Below, piece after piece: positions 1 through 64,000 of a stretch of DNA of 64,000 nucleotides (its first letter is position 1; each line of letters opens with the position of its first letter). This DNA comes from Patescibacteria group bacterium (GTDB lineage: Bacteria; Patescibacteriota; Patescibacteriia; UBA9934): NCBI GenBank assembly GCA_041659765.1, contig JBAZXR010000001.1, forward strand, positions 108,537 through 172,536, written 5' to 3'. The notes under the pieces are model-generated. The model saw only the letters and a program-made list of their open reading frames with translations, was not told the DNA's origin and did no database searches. The translations under genes and the position numbers were made by a program.

Positions 1-1329
1 TGGATCCACGCCCGCCGCGACATGGGAAAAGTGGCGTTTTTTGACCTTCGTGACAAGGAGGGCTTGATCCAGGTAGTTGCCGTTCCGGCAGAACTTGGTG
101 ACTCGGCGGAGATCTCGACCAAGCTACGTTCTGAATGGGTGGTCGCTATCACCGGTATCGTTCAAGCACGAGGAGCTAAGCAGGTGAACGACAAATTGAA
201 GACCGGCACCGTTGAGCTCTTGGCGAAGTCGATCGTCGTTCTGAACGAAGCAAAGACGCCTCCATTCGAGATAGACAAGGATACTCGACCAGTCAACGAA
301 GAGGCTCGGCTCACCTATCGCTATCTTGACCTCAGAAGCGAGCGCATGCAGAAGAACCTGCGTACGCGCCATGCGGTGTTCCAGGATATGCGTCACTATT
401 TCAACGAGAAAGGATTTATTGAGGTTGAAACTCCGATCTTGACGAAGGGAACCCCGGAGGGTGCTCGCGAGTTTATTGTTCCTTCACGACCGCACCCGGG
501 GAACTTTTACGTGCTCCCGCAGTCTCCCCAACAGTTTAAGCAGCTCCTCATGGTTGCTGGCGTAGAACGCTATTACCAGCTGGCCAAGTGTTTCCGTGAT
601 GAAGACCAGCGCGGCGACCGTCAGCCGGAATTCACCCAGCTCGACCTTGAAATGAGTTTCGTTGAGAGAGAAGACGTGATGGGCATGATCGAAGAGTTGC
701 TGATCCAGCTCGTGAAAACGCACCGTCCTGACGCGAAGATCCAGCAGTTGCCATTCCCACGGATGACCTACAAGGAATCCATGGAAAAGTACGGCAATGA
801 TCGCCCAGACATTCGTGAAGATAAGAATGACCCGAACCTGTTTGCGTTCTGCTGGGTGATTGATTTTCCGTTCTTCGAAAAGACGGAAGACGGTGGTTGG
901 ACTTTTACGCACAACCCATTCTCCGCAGCACTTCCTGAGTGGCGCGAGAAGCTGGCGAACAAAGAAGACATTGGCAATATTATTACGAGCCAGTACGACA
1001 TTGTGCTTAACGGTTTCGAAATTGGCGGTGGTTCTATCCGCAATCATCAGCCCGAAATGCTCCGTCGAGTCTTTGAGATCATGGGCTTCCCAGCTGAGAC
1101 TATCGATTCCCAGTTTGGCCACATGATGAAGGCCTTTGAGCTTGGCGCACCGCCTCACGGCGGCATTGCGCTCGGTGTAGACCGCGTCATGGCCCTCTTC
1201 CAGGGCGAGGCCAACATCCGCGAAGTCATGGCCTTCCCTAAGGACGGAAACGCCCGCGACCACATGATGGGCGCGCCGTCACCACTCCCTGAAAAGGCGC
1301 TAAAGGAAGCGAATATTAAGCTTTCATAG
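1..1329 (+). CDS. aspS: Aspartyl-tRNA synthetase, C-terminal ~440 aa; the 5' end lies upstream of the window
   Basis: The ORF runs off the window start. The translation carries class II aaRS core motifs (FRDEDxRxDRQPEFTQLD, GGGSIR, motif 3 GxALGxDR) and the anticodon-binding N-terminal part is missing. Confidence 0.9.
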   Translation, partial: WIHARRDMGKVAFFDLRDKEGLIQVVAVPAELGDSAEISTKLRSEWVVAITGIVQARGAKQVNDKLKTGTVELLAKSIVVLNEAKTPPFEIDKDTRPVNEEARLTYRYLDLRSERMQKNLRTRHAVFQDMRHYFNEKGFIEVETPILTKGTPEGAREFIVPSRPHPGNFYVLPQSPQQFKQLLMVAGVERYYQLAKCFRDEDQRGDRQPEFTQLDLEMSFVEREDVMGMIEELLIQLVKTHRPDAKIQQLPFPRMTYKESMEKYGNDRPDIREDKNDPNLFAFCWVIDFPFFEKTEDGGWTFTHNPFSAALPEWREKLANKEDIGNIITSQYDIVLNGFEIGGGSIRNHQPEMLRRVFEIMGFPAETIDSQFGHMMKAFELGAPPHGGIALGVDRVMALFQGEANIREVMAFPKDGNARDHMMGAPSPLPEKALKEANIKLS

Positions 1330-1330
1330 A

Positions 1331-1412
1331 GAAAACAAAAGACCACATATCGCTCGAAAATGGAGTCGGATTACCTCCTAACATTTTCTCGCGACATGTG
1401 GCTTTTGTTTTT
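1331..1412. repeat. Conserved-loop hairpin element, copy 1. An imperfect ~30-bp stem flanks the core TGGAGTCGGATTACCTCCTAACA (1361..1383), followed by a T-run
   Basis: Inverted repeat gaaaacaaaagaccacatatcgctcgaaaa / ttttctcgcgacatgtggcttttgtttt. It sits between convergent aspS and the 1464..1883 minus-strand gene. The same 21-23 nt core recurs at 14861, 14951(rc), 43636(rc), 46550(rc) and 59801. Confidence 0.85.
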
Positions 1413-1463
1413 GGGTGAAAATTAAACGCCCGAGCTAGGCTCGAGCGTGTAGGGCGAGGGGCA

Positions 1464-1883
1464 TCAACCTTCTGAGTTCTTCGTGAGAAGCCAGGCGGCG
1501 ACTGCGCCGAGGATGTAGCCGATGATTTTCTCCTTCGTGAGCGGCTCTCCCAGGATGAGAATGCCACCGAGAGATGTGACAACAAGGATGAGGATCACGT
1601 TCGTACTCATGAGGCCGGAGAAGGAGTACTTGCCTCCCAAGAGCATCGTGAACGTAATGAGTCCGATGATGTCCAACACGGCGCAGACGAAGATGAGGGC
1701 GAACTTTCGTTTATCCGGGACCTCGTTTAAAGTTCCCCGATTGATAATGAGGCTCACCACGGCGGCCGGGATGAAGATCAAGAGTGAGACCCACCCCTGG
1801 CTCACGCCAGCGTAGCGGGCGAGGAGAGGCCACAGGCTGATGCCAATGGCGGAGATGATACAAAGCGTAAGACCGGTGTCCAT
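1464..1883 (-). CDS. Small 4-TM membrane protein (EamA/DMT-like fold suggested)
   Basis: 139 aa ORF with four hydrophobic segments. There is no catalytic motif and similarity is only to the small-transporter pattern. Confidence 0.5.
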   Translation of the reverse strand: MDTGLTLCIISAIGISLWPLLARYAGVSQGWVSLLIFIPAAVVSLIINRGTLNEVPDKRKFALIFVCAVLDIIGLITFTMLLGGKYSFSGLMSTNVILILVVTSLGGILILGEPLTKEKIIGYILGAVAAWLLTKNSEG

Positions 1884-1975
1884 GGATGCTCCCAGGGTTG
1901 GTAAGACGGACGGCGAAGATTACCCAAAAATTGGACAATGGTCAATCTCCCGGGTTCTCTAGTAGAATGTGGGGT

Positions 1976-2677
1976 ATGGAATTCGCTGTTCAGCAAGAGG
2001 CGTTTACGGGGCCACTCGGGCTCTTGTTGGAGTTGATCGAAAGTAAGGAACTATCGATCTCGAAGGTTTCACTCGCCCAGGTGACGGACGAGTATCTGAA
2101 GCGGATGGAGACGGAGAAGGTGCCGATTGATGAACTTGCCGATTTCCTTCTCATTGCCTCGCGTCTCATTTATCTGAAGAGTCGTGAGCTGATGCCGTAC
2201 TTGATGCGGGATGACGATGCGGAAGAGGGAATTGATGAGCTGGAAGAACAGCTCCGAGTCTATAAAGAATTCGTCGAGGCCTCGAAGAAACTTGAGGAGC
2301 GATTCGGCAAGACGACGATGATGGCTCGGCCGTTCGTGAGAGTGAAGCTGACCGAGCCGGTATTTTCGCCGCCGCCATCACTTGATGTCGCGATTCTCTT
2401 TGACGCCTATCGGAACGTGATCAAGAGACTCGAGCCATTCTTTGCACTGCAAGAAACGTCGATGGAGCGCATCAAATCTGTGGAGGAGCGAATCGAAGAG
2501 ATGAAAGGCGCGCTTGAGGCGAGGGCTAAAGTTTCATTTTCAGAGGTTGTGAGCGGAGCCAGGAGTAAAATGGAGGTCGTGGTAAGCTTCTTGGCGCTTC
2601 TGGAACTTTTACGTCGGCAGATCGTGACGGTGGATCAGAAAGGTGCCTTTGGCGAGATTGAACTATCTAAAGTATGA
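1976..2677 (+). CDS. scpA: Segregation and condensation protein A (kleisin)
   Basis: N-terminal ScpA signature (GPLGLLLELIESKELSISKVSLAQVTDEYL) lies immediately upstream of scpB and overlaps it. Start chosen at ATG 1976 (MEFAVQQ...); the ORF track extends it to 1886. Confidence 0.8.
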   Translation: MEFAVQQEAFTGPLGLLLELIESKELSISKVSLAQVTDEYLKRMETEKVPIDELADFLLIASRLIYLKSRELMPYLMRDDDAEEGIDELEEQLRVYKEFVEASKKLEERFGKTTMMARPFVRVKLTEPVFSPPPSLDVAILFDAYRNVIKRLEPFFALQETSMERIKSVEERIEEMKGALEARAKVSFSEVVSGARSKMEVVVSFLALLELLRRQIVTVDQKGAFGEIELSKV

Positions 2678-3228
2678 CCCAGGCTAAGATTTCCGCGCTC
2701 CTTTTCCTTTCTACCAAGCCGCTTTCTGTGCGGTCAATTTCGCAATCTTTGAACCAGAAGGCGAGTGATGTTGAGGCTGATCTGATTACGCTCGCAGAGA
2801 AGATGAATGTGGAGGAATCCGGTATTCACCTTGTACGCACGGGCGACGAATGGCAGCTCGTGACAAACCCGTCTTGCGCCGATGTGGCGAATGCGCTCGT
2901 GAAAGATGAGGCGGGGGAGCTGACCCGGCCGTCACTTGAAGCGCTGACGATTATTGCGTATCGCGGTCCCATTACGAAGCCGGAGATCGAGGCTATTCGT
3001 GGCGTGAACTGCACGCTCATTCTTCGCAACCTGCTTATGCGTGGGCTCGTGACAGAGAAGGACGATTCGCTCAAAGGCCAGCAGGTGTATTCGCTGTCAC
3101 CGGACGCGATGCGGTACTTGGGCCTGCACGACGTGGCTGAGCTTCCGGAGTATGGCGAGCTGCATGCGAACGCGAAGATTGATAAACTGCTCGCGTCTTT
3201 GACGGCGAGTATGACGGACACCGTATGA
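2674..3228 (+). CDS. scpB: Segregation and condensation protein B
   Basis: 184 aa with a tandem winged-helix ScpB pattern (PLSVRSISQSL..., AYRGPITKPEIEAIRGV). Its start overlaps the scpA stop. Confidence 0.8.
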   Translation: MTQAKISALLFLSTKPLSVRSISQSLNQKASDVEADLITLAEKMNVEESGIHLVRTGDEWQLVTNPSCADVANALVKDEAGELTRPSLEALTIIAYRGPITKPEIEAIRGVNCTLILRNLLMRGLVTEKDDSLKGQQVYSLSPDAMRYLGLHDVAELPEYGELHANAKIDKLLASLTASMTDTV

Positions 3229-4193
3229 TCGCTCGCGCTTTAGCTCAACTTATTTTTGCGGCCAGTTTATTTTCGGTGGCACCAGTAGATGCTTCTTTGC
3301 TTGAGAACCAGGTGTCGGCCGCGCCTATTCCGCTTGACGCCGCTCATTTCTTGCTAGCCAGCGGTTATTCTCATCTGTCCCCAGCTGCCGAACGGACAAC
3401 TCCGCCGCCAAAGAAGGTAGTGAGCAACAGTTTTGGCGTGGTGACGAGTGCTGATAGCTCTATTGTGGTTGATGCGAAGAGCGGTGCAACGCTGTATGCA
3501 GAGAAGCCGGACGATGTTCGCCCGATGGGTAGCATAACCAAACTAATGACTGCCGTAGTTTTTCTTGATACGCATCCAGATCTCGCCTCGACGGTGAAGC
3601 TAGTTTCTGATGACTATGTTGGGGGTGGCCGAACATACCTCAAGTTTGATGACGGGGTGAAACTTCGCGATGTTCTTGGGACTGCGCTCGTGGGCTCTGA
3701 TAACACCGCCGCGCATGCGCTCGCTCGACTTTCCGGGATGACGGATGAAGATTTTGTAAAAAAAATGAATGAGAAAGCGCGCGAGCTTCGTATGGCGCAG
3801 TCAGTTTTTGTGGACCCGAGTGGTATTTCTTCGGAGAATGTTTCCACTGCTCGTGATTTGAGCCAACTTCTATTAGCCGCCCAACATTCCGAGGTGCTTA
3901 GAAAGTTTATGGTTTCGCCTACGTTTACTCCGACTCAATCGAGCGGTTTTAGCGTGAACATTGAGAGTACAAATCTTTTGCTTGGATCTGGCGCTAACAG
4001 TGCCTACCAGGTCATGGCGGGAAAAACGGGCTACATCCCGCAGGCTGGCTACTGTCTCGCGACGGTCATTGAACATGACGGCAATAGCGTGGTGATCGTA
4101 GTCCTAGGGGCGCAAAAGATTGACGACAGATTTACGGACGCTAAGAACCTGGCCGTCTGGGCCTTTAAAACTTTTGTATGGCCGAAGCCGTAG
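3225..4193 (+). CDS. D-alanyl-D-alanine carboxypeptidase (S11 / PBP5 family)
   Basis: SxxK (SITKLMTA), SxN (SDNTAA) and KTG (GKTGY) active-site motifs, with an N-terminal signal/anchor. Confidence 0.8.
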   Translation: MIARALAQLIFAASLFSVAPVDASLLENQVSAAPIPLDAAHFLLASGYSHLSPAAERTTPPPKKVVSNSFGVVTSADSSIVVDAKSGATLYAEKPDDVRPMGSITKLMTAVVFLDTHPDLASTVKLVSDDYVGGGRTYLKFDDGVKLRDVLGTALVGSDNTAAHALARLSGMTDEDFVKKMNEKARELRMAQSVFVDPSGISSENVSTARDLSQLLLAAQHSEVLRKFMVSPTFTPTQSSGFSVNIESTNLLLGSGANSAYQVMAGKTGYIPQAGYCLATVIEHDGNSVVIVVLGAQKIDDRFTDAKNLAVWAFKTFVWPKP

Positions 4194-4684
4194 CACATTT
4201 TGTCCTGTCGGTTCTTTCGGGGGTTCCGGCTTGGCTCAAGATAATCGTGCTAGCCATGGTTCCGGTTACCGAGTATCAGTTGGCCATCCCTTATGCGGTT
4301 GAGCGGTTCTATTTTTCACCGGCCGCGGCCTACGCCCTAGCGCTTGGCGGTAGTGCCCTCTTATTTTTTCCGCTTTTCTTCGGATTGGAGTTACTTCGGG
4401 CAGCGCTCACTAAAGTTTGTCCACCGCTTCTGCGGCCTTTGGACGCATTTCTTTTACGCGCGGAGCATAAGCTTAAGAACAGTTATGAGAAATATGGCGC
4501 GCTGGCCTTGTTCTTTTTTCTCGCCATCCCTTTTCCATTTACGGGTATTTGGACTGCGACCACGGCGGCGGTTGTACTAAAAATCCCCTTTCGCGGAGCC
4601 GCGGTGGGGATTTTTTTAGGGGTGCTTGTTGGGCAGGCAATCGTGCTGGCTGCGACGCTCGGAATCGGGACCCTCTTGGCGTAA
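4178..4684 (+). CDS. Polytopic membrane protein (COG2426-like small export protein fold, tentative)
   Basis: 168 aa with 4-5 TM helices. It overlaps the upstream stop by 16 nt. Confidence 0.4.
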   Translation: MAEAVAHFVLSVLSGVPAWLKIIVLAMVPVTEYQLAIPYAVERFYFSPAAAYALALGGSALLFFPLFFGLELLRAALTKVCPPLLRPLDAFLLRAEHKLKNSYEKYGALALFFFLAIPFPFTGIWTATTAAVVLKIPFRGAAVGIFLGVLVGQAIVLAATLGIGTLLA

Positions 4685-4687
4685 CTC

Positions 4688-5188
4688 TTACGCAATCTGT
4701 TCTATAAGTTTGACCACCAAGAGAACGAAGACTGCTTGTGCTACTAGCGCGTAGCGGAGTTTCACGTCACCATAGCTGCGGGAGAAATAATCGTGGAAGT
4801 AGAAGTGGAACTGTCGGTAGGATTTTAAAATACGATTCTTCTTCATGACGTCAGCGACCCCAACCATGAGGTCTGGGAGGACACTGCCGATCACCGCTGC
4901 CGCAAATGGAGTGTTAGCGATGCTATCTGGCTTGACGGCTACAAAGACCATCAATAAAACGATGGACAGAGCGCCGTCTATAGTGGCGTAGGCTACGGGA
5001 GCTAGTTTCTCGTGATTATTGTAGTACCGATCTGCTAACCCTGTATCTCCATGAGGGATCATGTCTACGAGAAAATGGGAAATGGCGCCCAACACAAAGC
5101 CGAGGGCCGGTTCGCCCGCTAAAACGCCAATTCCTGCGCCAATTGCTACGTGTGTCGTAAGGGTCATATTCGCCACGGAGAATAGCAC
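4688..5188 (-). CDS. YdjM-like membrane-bound metal-dependent hydrolase (DUF457) family protein
   Basis: HFLVDMIPH and a C-terminal His/Asp pattern on a hydrophobic protein. Confidence 0.5.
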   Translation of the reverse strand: MLFSVANMTLTTHVAIGAGIGVLAGEPALGFVLGAISHFLVDMIPHGDTGLADRYYNNHEKLAPVAYATIDGALSIVLLMVFVAVKPDSIANTPFAAAVIGSVLPDLMVGVADVMKKNRILKSYRQFHFYFHDYFSRSYGDVKLRYALVAQAVFVLLVVKLIEQIA

Positions 5189-5255
5189 AATTTAGAGAAA
5201 ATGTGAAGGGCGCGGAGGTTTTTTTGACTCGCCCTTGGCGGGGCTCGTTCAGAAC

Positions 5256-5286
5256 AAAAAAGATTCGTCCAAGGACGAATCTTTTT
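5256..5286. terminator. Bidirectional rho-independent terminator hairpin (gattcgtcc aa ggacgaatc) flanked by an A-run and a T-run
   Basis: Perfect 9-bp stem with A6 upstream and T6 downstream, immediately 3' of tRNA-fMet on the minus strand. Confidence 0.7.
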
Positions 5287-5363
5287 TGGTTGCGGGAGCT
5301 GGATTTGAACCAGCGACCTCCGGGTTATGAGCCCGACGAGCTGCCTGGCTGCTCTATCCCGCG
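5287..5363 (-). tRNA. tRNA-fMet (initiator, anticodon CAU)
   Basis: Reverse complement folds as a cloverleaf with a C1xA72 mismatch, three consecutive G-C pairs in the anticodon stem, a CAU anticodon and an encoded CCA. Confidence 0.85.
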
Positions 5364-5400
5364 ACAAAATGATAGCAGAATGTATTTAAAAATGCAACTT

Positions 5401-5477
5401 TGGTGGCCGGGGTGGGAATCGAACCCACGACCTAAGGCTTATGAGTCCTTCGCTCTAACCGACTGAGCTACCCGGCC
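5401..5477 (-). tRNA. tRNA with anticodon CAU (elongator Met or Ile2/lysidine)
   Basis: Acceptor GGCCGGG/CCCGGCC, T-loop TTCGATT and anticodon loop CTCATAA. Met and Ile2 cannot be distinguished by eye. Confidence 0.8.
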
Positions 5478-5492
5478 AAAATTGAATATCTG

Positions 5493-5579
5493 TGGTACCA
5501 CGGGAGGGACTCGAACCCTCAATCCCTTACGAGAAACGGATTTTGAGTCCGTCGCGTATACCATTCCGCCACCGTGGCA
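5493..5579 (-). tRNA. tRNA-Leu (anticodon CAA)
   Basis: 87 nt with a long variable arm, anticodon loop CTCAAAA and a G1-U72 wobble. Confidence 0.8.
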
Positions 5580-5642
5580 CAGATGGGGCACATGGTAGCA
5601 GAACTTAGTAAAAAGGCAAAGTATGTTAGAATATCCCCGACT

Positions 5643-6410
5643 ATGGTCCATGTAGTATCAGTTGTGAATCAAAAAGGAGGGGTAGGGAAGACCACCACGA
5701 GCATGAACTTGGCGGCTTTTTTGGCTGACTTTGGCAAACGGGTGTTATTGGTCGACCTCGACCCCCAGGGCAATGCCACGAGCGGACTCGGCTTCCAACC
5801 GTCTGAACTTTCGGGTACCTATGAGGTGCTCTCCGGCGAAAAGCAGATTCGGGATGTGATTATCCCCACTGCCCATGATCGACTATTCCTCTTGCCAGGA
5901 AATCCCGACCTCGCCGGCAGTCAGGTTGAGCTTGTGAACGAATTTAATCGCGAGCGAAAACTCCAGAATGCGATCGCGCCTCTGAAGGATGACTACGACT
6001 ACATTCTTGTGGATAACCCGCCGTCCCTCGGGCTCCTGACCATTAACGGTCTTGTGGCGAGCGATAGCGTGCTTGTTCCTGTGCAGGCGGAGTATTATGC
6101 TCTTGAAGGACTTGGCCAACTTTTACAAACCGTCGAGCTCGTAAAAACAAACATTAAGCCGGAACTTGCCGTCATGGGGGCAGTGATTACCATGTTTGAC
6201 CCGCGGACGAACCTGGCAAATCAGGTTTTGCAGGAGCTTTACAAGCATTTCCCCGGAAAGATCTTCCGCTCGGTCATTCCCCGCAGCATCAGACTCGCCG
6301 AGGCGCCAAGTTACGGTAAGTCCATCATCCACTACGATCCGCTGAGTAAAGCAGCTAAAGCGTATGAGCGATTGGCTCGTGAGTTCCTGGAACGTGAAAA
6401 AACCGACTAG
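5643..6410 (+). CDS. parA: Chromosome partitioning ATPase ParA/Soj
   Basis: Deviant Walker A KGGVGKTT. Start chosen at ATG 5643 (MVHVVSVVNQKGG...) to avoid overlap with tRNA-Leu; the track start at 5574 overlaps the tRNA. Confidence 0.85.
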   Translation: MVHVVSVVNQKGGVGKTTTSMNLAAFLADFGKRVLLVDLDPQGNATSGLGFQPSELSGTYEVLSGEKQIRDVIIPTAHDRLFLLPGNPDLAGSQVELVNEFNRERKLQNAIAPLKDDYDYILVDNPPSLGLLTINGLVASDSVLVPVQAEYYALEGLGQLLQTVELVKTNIKPELAVMGAVITMFDPRTNLANQVLQELYKHFPGKIFRSVIPRSIRLAEAPSYGKSIIHYDPLSKAAKAYERLAREFLEREKTD

Positions 6411-6447
6411 TTAGACAAAGCGGGGTTTCAAACCCCGCATTTACCAT

Positions 6448-7353
6448 ATGAACAAAGCCAAAGGAGGTTTGGGCAGGGGACTTGGATCACTACTGTCGCC
6501 AATGAGCGTCCCTGTTCAAGCACCGAGTGCTCCAGCTCCCGCCGACTTCACACCGGAACCGATCGATGTAGTGGCCGAGGGTGATTTGCGTATCAAGCAG
6601 GTTTCACCGAAGGATATCGTCGAGAATCCCCGCCAGCCACGCCGGCATTTTGCTCAAGAGGAACTCGCAGAGCTTGAAGAGAGCATTAAAGAGCACGGCA
6701 TTCTACAGCCACTCATCGTCTCTGAAATTTCCCCTGGCAAGTACGAGCTCATTGCCGGTGAACGCCGTCTGCGCGCCTCACGCGGTCTTGGACTCGATAA
6801 GATTCCAGTGGTCATCAGGCCCATGGAGGATGACCGGAAGAAGCTCGAGCTCGCCTTGATCGAAAACATTCAGCGCTCAGACTTGAACCCCGTTGAAGAA
6901 GCACAAGCGTATCGCGCTTTGATTGAGGAGTTCGATCTCCGTCAGGAAGACGTAGCTAAGCGCGTCGGCAAGAGCCGTCCGGCTGTGGCTAACGCCTTAC
7001 GATTGCTTGAGCTCGACGAAGAGATGCTTCAGGCGCTCATCGATGGTCGCATCATGAAAAGCCACGCTCGCACCCTCATGGCCGAGCCCGTTCTCAGCCG
7101 CCGCCAGGCTATTTTTCAGGACCTCTTGAAAGGCGGCGTCACCGTTCGCGAGGTGGAGGCTCGTGCCGGTTCGGCCCGTAACCGCGCCCGCTACGCCAAA
7201 GACCCCAATATCGGCGCCCTAGAAATGGAACTCCGCGAAAAGTTCGGCACAAAGGTTACTATCGACATGCAGAACAGCGGGGGCAAGATTTCTATCTATT
7301 TTTACGCGAAAGAGGATTTGAAGAGCTTAGTTGAGAGATTAGCGAAAGACTAG
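6448..7353 (+). CDS. parB: Chromosome partitioning protein ParB/Spo0J
   Basis: N-terminal GLGRGLGSLL, ParB box GERRLRAS and an HTH region. Confidence 0.85.
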   Translation: MNKAKGGLGRGLGSLLSPMSVPVQAPSAPAPADFTPEPIDVVAEGDLRIKQVSPKDIVENPRQPRRHFAQEELAELEESIKEHGILQPLIVSEISPGKYELIAGERRLRASRGLGLDKIPVVIRPMEDDRKKLELALIENIQRSDLNPVEEAQAYRALIEEFDLRQEDVAKRVGKSRPAVANALRLLELDEEMLQALIDGRIMKSHARTLMAEPVLSRRQAIFQDLLKGGVTVREVEARAGSARNRARYAKDPNIGALEMELREKFGTKVTIDMQNSGGKISIYFYAKEDLKSLVERLAKD

Positions 7354-7380
7354 AGTTGTAAAGTTATAAAGTTGTAAAGA

Positions 7381-7406
7381 AAGAGGCTAATATTGGCCTC
7401 TTTTTT
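7381..7406 (+). terminator. Rho-independent terminator of parB (gaggc taatattg gcctc + T6)
   Basis: Stem-loop followed by a T-run 30 nt after the parB stop. Confidence 0.6.
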
Positions 7407-7417
7407 GTATTAAATCA

Positions 7418-7446
7418 TTGACAAAAGCCCATTTTTCTGCTATAAT
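7418..7446 (+). promoter_or_regulatory. Near-consensus sigma70-type promoter P1 (TTGACA - 17 nt - TATAAT) with a conserved spacer AAAGCCCATTTTTCTGC
   Basis: Exact -35 and -10 hexamers at 17-nt spacing. The spacer is shared with promoters at 7850, 50995, 52460 and 54315. Confidence 0.7.
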
Positions 7447-7490
7447 TTCTTGTCAGAGTAACTCCAACATTCATCTATCGGGAGAAGCCA

Positions 7491-7724
7491 ATGTTTCATA
7501 ACGTTGTTGAAGTGATGCCGCTCGCCCTCGGGCTTACCGTACTGCTCAGCGCCTCAATGACGACGATCTGTACTCTGTCGCCGCTTGCGACGGGTCGAAC
7601 GTGGGGATCGGCGATGAAGGAGATCGGGTGGCTGCTTCCGGGGTCCCATATTCACTTCTGCTACATGTTCGCAATCCTGATCGTGCCTACCGTACTCGGC
7701 GTCATCGTCGGATCCACTCGATAA
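7491..7724 (+). CDS. Small hydrophobic protein (2 TM), function unknown; higher-GC cassette gene
   Basis: 77 aa with its own promoter (P1), an SD GGGAGAAG and a terminator. It has a GC3-rich codon pattern unlike its neighbours. Confidence 0.5.
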   Translation: MFHNVVEVMPLALGLTVLLSASMTTICTLSPLATGRTWGSAMKEIGWLLPGSHIHFCYMFAILIVPTVLGVIVGSTR

Positions 7725-7776
7725 CCGCATCACTTGCAACTCTTTACGAAGAGCCGCAAGGGAGGTGCGGTTTTTC
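7724..7776 (+). terminator. Compound stem-loop followed by a T-run (aaccgca ... tgcggttttt)
   Basis: 7-bp outer stem with an internal hairpin and a T5 run directly after the stop of 7491..7724. Confidence 0.45.
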
Positions 7777-7849
7777 TATTAGCCTCGATACTTTTTCACC
7801 TTTTCAATCTTTTTAACTTTTTTATCTAGTATTAGCTTAATTTTCGTAT

Positions 7850-7878
7850 TATTCCATTGACAAAAGGCCATTTTTCTG
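7850..7878 (+). promoter_or_regulatory. Promoter P2 (TTGACA - AAAGGCCATTTTTCTGC - TATACT)
   Basis: Near-identical copy of P1 including the spacer. Confidence 0.7.
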
Positions 7879-7930
7879 CTATACTAGAAGGGTTTTCTGA
7901 TAGCAAATTTCACATCCTTTTGGAGGCATC

Positions 7931-8329
7931 ATGAAGAACTGCATTTGGTGTGGCGGGAGTCTCGTACCTGTGGACCTGCTCATCAACCAGCCGGAGAACC
8001 GTCGCCACTACTCGAACGCTGAGCTCATCGGATTCACTGATTCGAATGGGTTCCGTTGTGAGAACAGCGAGACATGCGGTGCGTTCTACTGTACGTCGCC
8101 GGGCGGTACCATTGAGGTCCTCGTGGGCAAGGCACGCTACGAACCGCTCAAGGACGGTGACTCGGACTACATCTGGGAGATCGTGGACTCGTGGACCATG
8201 TTCATTGACACCGAAGCCGGAAAGCGGGTCCTCGAAGACGTCCAAATCGAACGGGATTTCAAGCGGTACGGCACGATGGTTGATGACTGCTGGGACTTTC
8301 AAGATCTCGACGACTACGATCCTCTGTAG
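7931..8329 (+). CDS. Cysteine-rich (CxxC ... C ... C) acidic small protein, zinc-ribbon-like N-terminus, function unknown
   Basis: 132 aa (MKNCIWCGG..., FRCENSETCGAFYC) with an acidic C-terminus. It has its own promoter (P2), an SD GGAGG and a higher-GC codon pattern. Confidence 0.5.
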   Translation: MKNCIWCGGSLVPVDLLINQPENRRHYSNAELIGFTDSNGFRCENSETCGAFYCTSPGGTIEVLVGKARYEPLKDGDSDYIWEIVDSWTMFIDTEAGKRVLEDVQIERDFKRYGTMVDDCWDFQDLDDYDPL

Positions 8330-8338
8330 CGGTAACTG

Positions 8339-8388
8339 ACCGCACCCGAAGAGCCTCACCGGCCTTCGCGGTGCGGTTCTTCTTTTTA
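8339..8388. terminator. Bidirectional terminator between the cassette gene and the RSH gene (accgcacc ... ggtgcggt + T-rich)
   Basis: 8-bp stem with a large loop and a T-rich tail, between convergent stops. Confidence 0.45.
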
Positions 8389-8389
8389 T

Positions 8390-9868
8390 TTAACCCCTAT
8401 ACTTTTTAATAAGACTCGAAATGATGCCCGTCTTGGAGTCCTTGAGGGCGTCTTTTATTTTGTCGCGGGCGTGGCGGGTTTTTACAAATTTCAACCAATC
8501 CTCGTTCGGAAATTTTCGATTCTTATCCGTGATGATTTCGCAGAGGTCGCCGGATTTGAGGGGAGTTGAGAGCGATGCGATTTCGCCGTTGATGCGAGCC
8601 TGAACCGCTTTGTTGCCGATTTCGGAGTGTACCGAGTAGGCGAGGTCGACCGGTGTCGATTCCTCAGGAAGATCGAGCACGTCACCACGGGGAGTAAAGA
8701 CGAAAATGCGATCACGGAACATGTCGAGCTTGAGCTCGTTCAAGTGCTTCATGAAATCGCTCGCAGAAAGTTCTTTTTGAATAACGGCCAGCTCTTCCAT
8801 CCAGCGGACTTGGCGGGCTTTTTGATCGTCGCCGGACTTGTACTTCCAGTGTGCGGCCACACCGTATTCGTTTTCTTCGTGCATCTGGCGGGTGCGAATC
8901 TGAAACTCAAGGATCGAGCCCTCGTTGTCGAATACCGTGGTGTGCAACGACTGATAGCCGTTTGGCTTAGGTTGGGCGATGTAATCCTTAATGCGTCCAG
9001 GCAGCGGCGTGTACATGCCGTGAAGAATGCCGAGCACGGCGTAACATTCCGGAATGTCCTTCACGATTACTCGTAAAGCCACGATGTCATAGACTTTACC
9101 AATGTCCTGTTTGTAACGGTCCAGCTTACGGTGCAGCGAGTACGCGTGTTTGACGCGGCCATGGACGTCAGCACCCGTGATTCCATGTTTTTTGAGCTCT
9201 ACGTCAACATCGTGCAACGCGCGATCTAGCGCCGGTCCGAATTTTTTTACCCGCTCTTCCAGAAGATGCTGCGTCCAGCTGTACTCTTTTGGCTCTAGAT
9301 ATTTAAAAGCGTAGTCCTCAAATTCTCCGCGGTATTCACCCATGCCAAGGCGGTTAGCAATAGGCGCGTAGATTTCTAGAACTTCTTTGGCTATACGCTG
9401 ACGCTTGGCTTCTGGTAGGGCGTAAAGCGTTTCCAGGTTATGCAAGCGGTCCGCAAACTTGATAAAGATTACGCGGACGTCTTCCGCCATAGCCACGAAC
9501 ATTTTTCGGAGGTTTTCCGCGTAACGTTCCTCGCCTCTATATTTTACTTTTCCGAGTTTCGTAATGGCGCCCACCATGCTCCGGATGTCTGCGCCGAATT
9601 CCACTTCAATGTCGTCCAGCGTTTTTTCTGTGTCTTCCGGAACGTCGTGCAAGAGACCTGCGGCAATGACTTCGCTTGGCAGTTTCAGGTTTGCGAGTTT
9701 TGTGCCGACGTTTGCACAGTGCGCAAAGTATGGTTCGCCAGTGTGACGAGCCTGTCCCGTATGGGCCATCTTGGCAAAATCAAACGCGCGTTCAACTAAC
9801 CGGACATCCTCTTCGGAGTACCGGTCATCAAGCGCTGCACGTAAAGTTGAAAATTCTAGTTCAGGCAT
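8390..9868 (-). CDS. rel: RelA/SpoT-homologue (RSH) (p)ppGpp synthetase/hydrolase, short form (HD + synthetase domains only)
   Basis: HD motif (LLHDVPEDT) and a synthetase region (RVKHAYSLHRKL, YQSLHTTV). At 492 aa it lacks the TGS/ACT C-terminal half of long RSH enzymes. Confidence 0.8.
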   Translation of the reverse strand: MPELEFSTLRAALDDRYSEEDVRLVERAFDFAKMAHTGQARHTGEPYFAHCANVGTKLANLKLPSEVIAAGLLHDVPEDTEKTLDDIEVEFGADIRSMVGAITKLGKVKYRGEERYAENLRKMFVAMAEDVRVIFIKFADRLHNLETLYALPEAKRQRIAKEVLEIYAPIANRLGMGEYRGEFEDYAFKYLEPKEYSWTQHLLEERVKKFGPALDRALHDVDVELKKHGITGADVHGRVKHAYSLHRKLDRYKQDIGKVYDIVALRVIVKDIPECYAVLGILHGMYTPLPGRIKDYIAQPKPNGYQSLHTTVFDNEGSILEFQIRTRQMHEENEYGVAAHWKYKSGDDQKARQVRWMEELAVIQKELSASDFMKHLNELKLDMFRDRIFVFTPRGDVLDLPEESTPVDLAYSVHSEIGNKAVQARINGEIASLSTPLKSGDLCEIITDKNRKFPNEDWLKFVKTRHARDKIKDALKDSKTGIISSLIKKYRG

Positions 9869-9945
9869 ATTTCAAACATAACTCGCCCTTGTTATCCCGT
9901 AAAGGGGAAGCGGTGGGGACGGAAACTGCGGTACAATAGCGCGGT

Positions 9946-10299
9946 ATGATGGGACACGGATCAGGGAAGGATTCCATGCAGAAAATAGCACATGACGCTC
10001 GCGCCACCGGTGAAGAACTGGCGCAGCTTCTTTTGGATTCCCCGCTTCCTCCTTCGGAAAAGAGCGCTTGGGCTGAACTTGTGCCTTTTATGACTGTGGA
10101 ACAGATCGGAAAATTCAGAGATATGCTGCTTTCTCACATGGAGCGTCAGATTTTTGATGAAGCCGAAGATATTATTTTGGCTATGAAAGCTGAGGAATTG
10201 AAGCGCCAGTTTGCGCATGCACATATCTTGGCAGATGCAAATAAAGCACTCGGCGTACTAGAGAAGGAAGTTGATGCTCTTGAGGGAGCTGTTAAATAG
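9946..10299 (+). CDS. Hypothetical alpha-helical protein
   Basis: 117 aa ORF with a TACAAT -10 upstream. It overlaps the next ORF by 29 nt in another frame. Confidence 0.4.
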   Translation: MMGHGSGKDSMQKIAHDARATGEELAQLLLDSPLPPSEKSAWAELVPFMTVEQIGKFRDMLLSHMERQIFDEAEDIILAMKAEELKRQFAHAHILADANKALGVLEKEVDALEGAVK

Positions 10300-12463
10300 T
10301 ATGGTTAAGAAGATGTCGAATATCGGCAGGGAACCCGTATGGCGCGGTTCCAATCGTGAGACGGAACCCGGCGAACCGGATGTATTAGAAGTGACAGAGG
10401 TGATTCATCGGCGAGATCTAAATACCTTAGCTCGGAAGCAGGAAGCTTTGGCTCGAGAGACGGATAATGAAAAAGAAACTGAACCATCCCTGGAGGGCGA
10501 GCTTTATGGACTTGAGCGTAGGGCGCGGATTTTGCAGGCTCACCGGCATGAACCAGCTGATTACGCTCATTTGCGGGAGCAGAAGAAGGCGCTGGCCAAG
10601 CGGATCAAGGGAGATAAAAAGTTAGAAGAACGACTTAGCCGAATCACGTTTAGCGAGATTGTTGGACAAGGCGAGCCGGTCGTGGGGCAAGATGTTGAAC
10701 GGCCTAGATCTAAGGAACTTGAACAGGCCGATTCGGCATATCGGGCCAAGCTAGATTATCTGGCTAACATGCTGGTTACCGTTGATCAGCTGCTTAATGC
10801 CGATGCTCCATCAAAAACAAAAATAAAAAAGATGCTGGATGGCGTGGTGAATGCGCTCGGCGGCGCTCATTTGACGTACGCGGCTGAGACGGAACGGGCG
10901 TTAACGAAGTCTTTGATTGAGCGGGCTGACATGCTGGCTAGAAAAATTATTCTTGATCAGCACCGGTTAGAAAATATTTTGGAAGTTGCACCAGCGCGGG
11001 AGACTAAGCTAAGAAAGCTTCCACGAAAAACGCGCCAAGGAAACCGAAAGAGGATATTGCCGGGGATGGTGCCAGAGCATTTACTTCGTACTGGCGTGAC
11101 ACTTCCGGAGAAACCAGACATCGCCCAGATCGTTCTTCCGTCTGAGGAGAGGCTAGGGAAGAAAACAGAGGGTTTTGGTGAGCGGTTGCGCCATGGTTTT
11201 GCATATTTATGGAATCGTGGGAAGCGTGAGGGCGCGGAGAAGGCTGAACTCAAGGAGATTGAGACATTCGGTGAAACCGCTAAGATGACTGCGGCCCTCG
11301 CGAGGACTGCGGTGACGTTTGGCGGTGCATATTTGGATCCGGAGCTCGTGAAACACATGCCCGCGTCTTTGTTGTCCAAAAAAGAAACTGAGCAGTTGGA
11401 ACTGATGCTGCGGGCTGTTGCGGAAGGTGGAACGAAGAGTCCGGATGAACAGGGGTATGACTCGTATAAGGAAGGAGTTCGCAGACTAGCAGAGCGCGTC
11501 AGTGCGTCGCGTTATGGTACGCCCAAAGAGAAGGGAAAAATTCTGGGGGACATCATGCGGGCAACCATTACTCCGCAGGATGATCGTACGCGTGCGGAGC
11601 GTGAACAACTCAAGGTTTCTGCTGAGCTTTTGACTAAGCCACGCGAGGAAATGACGAGCAATACGACACTTATTTTGGGTGAGCATTTGCTCCGCGCGCC
11701 AGCATATGACGGTGAGGCACTTATCGCTCGATTTAAAACTGTTGCGAGAGATGGTGCGACGGACGCAACGGCTCGCGAGCGCATTAGGAAATTCATCGCA
11801 GATCAGTTTGCGGAAACTGCTAAGACGTGGAACGGAGGCAGTACGAGACAGAAGGCATACGCAGGTCTGAAGACCATTGGGAAAGCGCTCGGTGCTGCTG
11901 GTTTTGCATATGCTACCCGCGAATTATGGGAAGTAATGCCGACGGTGGACACCTTAACGCAGGACGAGCTTCGCGTGCGGATTGACGACGCGCTTGAGGC
12001 TTCTGAAGCTCGCGATGACGTTCACGTGCTGCAGGAGCTTTCCGCTCATGAGGCGCTGTGGTCTGGTGCAGAAACGCTTGGCGAGCACGGGACCGTGAGC
12101 GTTCCCTTGGCTGAAGCGGAAATATCTGAATATTCTGCGGGGCAACTGGCGGCGGGCACGGTTAGGAAGGGCGATGGTATAACGCAGGCTTTGATCCGTG
12201 TGATTGCCGAGAACCCAAAACAGTTTGGCTATGTACACGACCAGTTGGCGTTTGATCTTAATGCCAGAAAACTCGCTCTTACGATGGTGAAGAATGACGG
12301 GCTCTTACGTACATGGCTGAATGATCAAGCCGTAGGGAATTTGCTAGTACTTCCGGTGATGAGATCGGACGGTTGGCATGTGGAGTTTTTAGACGCCAAG
12401 ACGCACGAGGAAATTTCTGGTAAAGCCTTGAAGGCATTTACAAAAGCACAACCGAGGCCTTAA
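10271..12463 (+). CDS. Large hypothetical protein (~720-730 aa, charged, predicted helical/coiled-coil)
   Basis: Long ORF with no recognisable catalytic motif. An alternative start at ATG 10301 lies 2 nt after the upstream stop. Confidence 0.5.
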   Translation: MMLLRELLNSMVKKMSNIGREPVWRGSNRETEPGEPDVLEVTEVIHRRDLNTLARKQEALARETDNEKETEPSLEGELYGLERRARILQAHRHEPADYAHLREQKKALAKRIKGDKKLEERLSRITFSEIVGQGEPVVGQDVERPRSKELEQADSAYRAKLDYLANMLVTVDQLLNADAPSKTKIKKMLDGVVNALGGAHLTYAAETERALTKSLIERADMLARKIILDQHRLENILEVAPARETKLRKLPRKTRQGNRKRILPGMVPEHLLRTGVTLPEKPDIAQIVLPSEERLGKKTEGFGERLRHGFAYLWNRGKREGAEKAELKEIETFGETAKMTAALARTAVTFGGAYLDPELVKHMPASLLSKKETEQLELMLRAVAEGGTKSPDEQGYDSYKEGVRRLAERVSASRYGTPKEKGKILGDIMRATITPQDDRTRAEREQLKVSAELLTKPREEMTSNTTLILGEHLLRAPAYDGEALIARFKTVARDGATDATARERIRKFIADQFAETAKTWNGGSTRQKAYAGLKTIGKALGAAGFAYATRELWEVMPTVDTLTQDELRVRIDDALEASEARDDVHVLQELSAHEALWSGAETLGEHGTVSVPLAEAEISEYSAGQLAAGTVRKGDGITQALIRVIAENPKQFGYVHDQLAFDLNARKLALTMVKNDGLLRTWLNDQAVGNLLVLPVMRSDGWHVEFLDAKTHEEISGKALKAFTKAQPRP

Positions 12464-12465
12464 GC
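12441..12465. terminator. Perfect 10-bp-stem hairpin (caaccgaggc cttaa gcctcggttg) spanning the overlapping stop codons of two convergent genes
   Basis: The TTAA centre holds the TAA stops of both the 10271..12463 ORF and topA. Confidence 0.5.
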
Positions 12466-14736
12466 CTCGGTTGTTTCTTTGGGTTTGCGGGTAAATTTGC
12501 GTTTGGGCGCTTTACGCTTTTTGATCAGCATTTCAATGGCCATTTCGCGGGTGACTGTGGCGGGGTCAACATCTTTTTTGATTGTGACGTTTGTCTTGCC
12601 GTCAGTTACGTAGGGACCGAAGCGACCATCTTTTACAAGTATTTTTCCCTTCGTTTCCGGGTCTTCGCCAAGGTCAGCGAGAGGCGTCATCTGTTTGATT
12701 TTTTTCTCGACGCCGGTCGTGCAAAGTTCTATAGCCTGCTCAAGGGTGATCGTTTTCGGATCCGTCCCTTCCGGCATGGAGATGTTCATTTCGCCGCACT
12801 TTAGATAGGGGCCAAAACGTCCGGTGTTCGCTACAATCTCATAGCCGTTTGGATGTGCGCCGAGCGTGCGGGGGAGGACAAGAAGGTGCAGCGCATCAGC
12901 AAGAGTGATAGTTTCCAGTGCTTGATGTTTTTCAAGCGAGGCGCGTTTGGGTTTGATTTCATCCGTCACTGGTCCTAACTGGACGAAGGGACCGAAACGG
13001 CCGTTTCTGGCAATAACTTCCAGCCCTGTTTTGGGATCAATACCGAGTGAACGTTCTTTCATGACATCTGAGCGGGAGAGATCCTTGGTCTTTTCCTCGA
13101 TGCGTTCGTGAAAGGGCGTGTAGAAATCGCCGATGGCTTTAACCCATGACTCCTGGCCGTCAGCGATATCGTCGAATTGCTTTTCCATCTTGGCGGTGAA
13201 TTCCAGGTCGACAATTTGTGGGAAGTGTTCGACGAGAAGGTCGATAACTATCATGGCGATGTCTGACGGGAATAATTTTTTATTGTCGTCGCGCAGGACG
13301 TACTCGCGCGCCTCGATAGTCGAAAGAGTCGGCGCGTAGGTTGAAGGCCGACCAATTCCGTGTTCCTCGAGTGCCTTAATAAGGGTGGCGTCTGAATATC
13401 TGGCCGGTGGTTCAGTGAAATGCTGTTCTGGTTTTATTTCTTTTGCTTGGCCAATGTCATCGCCCTTCATCATGCTTGGCAAGAGTTTATCTTCAGAGGC
13501 CTGCCAAACTTTCATGTAGCCGTCAAAAACAACCGTTGAGCCAGTGGTGCGGAAGGTGTGGCTATTGCCTTCAAGGTCAATAGCTGTACGACGAATTTTG
13601 GCAGCTGGCATCTGAGAAGCGAGCGTACGACGCCAAATGAGGTCGTAAAGTTTAGCCATGCCGGGATCCAGCGTCGCCTTGGCGTCATCAGGGGAGGCGT
13701 CAGCGTTTGTAGGCCTGATAGCTTCGTGGGCTTCCTGAGCGCCCTTCTTAGACGTGTGGTACGCTACGGAACCCTTGGCGTACTCTGTGCCGAATGACTT
13801 TTTAATGTACGCCTGTGCACCATCTAGGAACTGCGTGCTCAGGTTCAATGAGTCTGTACGCATGTAGGTGATGAAACCAGTTTCATACAGCTTTTGGGCG
13901 AGCGTCATGGTCTGCTTGGCACTCATTCCGAGTCGGTTGTACGCTTCCTGTTGGAGCGTCGAGGTCGTGAGCGGAGTAGGCGGTTTCTTGCTTGCATCTT
14001 TTTCTTCAACCGAAATAATCGAAAAGTTTGCATCTTTTACCGCGTCAACAATTGCTTGCGCATCCTTCTCATTTTTAATGTCGAGTTTATCGAGTTTCTT
14101 GTCTCCGATAGCATGAAGCTTGGCAGGGAATTCGGTGCCAGCTTTTTCGAACAGCCCTTCAATAGACCAGTACTCGTCTTGTTTAAAGGCGAGGCGCTCG
14201 CGTTCACGTTCAACCACTAGCCGAACAGCGACGGATTGTACGCGACCAGCGGAGAGGCCTCGGCGCACTTTTTTCCACAGGAGGGGAGACAACTCGTAGC
14301 CTACTAGACGATCCAAAATGCGGCGCGCCTGCTGGGCGTCCACTAGGTTCATATCCAGTGTGCGGGAGGTTTTGAGGGCGTGTTCAATAGCGCTCTTGGT
14401 GATTTCATGGAACGTAATGCGCTTCGCGGTCTTTTCATCTAGATCCAATACTTCAGCAATGTGCCAGGCAATAGCTTCCCCTTCGCGGTCTTCGTCGGTT
14501 GCGAGGTAGACCTCTGTGGCTTTTTTGGCTGCATCCTTGAGCGCCTTCACCTTATCTTTTTTATCATCAGGGACGATGTAGGTAGGCGCAAAATCATGTT
14601 CAATATCAACCCCCATTTTCCGTTCTGGGAGGTCACGGATGTGCCCGTAGGAGGAAATAACCGTGTAACTTGAGCCAAGAAACTTGTTAATGGTTTTGGC
14701 TTTGGTGGGTGACTCTACAATAAGGAGTGGCGGCAT
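12460..14736 (-). CDS. topA: DNA topoisomerase I
   Basis: TOPRIM N-terminus (LIVESPTKAKTI), an active-site Tyr region and C-terminal zinc-ribbon/repeat domains. Length is 758 aa. Confidence 0.9.
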   Translation of the reverse strand: MPPLLIVESPTKAKTINKFLGSSYTVISSYGHIRDLPERKMGVDIEHDFAPTYIVPDDKKDKVKALKDAAKKATEVYLATDEDREGEAIAWHIAEVLDLDEKTAKRITFHEITKSAIEHALKTSRTLDMNLVDAQQARRILDRLVGYELSPLLWKKVRRGLSAGRVQSVAVRLVVERERERLAFKQDEYWSIEGLFEKAGTEFPAKLHAIGDKKLDKLDIKNEKDAQAIVDAVKDANFSIISVEEKDASKKPPTPLTTSTLQQEAYNRLGMSAKQTMTLAQKLYETGFITYMRTDSLNLSTQFLDGAQAYIKKSFGTEYAKGSVAYHTSKKGAQEAHEAIRPTNADASPDDAKATLDPGMAKLYDLIWRRTLASQMPAAKIRRTAIDLEGNSHTFRTTGSTVVFDGYMKVWQASEDKLLPSMMKGDDIGQAKEIKPEQHFTEPPARYSDATLIKALEEHGIGRPSTYAPTLSTIEAREYVLRDDNKKLFPSDIAMIVIDLLVEHFPQIVDLEFTAKMEKQFDDIADGQESWVKAIGDFYTPFHERIEEKTKDLSRSDVMKERSLGIDPKTGLEVIARNGRFGPFVQLGPVTDEIKPKRASLEKHQALETITLADALHLLVLPRTLGAHPNGYEIVANTGRFGPYLKCGEMNISMPEGTDPKTITLEQAIELCTTGVEKKIKQMTPLADLGEDPETKGKILVKDGRFGPYVTDGKTNVTIKKDVDPATVTREMAIEMLIKKRKAPKRKFTRKPKETTEA

Positions 14737-14805
14737 AGAAGCAAAATTGATAGCCCGAATGATACCTCATCGTCAAGCTGTGGTCGGGGGATCCGCACAT
14801 TCCCT

Positions 14806-14836
14806 CCCGAAATTTGAGTCGGGTTACCTTTTTCGG
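14806..14836. repeat. Truncated or degenerate copy of the conserved-loop hairpin element (ccgaaa / tttcgg stem, loop TTTGAGTCGGGTTACCTT)
   Basis: Contains GAGTCGGGTTACC, matching the element core, within a 6-bp stem. It abuts copy 2. Confidence 0.5.
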
Positions 14837-14910
14837 CGGTGCACCCGTTTCCGTAAAAATTGGAGTCGGATTACCTCCTAACAATTTTTCCGGAAACGGG
14901 TGCACCGCCG
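14834..14910. repeat. Conserved-loop hairpin element, copy 2 (perfect 20-bp stem cggcggtgcacccgtttccg; core 14861..14883)
   Basis: Perfect inverted repeat around TGGAGTCGGATTACCTCCTAACA. It lies in the intergenic region between topA and dprA. Confidence 0.85.
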
Positions 14911-14929
14911 AATGGGATCCTAAGCCGAA

Positions 14930-14992
14930 GGGTGATATCCAAAATAAAATGTTAGGAGGTAACCCGACTCCATTTTATTTTGGATATCACCC
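14930..14992. repeat. Conserved-loop hairpin element, copy 3, core in opposite orientation (GTTAGGAGGTAACCCGACTCC, one substitution)
   Basis: Perfect 21-bp stem gggtgatatccaaaataaaat / attttattttggatatcaccc, immediately downstream of the dprA stop. Confidence 0.85.
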
Positions 14993-15001
14993 GCAGGCGA
15001 A

Positions 15002-16102
15002 TTACACGCGCTCATATCGTGTACCCCCGAGACTGCGCACAACACCCATGAGCTCGAGTTCGAGGAGCGCGCGCGACATGTCAGAAGCTGTCGAGCCTGT
15101 TTTGAGACATAGTTCATCGGCAAAGAGCGAGCTATGTTCGAGATAAGCGCAAATACTCCTATGAAAGGGAATAAGTTCAGGTAGAGGTTTCTTGAGTGCG
15201 ACGGGCTGTGGCGCAGGCGCGCCATCTGTTTTTCGCGGCGTAGCTATTCCAAAGGCTAAGAGGAGATCGTCGGGGCTCGTAGCTACGAACGCTCCATCTT
15301 TGATGAGATTGTTTGTTCCGGCCGAGGTGAGGGAATCAATCGGCCCCGGTACTGCAAAAACTTCTCGTCCAGCGTTAATCGCTGCGTGAGCGGTGAGGAG
15401 CGAACCAGACGGAAGACCGGCTTCCACAACGAGCGTGATTCTGCTCATGCCCGCAATAATTCTATTCCGCATGGGAAAGTGAAACCTGAGGAATGGCGAG
15501 TGAAGACCGTACTCCGTGACGAGCGTGCCTCCAGTTTCGATAATTTTTTCGGCGATATTTTCCTTGTCCATGCTGTTATGTGCGAGGAGCCCGCCGCCGA
15601 GGACGGCCGTAGTATGTCCTTTTGCTTCGATTGCACCCTTATGTGCAATGGTGTCAATTCCTAGCGCTAGCCCAGAGACAATCGACACACCGTGTGCGGC
15701 CAGTCCGTACGCAAAAGTTCTGGCGGTTTTCTTTCCGTATTCGCTGAGATTTCTGGAGCCGACAATAGAGACGCATTGTTCTCTCATTAACTCGCCCTGT
15801 ATAAACAGTGCGAACGGTGGGTCATAGATCGTTTTGAGAAGTGCAGGATATTCGGTATCATCTTTGGTGATGAGTCTGATACCGTGTTGTTCCATGCTTT
15901 TGACGTATACGTCGGGGCGGGCGGCTTGGCGGAACGTAAAAAATCCCGCCAGACGGGATTCGGGGATGCCGAGCTCAAGAAATTCGTGTTCGGGCGCTGC
16001 CCAGATAGCTTGCGCTGTCCCAAATTTGGCGAAGAGTTTTTCAAGTGTTCGCGAGCCAAAGACCGGACAGTTGGCGAGAGCGACCAGAAACGGATCCGTC
16101 AT
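15002..16102 (-). CDS. dprA: DNA processing protein DprA (Smf)
   Basis: Rossmann-like DprA core (GLALGIDTIAHKGA, VVEAGLPSGSLLTA) with a C-terminal winged-helix domain. Confidence 0.85.
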   Translation of the reverse strand: MTDPFLVALANCPVFGSRTLEKLFAKFGTAQAIWAAPEHEFLELGIPESRLAGFFTFRQAARPDVYVKSMEQHGIRLITKDDTEYPALLKTIYDPPFALFIQGELMREQCVSIVGSRNLSEYGKKTARTFAYGLAAHGVSIVSGLALGIDTIAHKGAIEAKGHTTAVLGGGLLAHNSMDKENIAEKIIETGGTLVTEYGLHSPFLRFHFPMRNRIIAGMSRITLVVEAGLPSGSLLTAHAAINAGREVFAVPGPIDSLTSAGTNNLIKDGAFVATSPDDLLLAFGIATPRKTDGAPAPQPVALKKPLPELIPFHRSICAYLEHSSLFADELCLKTGSTASDMSRALLELELMGVVRSLGGTRYERV

Positions 16103-16671
16103 AGCTTGCTGGTTCGGGGGGAGATACCGGCCTCTACGGCGTCGATCAATTCATCGACTGCCAGTGAGATCACTGGCGCGAGCAGCTTCATTTCGTCTTT
16201 TGAAAATTTTGAAAGAACCCAGGCGTCTAGCGGAACGTTTGCTGGCTGCGGATCAACGCCAATTTTTACTCGCGGAAATGCGTCGGTCTTGAACTGTTCA
16301 ATCACGGACTTTAGTCCATTATGTCCTCCAGCGGAGCCCCCCGTTCTGACACGCAGGGTGCCAAGTGGCAGTGCGACGTCATCTGATACCAGAATTACTT
16401 GCTCGGGTTTTACTTTGTAGAAATGAGCGAGGGCACTTGCGGATCTGCCGGACGCATTCATGAACGTCCAGGGTTTAGCGATAATGACTTTGTGTTCGCC
16501 GATTCGTCCTTCAGCAACTTCGGCTTGAAATGCGTCCATGTCCTTAAAAGAAGCGTCGAGTTTCTTGGCTAAGGCCTCGATCACGAGAAACCCGGCATTA
16601 TGCCGTGTCCGTTCGAACTCGTCACCAGGATTGCCAAGGCCGACAATGATGAACGTCATACTTTGCGCCAT
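16099..16671 (-). CDS. pth: Peptidyl-tRNA hydrolase
   Basis: GLGNPG and HNAGF motifs. It overlaps the dprA start. Confidence 0.9.
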   Translation of the reverse strand: MAQSMTFIIVGLGNPGDEFERTRHNAGFLVIEALAKKLDASFKDMDAFQAEVAEGRIGEHKVIIAKPWTFMNASGRSASALAHFYKVKPEQVILVSDDVALPLGTLRVRTGGSAGGHNGLKSVIEQFKTDAFPRVKIGVDPQPANVPLDAWVLSKFSKDEMKLLAPVISLAVDELIDAVEAGISPRTSKL

Positions 16672-16679
16672 TCTACCAT

Positions 16680-18050
16680 CTAGTAGGTGGTGTGTGACTT
16701 ACGACCCGCATCAATGCGGATTCTGATGGGTGTGCCAGTGAACTCGTAGTGCTCACGCATGACATTCTCTAGGAAACGAATATAGGAATCGGCTAGCGAG
16801 TCTTTTCTTGAAAGGTTCACGGACAGCACAAAACGCGGCGGGTTTACGCCCACCTGAACAAATTTTTCAATCTTTGGATGTTTGACTCCCTTGCCCTTTA
16901 CTGGGCGGTGGCGTGAAATTGCTTGAGACATGAACTTTTTAGCTTCGTCATCGGATAGTTCTGTGAAGCGGCTCTTGAAGACACCGTCAATCATCGGAAA
17001 AACCTTCTTGGCTCGCTGGCCAGTTAAGGCTGAAGTAAAGAGAATGGGGGCGTACTTGAGCTGGGGCAGCCAACCGCGGACTTGAGCTTCGAAATCATTA
17101 ACAGAGTTTGTTCCCTTGTTCTCGTAGAGATCCCACTTGTTTACCACGATGACCGTAGAGACGCCCGATTCCGCGAGTACGCCCGCTAGATGTTTGTCTT
17201 GTCCGGTAATCCCTCGGGTTACGTCAATAACAAACAGCGCAACTTCAATACGGCGGAGAATATCCAGCGTCTTTTCTACCCCCTGTGCCTCGAGCTTAGT
17301 GCCGGATCGGACCATGGCGGCATGCTTGCGAATGCCGGCGGTATCAATAAAAATGTAAGTTTTTCCGTCGAACTCAACTGTTGCATCGTTTGGTTCGCGG
17401 GTGGTGTGCGGGAGGTCTGCGGCGATGAATCTTTTCTCTCCGAGAATAGCATTTAAGAGAGTGGATTTGCCGACGTTTGGTTCGCCAAGAACGGCGACGC
17501 GCATGGGTAGAACCTCTGTGATTTCGGCTGGAGCCTTGCCGGTCTTCTCAAGCGCCACGTAGATTTCGTCTAGGAGATCGCCTACGCCTGTTCCTTGTTT
17601 GGCAGAAATGGCTAATGGTTTATTGAGTGGCCAGTTGGCCCACTCTTCAGAATTTGGCTTGGCGCGAATGGCCGCTGAGTCTGCCTTGTTGCCCACTACG
17701 ATGACCGGCTTTTTTCCTGCTACGAGTTCTTTGGCGATGGTTAGATCGTCTGCTGTACAGCCAATTGTAAGATCAACAACCAGTAGAATGACATCGGCTT
17801 GCTTCATTGCTTCCCGCGATTGATCGATGACGTTCTTTTCGATTTCATCCGCTTTGTTCACATCGAGTCCACCAGTGTCGACCACTGTAACTACGTGTCC
17901 GCGCCACAGGCAGGGTGCTTCAAAACGGTCGCGGGTGGTGCCAGCAACATCCGAAACTAGAGACTTTTCTTCTTCAACGAGTTTGTTAAAAAGAGAAGAT
18001 TTGCCAACGTTCGTTCGCCCAATTAGAGCGACTTTCGGTGGTTTGACCAT
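16680..18050 (-). CDS. der: Ribosome-associated GTPase Der/EngA (tandem GTPase domains + KH-like domain)
   Basis: Two G-domains (GRTNVGKSSLFN and GEPNVGKSTLLN) and a C-terminal KH-like domain. Confidence 0.9.
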   Translation of the reverse strand: MVKPPKVALIGRTNVGKSSLFNKLVEEEKSLVSDVAGTTRDRFEAPCLWRGHVVTVVDTGGLDVNKADEIEKNVIDQSREAMKQADVILLVVDLTIGCTADDLTIAKELVAGKKPVIVVGNKADSAAIRAKPNSEEWANWPLNKPLAISAKQGTGVGDLLDEIYVALEKTGKAPAEITEVLPMRVAVLGEPNVGKSTLLNAILGEKRFIAADLPHTTREPNDATVEFDGKTYIFIDTAGIRKHAAMVRSGTKLEAQGVEKTLDILRRIEVALFVIDVTRGITGQDKHLAGVLAESGVSTVIVVNKWDLYENKGTNSVNDFEAQVRGWLPQLKYAPILFTSALTGQRAKKVFPMIDGVFKSRFTELSDDEAKKFMSQAISRHRPVKGKGVKHPKIEKFVQVGVNPPRFVLSVNLSRKDSLADSYIRFLENVMREHYEFTGTPIRIRIDAGRKSHTTY

Positions 18051-18060
18051 ACTTGTGGGG

Positions 18061-19563
18061 TTATCTGAAGGAGAGTGACGTCGAATCCTGCCCTAAGACC
18101 ACCAGAAAGTCAATTGGACTCGCGCTTTTTTTTATCGCTTCGAGGGCTGTCTTTTCCATGACGGCATCCGGGATGACATCATGGGTTTTCATGGAACCAA
18201 GTTTGGTCATGACCACGGCAGCTTTTAAATAGCTCTTCAGGGCGGATAATTCCGCGCCTTTAGTGCCGTCAGTGAAATCGTAGATGGTAGTTTTGGCCGT
18301 GTCACGCTTTTCAGCGTTGGTAACTAGCGAAACGGTGAAGCCTGAGGATTGCAGGAGCTGAGCGGTGTCTCCGCCCAGTCCGGTGGTCAGTGTTCCGTTT
18401 TGAATCTCAATAGTTAATGACTCTGTGGGGGCTTGACCTGGGGAAGGGAGAGGCGTTCGAGTACCGGGAATGTCATGCGCGTAGATATTTGTGGCGAGCG
18501 ATTTTAAATCGCTCCAGTCTTCCTCGTACGGCAATAGTACGTATGCGCCGTTGATGTTTGTCTCATAGAGCAAGCCGCCGGTGGCGTCAAGCACGTGGAG
18601 AGAGATTCTCTCGGTTGAAATGTCCGGGATATATTTGGCAAATTTAATCATCTCAAAAGCGCTCATGTTCGTTTGAACATTTTTCTGGATGATGGCCATG
18701 ATCCGTGAGAGTTTAGTGGGATTCAAGATGACGTCCATGCTGAGCGCGCGTTCTTTGAGTGCTAGGAGAATCTTTTGTTGCCGAGCTGCTCGAGCGAAGT
18801 CCGTACCCTCTCCGCTGCCGCCGTGGCGGGAGCGCGCGTATTCCAAAGCGAGAGCGCCATCCATGTGCGTCCAGCCTTTTACGAAAGCCACGGTCTTCAC
18901 ACTGCCCAAGTCATCGTCAACGGGATAGGTGCTGTCCGTAAAGCTTCGGTCCACATAAACATCTACTCCGCCCAAGGCGTCAATTACATCGGCGAAACCG
19001 TGAAAGTCGATTTTGACACTGTAGGGAGCTGGCTGTCCTAAGATGCCGCTGACTATTTTGGCGGACGCATCCCGACCAGTGCCGGATTTCTCTTGTTCTG
19101 CGAGTGCGTTGACGGCGTTGATTTTGCGGTAGCCCTGGCCAGGTACAAAGACCGTGAGGTCTCGGGGAATGGAGATGAGTCCCAGCTCCTTGGTGCTTGG
19201 CCGGTAACTCCCAAAAATCATAGTATCAGTAAGCTCTGCGCCGTCATGTCCAGCTCCGCCAATGCCTAGAAGTAGGATATTTACGCGGTCTTCGGTTTCA
19301 CCTGAAATAGCCTTTTCACCGGACCGGACGAGACGGGCGAGTGTGTCAAAGATGGAGAGCGGGGCGCCGTCCTCGTAGTTAGTGCTTTTGGCGATGCCGG
19401 CAAATAACAGGAAACCTCCTACCCCTATAATGCAAGCACCAAAAAAGAACAGCTGAAAAATGGACTGAGATTTTTGTTGTTTTCTAACGGGCAGCGCCTC
19501 GGCCTGAGCTGAGACCAGCAGTTCGTCTGAAGGATGAAGAAGATCCATGGGTTTGTGATCCAT
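18061..19563 (-). CDS. LytR-CpsA-Psr (LCP) family cell-envelope phosphotransferase
   Basis: LCP core (NILLLGIGGAGHDGAELTDTMIF ... ISIPRDL) after an N-terminal TM helix. Start chosen at ATG 19563 (MDHKPMDL); the track ORF extends to 19647, abutting tRNA-Val. Confidence 0.75.
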   Translation of the reverse strand: MDHKPMDLLHPSDELLVSAQAEALPVRKQQKSQSIFQLFFFGACIIGVGGFLLFAGIAKSTNYEDGAPLSIFDTLARLVRSGEKAISGETEDRVNILLLGIGGAGHDGAELTDTMIFGSYRPSTKELGLISIPRDLTVFVPGQGYRKINAVNALAEQEKSGTGRDASAKIVSGILGQPAPYSVKIDFHGFADVIDALGGVDVYVDRSFTDSTYPVDDDLGSVKTVAFVKGWTHMDGALALEYARSRHGGSGEGTDFARAARQQKILLALKERALSMDVILNPTKLSRIMAIIQKNVQTNMSAFEMIKFAKYIPDISTERISLHVLDATGGLLYETNINGAYVLLPYEEDWSDLKSLATNIYAHDIPGTRTPLPSPGQAPTESLTIEIQNGTLTTGLGGDTAQLLQSSGFTVSLVTNAEKRDTAKTTIYDFTDGTKGAELSALKSYLKAAVVMTKLGSMKTHDVIPDAVMEKTALEAIKKSASPIDFLVVLGQDSTSLSFR

Positions 19564-19649
19564 AGCGGTAGCAATGAGTATAGCTTGCTTTTTATGTCTT
19601 GAGAAGGACTCTCGACAAGCGTGAAAAATTACGATAAACTGCCACACGC

Positions 19650-19726
19650 GGATGTTTAGCTCAGCTGGTTAGAGCGCTGTACTCACACTGCAGAGGTCGC
19701 AGGTTCGAGTCCTGCAACATCCACCA
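19650..19726 (+). tRNA. tRNA-Val (anticodon CAC)
   Basis: Cloverleaf with GGATGTT/AACATCC acceptor, anticodon loop CTCACAC, T-loop TTCGAGT and an encoded CCA. Confidence 0.85.
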
Positions 19727-19809
19727 CTTGATTCGCTACGCTCGCTCATGGTCTTTGACCATAAATGTCGGAGCTACGAGTTGACTGCTCGTGCTATTAT
19801 TCGCTTACT

Positions 19810-20424
19810 ATGCTGTTTAGAAAAAGATCGGAGCCGGTTGGTCCGAGCACCCTCGAAAGAATGTTTGGTCCAACAGTGGGTGCGGTTGGTAATTTTTTTC
19901 TAGAGATCGCCCAGATTGCCATCTTGGCTTTGGTCATTATTCTTATCACTCGGCATTTTCTCATTTTGCCTTTTATTGTGAAAGGTGCGTCCATGGAGCC
20001 GAATTTTCATGACAATGAATATTTGATTGTGGACGAGGTGACTTATCGGTTTCGCGCGCCTGAACGTGGCGAGATAGTCGTGTTTCATCCGCCCGAAAAC
20101 GAGGGTCAGTATTACATCAAGAGAATTATCGGCTTGCCAAAAGAACGGGTTGAAGTTAAGAACGGCAAGATAACTATCTATAATGATAAGTATCCGTCCG
20201 GAATTGTTTTACCGGAGGAGTACTTGACGGAAACCACGACCGGTAGCGATAGTGTGACGCTTGGGCCGGACCAGTACTATGTAATGGGAGATAACCGCAA
20301 CGCTAGTCTTGACTCCAGATCGTTTGGTTATGTGCCCAAGGATCATATTATTGGCCGAGTGTGGATCCGTGGTTTGCCACTTGAGAAAGCAGGAACTTTC
20401 ATGACCCCGGTTTATCAGTATTAA
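19810..20424 (+). CDS. lepB: Signal peptidase I
   Basis: Catalytic Ser box (KGASMEPN), Lys box (YIKRIIGLP) and GDNR motif. The start is ambiguous (ATG 19765, 19810 or 19861). Confidence 0.85.
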   Translation: MLFRKRSEPVGPSTLERMFGPTVGAVGNFFLEIAQIAILALVIILITRHFLILPFIVKGASMEPNFHDNEYLIVDEVTYRFRAPERGEIVVFHPPENEGQYYIKRIIGLPKERVEVKNGKITIYNDKYPSGIVLPEEYLTETTTGSDSVTLGPDQYYVMGDNRNASLDSRSFGYVPKDHIIGRVWIRGLPLEKAGTFMTPVYQY

Positions 20425-20438
20425 CCATCTTCTTCCCT

Positions 20439-21824
20439 ATGCCGTCTAAACCGACTTCCGCCCCGAAAGTTGAAAAACCTGTTGCTCCGGTTACCAGCGC
20501 CAAGAAAGCGAAAGTACCTGAAACATTGCGCGGCTTCCGAGATATACTCCCGGAAGAGCAGGCTGCTTGGGATAAAATGGATGCGGTCATGCAATCCCTT
20601 TCTAGGGCCTATGGTTTTGGGCGTATTCGCCTGCCGGTAGCTGAACAAACAGCACTTTTTGAGCGAGGGGTTGGTAAGGATACGGATGTGGTAGAGAAAG
20701 AGATGTTTACGTTTACTGATCAGGGCGGCGTGCGCATGACCATGCGTCCAGAAGGCACGGCCCAGATTGCCCGCGCCTACATTGAGCACGGTATGTTGAA
20801 CCAACCGCAACCGGTGAAGCTGTGGTATGCGGAACAGTTTTTCCGCCACGAACGTCCGCAGGCTGGCCGCTACCGCCAATTCTGGCAGTTCGGTTTGGAA
20901 TCTATTGGTTCTGATGATCCGGTGCTTGATGCACAGATCATCCTCATGTGCGAGCGTTTTTGTCGGGATATGGGGCTCGATGTCACCATTCAGGTGAACT
21001 CGCTTGGTACGCCAGTTTCTCGCCGTTCTTATGTGGCGGAGTTGGTAAAGTTTTTTAAAGCGAACAAGAAGAAGTTGTCCGAAACTGATCAGAAGCGTTT
21101 GGCGAAGAATCCGCTTCGCTTGCTCGATTCGAAGGAGCCGGGCATGGAAGAATTGAAGGCGGAAGCTCCTCAGATTATTGACTACCTTGATGATGAATCC
21201 AAGCAGCACTTTATGAAAGTGCTTGAGTACCTTGATGAGGCTGAGGTGCAGTACACCTTAAACCCGTACTTGGTACGCGGACTCGACTATTACACGAAGA
21301 CTGTGTTTGAGGTTGTACTTACTAACCCAACTGCCGAAGAGGGCGCGCAGAGCTCACTCGGTGGAGGCGGACGGTATGATGGGTTGATCCCACTTTTTGG
21401 CGGACGCGAAGGCACGAGTGCGGTAGGTGCAGCAATTGGACTGGAACGGGTGCTCATGGCGGCACGTGCCGCGGGGAAACTTCCTGATCCTCGCCGTCGG
21501 TCGGAAGTATTTTTCTGCCAGTTGGGCGAAGCTGCCCGCCGCAAGGGTCTTAAGACATTCGAAAAGTTCCGCGAGGCCGGAATCGATGTAGCTGAAGCAT
21601 TCTCGAAGTCGAACCTAAAGGCACAGCTTGAAATCGCTGATAAGGTAAAAGCGCCTATTGCGGTCATCCTTGGCCAGAAAGAAGTGCTTGATGGCACGAT
21701 CATTATCCGTGACATGGAATCCGGCGCGCAGGAGATTGTGGACGTAGAAAAGGTGGTGAGTATTGTGGCGAAACGGCTCATGGAGCTTAAGGCCAAGGCT
21801 CTCGCGAAAGCAGAGGTTAAGTAA
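20439..21824 (+). CDS. hisS: Histidyl-tRNA synthetase
   Basis: Class II motifs with HisRS-specific regions (GGRYDGL), 461 aa. Confidence 0.9.
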   Translation: MPSKPTSAPKVEKPVAPVTSAKKAKVPETLRGFRDILPEEQAAWDKMDAVMQSLSRAYGFGRIRLPVAEQTALFERGVGKDTDVVEKEMFTFTDQGGVRMTMRPEGTAQIARAYIEHGMLNQPQPVKLWYAEQFFRHERPQAGRYRQFWQFGLESIGSDDPVLDAQIILMCERFCRDMGLDVTIQVNSLGTPVSRRSYVAELVKFFKANKKKLSETDQKRLAKNPLRLLDSKEPGMEELKAEAPQIIDYLDDESKQHFMKVLEYLDEAEVQYTLNPYLVRGLDYYTKTVFEVVLTNPTAEEGAQSSLGGGGRYDGLIPLFGGREGTSAVGAAIGLERVLMAARAAGKLPDPRRRSEVFFCQLGEAARRKGLKTFEKFREAGIDVAEAFSKSNLKAQLEIADKVKAPIAVILGQKEVLDGTIIIRDMESGAQEIVDVEKVVSIVAKRLMELKAKALAKAEVK

Positions 21825-21888
21825 TTTGCCATGTTTGGGGCCTTGTGCTAACCTTCCGCCAACCTTGAAAGGAAGGTCAAAATATATT

Positions 21889-22149
21889 GTGGCATCATCT
21901 ATAGAAGTCAAACGAAAGAAAGGGGAGAGCTTTGAAGCGGTTTTTCGCCGTTTCTCCCGCCGTCTCCAACAGAGCGGTAAAGTATTAGACGTCCGCGCCG
22001 GCCGCTTCTTTGAGAAAACTCCAAAGAAGAACCGCGTGCACGGTTCCGCACTCCGCCGTCTTGAAATGGGCGAGAGACGCGAATTCCTTCTCAAAACAGG
22101 CAAGATTAAAGAAGAAGATCTCCGCGCTAAAAAGCACGGAAGTCGGTAG
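21889..22149 (+). CDS. rpsU: 30S ribosomal protein S21
   Basis: SIEVKRKKGESFEAVFRRFSRR matches the S21 N-terminus. A GTG start at 21889 is preceded by AAGGAAGG; the track ORF is an upstream extension. Confidence 0.8.
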   Translation: MASSIEVKRKKGESFEAVFRRFSRRLQQSGKVLDVRAGRFFEKTPKKNRVHGSALRRLEMGERREFLLKTGKIKEEDLRAKKHGSR

Positions 22150-22156
22150 GCATAAA

Positions 22157-22177
22157 GGAGCCGCAAGGCTCTTTTGT
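22157..22177 (+). terminator. Rho-independent terminator of rpsU (gagcc gcaa ggctc + T-run)
   Basis: 5-bp stem with a tetraloop and T4 just after the stop. Confidence 0.5.
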
Positions 22178-22194
22178 GTTAATATACCCATCAT

Positions 22195-22641
22195 ATGAAA
22201 CTCATCGACAAACTCTCAGAAGACATGAAGGCGGCCATGAAGGGGAAGGACGTGAAAACGCTTGAGGTTCTGCGTATGGTCATTTCCTCTATTCGCAACA
22301 AGGCGATCGAACTCAACAAGGAGCTTGAGGATGCCGAAGTTATTGCGGTTATTAAGAGTGATGCGAAGAAGATCAGGGACGCCATGGAGACGTTTGCGCA
22401 AAATGCTCGACAAGATTTGGCTGACGAAGCGAAACGCGAAATTGCAATTCTTGAAACATACTTGCCGGAACAGATGCCGGATGCTGAGCTTGAAGCAAAG
22501 GTGAAGGCGAAGATTGAAGAGTTGGGTGCTAAGGCATCGAGTGAAGTTGGAAAAGTTGTCGGCGCGCTCGCAAAAGAATTGAAGGGATTGGTTGACGGCT
22601 CCCGGATTAAAGAAAAAGTAGAAAAGTTTTTGAATGAGTAA
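22195..22641 (+). CDS. GatB/YqeY domain protein
   Basis: 148 aa matching the YqeY family N-terminus (LSEDMKAAMKGKD...LRMV). Confidence 0.75.
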   Translation: MKLIDKLSEDMKAAMKGKDVKTLEVLRMVISSIRNKAIELNKELEDAEVIAVIKSDAKKIRDAMETFAQNARQDLADEAKREIAILETYLPEQMPDAELEAKVKAKIEELGAKASSEVGKVVGALAKELKGLVDGSRIKEKVEKFLNE

Positions 22642-23719
22642 TCCTGCCGGGGCGTACAAGGCAATTTTAGCCGACGTAGTTCATTTTTCGGTCACTAAAG
22701 CGGAAGCGCTGGAACGGATGGCCGAGCTTGAAGCTCTGACGCAAACATACGGTGGTATTGCGGTGGTTAAAGCTATTCAGCGCCGGGACAAGCCGGATTT
22801 TCAAACCTTTATTGGTAGTGGAAAATTGGAGGAGATAATTGCTGAGGCCAAGGACACTGGGGCGAACGTACTTATAGTGAATGACATTCTAAAACCCGGT
22901 CAGCTGTTCAGGCTCGAAGAAGCGCTTGAGCCCGTAAAGATGAAAGTCTGGGATAGAGTTGATCTCATTTTGCATATCTTTGACCGTCATGCCACGAGTG
23001 CGGAGGCGAAGCTCGAGATCGAATTGGCTCGCTTGCGCCATATTGGCCCGCGTATTTACAACATGGGGGCGCAGTTGGGCAAGCAGGGTGGAGGAACGGG
23101 CGTCCGCGGAGGTGCCGGCGAAAGTAACACGGAAAAGATGAAGCGCCATATTAAGGAGCGCGAGCGGGCGATTGTGAAGAAGCTCGAGGGTTATGAGAGC
23201 GGTCGAGCAGAACACCGGAAAAGCCGGGTACGGGCGGGTTTTAAGACGGTGGCGTTGGTCGGCTATACAAATGCTGGAAAGACGGCGCTGTTAAACGTGC
23301 TGACTAAGCGTAAAGAGATTTCTGCAAACAAACTATTCGCGACGCTTGATACTCGCGTCGGCGAGATATATCTGCCTGAGCTCGGAGCCTCGGCGCTCTT
23401 GTCTGACACTATTGGTTTTATCCGCGATCTTCCGCCTTCGCTCATTAAGGCCTTCCGCTCTACTTTGTCTGAGGCAGTTCATGCTGACCTTCTTTTGCAT
23501 GTTATTGACTCCGCAGACCCGAAGCTTGATCTCAAGCGCGCGGTGGTTGAAAACATCTTGGCGTCTCTTGGGCTGGCTGATCGCCCGACCATTTTGGTTT
23601 ACAACAAGTGTGATTTATTGCCTAAAAATTTGAAAAGAGAAGATGGGATTTGTGTTTCAGCGGTCACGAAAGACGGTCTACCCACACTTAAGGAAAAAAT
23701 TGCAGCCATGCTTCGATAG
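22634..23719 (+). CDS. hflX: GTPase HflX
   Basis: HflX N-domain and G-domain (GYTNAGKTALLN, DTIGFI). Confidence 0.85.
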   Translation: MSNPAGAYKAILADVVHFSVTKAEALERMAELEALTQTYGGIAVVKAIQRRDKPDFQTFIGSGKLEEIIAEAKDTGANVLIVNDILKPGQLFRLEEALEPVKMKVWDRVDLILHIFDRHATSAEAKLEIELARLRHIGPRIYNMGAQLGKQGGGTGVRGGAGESNTEKMKRHIKERERAIVKKLEGYESGRAEHRKSRVRAGFKTVALVGYTNAGKTALLNVLTKRKEISANKLFATLDTRVGEIYLPELGASALLSDTIGFIRDLPPSLIKAFRSTLSEAVHADLLLHVIDSADPKLDLKRAVVENILASLGLADRPTILVYNKCDLLPKNLKREDGICVSAVTKDGLPTLKEKIAAMLR

Positions 23720-23746
23720 TTCGTGGTAAAATGTGTGGGAGTTATG

Positions 23747-25471
23747 CTAAGCCGTTGGGCTCAGAATACGTTTGCAGTAATCCTTGTTATGGCAGGGGGC
23801 TTTTTATTTTCTGCGCCACAGGTTTTCGCTCAAGCTGATCAAACGGCTCAGGTGGCTGCTACGGCCGGGTTTGGGACAGCTGATCTACCGACTATTATTG
23901 GCCAGATCATCAGTGTTTTTCTGGGACTACTTGGCGTAGTTTTTCTGGTCCTGACTATTTACGCCGGCACCATGTGGATGACGGCCGCCGGTGATCCTAA
24001 GAAAGTTGAGAAGGCTAAGAATATTTTGATTCAGGCGGCCGTTGGGTTATTAATTACGATCAGTGCTTACGGAATCACCACCTTTATAGTCAATGCGATT
24101 ACGGGCGGAACTGGCGGCGGTGGGGGCGGGACAGGCGGTGGAAGTAATGGCGGAGTCTCGGTCGAGAGCCTGTCTGGTGCTTTGGGCGCCGGACCAATTC
24201 GCGACCATTACCCAACCAGAAATCAGACTGATGTGGCCCGGAACGCTAAAATAATGATTACGTTTAAGGAGGCCATTGACCCGGCCTCGGTGACGGTTAA
24301 TTCCGTGAAGATTTTCCCTGCCTCCACGGGTGTTACTGGTGCGCTCACGGACACGGTTATTAACTTTACAGACGATCACAAGACTTTTGTCTTTAGGCCG
24401 GCCGCCTATTTGGGCTCGCCGACCGCTAAGGTCCAGTACACCGTCCAATTAACTACTGACATTAAAAATGCCGGTGGTGCCAAGCTGTTCTCCGGCTCAT
24501 ACAGCAGTGGGTATAAGTGGTCATTTGAAACTGGCACGGTGCTTGATCTGACGCCGCCGACAATTGTGTCCGTTACTCCTGCTAACTCTGGCGCCTATGC
24601 TCGGAACATCGTAGTGCAGGCTACTTTTTCCGAACCGGTTGACCCAACTTCTGCTTCGGGCGTCCGAACATCTTCCGGAGGTTTCTCGAACATTGGGATT
24701 ACAAGTAATGCGACTGTGCAGGTGCCTGGCGAATATCAGATTTCCAATGGCTATACTTCTGTAACCTTCATCTCGGCTGAGCCTTGTGGCACTAACTCTT
24801 GCGGAGAAAAGATTGTCTGCTTGCCGGCTAGCAGCAGTTTGAATGTCACCGTTAAGGGTGCAAGTACTACGGCTAATCCTCCGCAGGCAGATACCTTTCC
24901 GTATGACGGTGTGGTAGACATGGCCGGTAATTCTTTTGATGGCAACCACGACGGCACGGCTGGAGACTTTTTTGGCTGGAGTTTTACGACCACCGGGGAT
25001 ATCGCGCTCGCGGGGCCAAAGATTGTGTCTGTTTCGCCGAATATTTCCGAAGAAGATGTGCCGCTTGATCAGCCGGTCACGATTACGTTTGGCGATGTCC
25101 TGATGACCTCTAGCGTTTCTCAAGACACAGTCCAGTTATCTAATAAAGAACAGGTGTCTGGCATTTCTCATGAAATGTGGTTTTCGCCGAGCACCTCCTA
25201 TTTGACGAGCGATGATCAGGTGGTGACTTCGGCTGCTCAGATTCCGGCCAAGACGGTGGTTGAAGTGACTCACGGAACGTTCTTGCAGTCGGTGGACGGC
25301 AAGTCATATTTGTATGGCTCGACAGTCACGAGTGGTTTGTTGAACCAGTATCAAAATTGTTATGTGCCCGGAGCGGGACCTGATGCGGTTGGCGGATTGT
25401 GCGGTGTGTCGGCCGCAGAGCCGTACTGCTGCAACGGTATCCCATCTTCCTCGGCTTGCATCCTCTTCTAA
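23747..25471 (+). CDS. Secreted surface protein with a TrbC/VirB2-like two-helix N-terminal anchor, Gly-rich linker and Ig-like (Big) domains
   Basis: Signal peptide, then two hydrophobic helices separated by GDPKKVEKAKN (VirB2/TrbC pilin-like), a G-rich stretch and beta-rich repeats. A TGnTAAAAT -10 precedes it and its stop abuts the giant gene. The track start at 23723 is possible. Confidence 0.65.
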   Translation, partial: LSRWAQNTFAVILVMAGGFLFSAPQVFAQADQTAQVAATAGFGTADLPTIIGQIISVFLGLLGVVFLVLTIYAGTMWMTAAGDPKKVEKAKNILIQAAVGLLITISAYGITTFIVNAITGGTGGGGGGTGGGSNGGVSVESLSGALGAGPIRDHYPTRNQTDVARNAKIMITFKEAIDPASVTVNSVKIFPASTGVTGALTDTVINFTDDHKTFVFRPAAYLGSPTAKVQYTVQLTTDIKNAGGAKLFSGSYSSGYKWSFETGTVLDLTPPTIVSVTPANSGAYARNIVVQATFSEPVDPTSASGVRTSSGGFSNIGITSNATVQVPGEYQISNGYTSVTFISAEPCGTNSCGEKIVCLPASSSLNVTVKGASTTANPPQADTFPYDGVVDMAGNSFDGNHDGTAGDFFGWSFTTTGDIALAGPKIVSVSPNISEEDVPLDQPVTITFGDVLMTSSVSQDTVQLSNKEQVSGISHEMWFSPSTSYLTSDDQVVTSAAQIPAKTVVEVTHGTFLQSVDGKSYLYGSTVTSGLLNQYQNCYVPGAGPDAVGGLCGVSAAEPYCCNGIPSSSACILF

Positions 25472-25477
25472 AACATT

Positions 25478-28400
25478 GTGAACATAAACCGCTTAAAACA
25501 CTTGGTTGTCGGGTTACTCGTCGCTACGAGCTCGGCTTTGCCGTTGGCTTTGCCAATGATCGCTTCCGCGCAGACGGACACGGTGACGAGCGGGCTTGAG
25601 ACCGTGGGTACAGCTACTGGTTTAGGAAATGAGGATCCGCGGATTATAGTGGCGAGAATTATTAGAGTAGTGATTTCTTCGCTCGGCGTAATCGCCGTGG
25701 TTATTGTTCTTTACGGCGGTTTCGTCTGGATGACCTCGGCTGGCAATGAAGAGAAGGTGAGTAAAGCTAAGAAGATTTTGTTGAGCGGCGGTATCGGTCT
25801 AATGATTATTCTGATGTCATGGTCCATCACCACCTTCATTATTAGTTCACTTTTGAGTGCAACTGGCGGTGGTGGTGGCGGTTCTGGCGGCGCAGGTGAC
25901 GGTGTAGGCGGAACTAGTCTGGGTGGCGGTTCTGGCAGTGGCTTTGTAGTAACCGGTATTGTTCCTAAGGGTGAGGTGACGATTAGAAATGTGCAGGTTC
26001 GTGTAACATTCTCGAAGAATGTTGATCCTGCAAGCATTGCTAACGCCTTTACGGTTAAAAATACCCTGACGGGTGCAGTCATTGCTGGTACGCCATCTGT
26101 TTCCGGAAACACCATTACTTTCAAACCTAGCACGCCTTGTTCGGACGCGGCACCAGCTCCGCTTTGTTTTGACGCGAGCACTCAGTTTACGGTCACCATG
26201 ACTACGGCCATTAAGAGTACCTCGGCGGTTGCTTTGACGTGTCCGACTAGCCGTCCCTGTGCTGGCAGCTTCACGACTGGAACTATAGTCGACGAGGTTC
26301 CGCCAACAGCTTTGATTACTGACCCTGACGCTGGACAGCGCGTGCCAGCCAATAGCTTTCAGAACGTTCAGGTGGTTGGTACTGATGATGTTGGTGTCGC
26401 TAGTGCTACCTTCTTGGCCGGTACTGTCAGTTTTGACGAAGTTCCGGCTACCGGAGCGGATCTCACGAGCGTAACAATTAGCGCTGATTGGGATACGAGC
26501 AACGAGGATGCTGGAAACTCGGTAAAATTGTCTTCCACTATTACTGACCTGGCTGGTAACACGGCTGAAGACTCAGTTGGGGTGCTCTTAGCACCAGCTT
26601 CATGCCAAAATAACGTCTTAGATTCCGGCAGTGGAGAAACGGGGATTGATTGTGGCGGTGATCCGACTAGCGCGAACTATTGTGGCGCGTGTGACGGCTC
26701 GGCTTGTACTTCTTCTACTGATTGTCAGTCCGGTTCTTGTGTGAGCGGTGTTTGTCGGGCTACGACCGTTATTAGAGCGGTTTCGCCATTGTCGGGTGCG
26801 CCTGGTACTTACGTCACAATTTCTGGTAATTCTTTTGGGGCAACGCCGGGCAAAGTTTTGTTTGTTGGTCCGGGCGCGCCAGTTGAGGCGGTTCTAGCTC
26901 CGTGTGCTGATGGTTGGACAGACCGCCAGGTAGTAGTCATGGTGCCGCCAGGTCCGGCTGGAACTGGTCCGATTACTATTGTGCGAGCAAATGCGGTAGA
27001 TGATTTTGATAAGGATTTAACTAATGATAATCGGGGTCCGCTCATTGCTAACTTCGTCGTGAACACGGTGGCGCATCCAAATCTGTGTGGTCTTTCGGCT
27101 ACCAGTGCCAAAGCTGGCGATTCGCTCACGCTTACCGGATCCGGTTTCGGCGCTAGTCGAGGGACTTCGGTAGTGGCCTTTGGTAGTAATCGTCCCGCCT
27201 CCACCTATTCGTCATGGTCTGATTCTTCCGCTCAGGTAGTGGTGCCGGTCGTAGCCTCTCGTGATGGCTCGTACGCTGTACATGTGGTTTCCGACGCCGG
27301 CATTTCGTCGAATAGCATTAGCTTACGCTTTACCTCGGCCGCTTCTTCTGGCGGATCTACAACCTCAGGTGGGACAACTACGCCGGGAGGCGTGACTACA
27401 CCAGGCGGGACTACTACTCCCGGTGGAACCACAACTCCAGGCGGAACCACTACGCCTGGCGGTTCAGCCGCCTCTGCACTTGTTCCGTCGCTCGTTTCGA
27501 TTGATCCTGGTCAGGGTGGAATAGGGCGTTACGTTAGTTTGACGGGCACAAATTTTGGTTCCGCTAAGGGGATTGTCAAGTTCACTAATACCGCGACCGG
27601 CGATACTGCGGTGGCTAGCTTGGATGTTTCTGCAGCCTGCGGTGCGGAAAACCCATGGGGTAACACGCTGATCAGATTTGTCGTTCCCGGCACCTATACA
27701 AATGGCACGGCCATCGCGGTCGCCGCACATACTGTGTCTATCACCTCAGCCAGTGGCCAGATTTCTAATACTGTTCCATTTACTATAATCGCTGATGATA
27801 CAAGACCGAATGTGTGCGGAATCGTGCCCGCTACTGGCCAGGCCGGGGATACGATAAAAATTGTTGGCGATCGGTTTGGCTCAACCAATGGCGCGGTTAC
27901 TTTTTCGTCGAGTGTGACTTCAGTCATCACCTCTTGGAGTAATACCGAAGTCAAAGTGACCGTTCCGGCCAGTGCTCAGAGCGGCAGTGTCACCCTAGCC
28001 AACGCCGCCGGAGTAAAAGGTAACAATGTTTATTTCAGCGTGGCTTCGCCTACTTCATCGGCTGGCGCGGTGGGCGGCGGCTATGCTTGGAGTTTTTCTT
28101 CCGGTTCCATTCCTAAAGTTCCAAGTTTGGTAACTGAGTGTTCGGCTTCGGTCGTTTCTGCTGTGCCGAATAACCGGTTTACGGACTCGGTTTGTACCAA
28201 TGCTGTGGTGTATGCCGAATTCACTCAGCCGATGAACCAGGCCACAGTGCAGGGTGCGGTGAAGGTTGACCGCTGTACCGGCGAAGGCTCTAACCCGTGT
28301 TCTTCGGTGATGGCGGTGACAGGTCAGACGCTCACTACTTTAAAATCTTTTACTTTTACGCCAAGCACGCCGCTGGCTATAAGTTCAACTTACCGCGTGA

Positions 28401-31400
28401 CCGTGGCCGCTACGGCTGAATCCGCCGATGGGGCAACTTTGGCTAGAGACGCTGAGTGGACTTTTGTGACAGCATCAACTAATACAGCTTGTTTAGTTGA
28501 TAGTGTCAGAGTGTCACCGGCCAAGGCGACTATTAACGTAAAGAACGGGACGGAAAGCTTCTCGGCCCTGCCGACGGCTGGTTGTGTGGTGCTTGACCCA
28601 GCTGGGGTTGAGTGGGATTGGGCACTGAATCCTAGTTTTGCGGCTCGTAATACAACGGCCAATCCGTCCTGTGTGGGCGGGTCTACGGCTTGTTTGACTG
28701 CTGAGGCTTTGGCCGAGGGTGTGACACCGGTCACGGCCACGGTGAGCAATACAGCGACAAACAGTTCAGCTAGTTTGACAATCGAGTTTACAGATCCGTA
28801 CGTCACCGGCGTTTGGCCTGATTGTGACGCCGCCTGCATGAACGCACAGATTGGGGCGAGCTTTAACATTCCAATGAATAAGCAGAGTCTTGAGGCCTCG
28901 GGGAACGTTCGGCTGTTTGAGTGTACAAACGAACTTTGCTCCGCTACTTCAGAGATTACGAGCCCGGACGCTAGATGTATGACGGTGACCGGTCAGTCTC
29001 CTGAGTGTACGGGCTTCGCCTTGAAGACCGTTACGCTCAACCCCGGTAAGTTTTATAAAGCACGGATTAGCGGCTCGGTTAGAAGCGTAAGCGGGGTGCC
29101 GTTGACTAGAACTAATGACGGAGGCGATTATTCTTGGGTGTTCCGCGCTCGGGAAGACGCTAGTGCTTGCGTGGTCAGCCGAGTTTCTATTTCTCCGGCC
29201 ACTGCTCTAGCCAAGGCGGTTGGTGACAAAACAACCTTTACGAGTACGGCCTTTGGCGAAGCTGATAGCTGTTCACAGTCTGGTCAGCGACTAACCGGCT
29301 TCTCTTACTCATGGACCTGGGCCAACCCGATTATTGATGAGGATCTGGATAGCAATCCGGCTACTAAAGTAGCAGAGTGGCTAGGTTCTTCACTTCGAGA
29401 CACTTCTCCTTCAGCTATTCCATCTGCCTGCTCCGCATCATGTACTCCTGGTGGCAGCGTGCCTTATGAAGCGATTTGCGGTGACGGGGTGCTTGATCTT
29501 ACAGGCGGCGAGGAATGTGAAGATGGCAACGTGGCCAATGGCGACGGTTGTTCAGCTTCTTGTTTGCATGAGGGGACTAGCGCGCCAACTTGTGGCAACG
29601 GCCTTATTGATACCGCCGAGGATTGCGATGACCGTAATCTGATTGATGGTGACGGTTGTTCAAATAGGTGTCAGTCCGAAGGTTCGCGCTCAGTTGGCGC
29701 AACCTGTGGAAATAATGATATCGCTCGTAACGCCACCACAAAAGCTGGCGAAGAATGTGATGATAGTAACGCTAAAAATGGTGATGGCTGTTCTTCCAAC
29801 TGTACCAATGAGGGGACACCGTCATTAGCGTCTATCGGCGGGGCGGTTTGCGGTGACCGCGTAGTCAACATACCGGGCGAGGGTTGCGACGATGGAAACA
29901 TTATTAACGGCGATGGTTGTTCGTCGGTTTGTTTGCATGAAGGCTCGCTTACGACTTGTGGAGTTGGCGGGGTTGACGCTGGCGAGGATTGTGATGATGG
30001 AAACGGGTTGAACGGTGACGGCTGTTCCTCCAGATGTTTGTTTGAGGGCTCTTCGGTGGCTTACTCGCTGCCATCTTTCTGTGGCGATGGCGTGGTTGGA
30101 ACGGGCGAATATCCGGCCTGCGAAGCTGGTGTAACAGGTGACGGTCGAATTGATCCTTTGCAAACCGCCATCATCAGTAGTGATGCAGCTTTTGAGGTAG
30201 ACTTGGCGACCAAGCGGGCGCACGCTACGGTTGAGGTTAAAGAAAACTCCTCTGGTCTATCTACTACCGCTGATCTTTCTTTGTCGTGCGTAGCCACCTC
30301 TGATGCCAGCTGTTCGGACCCTGCTCACAACGGCGTCGGTTCAGCTAGCTGCTGCATGCCACGGCCAACGGTGACGCTGATCCCAACCTCTGCTTCTACA
30401 ACCTGCCGTAATCCGGCCTTGTACGGTATCTTTTCTCAGAAGATGGATCTAGAATCATTTACTACTACCAACACTGACAGAGCGCTGACGGTTGAGACTG
30501 ACCACTTGTACCTGCAACTGGACTTGCCGGCTACCACTGCTCTTCCTGGAATGCCAGGTTCTGAGATTAGGTGTCCAAGTGGGTATCGCGTAGCTTTTGG
30601 TCATGATCCAAAGGGCTTCTTAGCTCGGGCAAAAAATACCATCGTTCGCTTCTTCGTTGGTGATTCAGCAGTCGCCGCGGAAGGTAAATGCTTGCTGCCG
30701 GTTACTGGCTACGAGCAGGTTGAACAGGACGATGGAACGTACAAAATTTATCTAAAATACGCTAAAGCGCTTGAGCCAAATGCGTCTTATACCCTTGTGG
30801 TTGATGGTGATCCAAATGTTCAAGATGGAGTAATAGTTGGAGTTACTTCAGTTTCAGGTGTTGGTTTGAACGGCACGGCCTCGTCTACATTTAGAACTGG
30901 CCCGAACCTATGTTCGTTAGATGAGGTCAAGGTGACCGACAACTACCGTGCGTCGCCCTACCTCTTTACGCGGGGTGATGAGGTGCATGCGTTTACGGCT
31001 GCAGGTATTTCTCATACGAATGGCCTAATTCAGGAAATCCAACCGATTCTCGGAGTCTACGATTGGGATTTTGATAAATGGAAGATTGCTGATGAGACCC
31101 TGTTTGGAGTGTCAGCTATCGGACCCAATATTCCTCATGACACTGTTGATATTAAATCCTTAGCGAAAAACGGCTCGACGAGTCTTTCAGCGCAGGCCAC
31201 TATTGGAGCAGACACGTTTGGCGGCACGACAGGCAAGAAAGTGATCGGTTCGACTGGGATAACGGCATTTTTATGTGAGAATCCTTGGCCGCCTCTACCT
31301 AAGTTCCCGTGGTCTGATGACCCGGCGGGCGAAGCTAACGGACTCGCATCGCAGGGGACTGAGGGCTGGATGAACATTTCTAGTTATTACTGTCGCGATC

Positions 31401-34400
31401 AGGGAGCGGTGGGCGTAGCTGCTGATCTGCCGACTGTTACGCCGGTTCGTCCGCCGGTAGCCGGAACTTCAAATATTATCAAGCAATACTTGTTTGAGGT
31501 GAGTGATGGTTCTGGCGACGCAATCGGCCTTCGAGTGGTGAGCAATCCGGGCTACCTCTCGCCGATGGCTTGGTATCGGGCTCAGAACTTCAAGGGCGGT
31601 CCCAAGGAGACTGTAGTGGATGGTTTTGCGGCGGTACAGGACGGCAGTACGGTGTATGTGGCTGCTCCTAACTATGCCAATGGCAAGTTCTATTCCAATA
31701 TCTACGTTTTGTCTGCCAATGAGGGGGCGAACGAAGCGACGCTAAAGATTTTTGCGAGCATGCTTGAGAATCTTAAGTTTGCGATTGACCTGAATGACGT
31801 GACTGTCTGTACTATTGGCGGATCCTTGTCGGATACAAGCTGCTCTTCGGATGATGATTGTCTGGCTCTTGGGGCTGGTGCAGTTTGTCCGTCTTTAAAG
31901 GCGAAGGTGCGCCGTGATACTCAGAGACTATCTGATTTGACGACTATCCGTTCAGCTATTACAGCCTACGGCGTGGATAATAGAGTATGTTCCATCACCA
32001 GGTCTCAGTCTTGCGCTTCAAATATTGAATGTCCGGTTGGCGAGTCCTGCGCATCAATTATTCCGGCGCTGTCTGCTGGAACCTTCGTGCGCAATTTCTC
32101 TGCTAGCCCGTGGACTAGCTGGGGCGACATGCTGGGTGGCGCGCTTGGCGCGAAGGAACTGCCAGTTGACCCGTTGAATGCCTTCACACCTAATACTTGC
32201 GGAGTAGTGGGTGGGCCATTAGCTAGTTTTGATCAGGCCAACTGCGTTGACCAGTCAAAGGGAACGTATACATGTCCGTTTGGTTCTCACGTGTACCAGT
32301 ATTTGGCGCAGGGAGACAGCTCGGTGAAACTATCGGCTAACCTTGAATTCTTTGAGGTGTGGGCTAGTCCAATTGATAATAATGGTTCGGCCGATGGAGT
32401 GGATATTACAGTTGGTAGAGCTAACGTGTCGGCTGATGGCTTTAGCACGGGGGACGTATGTTCAGGCGCGGTGCTTGGCAGTTCTGCCGTTTGCGGCGAC
32501 GGCGTAGTGGGCAGTGGCGAGGCCTGTGAACTTGGTCAGCGTGAGACTACAGTCGCCATCTGTGATGGTAATAATGATGGAATTATTGATGGTTTCAAGA
32601 CCAGGGTTTGTAATTCATCCTGTACCGCTTTTGTGGATGATCCTCAAGCCGTCTGCGTTTCACCTACTTGCGGGAATGCGGTCAAAGAGGGTTCTGAAGA
32701 GTGCGATGACGGTTCAAAAAATGGCTCGTACGGTTTCTGTGGAGCTGACTGTAGACGAGCCAGCGCCTTCTCTTGCGGAGATGGCTCTTTGGCCGGTGGC
32801 GAGAAATGTGATTGTGGCTCAAGCGGATCTCTGACTGGTCGTCGGGCTAATGGCAACGGCATCTGTCAGGTTTATAACGGCGTGTATCAGTCCAGTCCTT
32901 CAGCCTCATGTGCTTGGGATTGTTCCGGTCCAGCGCCATACTGCGGCGACAAGCATGTTGATAGCGGCGAACAATGCGATGGTACAGATGAGTTCTGGGA
33001 CGGAAAGTTGTGTTCAAGCGGCTCGCTGATTGGCCAGCCATGTACATCTGACAGTATGTGCGGAACCGCTGGCTTATGTGGCGGAACTAGCGCCTATGCG
33101 GCTTGTCCGGTCGGGGAGACGCGCACTCATGATTGTAATGACGCCGTGGGTGCTAGCTGTGCCTACTCAAATACTTGGCTAGCTGCTACCTGCGTCAGGG
33201 TAGGAACTTGCGGAGATGGTGTTGTCCAGAGCGGTCTAGAGCAGTGTGACGACGGAAATCAAAATGACACTGACGCCTGCACTCATTTGTGTAAGGTTAA
33301 CGTTTGCGGTGACGCTGCTCTTAACCCGCAGACAGAAGAATGTGACCTGGGCACGCAGAACGGCGGTTCTTGCAGCTCATCTTACGGCTCTACTTGCACC
33401 GCTTGTTCTGTGACCTGCCGCAACGTTATTTCATCCGGCGCGTTCTGTGGTGACGGCGTGAAGAATGGCACGGAGTTCTGTGATGGTTCTGACGTGCCAC
33501 TGACTTACTTCGATTCTGCCACCATGAAGGCCGGTGGGTCATGTGCTACGGACGGGGCAACGTCCAGCATTTATACCTGTCGTAGTTTAGGCGTGTGTAA
33601 CGGTGGAGCTAAGAATGGTCAGCTCTGTACAGCCGGATATATTGGTAGCACTGGTCCTGATTCCTACGCTCTTGATGTAGCTGACTGTACAGATTTAACC
33701 GGCAGTTACGAATGCGTTAAGCCGGCTTGTTCCGGTACTTGTTCTTCCTCCTGCCCGCTAACCTTTGCTAGTACCAGCTTGCTCATGACAGCTAATCAGC
33801 CAGGTTCGCGCCCAAGCCCAAGTGTCGATCTCTACTCGTACAACACGAGCTCTACCTCAACTCTGCCCAACGCGGCTACTATTACGGTTCCTGCTTGTAC
33901 GGTATTGCCCTCGGTTTCCGCGAACATCCGTTACGCCGAGAACTATGAACCACCGCAGGTGTACGTGATGTTCATCACTGATCTTTCGCAAACGATGAAA
34001 TACCGGGTCCGTGACGATGTTCTTCCTGGTTCAGGCGAAAAATCTCGGTTGGCTGTGGCGCAGGCTTCCATGGACTCAGCAACTGCAAGTTTGTATGAGA
34101 AGTTTGGTGCTAACGTGCATATCGGTTCGATCGGCTTCAAAGGTTTGGCGCAAGGAACTTGCTACAATAAAACCAACACATCCTGCACGGCGGGGACGGC
34201 TGCGGGCGATACTACTTGTTCAAACTTAACTCCGGGTGACTTCTGCTTGGACAAAACATCTCAGATTTCTGCTTCAACTATTACCTATCCGTTCGGTGAT
34301 ATCTATAGCTATAAGCTTGCTGATAGCACGGGGGCGTATTCGTTCGCTGATCAGCCGCAGATGTCTTCGCTAGTTTCGGCTATTGACTCAATGTTCGTTG

Positions 34401-35020
34401 ACAAAACGGGACCAACTGGTTGTACATCTAGTCCTTGTCAGTCAACAAATATCCATGGGACGAGAACTTATGAAGGTTTGGTTGAAGCTCGTCAGATGTT
34501 TAAGAAGATTAATGATTTGTCGACCACGGATAAGACTAATACCCGGTACATCGGGATCCTGCTATCTGATGGCGAGTATACGAACACAGACCCGCTCATT
34601 GAAGCAGCTGCATGGAAGGATAAATACGAGCTTTATACGGCCACAATCGGCAATGATTCGGCGTTCATTGCGCAGATGAACAGGTGGTCGACGAATAGTT
34701 GGGATGGAACTACGGCCAACACGAGTTCTGACACGTACAATGGCGTTGATTATTCCTTTACGGCATCAACGGATACGCAATTAACGGGCATTTATAGCCA
34801 GATAGTTAATACGATCCAAAATATTAGCGTTAAACTGGTTGTTGATAGTGGAGCTGCCTCGACTAGCGTGAATACTGGAAACGGAATCTCGCTCGTTTTG
34901 CCGCAAGGCTTTGCCTGCGACAAGCTTCACTCACAGAACGTGCCTATTCAGGTGACCTTTGCAGGCAAGGGGCAAATGACTATTAGTGACGTGCGTGTAA
35001 ATTATTGTGCGGCTCCATAG
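25478..35020 (+). CDS. Giant (3180 aa) VirB2/TrbC-anchored surface protein with Ig-like/IPT domains, Myxococcus-type cysteine-rich repeats (DUF4215-like) and a vWA domain with MIDAS
   Basis: GTG start 7 nt after the upstream stop. Its N-terminus is paralogous to the 23747 gene. It has IPT/Big-like segments, a (TTPGG)n linker, about six CG(D/N)GxxDxxEECDDGNxxxGDGCSxxC repeats (aa ~1330-1530) plus a second array (aa ~2340-2660), and DxSxS (ITDLSQTM) of a vWA/MIDAS at aa ~2830. Confidence 0.75.
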
Positions 35021-35900
35021 TATGGAAGACCTAGAGACCCAACAACCGCCAGTTGCCCAGCCAACGGTAGCTACTACCGCGCCGGTCTTTTATTCGCTCG
35101 CTCCAGAAGAAGCCCCAAGACCGACTCCGTGGTACAGGAAGCGTCAGCTGGTGGTGATGGCGGTTTCGTTCGCGGTTGCCCTTTTTGTGATCGGAGGGGT
35201 GGTGATCTTTGCGTCTAATTGGTTCGCTCAAAAAAATGCCCCGGCTAAAATAGCGGCTGAGGAAGCTTCCTCTATGTTGGCTGATAAAGTGTCGGCTTGT
35301 GATCAGGCGCTGGATCCAGAGACATGCAAAAACGGAGCCGGGATGCAGGTGGCGAACGCTACGGGTACGGCTGAGGTTTGTAACGGTTTGACGGGGGAGC
35401 TGCTTGATTCTTGCGTGTCCTTGGCCGCTCGGGCTGCGGCGAGCATCTCTGCCTGCGGTAAGCTAGATGGAGCTGCTAAGACGGCTTGTGAAGACGGTGC
35501 TTATAACGCTGAGGCTCAGACAAAGAATGATTTGACCTTGTGTGCCAAGATTGTAGACCAGGCTTTGGCTCTCGGTTGCGGATCTCGTGTGACGGAGGCA
35601 GCTTTGGCGAATAACTCCTGTGTTGCATCACACGTTGACCCGGTTCTTTGTTCCGATAGGCAGAGTTTATTAACAGCTATGAATTCTGGATTAGAGAGCG
35701 CCTGCACGGCACTATCTGATGAAGAAGCGAGGATAGATTGCATAAACGGTATCCATTCACTTGATGTAGACGGCGATGGTCTATCCGTTTTTGACGAAGT
35801 AAATACCCACCACACAGATCCTGTAAAACCGGACACTGATGGAGACGGGTATACTGATGGAGACGAGGTATCCACCGGACATGATCCTTTAAAGAAATAA
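35007..35900 (+). CDS. Bitopic membrane protein with Cys-containing extracellular domain and C-terminal Ca-binding DxDxDG (thrombospondin-type-3 / dockerin-like) repeats
   Basis: Pro-rich N-terminus, one TM helix, then DVDGDGLSVFDE and DTDGDGYTDGDE repeats. Overlaps the giant gene by 14 nt. Confidence 0.6.
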   Translation: MRLHSMEDLETQQPPVAQPTVATTAPVFYSLAPEEAPRPTPWYRKRQLVVMAVSFAVALFVIGGVVIFASNWFAQKNAPAKIAAEEASSMLADKVSACDQALDPETCKNGAGMQVANATGTAEVCNGLTGELLDSCVSLAARAAASISACGKLDGAAKTACEDGAYNAEAQTKNDLTLCAKIVDQALALGCGSRVTEAALANNSCVASHVDPVLCSDRQSLLTAMNSGLESACTALSDEEARIDCINGIHSLDVDGDGLSVFDEVNTHHTDPVKPDTDGDGYTDGDEVSTGHDPLKK

Positions 35901-35901
35901 T

Positions 35902-36549
35902 ATGTTTGACCAAGAACCTCAGGATATCTTTGCTGGAACGGATAAAGCTCCGGCGCCAGTTCAACCGCCAAGCGCAGTAGAGCGCGCTTCGGTTAATGCG
36001 TCACCAAGGCCGGCCCCAGCTATGGCTCCTGCTCCGGTTATGTCTGCTCCAAGGCAGCCTATGGAACCTTCGCCAACCTCTCATTTAATGAGAAATTTGG
36101 TGATCATCGTGATCGTAATTGCGGCTGTAGGCGGAGGAGCATACTTGGCTTATGCGCTTATGATTAAGCCGATCATGAATGCTAGCGTAGCGCCGGTGAT
36201 TCCGTCGGCCGTTAAGACTCCGGTTGTGCCAGCGGAGGAGACGCCACTCGCACCAGTTGAAACTCCGGTGGAGACTCCAGTGGCGGCTCCAGCCGAGCTA
36301 AACCCAAATTTCCTTGATAGTGATGGTGACGGTTTAAATAACGCCGCTGAACTTGAGGCGGGAACTTCGTCAACCAATCCTGACACTGACGGTGATGGTT
36401 TGGGAGATAGAGAAGAGGTGAGGGTTTATGGAACTGACCCTAATCGTACTGACACTGATGGCGATGGCTTCCTCGATGGGGCCGAAGTTCAGGGCGGTTA
36501 TAATCCGAACGGACCAGGCAAGCTCATGCAGATTCCAACCACCCCATAA
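35902..36549 (+). CDS. Paralogous bitopic membrane protein with Pro-rich linker and DxDxDG Ca-binding repeats
   Basis: TM helix, PV/PA-rich linker, then DSDGDGLNNAAE, DTDGDGLGDREE and DTDGDGFLDGAE. Confidence 0.6.
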   Translation: MFDQEPQDIFAGTDKAPAPVQPPSAVERASVNASPRPAPAMAPAPVMSAPRQPMEPSPTSHLMRNLVIIVIVIAAVGGGAYLAYALMIKPIMNASVAPVIPSAVKTPVVPAEETPLAPVETPVETPVAAPAELNPNFLDSDGDGLNNAAELEAGTSSTNPDTDGDGLGDREEVRVYGTDPNRTDTDGDGFLDGAEVQGGYNPNGPGKLMQIPTTP

Positions 36550-36552
36550 ATT

Positions 36553-37536
36553 ATGTTCGGATCTAAGGAGGCTCAACCGGTGACTCCAGCGGTGCCGGCA
36601 GTTAAAACTGACGACATGATTATTCATGTCATGCCCAAGGATTTTGCGGGAAAGCCGGCGTCTGCGGCAAGCGCGGGGTTGCAAACCCCGCCTTCTCAGG
36701 CGCCGATTCCGGCCCCGCAGCCTATGCCCGCACCAAAGCCGGTGGCAGCTCCCGCCCCGGCTGCACCAAAGCCGGCCGTGATTCCGCCTCCTAGGCGGAA
36801 GTTTGGCTTTGTTATCTTCCTGTTTGTTTTTCTTTTTGTCCTGTCACTTGGGGCTGCCGGAACCGTTTACTATCTCTATTTTATGCCGGTCGCGCCGTCT
36901 GAGAACGCGGGGTTAGTAACCCCGCCTTTACCGGCGCCTATTCCTGAACCCACCCCAATTCCGGTCGCGACGGAACCTGAGCCAGGCAAGGACACGGACT
37001 CAGACGGGCTGACTGATGTTGAAGAATTGCTATACGGAACTGATTACCGCAATCCAGACACTGACGGCGATACCTTCCTGGATGGCAACGAAGTCTTCCA
37101 CCGCTATAACCCGAACGGCCCGGCGCCGTTGACGCTCCTTGATACTGGCGCGGTGCGGGTGTTCGAATCGCCTGACATGCCGTTTACTATTTATTATCCG
37201 TCGGCTTGGACTCCGGTGGCTGACCCTATTGAAAAGAAGGTCACGTTCCGATCGCCCTCAACCGCGTCCGTGCTCATTACGGTTGAACTCAAAGATGCGA
37301 CCGCTAGCCTGGAAGGTTGGTATCAACAGAACGTACCAGACGAAAGCTCGCAGAAGCTTGAGGCGACATATACGTCTGAGGGCCTGCTCGCGCTGGCTCG
37401 TCGAGACCAGAGAATCGCGTATATTGATGGTGGTAGTAACGTCTTCACGCTCACTTATGACCTTGGAGATGAAAAAACCATTGAATTCCTATCTACCTTC
37501 CAGATGATGCTCAATGGTTTAAATCTTCTCCCATGA
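36553..37536 (+). CDS. Third paralogue: bitopic membrane protein with Pro-rich linkers, DxDxDG repeats and a C-terminal beta domain
   Basis: TM helix, PAP-rich linkers, DTDSDGLTDVEE and DTDGDTFLDGNE. Confidence 0.6.
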   Translation: MFGSKEAQPVTPAVPAVKTDDMIIHVMPKDFAGKPASAASAGLQTPPSQAPIPAPQPMPAPKPVAAPAPAAPKPAVIPPPRRKFGFVIFLFVFLFVLSLGAAGTVYYLYFMPVAPSENAGLVTPPLPAPIPEPTPIPVATEPEPGKDTDSDGLTDVEELLYGTDYRNPDTDGDTFLDGNEVFHRYNPNGPAPLTLLDTGAVRVFESPDMPFTIYYPSAWTPVADPIEKKVTFRSPSTASVLITVELKDATASLEGWYQQNVPDESSQKLEATYTSEGLLALARRDQRIAYIDGGSNVFTLTYDLGDEKTIEFLSTFQMMLNGLNLLP

Positions 37537-37958
37537 TTACTTTCGACGTCGAGCAAGAGTCTATCCCGAAGGGGAGCCGATTCTCTGGAGCGAGACTTAA
37601 GAAGATCGCCGGCGAGTTTGACGTTGCTCTGCGGAAGAAAGTAACCGGCATTGTTTCCTTGAGTTTTGTCGACGACCTAGAAATTCGTCGGCTTAACCGC
37701 ATGTACCGCAAGAAGGACAAGGTAACCGATGTTTTATCGTTTGGTTCCCCAGATGGCGATCGATCCGGGTATCTCGGTGACGTGATCATTTCGTACGAGC
37801 AGGCGGTGCGGCAGGCCGAAGACGAAGACCTCGAGCTTGAGCTGACTGATCTTCTCGTTCACGGCATCCTTCATGTGCTTGGTTACGACCACGAAAAGGC
37901 GGAAGATGCGGATGAGATGTTTCCTCTTCAGGATAAAATTGTGGCCGAAGTCCTATGA
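37533..37958 (+). CDS. ybeY: Endoribonuclease YbeY
   Basis: HGILHVLGYDHE metal-binding motif, 141 aa. Confidence 0.85.
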   Translation: MITFDVEQESIPKGSRFSGARLKKIAGEFDVALRKKVTGIVSLSFVDDLEIRRLNRMYRKKDKVTDVLSFGSPDGDRSGYLGDVIISYEQAVRQAEDEDLELELTDLLVHGILHVLGYDHEKAEDADEMFPLQDKIVAEVL

Positions 37959-38347
37959 TTTCTTTGCGAGCATTTTTCAAAAGTTTCCACCATGCTCTTC
38001 GCGGTCTCGCCGAATTATTTAAGACCGAACAAAGTTTTCGCCTTCAGGTGCTGGCGACAATTATCGTTGGCGGTCTCTTGATTGGGCTTGATCTCGCCGC
38101 TTGGCAAAGAATTCTGCTTATTTTGTTATGTTCCGCCGTCTTGATTCTCGAAATAATCAACAGCATCATCGAACGGGTCGCTGATGCAGTCCAGCCTCGG
38201 TTGAGTCCGATGGTGAAGGATGTTAAGGACATGATGGCGGGCGCAGTTCTTTTGACGGCGCTAACCGCGCTCGTGGTCGGGACGGCGATTTTGTACCTCC
38301 CGGTATGGGAAAAGGTCTGTGCTATAATTCAGTACTGTAAGCCCTAA
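37955..38347 (+). CDS. dgkA: Diacylglycerol/undecaprenol kinase (DgkA family)
   Basis: 130 aa, 3 TM, conserved ExxNSxIERxxD region. Confidence 0.7.
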   Translation: MISLRAFFKSFHHALRGLAELFKTEQSFRLQVLATIIVGGLLIGLDLAAWQRILLILLCSAVLILEIINSIIERVADAVQPRLSPMVKDVKDMMAGAVLLTALTALVVGTAILYLPVWEKVCAIIQYCKP

Positions 38348-38354
38348 ACTTCTC

Positions 38355-39635
38355 TTGATTGCTCCTTTTTTGGCTATGGCCGATGAGATTATCACGGGCT
38401 TGGACATTGGAACCTCCTCCATTCGTATTGCTATTTGCAAGGTTTCGCCAGGGGAAGATGGTAAACCGGCCCTCCATGTGATTGGGGCGGTTTCTTCACC
38501 GTCTGCAGGTATGCATCGCGGAGCAGTCTCCAGTATGGAGGATGCAGTTTCGGCGGTGTCTAAAGCCCTTGAGAAATCTGAACGCATGACAGGAATCGGC
38601 GTGAACACCGTTTGGGCGAGCATTGCCGGGCAGAGCATTTTGGTTCAGGAGAGCCGTGGCGCCGTGGCGGTTGCACGTCCCGAGGGCGAGATTTCTGAGG
38701 GGGATGTGGAGCGATCTATGGAAGCAGCTCGTACAGTAGCTGTTCCTTCGAATTATGAAATTCTCCATGTTATTCCGAAGGGCTTTGCCGTTGATGGGCA
38801 GCGTGGGATCAAGGACCCAGTAGGGATGTCCGGCATTCGGCTAGAGGTCGATGCAGTGATCATCGAGGCGCTCAATTCGCACATGAAGAATCTGACTAAG
38901 TGTGTTTATCGCACGGGTCTTGATATTGAAGATTTGGTCTACGCTCCACTTGCGACCGCGGAAGCCGTGCTTACGCAGCGGCAAAAGGAGCTTGGCGTGT
39001 GCCTGGTGACGGTGGGTTCAGCCACGACGTCTCTGGCTGTGTTTGAGGAGGGCGATCTGTTGCATACCGCTGTGCTTCCGCTCGGCGGTGACCACGTGAC
39101 GAATGATATTGCTATCGGCTTGCGTACCTCCATTGATATTGCTGAGCAGGTTAAGATAGCTTATGGCCACGCCGTGCCAGACGCTGTAGATAAAAAAGAC
39201 CAGTTTATTCTGCGTGACTTTGGAGCTGAGGCTGATGATGAAGTGAAGCGCCGATTTGTCGCAGAAATCATGGAAGCTAGAATGGAGGAGATCTTTGAGG
39301 CGATTGATAATGAACTTAGAAAGATTGATCGTTCGGGAATGCTTCCTGTCGGTGTTGTCTTTACCGGGGGAGCTATGAAGACTCCAGGTGCAATTGAAGT
39401 AGCGAAACGCGTACTCCGGCTGCCGTGCGCTGTAGGCGCTCCGGTCGGCGTTACGAGTGTTATCGACGAGGTTCAGGATCCTGCCTTTGCCACGGCTATC
39501 GGTCTGGCTGCTTGGGGTTTTGGTATCAGGCAGGTTTCGGGCAGTAAGTTTAACTTTGGAAAAATGATCCCGCTCAAGTCAATGGACAAAGTGGCCGACC
39601 AATTGCGAAAGTGGATGAAATCCTTGATTCCTTAG
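38355..39635 (+). CDS. ftsA: Cell division protein FtsA
   Basis: Actin-like ATPase motifs (GLDIGTSSIR, VVFTGGAAM). An alternative start at 38376 is possible. Confidence 0.85.
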   Translation: MIAPFLAMADEIITGLDIGTSSIRIAICKVSPGEDGKPALHVIGAVSSPSAGMHRGAVSSMEDAVSAVSKALEKSERMTGIGVNTVWASIAGQSILVQESRGAVAVARPEGEISEGDVERSMEAARTVAVPSNYEILHVIPKGFAVDGQRGIKDPVGMSGIRLEVDAVIIEALNSHMKNLTKCVYRTGLDIEDLVYAPLATAEAVLTQRQKELGVCLVTVGSATTSLAVFEEGDLLHTAVLPLGGDHVTNDIAIGLRTSIDIAEQVKIAYGHAVPDAVDKKDQFILRDFGAEADDEVKRRFVAEIMEARMEEIFEAIDNELRKIDRSGMLPVGVVFTGGAMKTPGAIEVAKRVLRLPCAVGAPVGVTSVIDEVQDPAFATAIGLAAWGFGIRQVSGSKFNFGKMIPLKSMDKVADQLRKWMKSLIP

Positions 39636-39718
39636 ATGGTGTACTATACGGTAGGGTACGAAACGTACTCATAGAAACAGAGGACTGAACACACTTGGTG
39701 TTCAACATCTACTGCCGT

Positions 39719-41035
39719 ATGGCTGAGTTCAAGCCGGAAATAGAAACCTGTGCAAAAATTAAAGTGGTGGGGGTAGGCGGCGGAGGAGGCTCCGCCATTA
39801 ACCGCATGATCACGGAGAAAATCCGTGGTATTGAGTTTTTGGCAGTAAATACTGACGCCCAGGCGCTTCACGGCAGTTTAGCAAGCACGAAAATTCCGAT
39901 CGGTAAGACGGTCACGAGGGGTCTCGGTGCTGGCATGAACCCGGAGATGGGTCGCCGAGCGGTAGAGGAGAACGCAAATGATATTCGGAACGCCATCACC
40001 GGTGCGGACATGGTTTTCTTGACTGCCGGCCTTGGCGGAGGAACTGGCTCGGGGGCTGTCTCTGAGATCGCCAAAATCGCTAAGGAGATCGGGGCGTTGA
40101 CCGTGGCGGTTGTGACTAAGCCTTTTTCTTTTGAGGGGGCTCAACGTCGAAGAATCGCTGAAGACGCACACCATGAGCTGGCTCAGCATGTAGACACTAT
40201 TATCACCATTCCGAACGACCGAGTTTTACAAATTATCGATAAGAAAACATCTTGGGCTGAATCTTTTAGAATTATTGATGACGTTTTGCGGCAGGGCGTG
40301 CAGGGCATTGCGGAGATGATCACCGTTCCTGGGCAGATCAATGTGGACTTTGCTGACGTAAAAGCCATCATGCAGAACGCGGGCAGCGCCCTCATGGGTA
40401 TCGGCAAGGCGTCTGGCGAGTCCAGAGCTGTTGACGCTGCTAAGCAGGCTATCGCGAGTCCGCTCCTCGAAATCTCGATTGATGGTGCGAAGGGCATTCT
40501 CTTCACTGTCGCAGGCTCATCGGACGTGACTATGTTCGAGGTCCAAGAAGCTGCGAAGATTATTACTGGTTCAGCTGACGACGACGCTAAGGTAATCTTC
40601 GGCATCATCCAGGATGACACCCTCGGCGACGAGGTTCGCATTACTGTTGTGGCCACCGGATTCGATAGTCGGGATCACCGCCGAGCTCCGTCGCTTGGCG
40701 GGGAGATTGGTATTGCGCCGAAGTCCGGCTGGCGCCCGCAGGCAGAACTAGAGCCGGTTAGACGCTATACACCTCCGCCACCGCCATTTAACCCGCCACC
40801 TGAACCAGTCCAGAAGCAAGAAGCACCTGCTTCCCCTTTTGGTCGCCGGCCGGTTTCACAGTTTACCCCATCGGAGCCGTCTCCTGAGCCGTCAGTTTCC
40901 TCATTTAACCCATCTCCAGTTTCTCAGCAGAATAGAGTGACCCCGGCTCAATCTTCGCCTTCCGCCCAAAATTCCCAAAAAGAAGATGATGGAGAGTTTG
41001 GCATCCCGGCTTTTATTCGCAGAAAGATGATGTAG
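39719..41035 (+). CDS. ftsZ: Cell division protein FtsZ
   Basis: Tubulin signature GGGTGSG and T7 loop, with a Pro-rich C-terminal linker and conserved C-terminal peptide (DDGEFGIPAFIRRK). Start at MAEFKPE...; the track start at 39695 is 8 codons upstream. Confidence 0.9.
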   Translation: MAEFKPEIETCAKIKVVGVGGGGGSAINRMITEKIRGIEFLAVNTDAQALHGSLASTKIPIGKTVTRGLGAGMNPEMGRRAVEENANDIRNAITGADMVFLTAGLGGGTGSGAVSEIAKIAKEIGALTVAVVTKPFSFEGAQRRRIAEDAHHELAQHVDTIITIPNDRVLQIIDKKTSWAESFRIIDDVLRQGVQGIAEMITVPGQINVDFADVKAIMQNAGSALMGIGKASGESRAVDAAKQAIASPLLEISIDGAKGILFTVAGSSDVTMFEVQEAAKIITGSADDDAKVIFGIIQDDTLGDEVRITVVATGFDSRDHRRAPSLGGEIGIAPKSGWRPQAELEPVRRYTPPPPPFNPPPEPVQKQEAPASPFGRRPVSQFTPSEPSPEPSVSSFNPSPVSQQNRVTPAQSSPSAQNSQKEDDGEFGIPAFIRRKMM

Positions 41036-41039
41036 CCGT

Positions 41040-41492
41040 ATGCGCTGTCCAGTCTGTAACTTTAAGTCCACCCGCGTCGTTGATTCCCGCTTGTTGTCGG
41101 ATGGACAAGGAGTTCGTCGGCGCCGGGAGTGTGAGAAAGAGAAATGCGGTTTTCGGTTTTCTACAGTAGAAGAAATTGAATTGTTGGATGTAACCGTAGT
41201 GAAGAGGAACGGCAAGCGTGAAGCATACTCGCGCGAGAAGCTGATCAATGGGCTCAAGCAAGCCTTACAGAAGCGCCCTTACACGGATATTCAGCTGCAA
41301 CATTTAGTGCATGCTATTGAGCGTGATATTCAGAAGATTCGCGGGGGGGAGCTGACGAGTACTGAGATCGGCGAGATCGTGATGAAGCGACTTAGGACTT
41401 TCGATAAGGTTGCTTATATTCGTTTTGCTTCAGTCTATAGATCATTTGAAGACGTGGGTGCTTTTGCCAAAGAATTGAAGAACATTTCTTGA
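41040..41492 (+). CDS. nrdR: Transcriptional repressor NrdR
   Basis: N-terminal zinc ribbon (CPVC...C..C) and an ATP-cone. Confidence 0.85.
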   Translation: MRCPVCNFKSTRVVDSRLLSDGQGVRRRRECEKEKCGFRFSTVEEIELLDVTVVKRNGKREAYSREKLINGLKQALQKRPYTDIQLQHLVHAIERDIQKIRGGELTSTEIGEIVMKRLRTFDKVAYIRFASVYRSFEDVGAFAKELKNIS

Positions 41493-41511
41493 GGTATACT
41501 TTGAGGGCTCT

Positions 41512-42918
41512 ATGGAGGATGCCCGAACACGTATTGTATGCACAGTTGGGCCAGCGTCAAACACCCGCGTCATGCTGGCTCGCATGATGAGGGAAGGGAT
41601 GGACGTGGCGCGTTTGAATTTCTCCCACGGAACATATCCTCAGCACGCAGCACTTTTACGTGAGGTGCGTGGAGCGGCCAAGAAGACGGGGAAAACCATT
41701 GCTATTCTCCAGGATCTCCAGGGGCCAAAGATTCGCGTTGGGGACTTGGGCGAAGGGATTCAGCTTCATGCGGGGGAAACGGTGACGTTTTCGGCGGCCA
41801 AGAATGTCAAAGCGGGGAAGGGAATTATTCCGTTGTCGTATGATCGACTCGGTAAGGACGTGAAGGTGGGGGATCGAATCTTGCTCGACGATGGCTATTT
41901 GGAAGTCGAGGTTATTAAATCCGGCGGGATGACGGCGACAGCCGTAGTAAAAGTAGCGGGACTTTTGAAATCTCATAAGGGGGCGAATTTTCCCGATTCA
42001 ACGTTATACGTCAGCTCGTTTACTGAGAAAGATAAGGCAGACCTTTTATTCGGTGTTGAACATGGAGTTGATTATATTTGTTTGTCGTTTGTGACTGGTC
42101 CTGAGGTACTGCACAAAGTGAGAGCCCTTATTTTGAAGACTGCGAGATCGTTCGGCGTTCGTCCGCCACTGTTGATGGCTAAAGTTGAGCGCAAGGCTGC
42201 TTTAGCTAGAATCGACGAAATCATTGACGCGTCTGATGCGATTATGCTCGGTCGAGGCGACCTTGGAGTCGAGATCCCACCGGAAGAAGTGCCAGAAGTG
42301 CAGAAGGACATAGTCGAGCGTTGCCGGTTGTCTGGGAAGCCGATTATTGTCGCTACACAGATGCTCGAGAGTATGCGAGAGGCGCCGAGAGCCACGCGGG
42401 CCGAGGTTTCCGATGTTGCGAATGCTGTTTTCGATCATGCCGACGCCGTCATGCTGTCCGCCGAATCTGCTGCGGGTAAATATCCGGCCGTCACCGTTAA
42501 AGTAATGGCTTCGGTTATTAGAGAAGCGGAGGCATCTCGGTTTGACTCGGTTCACGAAGATGATGCTGACGTGAATTGTTTGCCTTCAGCCATCGCTCAT
42601 ACGTTGTCCATGATGGCGCGGCTGGAGATTATTCGCGCAATCGTTGTCGCATCCTCGCTTGGCCAGGCTGCGGGGGCGCTTTCCATGTTCAGACCAAGAG
42701 CACCGCTTATCATTGTTGTTCCTGACGAGGCTGCGGCTAGGCAGGCAATCCTCCGAGCCGGCGCAGTTCCACTGGTGCTAGACGACCACGGTGGCACGTT
42801 TGTCCCGCGCCTGCACGCCATCCTTCACGCTCGACTCAATCTTCCAAAAGGGAAGTGCGTGGCGTATTTAACGAAGACTGGATACGGCGGGATATCACTG
42901 ACCCTCATTCCTGTTTAG
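41512..42918 (+). CDS. pyk: Pyruvate kinase
   Basis: PK barrel motifs (TRIVCTVGPAS, MLGRGDLGVEIP, MLSAESAAGKYP), 468 aa. Confidence 0.9.
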   Translation: MEDARTRIVCTVGPASNTRVMLARMMREGMDVARLNFSHGTYPQHAALLREVRGAAKKTGKTIAILQDLQGPKIRVGDLGEGIQLHAGETVTFSAAKNVKAGKGIIPLSYDRLGKDVKVGDRILLDDGYLEVEVIKSGGMTATAVVKVAGLLKSHKGANFPDSTLYVSSFTEKDKADLLFGVEHGVDYICLSFVTGPEVLHKVRALILKTARSFGVRPPLLMAKVERKAALARIDEIIDASDAIMLGRGDLGVEIPPEEVPEVQKDIVERCRLSGKPIIVATQMLESMREAPRATRAEVSDVANAVFDHADAVMLSAESAAGKYPAVTVKVMASVIREAEASRFDSVHEDDADVNCLPSAIAHTLSMMARLEIIRAIVVASSLGQAAGALSMFRPRAPLIIVVPDEAAARQAILRAGAVPLVLDDHGGTFVPRLHAILHARLNLPKGKCVAYLTKTGYGGISLTLIPV

Positions 42919-42919
42919 T

Positions 42920-43387
42920 ATGAAGACCGTCTGGCTCATTCCTGGATTTGCGGTGCTCCTCTTGGGCGCCGGTTGCGCGTTGTCAAAATCGCAAACGAAC
43001 CAGGTACCCTCAGAGACAACCCCCATCGCTGAAAAGAAAATGGATGCTCCGGTGTCCGGTGTCCGAGCTCCGGATCCCGGATCCAGGGAATCGGAAGAAG
43101 CTTCTTCCGAGCCTTCTTCCCCTCACATCGTCACCGTTGACGGCGGAGAGTTCTTTTTTGATCCTTCGAGCATTACTGCAAAAACCGGAGAGACGTTGAT
43201 GATCAATTTCGGGACAGTCACTGGTCACCATATTTTCACCATTGACGAACTCAATATCGCTCAGGCTATGACTCCAGGAGGGTCTGTGACGTTTACGGTT
43301 CCCTCCACGCCCGGTCGATACACCTACTATTGCTCAGTCGGACCACATCGCACGCTAGGGATGACGGGAACGTTGATTGTTGAGTAA
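42920..43387 (+). CDS. Cupredoxin (plastocyanin/azurin-like type-1 blue copper) lipoprotein
   Basis: Lipobox LLGAGC and type-1 Cu ligand pattern H...YYCSVGPHRTLGM. Confidence 0.7.
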   Translation: MKTVWLIPGFAVLLLGAGCALSKSQTNQVPSETTPIAEKKMDAPVSGVRAPDPGSRESEEASSEPSSPHIVTVDGGEFFFDPSSITAKTGETLMINFGTVTGHHIFTIDELNIAQAMTPGGSVTFTVPSTPGRYTYYCSVGPHRTLGMTGTLIVE

Positions 43388-43488
43388 CCCGATCTCCGCG
43401 AGTTCCGGGACACCTGTAAGCGCTAATGTTGGCGAGTCTTGCCAATAATTGGCGGTATGTTAAACTACTGCCGTTCGAAAAACAGGTT

Positions 43489-43565
43489 GGGACGGTAGCT
43501 CAATTGGTTAGAGCGCTGCCCTGTCACGGCAGAGGTTGCGGGTTCGATCCCCGTCCGTCCCGCCA
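43489..43565 (+). tRNA. tRNA-Asp (anticodon GUC)
   Basis: GGGACGG/CCGTCCC acceptor, anticodon loop CTGTCAC, T-loop TTCGATC and an encoded CCA. Confidence 0.85.
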
Positions 43566-43567
43566 GA

Positions 43568-43600
43568 AAGTCGCTTCCTTTACGGAGGCGATTTTCATTT
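43568..43600 (+). terminator. Terminator hairpin after tRNA-Asp (tcgcttcc tttac ggaggcga + T-run)
   Basis: 8-bp stem with one mismatch, followed by TTTT. Confidence 0.4.
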
Positions 43601-43609
43601 TCTTCAAAA

Positions 43610-43682
43610 GCAGATGAATATCCTGTTGAGAAAATGTTAGGAGGTAATCCGACTCCATTTTCGAGACAGGAGATTCATCTGC
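43610..43682. repeat. Conserved-loop hairpin element, copy 4 (core GTTAGGAGGTAATCCGACTCC at 43636..43656)
   Basis: Stem gcagatgaatatcctg / acaggagattcatctgc, between tRNA-Asp and the convergent 43736..45175 gene. Confidence 0.85.
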
Positions 43683-43735
43683 TTAAAAAAAGAAGTCGGA
43701 GATCCGCGTGGGGATCTCCGACCGTTACGTTCTGG

Positions 43736-45175
43736 TCACTTGCGGGTGCAGGCCGTTTGGCCTTGAGTAGTGGGGCAGTACACGGTGGCGCCGAGGATGT
43801 TGATTTCCACGAGCTCGCCGCTTTTCTGCTTGCGCATCTCGTCCACGATCGCTTCGGGGGCGAGTTTGGCGCCATGCAGCGTGATCAGACCTTTGCCTGT
43901 GGCGCTGGCCGCTACTCCCTGGCCGCAGATGGTGATTTCCTCCTGCCCGTTGGTGGTGACATCCACGTTTTTGAGCGTGGCTACCACACAGTTCTGACCG
44001 TCGCCGAGCGCATAGCTTGAGATCACCGTGAAGGTGGGTTTAGCTGCGGTCGTTTCAGGCGGCAGTGTCGGGAGGCTGATCTTCGGCGGTTCGGCCGGGG
44101 CCACGGGTGCGGTAGGCACTTGCTCCACGTTGGTCGGCTGAGCTGTGGTGGCTTGAACCTCCGTGGCCGGTTTCTCGGTTAGGCTGATGCCGTAACCAAT
44201 CAACCCGAGCGCTCCGATGACGGCTATCACCCCCAGGCTGATGCCGAGGATTGCGCCGAGGTTACTTACTTCCTTCGACTCCGGGCGGATCAGACGAGTC
44301 GCTGGAGCGACCGGCGTTTCAAGGTCGCTCGCCAGGTCAATCAGGGTAATGTTCTGATCATCCTGTTGCTCTTTGAACCGGTTACGGGTGGTGGGGGAGA
44401 CTTCCTTGTCGTCCAGACCCGGTTCATCTTTGGGGAACTGCCGGTGCGGTTTGACCGGCGCAATGGCCGGGGCAGCCGTCGCTGCTTCCGCCTTGAGCGT
44501 TTCCACCATCTTCGCCGTTTGTTCTTCCAGTTCGGCCTTGGCTTGATCCACCGCCGATCCCAGGGTAGGGGCGGGCATTTGTACGGCCCTTGGCTGGGCT
44601 GGTGCCGGGGTCGGCTCCATCATGGGCGGGGCAATGTCCGGCGGTACCGTGTCCGTTCTGGCTGCCGAGGATTGCACAGACCTGAGCCTCTCCATAAAAT
44701 CCACGAGGTTGTCTCGGGGCTCAATTTTTTTACTGACTGGCTCAGTGGTCGAGATAGGTCCGACCCGTTCCACCATCTCAGCTGGTGAGCGTGCAGCACC
44801 ACCAGAAGGTGGCGACATGACAGCGTCATCCCAGACGACATCTGATGAACCAATGTACTCGGTCGTTACGGGATGTTGACCCGTGTACGGACTTGGACCA
44901 GGGTCGTCATCGTCAGGAATCCTGGTCGGTTTCCGTTCGATGATCTGTTCCGCCTTTTTCTTGAAGTGCTCAAGGCGCTCCAGCTCTTTGGGGCTAAGCT
45001 TGCTCACGAAGATGATGGCCCCCATGAGAATAGTGGCATTCGGGGCGGGCGTACCTTCTTCCCCCGCCTTCCCGGTTACCACGAGCTCCTCAATGAATTC
45101 AAGACAAGCTTCTCGGTCATCGGGGTTGAACCCGTCATCGCTGATGATCGTTTGACCATTGGAATTGCTGGACAT
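43736..45175 (-). CDS. Hypothetical bitopic membrane protein: ~300 aa cytoplasmic N-terminal region with Pro-rich linker, one TM helix, ~150 aa extracellular Cys-containing C-terminal domain
   Basis: 479 aa with a single strong hydrophobic helix (LGAILGISLGVIAVIGALGLIGYGI). Its own promoter is at 45246..45275. Confidence 0.55.
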   Translation of the reverse strand: MSSNSNGQTIISDDGFNPDDREACLEFIEELVVTGKAGEEGTPAPNATILMGAIIFVSKLSPKELERLEHFKKKAEQIIERKPTRIPDDDDPGPSPYTGQHPVTTEYIGSSDVVWDDAVMSPPSGGAARSPAEMVERVGPISTTEPVSKKIEPRDNLVDFMERLRSVQSSAARTDTVPPDIAPPMMEPTPAPAQPRAVQMPAPTLGSAVDQAKAELEEQTAKMVETLKAEAATAAPAIAPVKPHRQFPKDEPGLDDKEVSPTTRNRFKEQQDDQNITLIDLASDLETPVAPATRLIRPESKEVSNLGAILGISLGVIAVIGALGLIGYGISLTEKPATEVQATTAQPTNVEQVPTAPVAPAEPPKISLPTLPPETTAAKPTFTVISSYALGDGQNCVVATLKNVDVTTNGQEEITICGQGVAASATGKGLITLHGAKLAPEAIVDEMRKQKSGELVEINILGATVYCPTTQGQTACTRK

Positions 45176-45245
45176 GGTCCACCTCAGAGTGAAAAAGGAC
45201 GCAAGTCGCGCCCAAATGGTTATTGGGCAGTTGACTTGACCGCCA

Positions 45246-45275
45246 ATATTAGCAACAAAAAAGTGATTTTGTCAA
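45246..45275 (-). promoter_or_regulatory. Promoter for the 45175 gene (minus strand: TTGACA - 18 nt - TAATAT), related to the shared promoter consensus
   Basis: Reverse complement reads ATTGACAAAATCACTTTTTTGTTGCTAATAT. Confidence 0.55.
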
Positions 45276-45277
45276 TC

Positions 45278-45303
45278 AAAAAGTCCCCAATCGGGGACTT
45301 TTT
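45278..45303. terminator. Bidirectional terminator downstream of rplT (A5 gtcccc aatc ggggac T5)
   Basis: Perfect 6-bp GC stem with an A-run and a T-run. Confidence 0.7.
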
Positions 45304-45310
45304 GCTGATC

Positions 45311-45658
45311 TTAGCTTTTTACTGAAGAAACTACTTTCGAGAAGATGGCTGGATGGTTTTCTGCCAGATCGGCCAGTACCTTGCGGTCCAAACCTACGTT
45401 TGCCTTCTTGAGCATATCAATGAAGCGGGAGTAGGAAAGACCAAATTCACGAACCGCGGCATTGATCTTCAGGTTCCAGAGGCCACGGAAAGTGCGCTTC
45501 TTGGCCCGGCGATCGCGGAAAGCGTAGACACCAGCTTTCAGCATGGCTGGGCGAGCGAGACGGATCTTGCTCTTACGTCCCCACTTGTAGCCCTTAACGC
45601 GCTTCAAGAGTGACTTTCTGCGCTTTACATGTTGTGTACCTCGTTTGACTCTTGGCAT
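45311..45658 (-). CDS. rplT: 50S ribosomal protein L20
   Basis: MPRVKRGxxxxKRRKxxLKxxKGY N-terminus. Confidence 0.9.
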   Translation of the reverse strand: MPRVKRGTQHVKRRKSLLKRVKGYKWGRKSKIRLARPAMLKAGVYAFRDRRAKKRTFRGLWNLKINAAVREFGLSYSRFIDMLKKANVGLDRKVLADLAENHPAIFSKVVSSVKS

Positions 45659-45661
45659 AGA

Positions 45662-45859
45662 TTAAAGGCTATAAGGGAGAGAAGTCTTGATTATTCCCCG
45701 GAGGGCTTTTGACACGGAGACATCCGTGCGCTTGGCGCGGGTGGTATCTCCGCTTTCGCGAGAGTTAAAGTGGCCTTGGCCGGCTTTTCGCTTAATGATT
45801 TTGCCGGTGCGCGTGATGGTGATGCGCTTGGCCATTGCTTTGTGCGTTTTCATTGCCAT
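45662..45859 (-). CDS. rpmI: 50S ribosomal protein L35
   Basis: MAMKTHKAMAKRI matches the L35 N-terminus. The track ORF extends to a TTG at 45874. Confidence 0.8.
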   Translation of the reverse strand: MAMKTHKAMAKRITITRTGKIIKRKAGQGHFNSRESGDTTRAKRTDVSVSKALRGIIKTSLPYSL

Positions 45860-45914
45860 ATGGGGGTCAAACAATAGTGGGCGGAGTGTACGTTAGAGGC
45901 AAACTTCGGTCAAG

Positions 45915-46472
45915 TTAGCTTTCCCGAGCCAGGATCATACTCATGCGGCCTTCCTGGTTTTTGATTGGCTGTTCAACTTTTACAGGGTAATGCACCTTGA
46001 GCTTAGCTAGGAAAGAATCAAAGACGGCACGGGCCACGTCCATGTGGGCGCGTTCGCGTCCGCGGAGGATCATTTCGGCCTTAATCTTATCTCCCTGTTC
46101 AAAGAATTTCTTGGCTTGCTCAACGCGGATATCCAGGTCTCCTACGCCAATACGTGGCGTCAAACGGATACCCTTAATTTCAACTTCCTTGCTCTGAGCG
46201 CGCTGTTTTCTGGCTTCCTTCTCCTTTTGATATTTGAACTGGCTGTAATCGCCAAATCGGCAGACCGGCGGTTCGGCCTTAGGTGAAACCTCAATCAAAT
46301 CAAGTCCGCGTTCTTTGGCTTGAGAAACGGCATCTTTAGTGCTCATCACGCCGAGTGACTTGTCTTCCTCGTCAATCACTCTGACCTCTTCCGCTAAAAT
46401 AGCCGCATTGGCGCGGTACTCAACAACGGAGAACTTTGGCTTTTGAAAACGTCGGTGTCTATGAATGCGCAT
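45915..46472 (-). CDS. infC: Translation initiation factor IF-3
   Basis: IF3 N- and C-domain patterns (EVRVIDEEDKSLGV, VSPKAEPPVCRFGDY, GRMSMILA). The true start may be a downstream non-ATG codon. Confidence 0.85.
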   Translation of the reverse strand: MRIHRHRRFQKPKFSVVEYRANAAILAEEVRVIDEEDKSLGVMSTKDAVSQAKERGLDLIEVSPKAEPPVCRFGDYSQFKYQKEKEARKQRAQSKEVEIKGIRLTPRIGVGDLDIRVEQAKKFFEQGDKIKAEMILRGRERAHMDVARAVFDSFLAKLKVHYPVKVEQPIKNQEGRMSMILARES

Positions 46473-46530
46473 GGCCGTGGGGTTAATTGGTCGAAAGTAT
46501 AGGTAAGGAATGTGTTTTTGTCGAGCTGGA

Positions 46531-46589
46531 GGATATGTTCGAAAAATTTGTTAGGAGGTAATCCGACTCCAAATTTTTTGGACATATCC
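46531..46589. repeat. Conserved-loop hairpin element, copy 5 (core 46550..46570, rc orientation)
   Basis: Stem ggatatgttcgaaaaatttg / caaattttttggacatatcc, located between ssrA and infC. Confidence 0.85.
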
Positions 46590-46603
46590 GTAAGCTCTAA
46601 CAA

Positions 46604-46632
46604 TTGGTGGACCACGTCGTTCGCGAACGACG
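46604..46632 (-). terminator. Palindromic terminator hairpin (ccacgtcgttcg cgaacgacgtgg) immediately 3' of tmRNA
   Basis: 12-bp perfect palindrome abutting the CCA end of ssrA on the minus strand. Confidence 0.55.
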
Positions 46633-47027
46633 TGGTGGACCTGGCGGGAGTTGAACCCGCGTCCGAAAGTGATTAGAGAATGACTTGTTACATGCTTTGC
46701 CCGGCTGGGTAATGAAATCGCTCGAGCCGAGCAAAAGACGATTTCATATGTCTCTGAACCGTAATCGCAGTGAAGGCAGAGACGCCCTATACTGCACAGT
46801 CAGTCTTTATAGCACCCGGACTCTTCCCGATTGACATGGAAGGCGGATGTGGCAAGGGCGCTTAGGCCGTGGCCATGGAAAGTGATGGGGCAAATGCGAA
46901 ACGCATTGCTTCCTTCACCTTAGAGAATACATTGGCGTGTATGTCGTTGTACCAGGTGATACGGAGTCCGGTACCTCTCCTGCATGATCATTTCCCCTCA
47001 CAGCTTTCGTCGAAGCCTGGCAGGCCC
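46633..47027 (-). ncRNA. ssrA: tmRNA (SsrA), ~395 nt
   Basis: Reverse complement begins GGGCCUGCCAGGCUUCGACG and ends GGACGCGGGUUCAACUCCCGCCAGGUCCACCA. The acceptor stem GGGCCUG/CAGGUCC includes the G3-U70 wobble, with T-arm GCGGG-UUCAACU-CCCGC. An internal ORF ends ...SLSMATA-UAA. It lies directly downstream of smpB. Confidence 0.85.
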
Positions 47028-47032
47028 AGCAT

Positions 47033-47482
47033 CTATACATCGAACTCACTATGTCGTCGCACGTCGCGGTCAAGGTCTCGCTGTTTGATGCTATCCCGTT
47101 TTTCGAATTGCTTCTTACCTCGGGCTAGCGCGAACTTGACCTTAACAAGCGACCGCGCAGTATAGAGCGAAAGTGGGACAATAGTCAACCGTTCAATTTC
47201 CCGTTTTGCTTGAAGTTTAGCAATTTCTTTTTTGTTGACCAAGACCACTCTATCCCTGATGGGATTATAGGCTTCCAGATGTCCGGCCGGAGCGTATGCA
47301 CCTATGTGCATGCCTTTGAGAATCAACTGTCCTCGTTCGACTAATAGAAAAGCGCCTTTGAGGTTTACGTTTCCACCTTTGGCTGATTTTACTTCCGCGC
47401 CAGTCAGCACTAAGCCGCCCTCGAAAGTTTCCAGGATTTCAAAGTCGTGCAGGGCTTTGCGGTTTTGGGCTAAGTCAGCCAT
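47033..47482 (-). CDS. smpB: SsrA-binding protein SmpB
   Basis: 149 aa with the conserved SmpB core (GAEVKS, RVVLVNKKEIAKL). Confidence 0.9.
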   Translation of the reverse strand: MADLAQNRKALHDFEILETFEGGLVLTGAEVKSAKGGNVNLKGAFLLVERGQLILKGMHIGAYAPAGHLEAYNPIRDRVVLVNKKEIAKLQAKREIERLTIVPLSLYTARSLVKVKFALARGKKQFEKRDSIKQRDLDRDVRRHSEFDV

Positions 47483-47506
47483 ACGGGTGCTACAATACAG
47501 TCATCT

Positions 47507-48562
47507 ATGGCACAAAGCCAAATTAAGGATAGTCGGGAGCGAGTTCTGGTAGTTTCGTCGGGGACTGTCATTCGTGTTTGTTTAACTCTCTTAGCGATCG
47601 TGGTTATTTACTTGATAAGGGATATTGTTGCCTTATTTTGTGCCGCTTTATTTCTGGCAGCGCTGATTGACCCCTTTGCTGATTTTTTTGAGGATCATAA
47701 AGTACCAAGAGGTTTGGCCGTACTTTTGGTGTACATAGTTGGGATCGTGGCGCTTGCCTCGGCTATTGTCCTCCTTTTGCCTCCGGTCTTGAGCGAGCTA
47801 AAAACGGTGTCGACTATCTTTGCGCCGCTCCTACCACAGGTCTTTGGCCAAAACGCCGATCTCTCAGTTATCCTCCAGGGCTCGGTCACTGAGTCGGTTA
47901 CCAAGTTTATAAACACTTTGCGCGGGTCAGGCATTTCAGCAGCTGTCCCTCAGTTATTGGCGATTGGTTCCACTGCCTTCGGGGCGATCGCGGCCCTGCT
48001 CGTTGTGCTTATTCTCGCCTTTTATTTGGTCAGCGAAAAAGAAGCCTTAGTGAAAGCGCTGTCATCTGTTACTCCGGACGACTATCAATCATTCGTGTCT
48101 CAGGCTGCGATGAAAATTCGGGTCCGACTAGGCGCTTGGCTGCGGGGAGAACTGATGCTTATGACGAGCATTTTCTTGTTGACGTATATTGCGCTGTCCC
48201 TCATTGGCATTCCGTATGCGATCGTGTTAGCACTACTGGCTGGGCTGTTTGAAATCATTCCATTTGTGGGGCCGTTGCTCGCCGGTATCCCATCGGTAAT
48301 TCTAGCTTTCGCCATTTCGCCCATCCTCGGAGTCGTCACCATCCTTGCCTATATTCTTATCCAGGTGCTCGAGGGCAACGTCCTGGTGCCCAAAATTATG
48401 CAACGGGCAACCGGGCTCAATCCCATCATTACTCTCTTGGTTGTCTTGATCGGACTAAGATTGGGCGGTATTGTGGGGGCGATCCTGTCTATTCCACTAG
48501 CTAACGCTGCCGCTGTCTTTATTCAGGAAGTATATAGAGAAAGAAAATCCCATCTAGCCTAA
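47507..48562 (+). CDS. AI-2E family transporter (PerM/YhhT-like)
   Basis: 351 aa, 8 TM, with the characteristic C-terminal PxxG (IPFVGPLLAGIP) region. Confidence 0.7.
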   Translation: MAQSQIKDSRERVLVVSSGTVIRVCLTLLAIVVIYLIRDIVALFCAALFLAALIDPFADFFEDHKVPRGLAVLLVYIVGIVALASAIVLLLPPVLSELKTVSTIFAPLLPQVFGQNADLSVILQGSVTESVTKFINTLRGSGISAAVPQLLAIGSTAFGAIAALLVVLILAFYLVSEKEALVKALSSVTPDDYQSFVSQAAMKIRVRLGAWLRGELMLMTSIFLLTYIALSLIGIPYAIVLALLAGLFEIIPFVGPLLAGIPSVILAFAISPILGVVTILAYILIQVLEGNVLVPKIMQRATGLNPIITLLVVLIGLRLGGIVGAILSIPLANAAAVFIQEVYRERKSHLA

Positions 48563-48566
48563 CTAT

Positions 48567-48932
48567 ATGAATCATCGCTCGTGGTTTCCCTCTATTCTCA
48601 TGGGTCTGTCACTAATGTTGGCTTTAGTATTTTTAGTCGTGATGAAAGGCTCGCCTATCAGTTTTTCAGGCGGGTCTATTAGCGAGTCCATCCCTACAGT
48701 GACAGTCGGTGATTATCGTACCGCGGTTAATTCCATTCTTGATGCTTACGCTGTTAGCCACGATGCCGGTAAAACACACAGTGCTTTAATTTTACTGCGC
48801 GTGCCTAAGGAAGATCAGATTGTGCATTTTGATCTGGTGGTCGCCTTCGGTAAACTTGTCACCAAAGAAACTAAAGACGGGGAAGCGCGCTTGGCTGCGG
48901 TTAAAGCTGCAAATTCCTGGCTTCATCTGTGA
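48567..48932 (+). CDS. Hypothetical protein with N-terminal TM anchor
   Basis: 121 aa, immediately downstream of the transporter. Its stop overlaps the next start. Confidence 0.4.
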   Translation: MNHRSWFPSILMGLSLMLALVFLVVMKGSPISFSGGSISESIPTVTVGDYRTAVNSILDAYAVSHDAGKTHSALILLRVPKEDQIVHFDLVVAFGKLVTKETKDGEARLAAVKAANSWLHL

Positions 48933-49693
48933 TCCTTCTTCACCGCTTCACCCCCTTTGCCATAGCTCTCGCTTCTTGCGTGCTTTTTTTGGTCTTGTCC
49001 GTGGCGCCGTTCACCCTCTATCCGGTAGCGATCGTGGCTGGTTTGCTCGTGCCTATTTTGTTCGCACGTCTCTTGCTGTTTGAAGTTAAGCGTCCGGCAT
49101 TTTACGTTTTTCTTGGGACGCCTTTTCTTCTTTTATTGTCTTCACTCATGTTTTTTCTGCTACTCGAATCTTCGGAGGCAAAGTGGGTACTGGGAGGAAT
49201 CGTGACCATCGCTTTGTTCCTCTACGCTGAGAATCTGTTTGCGTTCTATCACTTGCCTAGTACTTATCAGGCCTATTCTCTCGAGTACCTGACACTCATG
49301 ATGTACATCGGGAGTGCGTTCTTCTTCACGAGTAGCGCCTATATGGGCCAGCTCTTCTTGGAACTGCCTCTCTGGGTGCCGGCTATTATGGTTTTTGCGA
49401 GCATCCTGTATGCTATGCTGGCGGTTTTTTGGGTCAGTAAAATTGGTTTTGAAACTGGTATTCCGTACGCAGTACTCGGAGCTATCTTGATGACCGAGCT
49501 CTATATCTCGCTCGCTTTCCTGCCGGTCAGTTTCATCGCTAACGCCGCCGCCTTTTCGGTCTGTTTGTCTACGTATTTTGGTCTAACACGGGCGCACGTG
49601 CTCGAAAAACTGTCGCCTACGGTTACTAAAAGGTATTTAGCTTTTGGTCTTTTGCTCTTGGTCGTAATTTTTGGTACAGCTACCTGGATATAA
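48929..49693 (+). CDS. Hypothetical polytopic membrane protein
   Basis: 254 aa, ~7 TM. Confidence 0.45.
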   Translation: MILLHRFTPFAIALASCVLFLVLSVAPFTLYPVAIVAGLLVPILFARLLLFEVKRPAFYVFLGTPFLLLLSSLMFFLLLESSEAKWVLGGIVTIALFLYAENLFAFYHLPSTYQAYSLEYLTLMMYIGSAFFFTSSAYMGQLFLELPLWVPAIMVFASILYAMLAVFWVSKIGFETGIPYAVLGAILMTELYISLAFLPVSFIANAAAFSVCLSTYFGLTRAHVLEKLSPTVTKRYLAFGLLLLVVIFGTATWI

Positions 49694-49696
49694 CCT

Positions 49697-50758
49697 ATGA
49701 AAACAGATCAACGAATATTTGGCGCGGTCATTGTCCTGTCCATTATTTTAGGCGGGGGAGCGGGCATTATTAGCTCGACTATGACGTCTAGAGCTATCGA
49801 GTCTTATGCGGCTCAACTGCTAAATGATCAAAAGTTGATTTCACTTATTCCTCGGAAGTCACCGGCCATTCCGGGAACTTTTGAAGAAGCAATGAAGAAA
49901 AATAGAGAAGCGAGTCTTCGTTCGCTGGCTGTTTTGCTTCCGGCGAGTACGCCAAGCACCGCTGCTTCCGGTTGGATTTTTCCGGAAGGTGCTTTGAAAC
50001 TGGGCGTGCCAGTGACGAGTGACGGTTGGATTTTGACCTCCAGCGCTACTTTTAGTTCTAAGCTTTTGCCAAAAGATTGGGATGTTTATGTAGAGGGTAA
50101 GAGATTTGTGATTGATCGAGTCGTCCGGGATCCGCATTCAACCTTGGTTCTATTAAAACTGCAGAATGCGAGTGGACTTTTAACCGTTAGCTTTGGTAAA
50201 CCTGAAGATGTAGAAAGCGGCAGTACGGTTATTGGTTGGGGCGGGGAAGAAGATGTTCGAGCCACCCTGCTCGAAGCTGCCGATGCTGACACCAGACAGG
50301 GTCCGCAGAGCGCTGAGGTTTTTGCTACTACTTGGCGAGTTGGTTCGAGCTTACCGGCCGGCGTGCCAGTTTTTTCTTCTGACGCTGAACTCTTAGGCTT
50401 TGTGACTAGCGGAACGGATATCTTCCCGCTCCATCACTCCGGTGAGTTTGTGCAGGATGTACTTAAGAGCGGTTCGCCTAAGCTGGCTAAACTTGGGGTG
50501 ACGGTACTTGATCTCTCGCGCTCCTATAATGTGAGCGCTGAGGTGACTCAGGGCAGAGGGGAGGGCGCGTTGGTTCTGAATGCGGTTGGTCTGCTCCAGG
50601 CGTTGGACATCATTCTGGATGTAGACGGCCGGGCGGTCACCCATGCGGATACGCTGGCTGAGATATTGGCCGATTATGAACCGGGCGAAATAGCTAACAT
50701 TCATGTACTTAGAGCGGGCCAAAATGTGCAATTGGCCGTTACTTTGGGAGAATTATAG
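49697..50758 (+). CDS. HtrA/trypsin-like fold protein with C-terminal PDZ domain; canonical GNSGGP catalytic motif not seen (possibly inactive)
   Basis: N-terminal TM, a beta-rich middle region and a PDZ-like C-terminus (GVTVLDLS...GALVLNAV...LRAGQNVQLAVTLGEL). Confidence 0.5.
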   Translation: MKTDQRIFGAVIVLSIILGGGAGIISSTMTSRAIESYAAQLLNDQKLISLIPRKSPAIPGTFEEAMKKNREASLRSLAVLLPASTPSTAASGWIFPEGALKLGVPVTSDGWILTSSATFSSKLLPKDWDVYVEGKRFVIDRVVRDPHSTLVLLKLQNASGLLTVSFGKPEDVESGSTVIGWGGEEDVRATLLEAADADTRQGPQSAEVFATTWRVGSSLPAGVPVFSSDAELLGFVTSGTDIFPLHHSGEFVQDVLKSGSPKLAKLGVTVLDLSRSYNVSAEVTQGRGEGALVLNAVGLLQALDIILDVDGRAVTHADTLAEILADYEPGEIANIHVLRAGQNVQLAVTLGEL

Positions 50759-50994
50759 TCCCCAGCCTCTCTTGCGGGTTTTTTGCATCCCTGTTAATTT
50801 TCTGCGGACATGCCCCTTTTGAGGGCCCGATGGAACGGTCGTGACGCCTCCTCCTCGTCGCGATTTGTGACCGTTGGGCCTTCAAAGGGGGTATTGTAAT
50901 TTTGGCTAACAATAGCCTATAAAATCGTTTTCGGGATCCGGTTTCCGGTTTCATGGATCCGGAGTCCCGGACATCGGACACCGGACGCAAATAC

Positions 50995-51023
50995 TTGACA
51001 AAAGCCTGTTTTTTTGCTATTAT
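50995..51023 (+). promoter_or_regulatory. Promoter P3 (TTGACA - AAAGCCTGTTTTTTTGC - TATTAT)
   Basis: Copy of the shared promoter. It is preceded by CGGACA-type direct repeats (50967..50988). Confidence 0.65.
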
Positions 51024-51220
51024 AGGTTGTTCTTTCAAACGAAAGAATTGGCTAACAAAACCTCCAGAATCGTCGCTCCGACGGCTTGGTATCCTTTGGC
51101 GTTCCTCCTCCAAACGCTAAGGTTGATGCCAGGTCATTGGAGCGCCGATTGCAGGCGCCGGTAAACTGACGTGTTGTCAGAACCGTCTTGCAGCGGACTC
51201 AAAAATCCCTTGGAGGGTAC

Positions 51221-52381
51221 ATGTTGACCATGATCCTGTGCGTCTTGACGAATTTTGCTCTGGCGACCGGCCCTGCGCCGACGCCTCCGGCCGCCACCGA
51301 GCCGGCCCCTGCGGTTTTGGTCGAGCCCCCGGATGAAAAGCCGGAGTGCAAGATCCAGGACGCCTGCACGGAGGCCGAACTGGCCGCGATGAAGCTGTGG
51401 ATGGCGGACATGGATGCCTGGCGCGCCCGTATGGGCAAGCCGAGCGCCACGACCGTCGAATTCCGCAAGAAGGTGGCGTGGTTGTGCGCTCAGCACAACG
51501 ACTGCCTCGACCCTGTCGCGGCAGCCCCGGCAGTCACGCGGCCGCCGGTGGTCACGCCCGTGGAGCCGCCCAAGAAGACCCCCCTCGAACAGCTCAAGGG
51601 GATCGTGACCGGTACGCCGAAGCCCGACGAGGGCGGAACGCGGCCGAGCCCGGACATGCCGACGACCATCGATCCGACGCCGACGATGCCGAGCGCAACT
51701 GCGACGGGTGGCCAGGCCACCGCCACGAACATCGTGGAAACGGTGGAACCAGCCACGACGGTCGAGCCCGGTCCGTCGAGCGCCTCCATCACCCGCACGG
51801 TGACGGAAGCGGACGGCCCCCGGCTCGGTCCCATCGCTGGGATCGAGTTCGTGCGCCAGGCTGAGATCCGCGGCGTGACCGCTCCGAGCATGCTCACTGA
51901 GCTGATCGGTGCGTCCCTCCGTCTGGGTGACAGCCATGGTCCGTTCGTGTCCGGTCGAGGCGCAGGCTTCGTCGGTTCGGAAGGGGCGCAGGGCGCGCTC
52001 GGTGGTCTGACCATCGGTGCCGGCCTGGACGGCCTGCTGGAATTCGGGGTTCTCTCCGAGTTCTACGTGTACGAGGTGCGCGGTGCTGGCGAACGGAGCA
52101 ATCCGTACGTCCAGGCCAAGTACTCCGGCCTCCGTAACGGCTTGAGCCTCTCGCTCTCGCCGGGTTCGGAAGACCGCGTCCTCCTCACCGCCAGTGGCTC
52201 CGTCGACCTGTTCCATGGTCGGGTGGAGACCAAGGACGGCCGGTGGGCGGACCTGTCGCCCACGCTCGGCCTCAGCCTCACCTGGTTCCCGAAGATCAGC
52301 GATCGGACGGAAACGGTGACGGTCACCGGTATGGCTTCGGACTCGAAGCCGCCCCGTGGTCAGGAAGTCCCGCTGCACTAG
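51221..52381 (+). CDS. Secreted Pro/Thr-rich protein with C-terminal beta-rich domain (high-GC island gene 1)
   Basis: Signal peptide (MLTMILCVLTNFALA), PAPTPP linkers, a Cys pair and a Gly/Ser-rich alternating C-terminus. SD GGAGGG precedes it. The coding sequence is much more G+C rich than its neighbours. Confidence 0.6.
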   Translation: MLTMILCVLTNFALATGPAPTPPAATEPAPAVLVEPPDEKPECKIQDACTEAELAAMKLWMADMDAWRARMGKPSATTVEFRKKVAWLCAQHNDCLDPVAAAPAVTRPPVVTPVEPPKKTPLEQLKGIVTGTPKPDEGGTRPSPDMPTTIDPTPTMPSATATGGQATATNIVETVEPATTVEPGPSSASITRTVTEADGPRLGPIAGIEFVRQAEIRGVTAPSMLTELIGASLRLGDSHGPFVSGRGAGFVGSEGAQGALGGLTIGAGLDGLLEFGVLSEFYVYEVRGAGERSNPYVQAKYSGLRNGLSLSLSPGSEDRVLLTASGSVDLFHGRVETKDGRWADLSPTLGLSLTWFPKISDRTETVTVTGMASDSKPPRGQEVPLH

Positions 52382-52401
52382 CGGGCAATCGAATGGGCGG
52401 C

Positions 52402-52438
52402 GGCTCTGGTGAAGGATCGAATCCTTGTCACCAGAGCC
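52402..52438 (+). terminator. Long GC-rich hairpin (ggctctggtga...tcaccagagcc) after island gene 1
   Basis: ~16-bp stem. No T-run follows, which is typical of high-GC donor-type terminators. Confidence 0.4.
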
Positions 52439-52459
52439 GTCGCACCTCTCTTTCAATGA

Positions 52460-52488
52460 TTGACAAAAGTCTAAAAATCTGCTATAGT
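52460..52488 (+). promoter_or_regulatory. Promoter P4 (TTGACA - AAAGTCTAAAAATCTGC - TATAGT)
   Basis: Shared promoter consensus inside the high-GC island, followed by a ~180-nt structured 5' UTR. Confidence 0.65.
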
Positions 52489-52671
52489 AGTTCGTTACAG
52501 AATTAGTGAAATCCCGTGATGTTAGCGCATGAAGTTCATGCCCTGACATCGCCGGATTTCTCTCACGGCGATAAGCGAGTAATCGCGAATTGCTTGTGAG
52601 AGAGTGTTCCGGAGTGTTCCTTTCCTGCTAGACAAACAACCCGGGCCATCGTGCCCTATACGAGGTGACTA

Positions 52672-54225
52672 ATGTCACGCTTTGCAACGATTGCTGTTCT
52701 GTTCTTGGGTGCGTGCGGTGGGCAGTTCGCCCCCGACGAAATCGAGACCGGCGGCAACGACACCGGTTCCAACGCTGACGCCGACACCGACGCCGACTCG
52801 GACTCCGATACGGACTCCGATACGGACGCCGACGCCGACGTCGACACGGGCACCAACGAGGTCCCGTTCTACGACATCGACGGCGACGGGCGCGAGGACA
52901 AGCCGGCCACGGACGGCCTCATCCCGGTTGGGATGAACGTCTCGATCGCCGAGTTCAACACGCCGCCCGCGTTCCTGGACGAGTTGTACTTCGTTCCGTA
53001 CGGCGAGAACTGCAGCACCAGCTACAAGCTGTGGCGCGTCACGACCGTCGACGGCGCGGGCTACTTCGCCTGGACGCTCCGGAGCAATACCGGAACGATC
53101 GCAGGGAACGTCCGCAAGGTCACCTGGAACGAAGACGGCAGCTGCTACCTGGACGACGGATCGCTCGACTTCTGGGGCAACCTGGAAGCGGACAACATGG
53201 TCGGTGATCCGGCCATCGTTCCGAGCCTCGTGGACACCTACGAGGACGAGCAGACCCACGAGGTCAAGCACCGCATGATGGTGTGCCTCGAAGTCCGCGG
53301 CATGAGCACGATCCCGGGCAACCCGCTCGCCTGCCAGCAGATGCAGCAGGACGCTGGGCCGGTCGTGGATCCGGTCGAGACCATCTGGTACCGCGACTTC
53401 GACAACGACGGGTACGGCGATGCGGGAACCACCAAGTGGTCCGTGGCGCAGCCGGCAGAATACATCGGAGTCCCCGGCGATTGCTGGGATGACAACGACG
53501 AGGTTCACCCCGGTGCGACCGAAGTGGTCGATGGCCTCGACAACGACTGCGACGTGGTCAAGGACTGCGCCGACGCGAACGTGTCGAAGGTCTCGGAGAT
53601 CACGGGCGACGGCTACGACAACGACTGCAACACGTCGACGTCGGACACCGTTCCCTCGGCTACCCCGACCGACTGGTACCTGGACTCGGACGGCGACGGC
53701 TTCGGCAGCGCAGTCTCGAAGCTCTCGGCCGTGGCGCAGCCTGCGGGCTACGTCAGCAACGGCACCGACTGCGACGATGCGAAGAGGGACCGCTTCCCCG
53801 GCGCGACCGAGATCGCGGGCGACGGCATCGACCAGGACTGCAACGGCAGCGACCTGGCGACGGTACCTTCGGGTGACGGCCGCACGCTCGGCACGTGGAC
53901 CTTCACGTTGGATTCCAACGTGTCGGCGAGCGTGACCCAGTTCGAGATCCGGAACACGACCGCGAGCACCGTGGTCAGCCAGCTCAGCCGGAGCGGCAAC
54001 GTCTTCACCGTGCAGATCATGGGGAAGACGGGGGACGATCTGTCCGCGCAGTGCTGGTACACGAAGCCGGACGGGGTCACCGAGTGGTGCGCAAGCAACA
54101 ACCACTCGGGCAAGATCCTCTCGGCCACCGGTCCCGGCGGCGCGTACACGGTCGGTCAGCTCACGGGCGACTTCAAGTACGCCTCCGTGGACTCCGGTAA
54201 GCGGTACAACGGCAAGGTCAAGTAA
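52672..54225 (+). CDS. Lipoprotein with poly-Asp/Thr/Ser acidic linker and MopE-like putative metal-binding repeats (high-GC island gene 2)
   Basis: Lipobox LFLGAC, a (DxDx)n acidic tract, and repeats DNDGYGDAG...PGDCWDDNDEVHPGATEVVDGLDNDCD and DSDGDGFG...GTDCDDAKRDRFPGATEIAGDGIDQDCNG. Confidence 0.65.
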   Translation: MSRFATIAVLFLGACGGQFAPDEIETGGNDTGSNADADTDADSDSDTDSDTDADADVDTGTNEVPFYDIDGDGREDKPATDGLIPVGMNVSIAEFNTPPAFLDELYFVPYGENCSTSYKLWRVTTVDGAGYFAWTLRSNTGTIAGNVRKVTWNEDGSCYLDDGSLDFWGNLEADNMVGDPAIVPSLVDTYEDEQTHEVKHRMMVCLEVRGMSTIPGNPLACQQMQQDAGPVVDPVETIWYRDFDNDGYGDAGTTKWSVAQPAEYIGVPGDCWDDNDEVHPGATEVVDGLDNDCDVVKDCADANVSKVSEITGDGYDNDCNTSTSDTVPSATPTDWYLDSDGDGFGSAVSKLSAVAQPAGYVSNGTDCDDAKRDRFPGATEIAGDGIDQDCNGSDLATVPSGDGRTLGTWTFTLDSNVSASVTQFEIRNTTASTVVSQLSRSGNVFTVQIMGKTGDDLSAQCWYTKPDGVTEWCASNNHSGKILSATGPGGAYTVGQLTGDFKYASVDSGKRYNGKVK

Positions 54226-54250
54226 GCTAGGCATTCGGCCTGGCACGTAA

Positions 54251-54300
54251 AAGGGCGGCTATCGCGAGACATCATCGCGAAGCCGCCCTTCTTCTATTTT
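54251..54300 (+). terminator. Terminator after island gene 2 (aagggcggc ... gccgccctt + T-rich)
   Basis: 9-bp stem enclosing an inner hairpin, followed by a T-rich stretch. Confidence 0.5.
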
Positions 54301-54314
54301 AGGGGTTGTCAGGC

Positions 54315-54343
54315 TTGACGAAAGCCATTTTTTAGACTACAGT
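54315..54343 (+). promoter_or_regulatory. Promoter P5 (TTGACG - AAAGCCATTTTTTAGAC - TACAGT)
   Basis: A diverged copy of the shared promoter. Confidence 0.55.
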
Positions 54344-54384
54344 TCTCGGTCCGTTCGGATAGCATCCGTCGGCAAGGAGGACTC

Positions 54385-54921
54385 ATGAATCGCATTCTGT
54401 TCTTGGCCGTTCTGGCCTTCACCGCGCTCACTGGTTGCCAGATGCATCCGGATGCGCCCAATGGGAACCAGTCCGGCGGCGGCAACAACGATCAAGGCGA
54501 CGACATCATCCAGCAGGAGCCTGCGCTCGTCGAGATCATCGCCACGCAGGAGGACATCGACGGCACGAACGTCAGCCTCTACGCGAAGGGCGAGGGCAAC
54601 GACAACGTCAACTGGATCGCGAACCCGAACGCCGTCCCGATCGACACGGACTCGGACGGCCGCGGCGAGATCGGCAACTGGACCCAGTTCGAGGTGGCCT
54701 GCGGGGAGGAAATCACCCTCCAGTGCAACTTCCGCGACCGACAGGGTCGCGAGCGTTGGTGCTTCGAGAACGACCCGGACGACGGCGGGACCAACCAGTT
54801 CCTCGCGGACGACGTTTGGGTGGACGGCGTGGTGTCCAGGCTCCGGCCCGTCTTCAACGAGTGGACCGGCGCCAACGACTCCCACGGCTACAACGCCGTC
54901 ATCACCCGGAACTGCCGGTAG
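54385..54921 (+). CDS. Small Cys-containing lipoprotein (high-GC island gene 3)
   Basis: Lipobox LTGC, a Gly/Asn-rich linker and SD AAGGAGG. Confidence 0.6.
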   Translation: MNRILFLAVLAFTALTGCQMHPDAPNGNQSGGGNNDQGDDIIQQEPALVEIIATQEDIDGTNVSLYAKGEGNDNVNWIANPNAVPIDTDSDGRGEIGNWTQFEVACGEEITLQCNFRDRQGRERWCFENDPDDGGTNQFLADDVWVDGVVSRLRPVFNEWTGANDSHGYNAVITRNCR

Positions 54922-55090
54922 ATCGTCACGTTCGGCTCGTCCCCTGGGGCGCTGTGCAGCAATGCATGGCGCTCTTTTTTATTGGGCGTGGCGAGCCACG
55001 CCCTTACAGCGAACTTGCTATGTACAGCTCGGCTTGCCCGTTTAGCTCGTTCTGCTACCCTCAACAGAGATATCTTAGAGGAGGCTTTTT

Positions 55091-55621
55091 ATGACTACAC
55101 GCTTGATTGCAGGGATTATTACTAGCGCGGTGCTTTTGACGGCGGGTTGGGGATGTGCAAAGACCACCCCCTCTATCCCCCTGGAAGGGGGAAGCGGCGA
55201 ACCCGAGGTGAAGGGCGTAGTCGACGAGTTGCCCGACGGAAAGGGGCCGGCGCCTTTTGAACTGTGCATCAGTACTGATGGCCCGGTTACCGGCGCGGTT
55301 TGGTTGTACGCCGCAAACAATACGGCGCCTCGTCTTAACTGGACGCAGTGGTTTTCTGCAGACCCAGTTGCGGCTGGGGATGCCGGCCAAGAAATTTGCG
55401 GAGCCCTTAATTTCTCCATTGAATCTGGCGATACCCTTTATTTGAACGGCACCTGGTCCAAAGGCAAGAACTTCCTAGTTAACAATCGCGGCGAGCAGGG
55501 CACACCAAGCGATCAGATCAAAGAAATTTGGCTTGATGATCAATTCTACGAGATTGGTAGGGATTGCGCTTACGAGAATAATAATATGGGAGGATATAAC
55601 CTAGCCTGCACGGTTCGGTAA
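55091..55621 (+). CDS. Small Cys-containing lipoprotein, distant paralogue of 54385..54921 but with host-like GC
   Basis: Lipobox TAGWGC, shared NWTQ(W)F and C-terminal Cys patterns, and SD GAGGAGG. Confidence 0.55.
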   Translation: MTTRLIAGIITSAVLLTAGWGCAKTTPSIPLEGGSGEPEVKGVVDELPDGKGPAPFELCISTDGPVTGAVWLYAANNTAPRLNWTQWFSADPVAAGDAGQEICGALNFSIESGDTLYLNGTWSKGKNFLVNNRGEQGTPSDQIKEIWLDDQFYEIGRDCAYENNNMGGYNLACTVR

Positions 55622-55642
55622 GGAGTTCGGTATACTGTCAGC

Positions 55643-56818
55643 ATGAAGATTCTACACGTTCATAAATACTTTCATGCCAAAGACGGTGCTGGGCGCTATT
55701 TGTTTGATTTGATGCGGTTGCAGGAGGGCGCGGGACATACCGTTGCAGGTTTTGCGATGGAGGATCCGCGGAATGCACCGAACGCCTGGAGCAAGTATTA
55801 CGTCTCTAACCTGGATACCACAGGAGTGGGAGGAATAAGGAGCTCGCTGAAGCAAATCGGCCGAGCTTGGTGGAGCTTGGAGGCTAAGGATAAAATGGAG
55901 GACATGCTGGAGGCGTTCCGGCCAGATATTGTGCACATTCATAACATTTACACGCATCTTTCGCCGTCCGTTCTCGTCCCTTGTAAGAAGCGTGGGATTC
56001 CCGTGGTGATGACCGTCCATGATTACGCACTGTTATCCGCGGACTATACGCTGAGCGGTGACCAGCGGTTCATTAAGGGATCGAGGCTGGCTACTTTAGT
56101 TTTGAATTTCATCACACAGGCTCAGCGAGTATTGAAACTGTACGACAGAGGGATCGCGCGATACTTTCCGGTGTCAGCATTTGTGAAGGGTAAACTGGTT
56201 CACGGCGGATATCCTGAGGAAAAGATGGCGGTGATTCAGCCTGCAGTTTCTCCAGCGCTGTATGGCCGAACATTCGACCACGTTCGTGAAGATGCGGTGT
56301 TGTTCGTCGGGCGCCTTGAGGCGTATAAGGGTGTGGGTGTGTATCTGGAGGCGGCTGCCTTGCGGCCGGACCTGACGTTCTATGTGGTCGGTACCGGTCC
56401 GCTTGCTTCTACGGTTCAAGCCTTCTCCCAAAACCACACGAACGTTTCATACTTAGGATATCTTGAGCCGGAAGAGGTTTATAAAAAAATGGCGAGCGTG
56501 AAAGCTGGTATTTTCCCGAGTGTGTGGCAAGAGCCTTTTGGAATGGTGGCGCTTGAATCTCTGGCCGTTGGCACGCCGATTATTGTGAGCGACATTGGCG
56601 GATTAGGCGAGCTTGCGGTAAAGAGCGGGGGAGGCAAAGCGTTTACACCGGGGAATGCAGACGCACTCGTGGGCGCCATCGATGCCATGCTTTCGGATCC
56701 CGATTACGAAAAGATGGCAGAGCAGGGGATTGCGTACGCCAACAAAGAACATTCGCCGGAAGCATTCCTCAGAAAGATTATGGTTGAATATGGACGAGCC
56801 GAAGATTTTATCCGTTAA
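55643..56818 (+). CDS. Glycosyltransferase family 4 (GT-B, Glycos_transf_1)
   Basis: EPFGMVALESLAVGTPIIVSDIGGLGE motif and N-terminal GT4 region. Confidence 0.8.
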   Translation: MKILHVHKYFHAKDGAGRYLFDLMRLQEGAGHTVAGFAMEDPRNAPNAWSKYYVSNLDTTGVGGIRSSLKQIGRAWWSLEAKDKMEDMLEAFRPDIVHIHNIYTHLSPSVLVPCKKRGIPVVMTVHDYALLSADYTLSGDQRFIKGSRLATLVLNFITQAQRVLKLYDRGIARYFPVSAFVKGKLVHGGYPEEKMAVIQPAVSPALYGRTFDHVREDAVLFVGRLEAYKGVGVYLEAAALRPDLTFYVVGTGPLASTVQAFSQNHTNVSYLGYLEPEEVYKKMASVKAGIFPSVWQEPFGMVALESLAVGTPIIVSDIGGLGELAVKSGGGKAFTPGNADALVGAIDAMLSDPDYEKMAEQGIAYANKEHSPEAFLRKIMVEYGRAEDFIR

Positions 56819-58070
56819 AGATTTCTTAGCCCTGGTAAATGACACGCTGGCGATGATTCCGTCAGAGGCTTTTGTGATTGAGGGTGAGGTTTCGGATTTT
56901 AAGATTAGTCAGGGCAAGTGGATCAACTTTGATCTGAAGGACGAATCCGTAGACATGAAAGTGCCGTGTTTCACGACCATCTACAAGCTGGGTATTCCTA
57001 TTCAGAGCGGCATGCGCGTGCGGGCCAGGGGGAATGCGCGGGTCTTTGAGCGCTTCGGCAAGTTCTCGCTCAACGTTGACGAGGTAATTCCGGTGGGCGA
57101 GGGGGCTCTCCAAAAGGCCTATCTCGAATTGAAAAAGAAACTCACCGCTGAAGGGATTTTCGATGTACGTCGCAAACGACTAGTTCCTCAGTTTCCGGAG
57201 CGGATCGGTCTCATTACCTCGAAAGAAGCTGCGGCATATGGTGACTTCATGCGATTACTCGGCAACAGAATGGGGGGTTTAACCGTCATCCATGCTGATT
57301 GTCATGTGCAGGGTCAACACGCGGTCTCCGAAATCCTCGGCGCGTTTCAATCGCTCGCCGCGTTGCCGGAAAGCGAACGGCCACAAGTGATTGTGCTCAC
57401 GCGTGGGGGAGGCAGCCTTGAGGATCTGCACGCCTTTAATGATGAGCGAGTAGTGCGTGCTGTGTTTTCGTCGAGCATCCCGGTCATTGTCGGCGTAGGG
57501 CACGAGCGCGACGAGAGTTTATGTGACTTCGCTGCTGATGTTCGAGCCTCGACACCGTCTAATGCGGCCGAGCTACTAGTGCAGTCACGCAGCGAGTTGC
57601 TACGACTCGTTCATATTAGTGAAGACCGCATGTGGTACGGGATGAGTGAGCGGATTCGAAAATACAATAATAGAATTGAGCGCTCGCTACAGGTTTTTGA
57701 CCACGCAATTTCTCGGACTTCGCACGGCATTCACGACACGATTATGCGGTTCACGAATTCGTTTGACCGGTATCGGTTGAGCGTCGTTCAGACTCGCGAT
57801 CACATTGAACGTCGAGAGCGGGCGGTCATGACGCTGTTCGAGTCTTCGGTGATGCAAGTGAGGGCGAAGGTAGATGGGCTTGCTCGGCTGATTAAGAATG
57901 TTGACCCTACGCTTGTCCTTGCCCGAGGTTACTCGATCATTCGAAAGAACGGGGAATTAGTGCGCTCAGCTTCGGCGCTTGCTCCCGGAGACGCTTTCTC
58001 GGTACAGTTGTCACAAGGGACGCTCGACGCTGAAGTAATCGGCAAGCGAAGACAAGAACGATTATTGTAG
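56790..58070 (+). CDS. xseA: Exodeoxyribonuclease VII large subunit
   Basis: OB-fold N-terminus (ILSVKDFLALVNDTL...FVIEGEVSDFK) and catalytic core (RGGGSLEDL). Start chosen at ATG 56790; the track ORF begins 45 codons upstream inside the GT gene. Confidence 0.8.
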   Translation: MDEPKILSVKDFLALVNDTLAMIPSEAFVIEGEVSDFKISQGKWINFDLKDESVDMKVPCFTTIYKLGIPIQSGMRVRARGNARVFERFGKFSLNVDEVIPVGEGALQKAYLELKKKLTAEGIFDVRRKRLVPQFPERIGLITSKEAAAYGDFMRLLGNRMGGLTVIHADCHVQGQHAVSEILGAFQSLAALPESERPQVIVLTRGGGSLEDLHAFNDERVVRAVFSSSIPVIVGVGHERDESLCDFAADVRASTPSNAAELLVQSRSELLRLVHISEDRMWYGMSERIRKYNNRIERSLQVFDHAISRTSHGIHDTIMRFTNSFDRYRLSVVQTRDHIERRERAVMTLFESSVMQVRAKVDGLARLIKNVDPTLVLARGYSIIRKNGELVRSASALAPGDAFSVQLSQGTLDAEVIGKRRQERLL

Positions 58071-58074
58071 TATT

Positions 58075-58308
58075 ATGGCAAAGAAAGCAGCATCATTTGG
58101 CGAGGCATTTCAGGAGCTGGAAGAAATCACCGCTTGGTTTGAGCGTGGCGATGTAGATCTTGATGAAGGCTTGAAGAAATTTGAGCGCGGACTCGAGCTC
58201 GCTGGAGTGTGTAAGGCAAAGTTGTCCGAGGTAGAAAATACCGTCATTGCTTTAAAGAAAAAATTCGCAGTTCTCTCTCTAGAGGACGATAACCAAACGA
58301 TCGTATGA
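58075..58308 (+). CDS. xseB: Exodeoxyribonuclease VII small subunit
   Basis: 77 aa helical protein with the XseB pattern (FEEALxELEEIV..LE). Confidence 0.8.
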   Translation: MAKKAASFGEAFQELEEITAWFERGDVDLDEGLKKFERGLELAGVCKAKLSEVENTVIALKKKFAVLSLEDDNQTIV

Positions 58309-58655
58309 TGAAACTTCTCTTGCGTTGGGTCATTACTGCCTTGGTACTTTTGGCGGCGACGCAGTTTGTGACTGGTTTCCATGTAGCTAACTTCTACGCA
58401 GCGCTCGTCGCAGCATTGATTCTAGGGCTCTTGAACGCCATCGTTCGACCAGTCCTTGTCGTTCTGACCTTGCCGGTGACGGTGGTTACTCTCGGCCTTT
58501 TCCTCTTTGTTATCAACGGCCTTCTTATTTGGTTCATGAGCTCCTTTGTAAAAGGTGTGACAGTTGAGGGATTCCTTCCGGCCTTGTTCGTCGCAATCCT
58601 CCTTTGGGCCACGGGCGTGGTCACGAACTGGTTTTTGAAGGCGGACAAGGAATAA
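58305..58655 (+). CDS. Phage-holin-family-4 / YvlD-like small membrane protein
   Basis: 116 aa, 4 TM, with LNAIVRPVLVVLTLPVTVVTLGLFLFVING matching the YvlD/holin-4 pattern. Confidence 0.6.
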   Translation: MMKLLLRWVITALVLLAATQFVTGFHVANFYAALVAALILGLLNAIVRPVLVVLTLPVTVVTLGLFLFVINGLLIWFMSSFVKGVTVEGFLPALFVAILLWATGVVTNWFLKADKE

Positions 58656-58662
58656 TGGGTGT

Positions 58663-58691
58663 TTGGCTAGGTTGACAAGATTTTTGTAATT
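58663..58691 (+). promoter_or_regulatory. Promoter P7 upstream of rplJ (TTGACA - 17 nt - TAATCT)
   Basis: Consensus -35 with an appropriately spaced -10-like hexamer. Confidence 0.5.
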
Positions 58692-58832
58692 GGGTAATCT
58701 CCTCGCACCATCGAATTCGTAGAACGCCAGTAGTGGTTAAACCCACGTAAGCCTGGTCGAGAAATCGATGAATCCACCATCTGGTGGGTTCATATTCTAC
58801 GGCCTCATGGCCGTAATTTTTAATCTCCGCGT
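58692..58832 (+). promoter_or_regulatory. rplJ 5' leader (candidate L10(L12)4 autoregulatory leader)
   Basis: ~140-nt untranslated leader with hairpins (gaatccacca/tggtgggttc and cggcc tcat ggccg) between the promoter and the rplJ start. Confidence 0.4.
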
Positions 58833-59357
58833 ATGCCAAAATCACGCGCTCAAAAAGCCGGCATCGTGGAAGAGATCGCCGCTCGTTTCCGTGGAATGAA
58901 AGCCGCCGCCTTTTCGGAGGTGTCGGGACTGACCATGGAAGACGCAGACAAGCTCCGCGCTAAAGCAGCGCTCCAGAACGTAGAGGTCTTCATTGCCAAG
59001 AAGACGCTCCTCGCGATGGCCGCTAAAGAGGCAGGAATTGAAGGTCTCTCCGCGAACACGCTTTCAGGTTCTATCCTGACAGCGGTCGGTATGAGTGACG
59101 AAGTCTCCGCAGCGAAGCTCTTGAAGGAGCTCATGAAGGAGAAAGAAACGATTAAGCTGGTAGCCGGCGTCCTAGACGGACGCATGATGAGCAAGGAAGA
59201 AGTCACGCAACTGGCGTCGCTTCCGTCCAAGCAGGAACTCCTCCAGAAGCTGGTGGGAACCCTGAACGCTCCGGTTTCTGGTTTCGTCAATGTCCTTGCA
59301 GGTAACCTGCGCGGGCTGGTCACGGTACTTGGTGCAATTAACGAAAAGAAAGCTTAA
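58833..59357 (+). CDS. rplJ: 50S ribosomal protein L10
   Basis: 174 aa matching the L10 family pattern. Confidence 0.85.
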   Translation: MPKSRAQKAGIVEEIAARFRGMKAAAFSEVSGLTMEDADKLRAKAALQNVEVFIAKKTLLAMAAKEAGIEGLSANTLSGSILTAVGMSDEVSAAKLLKELMKEKETIKLVAGVLDGRMMSKEEVTQLASLPSKQELLQKLVGTLNAPVSGFVNVLAGNLRGLVTVLGAINEKKA

Positions 59358-59366
59358 CTTTATCTT

Positions 59367-59771
59367 ATGTCCGACGAAATGAAGTCAGTTGAGGTGCCAG
59401 CTAAGTTCTCCGCTTTGGTCGAATCTATTGAAAAGATGTCCGTTCTTGACTTGGCAGAACTCGTGAAGGTTTTGGAAGGAAAGTTTGGCGTGTCCGCTTC
59501 CGCTCCAGCTATGATGATGGCTGCTCCAGCTGCTGGTGGCGCCGCTGCCGCAGAAGAGAAGTCCTCTTTCACGGTTGAATTGACCTCCGCTGGCGAGAGC
59601 AAGATCAACGTGATCAAGGTCGTTCGTGAAATCACGGGTCTTGGACTTAAGGAAGCTAAGGACATTGTAGACGCTGCTCCAAAGGCAGTGAAGGAAGGCG
59701 CAAGCAAGGCAGAAGCAGAAGACATGCAGAAGAAGATCGAAGCCGCTGGCGGTAAGGTCACCTTGAAGTAA
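59367..59771 (+). CDS. rplL: 50S ribosomal protein L7/L12
   Basis: N-terminal dimerisation region, an Ala/Pro hinge and a C-terminal domain ([16 protein letters not shown]). Confidence 0.9.
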
Positions 59772-59853
59772 GCAAAACAAAATAGCACTCTCTCTCGGAA
59801 ATGGAGTCGGATTACCTCCTAACATTTCCTCGAAAGAGTGCTTTTTGTTTTGC
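59772..59853. repeat. Conserved-loop hairpin element, copy 6 (core 59802..59823)
   Basis: Stem agcaaaacaaaatagcactc / gagtgctttttgttttgct. It exactly fills the gap between the rplL stop and the stop of the convergent 59854 gene. Confidence 0.85.
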
Positions 59854-61953
59854 TTACTTCACCAGGTGGTCGGCGGTAAATCCGAGTGCTTTGTCGCCGG
59901 TGACGACTATGATGCGGTTTGCAGATTCCTCGACGGTGAAGCCGACGGCGTTTTTGAAGCTGTCATTTGTGTATTGTGCTTCTAGGTTGCCTGTTGTTTT
60001 ATCAAGGACCACTACGCGACTAGTGCCTGGATCGAGGACGTATAGATATTTACTAGCAACGTCTGTCCAGATGTCTGTTGGATTTATGAGAGCCGGATCA
60101 AAGCTGGCGTGAGTCCAGGCGACTTCTTTGCCAGCATGGAACTTCACGACGTCATGCTTGAGGAGCACATATACGTCGCCGTCAATCGTCAGCGCTTGGG
60201 CGGTAGAAAGATCGCTGTCCTTGGAGATGATCCAAGGTGTACCCGCTTCATAGGCGGTGCCGATGGGGCGCATCTTTACAATCTGTCCGCTGCCGGCCGA
60301 GAGCGCGTAGAGGTTTGAGCCGTAGGTAATGATGTCTTCAACGCTGAGCATGGCGTTCGTGCCGCTTTGGAGCGGGTTTACGGTGTGGGCGGTGAGATCA
60401 ACGCGGCCGAGCTGTTTGTTCAAATCCATGACGAGCGCGTTGCCGCCTTCCGGGGTCATGCTACGGACGGATTCCAGGATTCCCTTCGTAGCTTCTTCTT
60501 TTGTCCAGGCACTCTTAAGTCCGTCTAAACGGTAAACGTCCAGATTTGAGGTAATGGCGAATAGCGAACCGCTGGTTTCCGTGATGCTCGTGATCCCGTT
60601 GCCGTTCGCGCTATCCGCCATGGTGGCGAGTGTTTGCGGACTGACGGCGATGATGCCTCTGATTTTATCTTCGACCACGTGAAGTTTGACTAACAGATCA
60701 GTCACCTGCTTTTTTTGATCGGCAGTATTTTTTGGCAGTGTTTCTAAGATGCTTTGGGCTTCTGTCAGGGATTTTCTCGCTTCTTCCGTGTTGCGGTAGA
60801 TCAAGCTAGCTTGAGCGGCCAGAATTCGGTCATCAATGCTCTTAACCGTCTGTGAGAACTGGAGCTCGGCTTTGGCTCGTTCGCCTCTGCCTTTTGAGAG
60901 GTAGAAGAGGCCGGTACCGAGCACGATGACGAGCAGGATAGAGAAGAGAATGCCGGCCCGGAGGGGAGTTATTACGGGAGCGCCTTTTCGGCCCTTGGTG
61001 TTGGCGAGGAAGATATTGGAAGCTAAGGCGGCTACTGCAGTGAAGGTTTTTTGAGCCAGAGTGAGCATTAACGCTAAGCCGCGTTTTAAAATGGCTACGG
61101 CGCCTCTAGTTCCCGGCGCGGAGAGTGATTGGCGAATGCTTTGGGTGACATTTTTTACCAGACTGGAGAGCTCGGTGTTTGATTCGCCGAGCACATTGGC
61201 GGTTCTGTCTTTTGATGATTGCAAAGCGGTTAGTGAACCGATCGGGTTGGCTTTTTTTGGAGGGCCGGACGGTTTTTCTTCTTCCGCAAAGGAGAAGCTT
61301 ACGGCCGCGTAGACATCCCCCGGCGGAACGAACTGTTTGATTCGTTGGAGGGCTGAGGCCGGGGGGAGCGTGACTAAGATGTCATGCAGTTCGTCTGATC
61401 TGAGAGCGTGAGTCGAAACGGGCGTGGCGACATAAAAAACATCACCGCCGTGGGTTTCGCCGTCTAGGATAGTGTGAAAATACCTAGGGTCATCCGGGGT
61501 TCGTCCCTCTCCAAACTGATCATGAAGCTCGTAGACGCTAAAGCGCTTATCTGCGGTTTTGTGCAGAAAGAGAGCATCGATATTGCCGATGCCGGAGAAA
61601 AAAATCTGGTCTCTAGTGGCCATGCCAACCACGCCCTGCACTTGAATCATTTTCAAGTTCATCTCATGGGCTGCGGCGAGTAAATCTGTGTTCAAAGCAC
61701 CTAACATTTGTTCGAATCTACGGGCCGAGTTTAATTCCGAGGAAGCGTCAGCGGAAAGATGTTCAAGATGACTGGCGGTCATGTGTAGCAGGCGATCTCG
61801 ACCTTCTTCATCCTTGGAATCAATCACCATGACGCCAAAAATCGCACTCTTTCCTCCGGGGAGAGAGTGAAGCATTGTTTTGGCGCCCATCTGCGGACGC
61901 TGGGGGAGCACAAGCAGCTCGCCACTTTTCACGCTGTGTTGGTATTCCGCCAT
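59854..61953 (-). CDS. Hypothetical bitopic membrane protein: ~330 aa cytoplasmic domain, TM helix, coiled-coil, beta-rich extracellular C-terminal domain
   Basis: 699 aa with a single TM (ILFSILLVIVLGTGLFYL). No catalytic motif recognised. Confidence 0.5.
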   Translation of the reverse strand: MAEYQHSVKSGELLVLPQRPQMGAKTMLHSLPGGKSAIFGVMVIDSKDEEGRDRLLHMTASHLEHLSADASSELNSARRFEQMLGALNTDLLAAAHEMNLKMIQVQGVVGMATRDQIFFSGIGNIDALFLHKTADKRFSVYELHDQFGEGRTPDDPRYFHTILDGETHGGDVFYVATPVSTHALRSDELHDILVTLPPASALQRIKQFVPPGDVYAAVSFSFAEEEKPSGPPKKANPIGSLTALQSSKDRTANVLGESNTELSSLVKNVTQSIRQSLSAPGTRGAVAILKRGLALMLTLAQKTFTAVAALASNIFLANTKGRKGAPVITPLRAGILFSILLVIVLGTGLFYLSKGRGERAKAELQFSQTVKSIDDRILAAQASLIYRNTEEARKSLTEAQSILETLPKNTADQKKQVTDLLVKLHVVEDKIRGIIAVSPQTLATMADSANGNGITSITETSGSLFAITSNLDVYRLDGLKSAWTKEEATKGILESVRSMTPEGGNALVMDLNKQLGRVDLTAHTVNPLQSGTNAMLSVEDIITYGSNLYALSAGSGQIVKMRPIGTAYEAGTPWIISKDSDLSTAQALTIDGDVYVLLKHDVVKFHAGKEVAWTHASFDPALINPTDIWTDVASKYLYVLDPGTSRVVVLDKTTGNLEAQYTNDSFKNAVGFTVEESANRIIVVTGDKALGFTADHLVK

Positions 61954-62004
61954 GGTTGCTATTCTTCTGAACTTTCAGTATACAGTATACTCAAAGTACT
62001 CATT

Positions 62005-62634
62005 ATGGATACCCCTAAGAGTGAAGAAGAGTTCGAAGGCGGGGCTTTTCGCATAGAACAACTCTTTGGTTCGCGAACGCGTGCTCGGCTATTGAGCGTC
62101 TTTTTGGAGCATGCGGATCGCGCTTTTTATGTTCGAGAATTGGCACGGCGAGTGGATGCCCAGATTAACGCTGTACGCCGTGAACTTAAGAACCTTCTCG
62201 CGATTGGGATTGTTATTGAAGGCGAGGAGAAGGAATCAACTGATAAAGAAAATAAGAGGTTCTATCGGGCGGACTCGAATTTTCCACTATTTGATGACTT
62301 AAAAGCGGTGATGAAAAAAGCGGCGGTTCTTATGAATCGTTCCTTGCTTGAAGCGCTCAAGGCCGCGGGAGAAGTTGATCTTGTGCTCCTTACGGGAAAG
62401 TTTACGGAGTCGGCCAATGTTCCTACTGATGTGCTGATTGTGGGCGATATTGTTCCGGACGCCGTGCAGAAAGCCGTGCAGGAGTTCGAGCGCGAGATTG
62501 GCCGAGAAGTGAACTACACTTTTATGCCGCGCGAAGAGTTCAAATATCGCTCGGACGTAGGCGATCGGTTTTTGACTTCGCTCTTGAGCGGCAAGCGAAT
62601 AGTGCTTTTAGATGCGCTTGAAAAGAAGCTATGA
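62005..62634 (+). CDS. Winged-helix DNA-binding protein with C-terminal nucleotidyltransferase-like region (hypothetical)
   Basis: HTH-like FYVRELARRVDAQINAVRRELKNL. Start chosen at ATG 62005; the track ORF starts at 61867 inside the divergent gene. Confidence 0.45.
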   Translation: MDTPKSEEEFEGGAFRIEQLFGSRTRARLLSVFLEHADRAFYVRELARRVDAQINAVRRELKNLLAIGIVIEGEEKESTDKENKRFYRADSNFPLFDDLKAVMKKAAVLMNRSLLEALKAAGEVDLVLLTGKFTESANVPTDVLIVGDIVPDAVQKAVQEFEREIGREVNYTFMPREEFKYRSDVGDRFLTSLLSGKRIVLLDALEKKL

Positions 62635-63002
62635 TTTTGACGCTCGATGGTCACGACATCACGCAGCTCTCGCTCGGTCTCGTCAACGACGACCGAACGG
62701 AGTTTGTGCCCCCGCAAATCATTCCCTGCGTCCCAGAGGGTTATCTTGGTATCATTGATGGGTTTTTGCAGGCCCATGAGCTAGGGCTATCTAGGGTGAC
62801 CGGGATCGTAGTGTCCTCGACCGACGGTTCGGCAACCGCGTTACGCGTTTCCCACGCGATTGCTAATGCCTGGGGATTTGCCCGCGGGATTCCGCTTTAC
62901 CGATCGCTTGAGGCTTCTCCGCTGGCCATTCTTCTGCCTGAATATAGGGAGACTGCACATGTGACGGCGAGAAAGAAGGATGCATTGTATAGAAAAACAT
63001 GA
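62631..63002 (+). CDS. tsaB: TsaB/YeaZ-like protein, short (N-terminal domain only)
   Basis: MILTLDGH... and GSATALRVSHAIANAWGFARGIPL resemble the TsaB N-terminus. At 123 aa it is about half the typical length. Confidence 0.5.
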   Translation: MILTLDGHDITQLSLGLVNDDRTEFVPPQIIPCVPEGYLGIIDGFLQAHELGLSRVTGIVVSSTDGSATALRVSHAIANAWGFARGIPLYRSLEASPLAILLPEYRETAHVTARKKDALYRKT

Positions 63003-64000
63003 ACCAAACTTTTGGCCAATACGGGAAACACAGATTCTGGGAAATGGTCCCGGGAGCTTTAGTCTGGTCGGTTTTGCTGAGCTCGCTTTTCTTGTCGCTC
63101 TTTGCGCCGACTGTGGCGATTGTTTGTATCATCATCTTTGATCTTTATTGGATGCTGCGGGTATTTTATTTTGTTATTCACGTGGTAGCGGCTTACAGTT
63201 CTTACAGACAGACTTTGAAGGTTGATTGGCGGAAGAAGGTGGAGGAATTGCCGGGTTACGAACGTCTGTACCACGTAATCATGCTGCCGACGTTCCAAGA
63301 AGATCTTCAGATTGTCGAGGAAGCTTTCGAATCACTCCTGCGTACGAAGTATCGAACTGACCGCATGATTGTGGTACTCGGCGGCGAAGAACGTGATGAG
63401 GTTAATTTCCGTAGCTATCAACAGGTGATCGAAGGGCGTTACGCGGGGAAGTTTGCGAAGTTGTTATTTACAGTTCATCCGAAAGATATTCCCGGCGAGA
63501 TTCCGGGCAAAGGTTCGAACTTGAAACACATGGCCACCGTTCTTCAGGGGGTGATCGACGAGCTCCAGATTCCGTACGAGGACATTGTTGTCTCTGCCTT
63601 TGATGTTGATACGGTGGCGCATGAAATGTACTTTGCGCGGCTGGCGCATTTGTACCTCACTGAGCCGAATCCGACGCGCAGCTCTTATCAGCCGGTGACG
63701 CTTTTTTCCAACAACATTTGGTCCGCGGCCGCGCCGATCCGTATTGCCGCGTTCGGTACGACTTTTTGGTTGCTCGGCGAACTAGTTCGACCGGAAAGAA
63801 TGTGGACCTTTTCTTCGCACTCCATGCCGTGGCAGATGCTTGTCGATGTCGGTTTTTGGGAGCCGGATTTGGTGAGCGAAGACTCGCGCATCTTCATGCA
63901 GGCACTTTTACATTATGACGGCGCATATCGGGTGACTCCGGTGTTCTTGCCGGTCTCGATGGACACTGTCGCAGGCGGCTCGTATCTTCAAAGCCTGGTT
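62999..64000 (+). CDS. Membrane glycosyltransferase (GT2-like), 5' portion; continues beyond window end
   Basis: Open frame from ATG 62999 with no stop to 64000. It has N-terminal TM helices then VIMLPTFQEDL...VVLGGEERDE. It overlaps the TsaB stop (ATGA) and is not in the supplied ORF track. Confidence 0.55.
   Translation, partial: MNQTFGQYGKHRFWEMVPGALVWSVLLSSLFLSLFAPTVAIVCIIIFDLYWMLRVFYFVIHVVAAYSSYRQTLKVDWRKKVEELPGYERLYHVIMLPTFQEDLQIVEEAFESLLRTKYRTDRMIVVLGGEERDEVNFRSYQQVIEGRYAGKFAKLLFTVHPKDIPGEIPGKGSNLKHMATVLQGVIDELQIPYEDIVVSAFDVDTVAHEMYFARLAHLYLTEPNPTRSSYQPVTLFSNNIWSAAAPIRIAAFGTTFWLLGELVRPERMWTFSSHSMPWQMLVDVGFWEPDLVSEDSRIFMQALLHYDGAYRVTPVFLPVSMDTVAGGSYLQSLV

Follow-up and report, generated by a model that had tools for sequence, protein, structure and literature searches.

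The spacer between dprA and topA contains copies of a hairpin family in which a 21-nt tip is conserved and the arms are not. In the window, i.e., the whole 64,000-nt stretch of DNA analyzed, and in related genomes, comparison of the copies establishes at the sequence level that the elements are palindromes with covarying arms, that the tip is under purifying selection in orthologous copies, that copies have been gained and lost at orthologous sites, that one copy has been inserted into another with no target duplication, and that a whole hairpin has been duplicated at a second locus. We lean toward the interpretation that the spacer copies belong to a lineage-restricted family of REP/MITE-like extragenic palindromes. 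Whole hairpins would be duplicated, inserted, and lost, and the family would settle between transcription units, either standing in for a terminator or being harmless.

The dprA-topA Spacer

In the ORF list, topA (12460..14736; Pfam Toprim, Topoisom_bac, and C-terminal repeat domains) and dprA (15002..16102; Pfam DNA_processg_A) are both on the minus strand. The ORF list, the Pfam matches, and the sequence delimit a spacer of 265 bp (14737..15001) between them, transcribed on the minus strand from dprA to topA. The RNA fold of the spacer is -125.6 kcal/mol, with z = -10.3 against shuffles.

An inverted-repeat search confirmed that the repeat copies reported in the preliminary description are real. 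There are two intact hairpins in opposite orientation and a broken third copy. Hairpin 3 (14930..14992, minus strand) is the first element past the dprA stop. Its arms of 22 nt (14930-14951 and 14971-14992) are 100% complementary and 19 nt apart, and it scores 75.1 bits with the covariance model described below. The tip of hairpin 3, GGAGTCGGGTTACCTCCTAAC, is at 14951-14971 on the minus strand, in the "+" orientation relative to transcription. Hairpin 2 (14832..14912, plus strand; 88.1 bits) has arms of 31 nt (14832-14862 and 14882-14912), also 19 nt apart, which are 97% complementary with one T.C mismatch. Its tip, GGAGTCGGATTACCTCCTAAC, is at 14862-14882 on the plus strand, and a dprA-topA transcript would read GUUAGGAGGUAAUCCGACUCC. 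The DNA fold of each spacer hairpin is equally good on either strand.

Hairpins 2 and 3 have no arm sequence in common. Their centres are inverted copies of each other, sharing GGAGTCGG(A/G)TTACCTCCTAAC and a few flanking A/T pairs. A shared element is present, as described earlier, but only the tip and short A/T-rich inner arms are repeated, not the arms as such. The preliminary description had missed both the loop as the conserved part and the hypervariability of the arms.

The truncated copy previously placed at 14806..14836 exists, but it is larger than that and is split. The remnant (14787..14829, plus strand) consists of an arm, GGGGATCCGCACATTCCCTCCCGAAATT (14787-14814), joined to the initial 15 nt of a tip, TGAGTCGGGTTACCT (14815-14829). 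The tail of this interrupted tip, the 6-nt CCTAAG, can be read from the sequence at 14919..14924 on the same strand. Positions 14810-14829 are 90% identical to 14857-14876. The remnant is a variant with T at tip position 1 (T1) and is orthologous to the second element of the relatives L010, L017, and L022, with which it has AGGTAACCCGACTCAAATTTC and the downstream CGACCACAG in common. The 89 nt between the two parts of the old tip (14830-14918) are hairpin 2 and 8 extra bases, TT and TGGGAT. On the minus strand, the order is ...CTTAGG, ATCCCA-[hairpin 2]-AA, AGGTAACCCGACTCA-AATTTCGGGAGGGAATGTGCGGATCCCC-CGACCACAG-CTTGACG. CTTAGG and AGGTAACCCGACTCA together rebuild a complete 21-nt tip of the T variant, with no base lost or duplicated; therefore, hairpin 2 interrupts the tip of an older copy that was already in place. 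This nesting is the clearest sign that whole hairpins may insert without target-site duplication. The partner arm of the remnant is absent, and the other arm of the interrupted copy appears to have been lost since the insertion.

The spacer copies are located between the dprA stop and a predicted promoter-like block of topA (14737..14777, minus strand), which reads CTTGACG-ATGAGGTATCATTCGGG-CTATCAAT-TTTGCTTCT-ATG. The block is recognized by its conservation, as CTTGACG-17-CTATCAAT is found directly before the topA ATG in eight of eight relatives. The topA leader is very short and has no Shine-Dalgarno (SD) sequence. We only infer promoter function for this block, because a strict promoter-consensus scan does not call it.

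Four ORFs overlap the copies (14684..14881, 14687..14905, 14814..15146, and 14920..15225). They had been regarded as artefacts, and this is borne out; none has a Pfam match at E<=1, and indels between relatives leave no conserved frame. There is next to no chance that they encode genuine small proteins. The frames are open for 65-110 codons, but they cross the palindromes, are antisense to dprA and topA, and occupy a region whose length ranges from 36 to 354 bp among relatives through indels of whole hairpins. A conserved protein gene was looked for in the spacers of the relatives, and none was found.

Anatomy of the Family

A covariance model of 69 positions was built from the copies and run on 270 kb, consisting of the window and about ten related Patescibacteria contigs. 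It detected 25 elements (about one per 11 kb), of which six belong to the window, and revealed no additional divergent members. The 21-nt tip GGAGTCGGRTTACCTCCTAAC, with the boxes GTCGG and CCTCCYAA, is almost invariant across the family. The exact 21-nt centre occurs six times in the window (at 1362+, 14862+, 14951-, 43636-, 46550-, and 59803+), against zero in 100 shuffles. Tip positions 1 and 21 covary (G:C, T:A, and C:G), so they form a pair. Positions 2-3 are variable, as are the four apex bases (RKTA) between the boxes; the boxes themselves do not vary among the collected copies. In L007 and L016, these four bases are replaced by 13 nt able to form a mini-hairpin. The tip bears ACCUCCU on one strand and AGGAGGU on the other.

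Elements are 60-95 bp long, with arms of 20-30 bp that differ between copies. The outer arms, 12-22 bp in length, have a different sequence in every copy with their complementarity kept. The inner arms are A/T-rich, 5-9 bp long, and show compensated variation (AAAAT/ATTTT, GAAAT/ATTTC, AAATTT/AAATTT, and GGCT/AGCC). A pyrimidine-pyrimidine mismatch is frequent 7-8 bp from the hairpin centre. The inner arm is CTCGRAAAT...ATTTYCTCR in subfamily 1, often with AAAACAAAA/TTTTGTTTT ends, and CGTAAAAATT...AATTTTTCCG in subfamily 2. A third group of copies is the T1/A21 variant. CTCG...CTCG flanks the inner module of subfamily 1 and is ambiguous as a target-site duplication.

Covariation of the Arms and Conservation of the Tip

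Pairs were counted on an ungapped 69-column alignment of 19 copies. Both-sided changes were observed in 24 of the 25 arm pairs. Paired cells account for 86.5%, compared with 54% in shuffles and 33-48% with slid partners. G.U makes up ~1% of the arm cells, and one-sided change is seen in five cells only. With compensated changes and almost no G.U, the arms are therefore Watson-Crick DNA palindromes, not G.U-tolerant RNA helices. L017 and L022 differ from each other at seven arm positions, all seven compensated, and both hairpins are still perfect. The arms thus appear free to vary provided that complementarity stays. The lack of intermediates suggests arm-to-arm correction through template switching.

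Among six orthologous first hairpins, the two tip boxes have a mean pairwise identity of 0.97, against 0.84 for the inner arm and 0.33 for the outer arm. The difference between the tip boxes and the outer arms in orthologues indicates purifying selection on the tip, probably as a candidate binding site of a factor. A tip frozen in orthologous copies would require a sequence-specific reader. Tip conservation of this strength in orthologues is unexpected for purely selfish copies, and implies a function at each locus.

The two strands differ in their imperfections. On the strand with TTAGGAGG..CCGAC, the non-Watson-Crick cells include 40 of G.A or purine-purine and 18 of G.T, versus 6 and 4 on the other strand, and the former strand folds more stably in 20 of 21 copies. 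This asymmetry is a lead, not proof, because it comes mostly from two mismatches inherited within subfamilies and the counts are non-independent.

Copy Number in Relatives

Eight relatives with conserved pth-dprA-topA synteny were compared, with phylogeny judged from single-protein identities only. No spacer copy is present in L008, whose DprA is 84% identical to that of the window. L006 (DprA 78% identical) has one copy, an orthologue of hairpin 2. Two copies (+,-) are present in each of L007 (73%), L010 (65%), L016 (61%), L017 (60%), and L022 (57%). On the contig of P0011 (47%), the spacer is 36 bp long, too short for any copy. Hairpin 2 has orthologues with related arms in L006 and L007.

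Such a comparison of presence and absence had been proposed in the preliminary description, and copy number indeed varies between relatives (0, 1, 2, and 2 plus a remnant). Orthologous spacers with zero, one, or two copies and the nested arrangement in the window support the suggestion of a hotspot for insertion of the element. The other suggestion, a compound terminator or insulator for topA, is plausible by position only. The location between the dprA stop and the topA promoter-like block fits it, but the three spacer copies are without U-tracts. Any role of these copies may be limited to that of a structural block or insulator, and they may have no action at all.

Other Genomic Sites

Every one of the 11 independent sites is intergenic. 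Five are convergent, five codirectional, and none divergent, while one (L005) has uncertain ORF calls. Where the end of the adjacent gene is clear, the distance from the stop codon to the hairpin is 2-19 nt, and that from the 3' end of a tRNA or tmRNA is ~40-50 nt. Tip orientation relative to transcription is mixed. The first hairpin past the stop is "+" at four codirectional sites and "-" at two. Relative to GC skew in the window, three tips are plus and three are minus. The mixed orientation on both counts fits a DNA element.

Family member 1 (1338..1406, plus strand) is at the tip of a terminator-like hairpin (AAAACAAAAG...CTTTTGTTTT) 8 nt past a class-II aaRS gene. This site is convergent with an EamA-like ORF, which has its own plain terminator (1448..1426). 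Member 4 (43612..43680, minus strand) is between two canonical terminators, one at 43566-43596 on the plus strand after a tRNA and one at 43723..43694 on the minus strand after a 479-aa ORF. Situated between two ordinary terminators, member 4 is unneeded for termination. Member 5 (46526..46594, minus strand) follows tmRNA, whose 3' end is at 46633, and precedes a promoter-like site for infC (46524..46496). Member 6 (59779..59847, plus strand) fills the 82-bp gap between the convergent stops of rplL and a 699-aa ORF, with A-/T-tracts on both sides. The features of an intrinsic terminator, a G+C-rich stem with a U-tract behind it at a gene 3' end, are seen in window copies 1, 4, and 6, in L001, and in L019. 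The U-tract is missing in the three spacer copies, copy 5, L003-L005, and most subfamily-2 copies.

In the window and in L019, the element takes up the entire gap between the stop codons of rplL and the 699-aa ORF, and the two copies have homologous outer arms and A/T-tracts. Instead of the element, L021, L018, and L020 have plain bidirectional terminators with the 4-nt loops TTCG, GAAA, and TTTA, respectively. Their products of the 699-aa ORF are 88%, 85%, and 65% identical to that of the window, and a GCGCAG terminator stem is common to L018 and L020. Thus, the element-bearing hairpin replaced the terminator as a unit. The rplL palindrome touches both stops, and its formation by inverted duplication of flanking DNA over the gene ends was considered; it was rejected because both genes end in AAGTAA in element-free relatives. 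Insertion of the 31-41-nt inner module alone into terminator loops, suggested by CTCG...CTCG, is disfavoured because the ancestral GCGCAG stem is not kept around the module at the rplL site. It is also disfavoured by the sharing of a whole hairpin between L003 and L004.

L003 and L004 are two loci on one MAG contig. Their whole hairpins of ~77 nt (GGGAC...GTCCC) are ~94% identical to each other, while the flanks are unrelated and show no target-site duplication. At the hflX site, presence or absence of the whole unit is polymorphic between relatives. The observed events are limited to one clearly recent duplication, that of L003/L004, and one nested insertion.

Possible Function and Mobility

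We propose that the copies settle at the borders of transcription units, directly behind stop codons or RNA genes, and that they would there replace an intrinsic terminator or do no harm. The tip would be the putative recognition site of a trans-acting protein, read on a folded single strand or a cruciform. Recognition on folded DNA in either form, or by a mobilising enzyme, is favoured because the orientation is free and the arms look like DNA-type palindromes. Arm complementarity would be kept by intra-palindrome template switching (quasipalindrome correction), by selection, or by both. In the dprA-topA spacer, the transcribed inverted hairpins would stop or obstruct transcripts coming from dprA and shield the topA promoter. 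It is rather doubtful whether the family represents a class of "mobile terminators" peculiar to a clade of Patescibacteria, in which a putative structure-specific enzyme would recognise the 21-nt tip and copy or relocate whole terminator-like hairpins in the form of folded single strands. On that reading, the tip might also imitate the SD/anti-SD helix, the lineage having given up SD-led initiation.

A host cis-element without mobility would account for a part of these observations. Such an element would be a 3'-end hairpin of old duplication, kept by selection at each site, whose tip is bound by a host factor for termination, RNA stability, or processing. The 97% identity of the tip boxes in orthologues despite near-randomised arms is expected of it, as are the location of copies always just past stops or RNA genes and before the next promoter, and the taking of a plain terminator's place at the rplL site. 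T1/A21 variants are retained in orthologues with G1/C21 copies in the same MAG, which argues against homogenisation. We nevertheless regard the host element as unlikely. Both tip orientations occur at codirectional sites, where one RNA-binding protein would meet different sequences, and G.U pairs are almost absent. The element is patchy among close relatives, with a nested insertion and a near-identical duplicate with unrelated flanks, and one copy is situated between two ordinary terminators. Mobility is central to another explanation, a single-strand recombination or transposition site in the style of integron attC, REP/RAYT, or IS200/IS605 ends. An HUH or tyrosine enzyme would read the tip on one strand, and host effects would be incidental. 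Conserved structure with free arm sequence, nested insertion without target duplication, the strand-asymmetric non-Watson-Crick cells (40 and 18 versus 6 and 4), and the more stable fold of the TTAGGAGG..CCGAC strand in 20 of 21 copies are consistent with such a site. However, the asymmetry rests largely on two subfamily-inherited mismatches, and tip orientation in the window does not follow GC skew (three plus, three minus). There are no cassette arrays, and a conserved flanking tetranucleotide is not established. A Pfam scan of ~48 window ORFs found no transposase, recombinase, RAYT-like, integrase, HUH, or Y1 gene, a result that also speaks against the mobile palindrome family preferred here. 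A site of this kind is, in our judgment, quite unlikely.

Two further explanations assign the hairpins a regulatory role. One is an orientation-specific regulatory RNA, either a riboswitch-like terminator with a conserved tip, an sRNA, or a ribosome/anti-SD decoy. Terminators with conserved tips are known as regulators (PMC8632094). The SD-like string in the tip is very strong, and the genes of this genome are not enriched in SD sequences. A regulatory RNA is nonetheless very unlikely, given the occurrence of both orientations at codirectional sites, the unrelated adjacent genes, the resemblance of the arms to DNA palindromes, and the lack of an Rfam match above noise. In Rfam 15, nothing was found at the elements at gathering thresholds. 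At E<=10, the hairpins matched only microRNA-precursor models far below thresholds, which is generic long-hairpin noise, and two weaker matches were outside the hairpins. No complement of or match to the tip of at least 9 nt is present elsewhere in the window, which also led us to reject a guide/target role. An SD or ribosome decoy was rejected in view of the lack of SD enrichment among the genes and because GGAGG is not depleted. A K-turn or CsrA-site reading of the tip was also set aside, as no defining feature of either could be demonstrated. The other explanation is specific to topA, i.e., a cruciform supercoiling sensor, in which long perfect palindromes with A/T-rich centres close ahead of the topA promoter would be extruded when negative supercoiling is high and so adjust the transcription of topA. 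In six of eight relatives, a pair of palindromes with arms of 28-31 bp is retained at 9-60 bp from the conserved topA promoter block, on its upstream side, and a cruciform would show both tip strands in any orientation. The same elements are present at unrelated loci (rplL, tmRNA/infC, tRNA, and hflX), however, and L008 and the relative with the 36-bp spacer do without them. In addition, an unpaired palindrome centre of 19 nt disfavours cruciform extrusion. A supercoiling sensor is thus highly improbable.

Comparison with Known Elements

The extragenic palindrome family preferred here has most of the habits of REP/BIME elements, which are RAYT-associated in Proteobacteria. Both are short extragenic palindromes that occur about once per 10 kb, located at the 3' ends of genes or between cistrons, and both are lineage-specific with presence/absence variation and are candidate RNA-stabilising or terminating hairpins. 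The 25 copies in 270 kb are extragenic, and they form clusters of alternating orientation as in BIMEs; the +,- pair is found in the window, L007, L010, L016, L017, and L022. In contrast to REPs, which conserve the stem and a 5' GTAG and leave the loop free, the family conserves the loop and leaves the stems free. It has no GTAG, and its arms are near-random (0.33) compared with the tip boxes (0.97). The arms are also longer (20-30 bp), the host belongs to Patescibacteria, and no RAYT gene was found among the ~48 window ORFs scanned.

MITEs such as the Neisseria Correia elements, RUP, and ERIC are likewise non-coding, tolerated intergenically, polymorphic by indels of the whole unit, and form long hairpins on transcription. 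Whole-unit presence/absence is observed for the family at the dprA-topA, rplL, and hflX sites, and the outer ends of subfamily 1 are similar to each other (AAAACAAAA...TTTTGTTTT). Unlike MITEs, which keep terminal inverted repeats and target-site duplications, the family has hypervariable outer arms, with common A/T-tract ends in subfamily 1 only. Target-site duplication is seen neither at the sole nested insertion nor in the flanks of L003/L004. No parent IS is known or was found, and 60-95 bp is at the small end of the MITE size range. Overall, the family appears to work like REP/BIME elements and hairpin-forming MITEs, but it departs from what defines them, as the loop is conserved instead of the stems or terminal inverted repeats.

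Integron attC sites resemble the family in recognition by structure and not by arm sequence, in strand-asymmetric imperfections, and in an apex that may bear extra structure. They conserve the R and L boxes at the stem base and have a variable tip, whereas the family is conserved at the apex. Tip positions 19-21 are not always AAC, as position 21 can be C, A, or G. The family has no cassettes, no IntI was found among the window ORFs scanned, and the copies are dispersed at gene ends. Subfamily-1 copies are bidirectional look-alikes of intrinsic terminators (A-tract, stem, and T-tract), and one is in place of the relatives' plain terminator. Unlike in terminators, the tip is the same at unrelated genes and in both orientations, and many copies are without a U-tract. 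TIGR-Tas stem-loop arrays, which occur in CPR, were also considered and rejected. TIGR loops hold variable spacers and short box C/D motifs, in arrays beside Tas genes. Copies of the family are dispersed, and their variable parts are self-complementary arms, not the spacers of TIGR or CRISPR arrays. Nop or Cas domains were absent from the Pfam scans of window ORFs.

Significance and Distribution

The genomes of Patescibacteria (CPR) are small and repeat-poor, and no report of an extragenic palindromic repeat family in them was found in the literature. Literature searches for the tip sequence, CPR extragenic palindromes, and conserved-loop palindromes gave no relevant report. An extragenic palindrome at 3' ends, the likely biology here, is familiar; the unusual aspects are the conservation of a fixed tip with free arms and the CPR host. 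The family by itself opens no long-standing question. If our reading is true, it would be the CPR counterpart of REP/BIME elements. It would also be a natural case of perfectly compensated arm evolution beside a frozen loop, useful for distinguishing quasipalindrome correction from selection. The 21-nt tip would then serve as bait for a hairpin-binding protein or a mobilising enzyme in organisms that do not grow in pure culture. In annotation, the family would account for spurious ORFs and for spacers of varying length beside core genes such as topA, rplL, and infC. If the 3' end of 16S rRNA matched GGAUUACCUCCUAA, the idea of SD/anti-SD mimicry would be worth following; if there were no anti-SD, the SD-like tip would be a coincidence or a relic.

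The family is narrowly distributed within the collections searched. Searches of JGI metagenomes with the exact or degenerate tip gave zero matches and then four chance matches without stems. The tip search of IMG/VR gave zero matches, and BLAST against phage and plasmid records gave none. Among 185,579 GTDB species genomes, the exact or degenerate tip had five true matches, all in one MAG of the same lineage. This MAG is labelled Gammaproteobacteria, yet it is syntenic with the lineage of the window.

Variation of the Repeat Copies among Relatives

The set of extragenic palindromic hairpins differs between the window and its relatives. In two related loci, L017 and L022, an extra element is found between hflX and the pilin-like gene (L017 2395-2463 and L022 2382-2450). 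In the window, these two genes are separated by 3 nt (23719/23723). The gap is a further presence/absence site of the repeat family. The pilin-like ORF of the window (23723-25471) adjoins a giant ORF of 3180 aa (25478-35020), and T4SS_pilin/Big_5 domains are seen at the corresponding place in relatives.

The tip itself also varies. The first hairpin after the dprA stop has unrelated 13-nt inserts in place of 2-4 apical bases in two loci (L007 1215-1246 and L016 11132-11161). Both inserts can form a mini-hairpin, and the boxes GTCGG and CCTCCYAA are intact in both tips. In L022, the dprA call stops early, at 328 aa, and the winged-helix coding sequence runs on in another frame to the usual stop just ahead of the first hairpin (L022 10940-11105). 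The early end is apparently a frameshift or an assembly error.

Six of the related loci (L001-L005 and L010) come from the MAG GCA_964348985.1 (contigs CAYGEQ0100000xx), which bears the title "uncultured Gammaproteobacteria". It is syntenic with the Patescibacteria window, the aligned segments are 72-83% identical in nucleotide sequence, and the same repeat family is present in it. The Gammaproteobacteria label looks wrong.

Sequence Context of the Repeat Copies

A block 5' of topA (window 14737-14777, minus strand) is kept across all relatives (L006-L008, L010, L016, L017, and L022). Its sequence is CTTGACGATGA[G/T]GTATCATTCG[G/A]GCTATCAAT. Between the putative -35 and -10 lies a near-palindrome, CGATGA..TCATTCG, which may be an operator. 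The topA leader spans just a few nucleotides and lacks an SD.

The repeat tip contains ACCTCCT/AGGAGGT and is similar to the generic 16S 3' tail, GGATCACCTCCT. SD-like 4-mers precede 10 of the 54 predicted gene starts in the window, about the chance level; the count took in all predicted starts, such as those of topA (14736) and infC (46472). Loss of the 16S anti-SD motif has been reported in a Parcubacteria subgroup (PMC9297842).

Repeat copy 4 (43612..43680, minus strand) has a canonical intrinsic terminator on either side, one after a tRNA (43566-43596, plus strand) and the other after a 479-aa ORF (43723..43694, minus strand). Therefore, this copy lies in a transcriptional dead zone.

Other Features of the Window

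The region 50000-56000 shows elevated G+C (0.57-0.63 vs. ~0.51 elsewhere), and several of its ORFs (51134..52549, 52675..54246, 54435..55094, and 55091..55621) have no Pfam match. This stretch could be an island gained by horizontal transfer. The parA and parB genes map to 5574-7353. The entire window has a positive GC skew.

Follow-up and report, generated by a model that had tools for sequence, protein, structure and literature searches.

A conserved gene set for predicted giant, hairpin-anchored surface proteins upstream of ftsA-ftsZ in Patescibacteria

Attachment has been proposed as the function of large cysteine-rich extracellular proteins in the candidate phyla radiation (CPR), such as those of Peregrinibacteria (PMC4736985). 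The same role has been put forward, in host-dependent or predatory ultrasmall bacteria, for giants of the SiiE/LapA type and for the dockerin-type giants of CPR and Omnitrophota (bioRxiv 10.1101/2023.11.21.568195). These known giants vary among lineages or strains, are secreted by a T1SS or have no transmembrane anchors, and belong to no fixed, conserved operon. Another group of surface proteins, the VirB2-like pilins of type IV secretion systems (T4SS), occurs widely among Patescibacteria and is essential in one Saccharibacterium; the described members are small, mostly encoded beside virB4 and highly variable (Microb Genom 2025, PMC12102498; Cell 2023, PMC10633639). PilB of Streptococcus sanguinis (PMC8179133; PDB 7b7p) joins a filament/membrane module to a vWA adhesin module that is metal-dependent. 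The locus described here lies in a stretch of 64,000 nt (the window) from a Patescibacteria group bacterium (GCA_041659765.1 JBAZXR010000001.1:108537-172536), a CPR origin that our analysis bore out.

Gene order, packing and conservation

The locus is tightly packed and all its genes are on the + strand. It starts with hflX (22634-23719; Pfam HflX), followed by the genes of two large proteins, the shorter hairpin-anchored surface protein of 582 aa, with a GTG start (p582; 23723-25471), and a giant surface protein of 3180 aa in a single uninterrupted ORF (25478-35020). Three genes for small bitopic proteins come next, here called families A (297 aa; 35007-35900), B (215 aa; 35902-36549) and C (327 aa; 36553-37536), and then ybeY (37533-37958; Pfam YbeY, 1.4e-32), dgkA (37955-38347; Pfam DAGK_prokar, 9e-28), ftsA (38355-39635; Pfam FtsA, 8.1e-35), ftsZ (39695-41035) and nrdR (41040-41492). 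The junctions from hflX through nrdR measure, in order, 3, 6, -14, 1, 3, -4, -4, 7, 59 and 4 nt, negative values being overlaps. The initial annotation, made from the sequence, had placed these ORFs correctly except at two points. It gave the first large protein 575 aa with a start at 23747, whereas the in-frame ATG is at 23744 and the GTG at 23723 yields 582 aa; and the limit of 7 nt that it gave for the gaps holds up to ftsA but not for the 59 nt between ftsA and ftsZ. The genes ybeY, dgkA and ftsA (37533-39635, +) are tightly coupled housekeeping genes that likely belong to the same transcription unit as the surface genes, and they are outside the surface structure proper.

The long ORF could be confirmed in other material. 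Window positions 25902-38914 are matched at 100% identity by an independent Logan assembly (SRR18595301), which contains the giant ORF unchanged from nt 25902 onward, and 51 orthologues with a length of 2850 aa or more have no interruption; the ORF is therefore intact. Just one tandem repeat, a short one, was found inside the gene (the PGGTTT linker, 27359-27462).

The giant belongs to a large family, with 1295 cluster representatives at E<=1e-3 and 391 at E<=1e-30, mostly of 3000-4000 aa, and over 100 of 150 representatives show homology to its aa 61-2700. In ~60 species-level genomes from the clades Uhrbacteria, Falkowbacteria and Magasanikbacteria the genes stand in the identical order hisS-yqeY-p582-giant-A-B-C-ybeY-dgkA-ftsA-ftsZ, down to 28% identity. 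Orthologues of p582 (66, of 439-715 aa) occupy the same position, and three bitopic TSP3 ORFs, family A being the first, are present at 52 of 64 loci. Short gaps and overlaps are kept across loci, with a median overlap of 4 nt at both the C-ybeY and the ybeY-dgkA junction (the former at -4 nt across 63 genomes); the gap before ftsZ is larger (median 146 nt). The flanks of the mapped related loci, which were searched with the proteins of this window, consist of hisS, yqeY and ybeY through nrdR, and the locus is single-copy and behaves like a core gene. Since hflX is found there only in the ~15 closest genomes, the earlier description of the operon as hflX-linked does not hold. Its placement beside division genes, which had been considered unusual, turned out to be ancestral and strictly conserved across a class-level clade. 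The size of the family, the shared order in ~60 genomes and the conserved overlaps together suggest that the five genes from p582 to C are a real and old functional unit.

Domain architecture of the encoded proteins

Both large proteins begin with the same kind of membrane anchor. In p582 a signal peptide (aa 1-37) precedes a VirB2-type hairpin (aa 54-125; 23882-24097, +), a Gly-rich linker, Big_5 Ig-like domains (aa ~162-545; Pfam Big_5, 4.9e-22) and a conserved, Cys-rich C-terminal knob (YQNCxxP...CCNG...C). The protein scores 37 bits (3.6e-9) against Pfam T4SS_pilin (PF18895; gathering cut-off 26.6 bits) and 40.1 bits against NCBIfam NF045849 (pilin-like conjugal transfer protein; cut-off 40). 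The giant, which is 34% identical to p582 over 245 aa of its N-terminus, has a Sec signal peptide (aa 1-32), a VirB2-type two-helix membrane hairpin (aa 48-131; 25619-25870, +) and again a Gly-rich linker; T4SS_pilin gives 26.5 bits with the whole protein and 34.1 bits with the isolated hairpin. The VirB2-like N-terminus attributed to both proteins from the outset is thus supported by an HMM match above cut-off, for the giant with the hairpin taken alone, and the signal peptide is visible in the sequence. Read directly, ASAQ is followed by 31 residues, a loop of 14 residues and then a further 27. A signal peptide and two hydrophobic helices with a short charged cytoplasmic loop are common to all orthologues, and T4SS_pilin matched the hairpins of all 22 orthologues examined, three of which additionally match TrbC/VirB2. 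With 582 and 3180 aa, neither protein is a small (about 100-150 aa) stand-alone pilin beside VirB4 or other T4SS genes. No T4SS components were recognised in the 64-kb window, in which all translations were read and the unassigned larger ORFs HMM-scanned, and a profile search of the PDB found no solved VirB2 or TraA. Across 51 orthologues no 50-aa block of the giant is better conserved than the hairpin (55% identity). This conservation exceeds what a passive anchor needs, a point to be set against an adhesin.

Beyond the linker, the proximal stalk of the giant (aa ~157-1225; 25946-29152, +), analysed with Pfam by segments, consists of Big_5, a Big_7-like domain, a Cys knot, four IPT/TIG domains with the PGGTTT linker and two further Big_5 domains; the Ig/IPT segments first noted there were recovered, Big_7 as a weak match. 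Cysteine-rich acidic array 1 (aa 1334-1524; 29477-30049, +) contains five repeats, with DUF4215 at 8.7e-24 (84 bits, five stretches) and TIGR02232 (myxo_disulf_rpt; cut-off 20.8 bits) at 1.1e-40 (137 bits). Cysteine-rich region 2 (aa 2338-2760; 32489-33757, +) has degenerate Myxococcus-type repeats, with DUF4215 at 9.1e-8 (32.7 bits, two stretches) and TIGR02232 at 3e-7 (30 bits), and 40 Cys fall within aa 2401-2800. Both models are above cut-off in both regions, in agreement with the two Myxococcus-type arrays of the initial annotation. Two more domains lie between them. One is a PsbP/Mog1/LpqN-like alpha/beta domain (aa ~2013-2125; 31514-31852, +) with the motif GDAIGxRV...WY...VDGxxAxxDGxTVYV...NIY. 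The other (aa ~2139-2300; 31892-32377, +) resembles the head of type IV pilins or T2SS pseudopilins, with Cys-knot insertions and the pilin head fold, a long helix packed on a beta-sheet. This head is internal and has neither the hydrophobic N-terminal helix nor the class III (prepilin peptidase) signal, no hydrophobic segment being present ahead of the 14 residues with which its helix starts.

The distal tip (33956-35017, +) comprises a vWA domain (aa ~2827-3114) with a Cys-rich insert of ~120 aa followed by a small beta domain at the C-terminus. The C-termini of 29 orthologues, combined into a profile headed by the window sequence, matched vWA domains of the PDB at 3.5e-15, including those of SpaC, PilB, Mfa5 and GBS104, and Pfam VWA_2 and VWA were found in 22 and 21 of the 29 orthologues, respectively. 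In the alignment the MIDAS positions are occupied here by D2835-L-S-Q-T, the T of HGTRTYEG (aa 2993-3000) and the D of LLSDGE (aa 3028-3033); the residues at these positions are conserved and the first motif of the orthologues reads DxSx[ST]. Taken alone, the window copy reaches 14.1 bits (E 0.057) against a Pfam cut-off of 23.8, with nothing at E<=0.01. Of the vWA domain with an intact DxSxS reported before, the domain is real by the orthologue profile, while the motif in this copy, which is below the Pfam cut-off, is DxSxT. We regard it as a vWA of putative MIDAS type in this organism. The sub-threshold Pfam score, the DxSxT motif and an AF2 model with a pLDDT of 31 are to be counted against an adhesin. 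The giant ends in NYCAAP (orthologues in YCxP), and a LPXTG/sortase signal (motif, hydrophobic segment and charged tail) is absent from its C-terminus. Conservation of the giant is lowest in its C-terminal third, tip identity among the 51 orthologues being 7-23%, and the distal third differs by lineage, with vWA in some and LamG or CarboxypepD_reg in others.

The three small proteins had been described as paralogues; they are distinct orthologous families that have only the TSP3 repeats in common. All are bitopic with TSP3-type repeats, as first proposed. Family A, whose gene overlaps that of the giant by 14 nt, has a short cytoplasmic tail, a TM segment (aa ~49-72) and an ectodomain of Cys-paired helical repeats ending in two Ca-binding TSP3 repeats (35757-35897, +; TSP3_bac 3e-11, 43.4 bits). 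Family B, conserved in 52 orthologue sets, has the N-terminal motif MFDxEPxDxFxG in a Pro-rich cytoplasmic tail, a TM segment (aa ~63-87), a Pro-rich linker and three TSP3 repeats (36313-36501, +; 1.6e-16, 60.3 bits). Family C, whose gene overlaps ybeY by 4 nt, has a cytoplasmic tail with the motif I..MP..F.G, a TM segment (aa ~84-110), a Pro-rich linker, two TSP3-like repeats (36988-37107, +) and a C-terminal PsbP-like domain (37135-37533, +; PsbP E 0.2) that hhalign aligned with that of the giant at 96.6% (E 5.8e-10, with a negative control). The DxDxDG/TSP3 assignment thus stands for A and B, above the TSP3_bac cut-off (PF18884; 25 bits), and is weak in C (15 bits, E 0.023), although the motifs DTDSDG and DTDGD are visible there and 52 orthologues retain D.DsDGLTD.EE and PDtD.D.flDGnEV. 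Pro-rich linkers were likewise found in B and C and not in A (4% Pro). The name dockerin-like had to be abandoned: no Dockerin or Cohesin family was matched in the Pfam scans, even at E<=5 on segments, a sub-threshold EF-hand_6 being the only related match. The lack of a cohesin/dockerin match is also a point against binding by the small proteins.

Possible roles of the gene set

We favour, as a probable reading, that the five genes encode a membrane-anchored, long, Ca-stabilised surface fibre or adhesin complex with an exchangeable tip and a function in attachment. From gene set, domain content, topology signals, conservation pattern and synteny we infer that a fibre forms, that the five proteins are in physical contact, that Ca2+ is needed and that the complex serves attachment. 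Together, the p582, giant, A, B and C proteins would make up a surface organelle conserved in a class-level clade of Patescibacteria (Uhrbacteria, Falkowbacteria, Magasanikbacteria and relatives). The two large ones would be exported via Sec and retained in the membrane by their VirB2-type two-helix hairpins, with the glycine-rich hinge placing the remainder of each chain outside the cell. The giant may then form a fibre stiffened by disulfides and Ca2+, with an estimated length of ~100 nm (at roughly 4 nm per 100-aa Ig-like domain). From the membrane outward it would expose Ig/IPT domains, cysteine-rich acidic repeats, the conserved central module of PsbP-like and pilin-like domains, the second cysteine-rich stalk and a ligand-binding tip, which would be a MIDAS-type vWA here and, in other lineages, a LamG-type lectin or a different domain. 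The short paralogue p582, with the same hairpin and first Ig domain, probably joins the giant in the membrane. Around the base the three bitopic proteins, as putative partners or scaffolds for the giant, probably brace or organise it through Ca2+-bound TSP3 repeats, family C additionally bearing the giant's PsbP-like domain. The complex would attach the cell to a host cell or to a surface, its specificity being determined by the exchangeable tip, and translational coupling to ybeY-dgkA(-ftsA) would mean that the structure is made constitutively with growth and division functions. A cell-surface attachment complex had already been suggested, and this general reading is supported as a predicted function. 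It is strengthened by the match of the vWA profile to pilus-tip adhesins, by the distal third, where conservation is lowest and vWA gives way to LamG-type domains from one lineage to another, and by the PsbP-like domain that family C has in common with the giant. The gene set is a strong candidate for how host-dependent ultrasmall Patescibacteria cells attach.

Host-specificity adhesins usually vary in presence and position, and this cluster is single-copy, fixed and coupled to housekeeping genes, so that a structural envelope role would fit equally well. As a scaffold (coat, spacer, or division or pole organelle) rather than an adhesin, the fibre would shape or protect the surface, with the bitopic tails directed to the divisome. 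This is what the class-wide, strict synteny with ybeY-dgkA-ftsA-ftsZ, the 4-nt overlaps and the core-gene-like, single-copy locus would suggest. Big_5 is an SbsA-type Ig domain common in S-layer proteins, PsbP/LpqN/DcrB-like domains are found in envelope-biogenesis lipoproteins, and the short, conserved N-terminal cytoplasmic motifs of B and C are what one would expect of proteins that dock to a partner in the cytoplasm. Nevertheless, a poorly conserved distal third that exchanges vWA and LamG is typical of binding tips and not of lattices, the vWA resembles those of pilus-tip adhesins, no S-layer, SLH, FtsQ or POTRA model was matched in the Pfam scans, and with the larger gap before ftsZ the coupling to divisome genes may reflect only operon history. 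On balance we consider a scaffold unlikely.

Somewhat less likely still, p582 and the giant could be modular VirB2-type pilins, corresponding, on the T4SS side, to the modular type IV pilins exemplified by PilB of S. sanguinis (pilin plus vWA modules), and forming a pilus-like polymer through a Patescibacteria T4SS or by self-assembly, with the ectodomains displayed outside. In VirB2-type pilins (F- and T-pilins) both termini face outward, and a C-terminal fusion would be topologically compatible with this in the present case. The hairpin data argue in the same direction: T4SS_pilin in 22 of 22 orthologue hairpins, TrbC/VirB2 in three, p582 reaching the cut-off set for the Mbov_0395 family (pilin-like conjugal transfer), and a hairpin that is the most conserved block and is always adjoined by a paralogous hairpin protein. 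The vWA profile matches PilB (1.5e-11), Saccharibacteria possess VirB2-like pilin arrays that are essential to them, and Patescibacteria T4SS surveys found no PrgB-type adhesin (PMC12102498, PMC10633639). Yet no VirB4, VirB6 or PrgI-like gene was recognised among the translations read and the unassigned larger ORFs scanned in the window, the related-locus flanks covered by the search with the window's own proteins are housekeeping genes, and the profile search met no solved VirB2 or TraA in the PDB. Moreover, it is implausible on steric grounds that a helical polymer could accommodate 3000 aa of ectodomain on each of its subunits, which leaves at most a rare or tip subunit. A further elaboration, improbable in our estimation, would make them a new class: the two hairpins co-assemble into a short pilus-like base, with or without a T4SS, the TSP3 proteins link this base to FtsA and the divisome via their cytoplasmic motifs, and each daughter cell inherits a single attachment organelle at the pole, with a tip specific to the lineage. 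If true, this branch of the CPR would have a host-attachment machine of its own that is coupled to division.

That there is no functional unit at all, the long ORF being an assembly or annotation artefact (the sequence is metagenome-derived and repeat-rich cysteine arrays could in principle misassemble) or the surface genes merely unrelated neighbours of division genes, is effectively refuted by the identical independent assembly, the 51 uninterrupted orthologues, the domain matches along the whole ORF with its single short tandem repeat, and the same five genes in the same order in ~60 genomes.

Comparison with described systems

The putative attachment fibre shares modules with several described systems. 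With the T4SS VirB2-like pilins and arrays of the same phylum (PF18895; PMC12102498, PMC10633639) it has the N-terminal domain family in common, that is, signal peptide, two hydrophobic helices and short basic loop, here in two tandem genes. It differs from them in that the hairpins are fused to ectodomains of 450 and 3050 aa, are the best conserved block and are encoded in a housekeeping operon, with no T4SS gene recognised in the window. The pairing of a membrane module with a vWA module is, by sequence, that of PilB; here, however, the anchor is a VirB2-type hairpin and not a class III prepilin helix, the pilin-like head is internal and without N-terminal helix and prepilin signal, and the protein is ~8x larger. 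SpaC, GBS104/RrgA-type proteins and Mfa5 also have a long stalk of Ig domains that bears a vWA with inserted arms at its distal end, and the vWA profile matched such sortase-pilus and fimbrial tip adhesins at 4e-12 to 1e-7; the giant differs in having no LPXTG, in being a single polypeptide and not a covalent polymer, and in its N-terminal membrane anchor.

The repeats are of the same types as in the TraA stalk, CglD and MtsD of Myxococcus (TIGR02232, NF033765, NF047639; TIGR02232 1.1e-40), and the TSP3 stretches align to CglD and MtsD with 19-33 bits, against family cut-offs of 400-800. They probably play the same role here, as rigid disulfide- and Ca-stabilised stalks of cell-cell contact proteins. 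The likeness is limited to the repeats; envelope type, anchors and partners differ. Finally, the giant adhesins (SiiE/LapA), the Cys-rich proteins of Peregrinibacteria and the dockerin-type giants are alike in being very long, repeat-built and extracellular. In contrast to all of these, the giant described here is a single-copy orthologue, with an architecture and synteny conserved across a class.

A conserved gene cluster upstream of ybeY

An unbroken string of forward-strand genes, from hflX to nrdR, occupies 22.6-41.5 kb of the window. It starts with hflX (22634-23719) and continues with the ORFs of two surface proteins, p582 (23723-25471, 582 aa from a GTG start) and the giant protein (25478-35020, 3180 aa), followed by those of three bitopic proteins, A (35007-35900, 297 aa), B (35902-36549, 215 aa) and C (36553-37536, 327 aa), and by ybeY, dgkA, ftsA, ftsZ and nrdR in this order. 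The successive junctions measure 3, 6, -14, 1, 3, -4, -4, 7, 59 and 4 nt, and the tight packing described in the initial annotation holds wherever it was claimed except between ftsA and ftsZ (the 59-nt gap). The 575 aa originally given for the first surface protein correspond to p582 read from the first in-frame ATG (23744), and the GTG at 23723 extends it to 582 aa. An exact-sequence database look-up with the 582-aa version gave no match, and the recorded gene probably has another start. The GC content of the region (50-53%) is similar to most of the window. Scans for consensus promoters and terminators (21.8-41.6 kb) yielded no more sites than shuffled sequence and are therefore uninformative about transcription units. 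Since positions 25902-38914 are 100% identical in the Logan assembly of run SRR18595301, and the sole tandem repeat within the giant gene is a short PGGTTT linker, an assembly artefact is excluded as the origin of this very long ORF.

To locate relatives we have scanned one genome per species, using search patterns taken from a five-sequence alignment. Relatives appeared in 145 genomes, the best 80 loci belonging to Candidatus Uhrbacteria, Falkowbacteria, Magasanikbacteria and unclassified Patescibacteria. Many cluster-bearing MAGs (L003-L005, L006, L008, L009, L023, L065 and others) carry titles such as "uncultured Gammaproteobacteria", "Candidatus Kapaibacterium" or "Candidatus Udaeobacter", evidently a placeholder or wrong taxonomy. 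Mapping the window proteins on the loci gave the same order, hisS-yqeY-p582-giant-A-B-C-ybeY-dgkA-ftsA-ftsZ-nrdR, wherever the flanks reach and down to ~28% identity in the query region, making the locus a clean synteny marker for the clade. The gene hflX, to which the cluster had been considered linked, is inserted only in roughly 15 of the closest genomes. Exactly three bitopic ORFs separate the giant gene from ybeY in 52 of 64 loci, and the spacing of the genes is conserved across the loci (medians: p582 to giant 8 nt, C to ybeY -4, ybeY to dgkA -4, ftsA to ftsZ 146). In 5-6 loci of the Magasanikbacteria type and relatives (L059, L060, L065, L075, L076, L077) the giant gene is split into a first ORF of ~2256 aa, ending just past the start of the central module, and a second of 1100-1500 aa that has a signal peptide as well. 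Such splits suggest that two secreted units have been fused in the giant protein, or that it is now breaking in two.

Domains of the surface proteins

Most of the domains initially assigned to the two large proteins were recovered by Pfam and NCBIfam. Protein p582 matches T4SS_pilin (3.6e-9, 37 bits) and Big_5, and scores high enough for NF045849 (pilin-like conjugal transfer proteins, Mbov_0395 family). The VirB2-type hairpin of the giant protein, scanned alone, matches T4SS_pilin with 34.1 bits; it is followed by Big_5, a weak Big_7, four TIG and two further Big_5 domains, five cysteine-rich repeats with strong matches (8.7e-24 for DUF4215, 1.1e-40 for TIGR02232) and another cysteine-rich region of degenerate form. 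Both N-termini share a Sec-type signal peptide, a pair of hydrophobic helices with a short loop rich in lysine between them, and a glycine-rich linker. Their identity of 34% across 245 aa (hairpin plus first Big_5) indicates that the anchors are paralogous. The topology of VirB2-type pilins is known, and it would place everything C-terminal of the hairpin outside the cell in both proteins. A comparison of the hairpin profile with PDB sequences did not find VirB2 or TraA; all that it matched were designed "Pizza" repeat proteins, which is spurious.

The centre of the giant protein (aa 1560-2330), previously unassigned, holds a central module of a PsbP-like and a type IV pilin-like domain. An exhaustive HMMER search of 1.84 billion cluster representatives found 1295 relatives at E<=1e-3, of which 391 reach E<=1e-30; they are mostly 3000-4000 aa long and match at the same relative position. 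A word-indexed search with the 771-aa central region returned a single match. By BLASTP, more than 100 of the 150 best representatives are homologous over aa 61-2700. In related genomes the two domains also make up secreted proteins by themselves, 400-450 aa in length (420-450 aa in L082, 8001-9338, and L083, 8001-9272), within a conserved context of their own (pfkB-fpg-X-DUF212-yceG-rplJ-rplL). Type IV pilin (N_methyl) genes lie near the stand-alone gene in L082. This recurrent module adds to the surface domains specific to Patescibacteria.

The distal end was examined with a profile built from the last 400 residues of 29 aligned orthologues. The window copy of the vWA domain, masked by a cysteine-rich insert of ~120 aa, falls under the Pfam threshold (E 0.057), but the profile matches solved vWA domains at 3.5e-15, among them those of SpaC, PilB, Mfa5 and GBS104, which are adhesins of pilus or fimbrial tips, and the individual C-termini match VWA_2 in 22 and VWA in 21 of the 29 cases. 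The putative MIDAS motif, reported earlier as DxSxS, reads DxSxT here, the residues aligned with the MIDAS positions being D-L-S-Q-T, the T in HGTRTYEG and the D in LLSDGE. A word-indexed search with the C-terminal profile gave one match, an 88%-identical fragment; the AF2 model of this region, made without a deep alignment, has a pLDDT of 31 and carries no weight.

Along the 51 full-length orthologues that we have aligned, identity to the window sequence in 50-aa blocks peaks in the hairpin at 55%; behind it come a Cys knot (aa 401-450) with 53%, some of the cysteine-rich repeat sequence with up to 52% and the PsbP-like domain with 47%. Conservation is lowest over the final 330 residues, at 7-23%. 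In more distant lineages the distal third bears LamG-type lectin or CarboxypepD_reg-like domains in place of vWA, which one Falkowbacteria genome retains. An adhesin anchored by its N-terminus would be expected to show this pattern, in which the base is conserved and the distal binding domain can be exchanged.

Proteins A, B and C each have a cytoplasmic N-terminal tail, one transmembrane helix and an ectodomain with DxDxDG (TSP3) repeats. The TSP3 assignment holds in Pfam for A (TSP3_bac, 3e-11) and B (1.6e-16), and is weak for C (E 0.023). Their description as three paralogues has to be abandoned, at least as recent ones, because they represent three families conserved separately across related genomes. 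No dockerin or cohesin model matched anything in the Pfam scans, and the dockerin-cohesin pairing once envisaged is rejected as unsupported. In A the helix lies near the N-terminus and the ectodomain is made, in this lineage, of Cys-paired helical repeats. B has a conserved MFDxEPxDxFxG motif at its very N-terminus and Pro-rich segments, and C an I..MP..F.G motif ~20 residues into the protein and an additional C-terminal domain. Both tail motifs (35902-35940 and 36553-36650) are conserved in 52 orthologue sets (L002-L077) and look like docking peptides for some cytoplasmic partner. The additional domain of C is homologous to the PsbP-like domain of the giant protein (hhalign 96.6%, E 5.8e-10; 0.1% for the control comparison with the pilin-like domain), providing the first sequence-based link between one of the small proteins and the giant. 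An FtsQ/DivIB-like identity of C was rejected, as Pfam gives only TSP3 and the PsbP-like domain.

Other genes in the window

A high-GC island (50700-55650; 58-63% versus ~51% elsewhere), possibly a foreign insertion, encodes secreted or lipoprotein-like proteins on the forward strand (51188-52381, 52672-54225, 54385-54921 and 55091-55621). In the second of them, MopE-type Cu-binding motifs (PF11617, 2e-15) come after a low-complexity stretch rich in D and T, and the long reverse-strand ORFs of the island resemble shadow frames. A 155-aa lipoprotein-like cupredoxin (42920-43387, forward; plastocyanin/azurin family, 3.5e-10) is encoded directly after an ORF that, from its translation, is a putative pyruvate kinase. 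This lineage is usually thought to be devoid of a respiratory chain, which makes a blue-copper protein unexpected. On the reverse strand, a tmRNA gene (46633-47027, Rfam 99.8 bits) adjoins a putative smpB (47033-47482, from translation alone). The window also has five tRNA genes, located at 5290-5578, 19650-19723 and 43489-43562. Three ORFs are without significant Pfam match: one of 730 aa (10271-12463, forward) with a sub-threshold TCAD9 match, one of 699 aa (59854-61953, reverse) and one of 479 aa (43736-45175, reverse) that is Pro-rich with one transmembrane segment.

Proposed attachment function and alternative roles

The best-supported reading is that p582, the giant protein, A, B and C form a conserved five-protein surface organelle. 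Two hairpin-anchored fibrillar proteins would be its core, the giant one forming a stalk of roughly 100 nm (estimated at ~4 nm per Ig-like domain), presumably made rigid by disulfides and Ca2+ and carrying at its end a ligand-binding tip that is specific to the lineage, while A, B and C would sit at the base as Ca-binding bitopic proteins, one of them with a domain in common with the fibre. Its function is likely attachment to a host cell or surface, in agreement with the dependence on hosts that is inferred for Patescibacteria and with what was proposed earlier for large cysteine-rich CPR proteins (PMC4736985). The data establish the gene set, the domains, the topology signals, the conservation gradient and the synteny; contacts between the proteins, Ca dependence and function are deduced.

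The hairpins may instead be genuine pilin modules of the VirB2 type on which the Patescibacteria T4SS acts. They are conserved to an unusually high degree, which favours a role beyond that of a passive anchor. Pilins of this kind have been described and are essential to one Saccharibacterium, and a survey of the phylum did not find any PrgB-type adhesin (PMC12102498, PMC10633639). No T4SS genes were recognised in the window, where all translations were read and the unassigned larger ORFs HMM-scanned. A structural or division-linked envelope role would also fit a cluster that is single-copy, fixed in position and coupled to housekeeping genes, with conserved cytoplasmic motifs in B and C. That the giant is an S-layer protein is argued against by its variable binding tip and by finding no SLH or S-layer model.

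As an attachment candidate, the locus is concrete and widely conserved in a large environmental clade (Uhrbacteria, Falkowbacteria, Magasanikbacteria), with its fixed five-gene set, conserved membrane base and exchangeable binding tip. It makes testable whether the type of tip tracks host or habitat, whether the fibres seen on ultrasmall groundwater cells are the giant protein and whether VirB2-type hairpins can serve as carriers for adhesins. In a few Saccharibacteria, type IV pili and an unusual pilin-containing T4SS are essential; beyond these, little is known of how uncultivated Patescibacteria recognise their hosts and attach to them. We have found no description in the full-text literature of the five-gene cluster or of a VirB2-type hairpin fused to a very large ectodomain; this fusion, the five genes being conserved together and coupled to ybeY-dgkA-ftsA across a class-level clade, the internal module of PsbP-like and pilin-like domains and the PsbP-like domain common to the giant protein and C all appear undescribed there. 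The domain family of every building block is already known, as are giant modular adhesins as a kind, and the locus is not categorically new; it is of real interest to those studying CPR-host interaction.

Follow-up and report, generated by a model that had tools for sequence, protein, structure and literature searches.

Three consecutive genes encoding DxDxDG calcium-type loops, placed between a giant surface protein gene and ybeY, dgkA, ftsA and ftsZ, raise two questions: whether they arose by recent duplication in place or belong to an older gene set, and what such a set would do. We analyzed a 64 kb window of DNA from an ultra-small bacterium of the Patescibacteria, which is related to Uhrbacteria. 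The three ORFs, named P1 (292 aa; positions 35022-35900), P2 (215 aa; 35902-36549), and P3 (327 aa; 36553-37536), lie head-to-tail with intergenic gaps of 1 and 3 nt; all features described here are on the + strand. Directly 5' of P1 is the gene for a surface protein of 3180 aa (25478-35020). Directly 3' of P3 is ybeY (37533-37958), whose start overlaps the P3 stop by 4 nt, followed by dgkA (37955-38347), which overlaps the end of ybeY, the tightly spaced ftsA (38355-39635), and ftsZ (39695-41035). The gaps of 1-3 nt and the stop/start overlaps suggest that the genes from the giant one to ybeY are co-transcribed and translationally coupled. The giant protein appears adhesin-like from its domains: Pfam matches at E ≤ 0.001 were limited to a VirB2-like/T4SS_pilin N-terminal membrane anchor, Big_5, TIG, and Cys-rich DUF4215 repeats, and the scan found neither Cohesin, a cohesin-like domain, nor any other recognised receptor for the repeat modules described below. 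A C-terminal match to VWA (E = 0.078), which was also weak in one orthologue, indicates a possible VWA domain.

Each of the three proteins contains a single strong hydrophobic segment (Kyte-Doolittle 19-aa maxima of 2.4-2.8). Lys and Arg are in excess before this segment, with values across orthologues (36 for P1) before vs after the transmembrane (TM) helix of 3.4 vs 1.7 for P1, 2.3 vs 1.4 for P2, and 3.7 vs 0.7 for P3, which points to type-II single-pass envelope proteins in an N-in/C-out orientation. The initial annotation had described three consecutive genes with one TM helix and two or three calcium-type loops each, and the ORFs, hydropathy, and motif scan confirmed this. It had also described short cytoplasmic N-termini, which measured 40-83 aa and are not very short, and Pro-rich proteins, a description that suits P2 and P3 (14% Pro) and does not suit P1 (4.7% Pro, 12 Cys).

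Positions 1, 3, 5, 9, and 12 of the loops are occupied by acidic or amide residues, and the loops recur with a spacing of ~22-23 aa. A regular-expression search in six frames of the 64 kb detected six DxDxDG loops, all in P1-P3 and none elsewhere. A seventh, DVDGDGLSVFDE in P1, was missed by the search because of a one-residue insertion; it was read from the sequence and falls within the Pfam TSP3_bac coverage. The gathering cut-off of TSP3_bac (PF18884; 25 bits) was passed by P1 (43.4 bits, 3e-11) and P2 (60.3 bits, 1.6e-16), while P3 scored 15 bits (E = 0.023), under the cut-off, and 40 of 42 P3 orthologues matched at E ≤ 1. The repeats had been called dockerin/TSP3-like. They belong to the TSP3_bac type according to Pfam, and no match at E ≤ 1 to either Dockerin_1 (PF00404) or the eukaryotic TSP_3 (PF02412) was found in P1-P3 of the window. 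Dockerin_1 was also not among the 25 Pfam families listed for 42 P3 and 36 P1 orthologues. The modules resemble type I dockerins in duplicating a segment of ~22 residues, in which an EF-hand-like Ca2+ loop of 12 residues leads into a helix, and in being extracellular and encoded beside a very large multi-domain surface protein; they differ in the missing profile match and in a giant neighbour in which no cohesin domain was detected. With the thrombospondin/COMP type 3 repeats they share tandem Asp-rich DxDxDG Ca2+ loops, but the P1, P2, and P3 modules contain no Cys and thus lack the disulfide-forming residues of the animal repeats.

The closest solved loop pair is formed by EF-hand motifs 2 and 3 in region B of Staphylococcus aureus Bap (7C7U/7C7R). 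The P1 pair superposes on 7c7u_A over 44 columns (rmsd 1.1 Å, 45% identity), and P2 matched the Bap loop-pair structure in phmmer with E = 0.006. The Bap DxDxDG loops bind Ca2+, mediate Ca2+ sensing, and switch the behaviour of Bap (PMC7785521), and by this likeness the TSP3 loops are predicted to bind Ca2+. The rest of P1-P3 is unlike Bap, an LPXTG-type wall-anchored giant whose loops are buried in a large folded region.

ATG 35022 is the most likely start of P1. It agrees with an identical public protein of 292 aa, annotated as 'thrombospondin type 3 repeat-containing protein', and a further gene call places the start at the same codon; the alternative GTG 35007 gives 297 aa. P1 is bitopic, and its Cys-paired helical ectodomain is followed C-terminally by a TSP3 pair. 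A conserved N-terminal cytoplasmic peptide, QP[VQ][FY]YSL, precedes the TM helix (residues ~41-63 of the 292-aa form; 35142-35210; hydropathy maximum 2.8), and in the AF2 model (all-helical, mean pLDDT 90.7) a single long helix, 37-93, runs on from the TM segment into the stalk. Six helix-hairpin repeats make up the ectodomain (35283-35756), and in each of them the two paired Cys are 8-12 residues apart. Ten Cys (C120, C131, C145, C156, C174, C186, C200, C210, C228, and C240) are invariant or nearly so in an alignment of 36 P1 orthologues with 25-61% identity; the pairs are probably of the disulfide type, which would fit an oxidising extracytoplasmic location. The helical-repeat region had no Pfam match in any of the 36 members, and its model had no Foldseek match in the PDB at E ≤ 0.001. 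A local HMM of the domain detected one ORF in each of 43 loci, which occupied the first position of the gene array in 42. The TSP3_bac pair, with two DxDxDG loops, lies at the extreme C-terminus (35757-35897; PF18884, 2 stretches) and comprises DVDGDGLSVFDE and DTDGDGYTDGDE; in the model, helices 256-262 and 279-284 come after the loops.

P2 is built from an N-terminal peptide, a Pro-rich cytoplasmic tail, a TM helix, a Pro/Val-rich stalk, three TSP3_bac loops, and a GYNPNGPGKL tail. The cytoplasmic peptide is conserved as MFD..EPxD[IM]F, and the TM helix (residues ~63-88; 36088-36165) was assigned from hydropathy and charge bias. The TSP3_bac triple (36310-36516; PF18884, 3 stretches), with motifs at nt 36316, 36382, and 36451, comprises DSDGDGLNNAAE, DTDGDGLGDREE, and DTDGDGFLDGAE. 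In an alignment of 39 positional orthologues, column identity was 64% in the triple vs 17% in the stalk before it.

P3 consists of a cytoplasmic motif, a Pro-rich tail, a TM helix, a stalk, a TSP3 pair, and a C-terminal domain. Homologues (n = 378) show 39-76% identity over the full length, and a profile search gave 997 representatives at E ≤ 1e-30, about three-quarters of the 150 listed being full-length (~300-420 aa). The cytoplasmic peptide (residues 21-36; 36613-36660; consensus VVIHVMPKEFxGxEA) has a column identity of 53% vs 24-30% in its flanks; among the aligned P3 orthologues P28 never varies and M27 is kept in at least 90%. Within the sequence scanned, the VVIHVMPKEF motif was confined to P3-type genes. 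The TM helix (residues ~84-108; 36802-36876) follows PPPRRK, as indicated by hydropathy, charge bias, and an AF2 helix at 84-110. The TSP3-type pair (36985-37122; BLASTP to P2, 2e-15) contains DTDSDGLTDVEE and DTDGDTFLDGNE, and in the second loop Thr replaces Gly6. This pair and the adjoining NPNGxAPxTLLDTGAV form the most conserved stretch of P3, with a column identity of 81% that reaches 90% at residues 191-201; the AF2 model has low confidence in the TSP3 region (pLDDT ~50-57).

The C-terminal domain of P3 (residues ~200-327; 37150-37533) was modelled by AF2 with pLDDT mostly 89-98 (80-82 at residues 301-320) as an antiparallel sheet with flanking helices, which is the PsbP/Mog1 fold. The best Foldseek matches in the PDB were BT_1490 (3hlz, 1.5e-5) and PsbP and CyanoP (4e-5 to 4e-4), followed by Tsi3, SciW, and Mtb Apa, with probabilities up to 1.00; the domain superposes on 3hlz, 1v2b, 2xb3, 2lnj, and 3wa5 (E = 1.5e-5 to 9e-4, probability 1.00). 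Pfam PsbP scored 12.1 bits (E = 0.2) on P3, under its 23.5-bit cut-off, and matched 20 of the 42 scanned orthologues weakly (best 3.7e-4). The fold relates the domain to the PsbP/CyanoP/Mog1/DUF1795 superfamily, including BT_1490, Tsi3, and the plant and cyanobacterial PsbP proteins, but P3 joins it to a TM anchor and TSP3 loops, outside any photosystem context. Since the PsbP/Mog1 fold commonly serves as an adaptor that binds proteins or ligands, the modelled domain is predicted to have a binding role.

The order adhesin-like gene, P1, P2, P3, ybeY, dgkA, ftsA, ftsZ recurs in the related loci that we fetched from Uhrbacteria, Magasanik-, Falkow-, and Buchananbacteria. Among 83 fetched loci with a recognisable ybeY, P1-P2-P3 lies directly 5' of ybeY in 41. 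Another 24 have two or three TSP3 genes in a variant arrangement, including P2-like, P2-like, P3 (15/83) and P3-like, P3 (8/83), and the remaining 18 show P2-P3 or P3 only, most of them truncated where the contig stops. The last gene of the array, immediately before ybeY, is always of the P3 type (83/83), and the ybeY-dgkA-ftsA-ftsZ order was the same in all fetched loci. In every locus with enough flanking sequence, the TSP3 genes are immediately preceded by a large adhesin-like ORF. The giant adhesin that the initial annotation placed directly upstream is in this sense a conserved neighbour across species. Its domains are less constant: in the four divergent loci checked, Laminin_G_3, TIG, Big_5, or Lcl_C replace the DUF4215 repeats and the possible VWA. 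No description of the trio was found in the literature searched.

The same annotation had read the three genes as a local triplication with diversification, yielding variable surface partners. If this were recent or ongoing, P1-P3 would be paralogues diversifying as dockerin-like modules. They do share a topology and a homologous TSP3 module, P2 and P3 both begin with MF[DG] and have an NPNGP tail, and the P2,P2,P3 and P3,P3 arrays of some lineages show that the family has undergone duplications on deep time scales. Pairwise BLASTP was significant only across a stretch of 42-53 aa covering the TSP3 repeats (P1-P2 4e-12, P2-P3 2e-15, P1-P3 2e-7). The similarity thus lies outside the Pro-rich regions and is limited to a module of ~45 aa; beyond it the ectodomains are unrelated folds. 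The P1 module is closer to those of unrelated OmpA-family proteins (60-69% identity) than to those of P2 (55%) or P3 (45%), so that a shared module by itself is no proof of duplication in place. The nearest neighbour of a module belonged to the same positional class in 111 of 117 cases, distant species included, and identity across positions was 54.4% within genomes vs 53.6% between genomes. With this lack of a within-genome excess, recent tandem paralogy was rejected. DNA identity between modules is only 61-74%, over repeats of just 44-65 nt, there is no Dockerin_1 profile match, and the modules are the most conserved part rather than the variable part of the proteins. We consider the recent triplication highly improbable. 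P1, P2, and P3 are three separate orthologous families that travel as a fixed array, a gene set of long standing that hundreds of species retain. The three anchors may nevertheless share an ancient origin.

The distribution of conserved positions bears on what these proteins do. In each family the TSP3 module is the most conserved segment, with column identities of 64% (P1), 64% (P2), and 81-90% (P3) vs 17-30% in the stalks and linkers, which argues for a specific functional surface rather than filler. The three could instead be independent envelope proteins in which the repeats are only Ca2+-stiffened spacers and the gene order is inherited baggage. A spacer role is likewise assumed for the TSP3-bearing OmpA-family proteins, TSP3_bac has a very wide distribution (22,197 representatives at E ≤ 0.001) and appears with OmpA, YkuD, TIG, and other domains in many architectures, and the Pfam and NCBIfam scans of P1-P3 gave no functional domain besides TSP3 and the PsbP fold. 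Spacers would be expected to evolve fast, yet no part evolves more slowly than the loops and their flanks; non-liganding positions such as EELLYGTDYRNPD and TLLDTGAV are conserved as well; and the array and the upstream adhesin-like gene persist together across lineages despite replacement of the adhesin. Independence is for these reasons unlikely in our judgement.

We tentatively favour a reading, at a probability of roughly 0.42, in which the trio would act as partners of the neighbouring adhesin, namely as stalked membrane anchors loaded with Ca2+, as synteny and anatomy suggest. Each protein would combine a conserved cytoplasmic peptide, a TM helix, a stalk (Pro-rich in P2 and P3; a long helix with the Cys-paired helical repeat in P1), and a predicted Ca2+-binding TSP3_bac module, to which P3 would add the PsbP-fold binding domain. 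Loaded with Ca2+, the modules might set a distance from the membrane, within or past the wall, and form a rigid platform for interaction with one another or with the neighbouring gene product. Such a platform could anchor or organise the very large adhesin-like protein encoded directly upstream, the adhesin domains varying by lineage while the anchors, and above all their loops, stay constant.

Two known systems offer partial parallels to such anchors. The TSP3_bac proteins of the OmpA family (Balneolaceae/Bacteroidota) share with the trio a repeat of ~22 aa (DxDxDGxxDxxE, then x(3)YGTDPxxx), but they are diderm outer-membrane or peptidoglycan-binding proteins with OmpA_C, whereas the trio are N-in single-pass anchors encoded in a fixed array; their repeats are joined to a PsbP fold in P3 and to an unclassified Cys-paired helical repeat in P1, and have no such companion in P2. 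Myxococcus CglD and MtsD, from surface adhesion/gliding systems that pair TSP3 loops with VWA-type adhesins, gave weak NCBIfam matches to P2 in the TSP3 region only (1.1e-8 and 1.4e-6). These reached 33 bits vs a cut-off of 400, and CglD and MtsD are lipoproteins or large multi-domain proteins of diderm bacteria.

The linkage of the array to ybeY-dgkA-ftsA-ftsZ is as constant as its linkage to the adhesin gene, and gene order therefore cannot tell an adhesin partner from a division partner. Synteny in small, streamlined genomes can also outlast any functional link, a consideration that weighs against the anchor reading. The main competing explanation is that the cytoplasmic N-terminal peptides of P1-P3 bind the actin-fold protein FtsA and thereby link the Z-ring with the wall or surface, perhaps substituting for bitopic divisome proteins. 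In all three families a short conserved peptide in the cytoplasm is connected to the TM helix by a long flexible tether; ftsA and ftsZ lie downstream in all fetched loci; and the FtsA encoded there retains the SHS2/1C domain. The P3 motif I-H-V-M-P-K may resemble the PilN motif I-N-L-L-P. FtsN and PilN have a comparable plan of N-terminal cytoplasmic peptide, tether, one TM helix, and ectodomain, and set a precedent for peptide binding: the N-terminal peptide of FtsN binds the IA-IC cleft of FtsA (PMC7613929), and a conserved N-terminal motif of PilN binds PilM (PMC5805733). However, no sequence or fold homology of the trio to FtsQ/DivIB, FtsL, DivIC, FtsN, or PilN/PilO was detected. P1-P3 had no Pfam or NCBIfam match to POTRA/FtsQ_DivIB_C or DivIC/FtsL, the 42 P3 orthologues matched DivIC in two cases (E ≥ 0.24) and PilO in one (0.086), and FtsQ/DivIB was absent among the top 50 fold matches of the P3 C-terminal domain. 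In addition, ybeY and dgkA, which are not division-related, intervene before ftsA, and neither Ca2+-loop modules nor a PsbP-fold domain is known as a divisome part. A division tether is accordingly an improbable account of the trio, in spite of its precedents.

The anchor and division readings could also be combined, although we regard this as a long shot. The trio might be the core of a surface apparatus in one Patescibacteria clade, in which three Ca2+-loaded, dockerin-like membrane stalks assemble and hold an exchangeable giant adhesin, are wired to FtsA, and replace bitopic divisome proteins. If so, the wiring through the N-terminal peptides would couple adhesin placement to the division site, and the apparatus would be an undescribed one specific to Uhrbacteria and relatives, a single large clade. 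On the other side of the giant gene, the window encodes a 582-aa protein (23723-25471) with a T4SS_pilin N-terminus like that of the giant protein, plus Big_5.

P1, P2, and P3, three neighboring forward-strand ORFs arranged head to tail, occupy 35007/35022–35900, 35902–36549, and 36553–37536, respectively, with intergenic gaps of 1 nt (P1/P2) and 3 nt (P2/P3), and the P3 stop overlaps the start of ybeY. The initial annotation placed them directly downstream of a giant adhesin-like gene, and this location was confirmed: the ORF encoding this 3180-aa protein (25478–35020, +) ends at 35020. The P1 ATG at 35022 comes 1 nt after this end, and the GTG at 35007, the start of the mechanical P1 ORF, lies 14 nt inside the giant gene. 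The ATG is favored by an identical 292-aa public protein, independent gene calls, and the orthologues. The P3 start at 36553 is backed by an MFG/MFD start conserved among orthologues; one public gene call cuts P3 to 318 aa despite the conserved MFG start. Promoter and terminator counts at 22–41.9 kb did not exceed those in shuffled sequence, so the scan was uninformative on operon limits. An Rfam scan returned only tRNAs and tmRNA, with no RNA element in or near P1–P3.

Hydropathy and a six-frame scan bore out the described protein plan. We detected one strong hydrophobic segment in each protein and DxDxDGxxDxxE-type loops, numbering two in P1 (the first with a one-residue insertion), three in P2, and two in P3 (the second with Thr replacing Gly). 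The motif was absent outside P1–P3 in the whole 64 kb. Lys and Arg, counted across orthologues, were more numerous on the N-terminal side of the transmembrane (TM) segment, indicating an N-in, C-out topology. The description as Pro-rich held for P2 and P3 (14% Pro) but not for P1 (4.7% Pro and 12 Cys). The loops lie in a stretch of ~45 aa, the TSP3 module, which matched Pfam TSP3_bac (PF18884) over cut-off in P1 (3e-11) and P2 (1.6e-16). P3 fell under the cut-off (0.023), but the P2 and P3 modules align with each other (E = 2e-15). The Dockerin and eukaryotic TSP_3 profiles gave no match at E ≤ 1, and membership in these families was rejected; of the suggested dockerin/TSP3 assignment, the TSP3_bac part stood. 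No cohesin was found in the giant protein; the modules may have a dockerin-like mode of action. The loop pair superposes on the Ca2+-binding pair of Staphylococcus aureus Bap (7c7u; rmsd 1.1 Å over 44 columns), which works as a Ca2+ switch (PMC7785521).

Outside the module, the three proteins have distinct architectures. P1 carries ten conserved Cys, paired 9–12 residues apart, in 36 aligned orthologues (25–61% identity). In its AF2 model (pLDDT 90.7), the TM segment runs on as a long helix into a helix-hairpin stack, followed by the two loops, with an exiting helix on each. The helical part falls outside every Pfam family, and Foldseek against the PDB yielded nothing significant, only generic or designed helical repeats (E > 0.4). 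A word-indexed search with the helical domain alone returned only P1 itself, owing to the limit of the word index; with a local HMM, we identified the domain in a single ORF per locus across 43 loci, and in 42 of these the ORF held the first position of the array. P2 comprises little beyond an N-terminal peptide, a Pro-rich tail, the TM segment, a variable stalk, and three loops. In P3, residues ~200–327, beyond the loops, form a confidently modeled domain (block pLDDT mostly 89–98) with a PsbP fold, as its structural matches are to the PsbP-fold proteins BT_1490, plant and cyanobacterial PsbP, Tsi3, SciW, and Mtb Apa (E down to 1.5e-5). Weak PsbP profile matches were obtained for 20 of 42 P3 orthologues. 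P3 also contains a 39-nt direct repeat (36672–36710 and 36906–36944, 82% identical) encoding AGLQTPPSQAPIP in the cytoplasm and AGLVTPPLPAPIP outside, one on either side of the TM helix, and thus a duplicated segment common to both Pro-rich tethers.

The initial annotation had interpreted the trio as a local triplication with diversification. Pairwise similarity among P1, P2, and P3 was indeed significant (4e-12, 2e-15, and 2e-7) but limited to a 42–53 aa stretch. The nearest neighbor of 111 of 117 TSP3 modules belonged to the same positional class, and cross-position module identity was 54.4% within a genome versus 53.6% between genomes. This clustering by position, with equal identity within and between genomes, contradicts both recent triplication and concerted evolution. 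A DNA repeat scan gave 61–74% identity between modules over 44–65 nt; together with the positional clustering test, it ruled out recent duplication or gene conversion. The P1 module is closer to unrelated OmpA-family proteins (60–69%) than to the P2 or P3 modules. The three anchors may share an ancient common ancestor. The three TSP3 genes are old, separate families in a fixed array. The earlier observation was confirmed, and its interpretation is partly supported.

Because the nearest distinct orthologues are 61–76% identical in protein, synonymous sites are saturated; moreover, the three genes align with one another over only ~45 codons, at 61–74% DNA identity. Per-region column identity was used in place of the dN/dS analysis suggested in the initial annotation. 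The TSP3 module evolves slowest in all three families, with column identities of 81% in P3 (climbing to 90% over the 11 residues that follow) and 64% for both P1 and P2, in comparison with 17–30% in stalks and tails and 45% in the P3 globular domain. Positions that do not ligate Ca2+ are also conserved. This is the opposite of what was proposed, namely variable surface partners. By loop type, P1–P3 belong with bacterial TSP3-repeat envelope proteins, and they might simply be independent Ca2+-stiffened members of the envelope, in which case, as ordinary spacers, they would amount to routine annotation. The slow evolution of the module, non-ligand positions included, argues against a mere spacer, and we consider this explanation improbable.

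The array is widespread. A word-indexed search gave 378 homologues of P3, full length at 39–76% identity. With E ≤ 1e-30 as the limit, a profile search returned 997 representatives, and of the 150 listed some three in four are full length (~300–420 aa). Relatives are encoded in at least 349 stretches of the GTDB species set. The 80 loci kept derive, by title, mainly from Uhrbacteria, and also from Magasanikiibacteriota, Buchananbacteria, Falkowbacteria, and Parcubacteria. Many public MAG records bearing the locus (L006, L009–L011, and others) are titled 'uncultured Gammaproteobacteria', and one (L079) 'Vicinamibacterales'; these titles suggest taxonomic mislabeling or mis-binning of contigs. 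The gene order in fetched loci was a large surface-protein gene, P1-, P2-, and P3-type genes, ybeY, dgkA, ftsA, ftsZ, and nrdR. Among 83 loci with a recognizable ybeY, 41 contained P1-P2-P3, 15 two P2-like genes and P3, and eight a P3-like gene and P3, the remainder being mostly cut by contig ends. The last array gene was P3-type in every locus. One P3 orthologue (L077) is broken into overlapping ORFs (3325–4038 and 3999–4568), one with the N-terminal motif and TM segment and the other with the TSP3 and PsbP-fold parts; this is a frameshift pseudogene unless the assembly is in error. The ftsA and ftsZ genes are adjacent in the window, and 1–6 kb of small ORFs separate them in several related genomes (L003, L009, L017, L018, and L019). 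In L003, this gap (13262–18694) holds a NUDIX gene and several ORFs of ~80–236 aa without Pfam matches.

In each family, the cytoplasmic N-terminus includes a short conserved peptide. The P3 motif, which we take to resemble that of PilN, was confined to P3-type genes among the sequences examined. These peptides could bind FtsA, making the trio a division-linked envelope module, by analogy with FtsN, which binds FtsA (PMC7613929), and PilN, which binds PilM (PMC5805733). P1–P3 are without homology to known divisome or PilN/O proteins, which counts against such a tether, and we regard it as unlikely, although it is the leading alternative to the adhesin-related reading proposed below. FtsQ, DivIB, DivIC, PilN, or PilO homology was unsupported in Pfam, NCBIfam, and fold searches.

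The giant protein combines a VirB2-like T4SS_pilin N-terminus with Big_5, TIG, and Cys-rich DUF4215 repeats. A C-terminal VWA domain was rejected as a sub-threshold match (E = 0.078), weak in one orthologue too. The preceding gene (23723–25471, +) encodes a 582-aa protein with the same type of N-terminus and Big_5; in these two consecutive genes, a VirB2-like T4SS_pilin membrane hairpin is joined to a large extracellular region, and pilin-type N-termini appear to serve as anchors of adhesin-sized proteins (582 and 3180 aa). A T4SS paper (PMC12102498) treats the VirB2-like pilins of Patescibacteria but does not cover the P1–P3 genes. The four most divergent loci that were checked still have a large adhesin-like gene upstream, with different domains (Laminin_G_3, TIG, Big_5, or Lcl_C), indicating a changeable adhesin beside constant TSP3 anchors. 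We propose that the loops would bind Ca2+ and form a rigid, specific interaction surface, which stalks would keep off the membrane and which would serve the adjacent giant adhesin. Taken whole, this reading has a probability of roughly 40%.

Public records already label these genes 'thrombospondin type 3 repeat-containing' or 'hypothetical'. The new point is that three distinct architectures are kept as one array throughout the clade, flanked by a giant adhesin-like gene and the division genes. In literature searches, no paper linked 'thrombospondin type 3' to Patescibacteria, PF18884 turned up in a single Omnitrophota preprint, and nothing was found on the trio. A lifestyle attached to other cells is presumed for Patescibacteria, and to our knowledge almost nothing is known of their attachment or division molecules outside Saccharibacteria. 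A three-gene module retained in hundreds of species, whose most conserved part is a predicted extracellular Ca2+-loop surface, is, from its constant position with a giant, lineage-variable adhesin-like gene on one side and ftsA/ftsZ on the other, a concrete, testable candidate for part of this machinery. It also supplies two domain definitions missing from current libraries: the Cys-paired helical repeat of P1 and the TSP3-plus-PsbP-fold architecture of P3.

The window consists of ordinary small-genome housekeeping DNA, with aspS, scpAB, parAB, relA, topA, dprA, der, lepB, hisS, hflX, ybeY, dgkA, ftsA, ftsZ, nrdR, pyk, tRNAs, and tmRNA, and its homologues lie in Patescibacteria, with Candidatus Uhrbacteria nearest. 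Two of the five tRNA genes are adjacent tRNA-Met genes, and the tmRNA (46633–47027, −) encodes the tag peptide ANVFSKVKEAMRFAFAPSLSMATA. A GC-rich island (50700–55100; 0.57–0.63 versus ~0.52 elsewhere) contains a 517-aa lipoprotein-like ORF (52672–54225, +) with an LFLGACGG lipobox-like start and Cu-binding_MopE motif repeats. The ORFs beside it (51134–52549, −, and 54337–54885, −) are without Pfam matches. The island is possibly acquired DNA.
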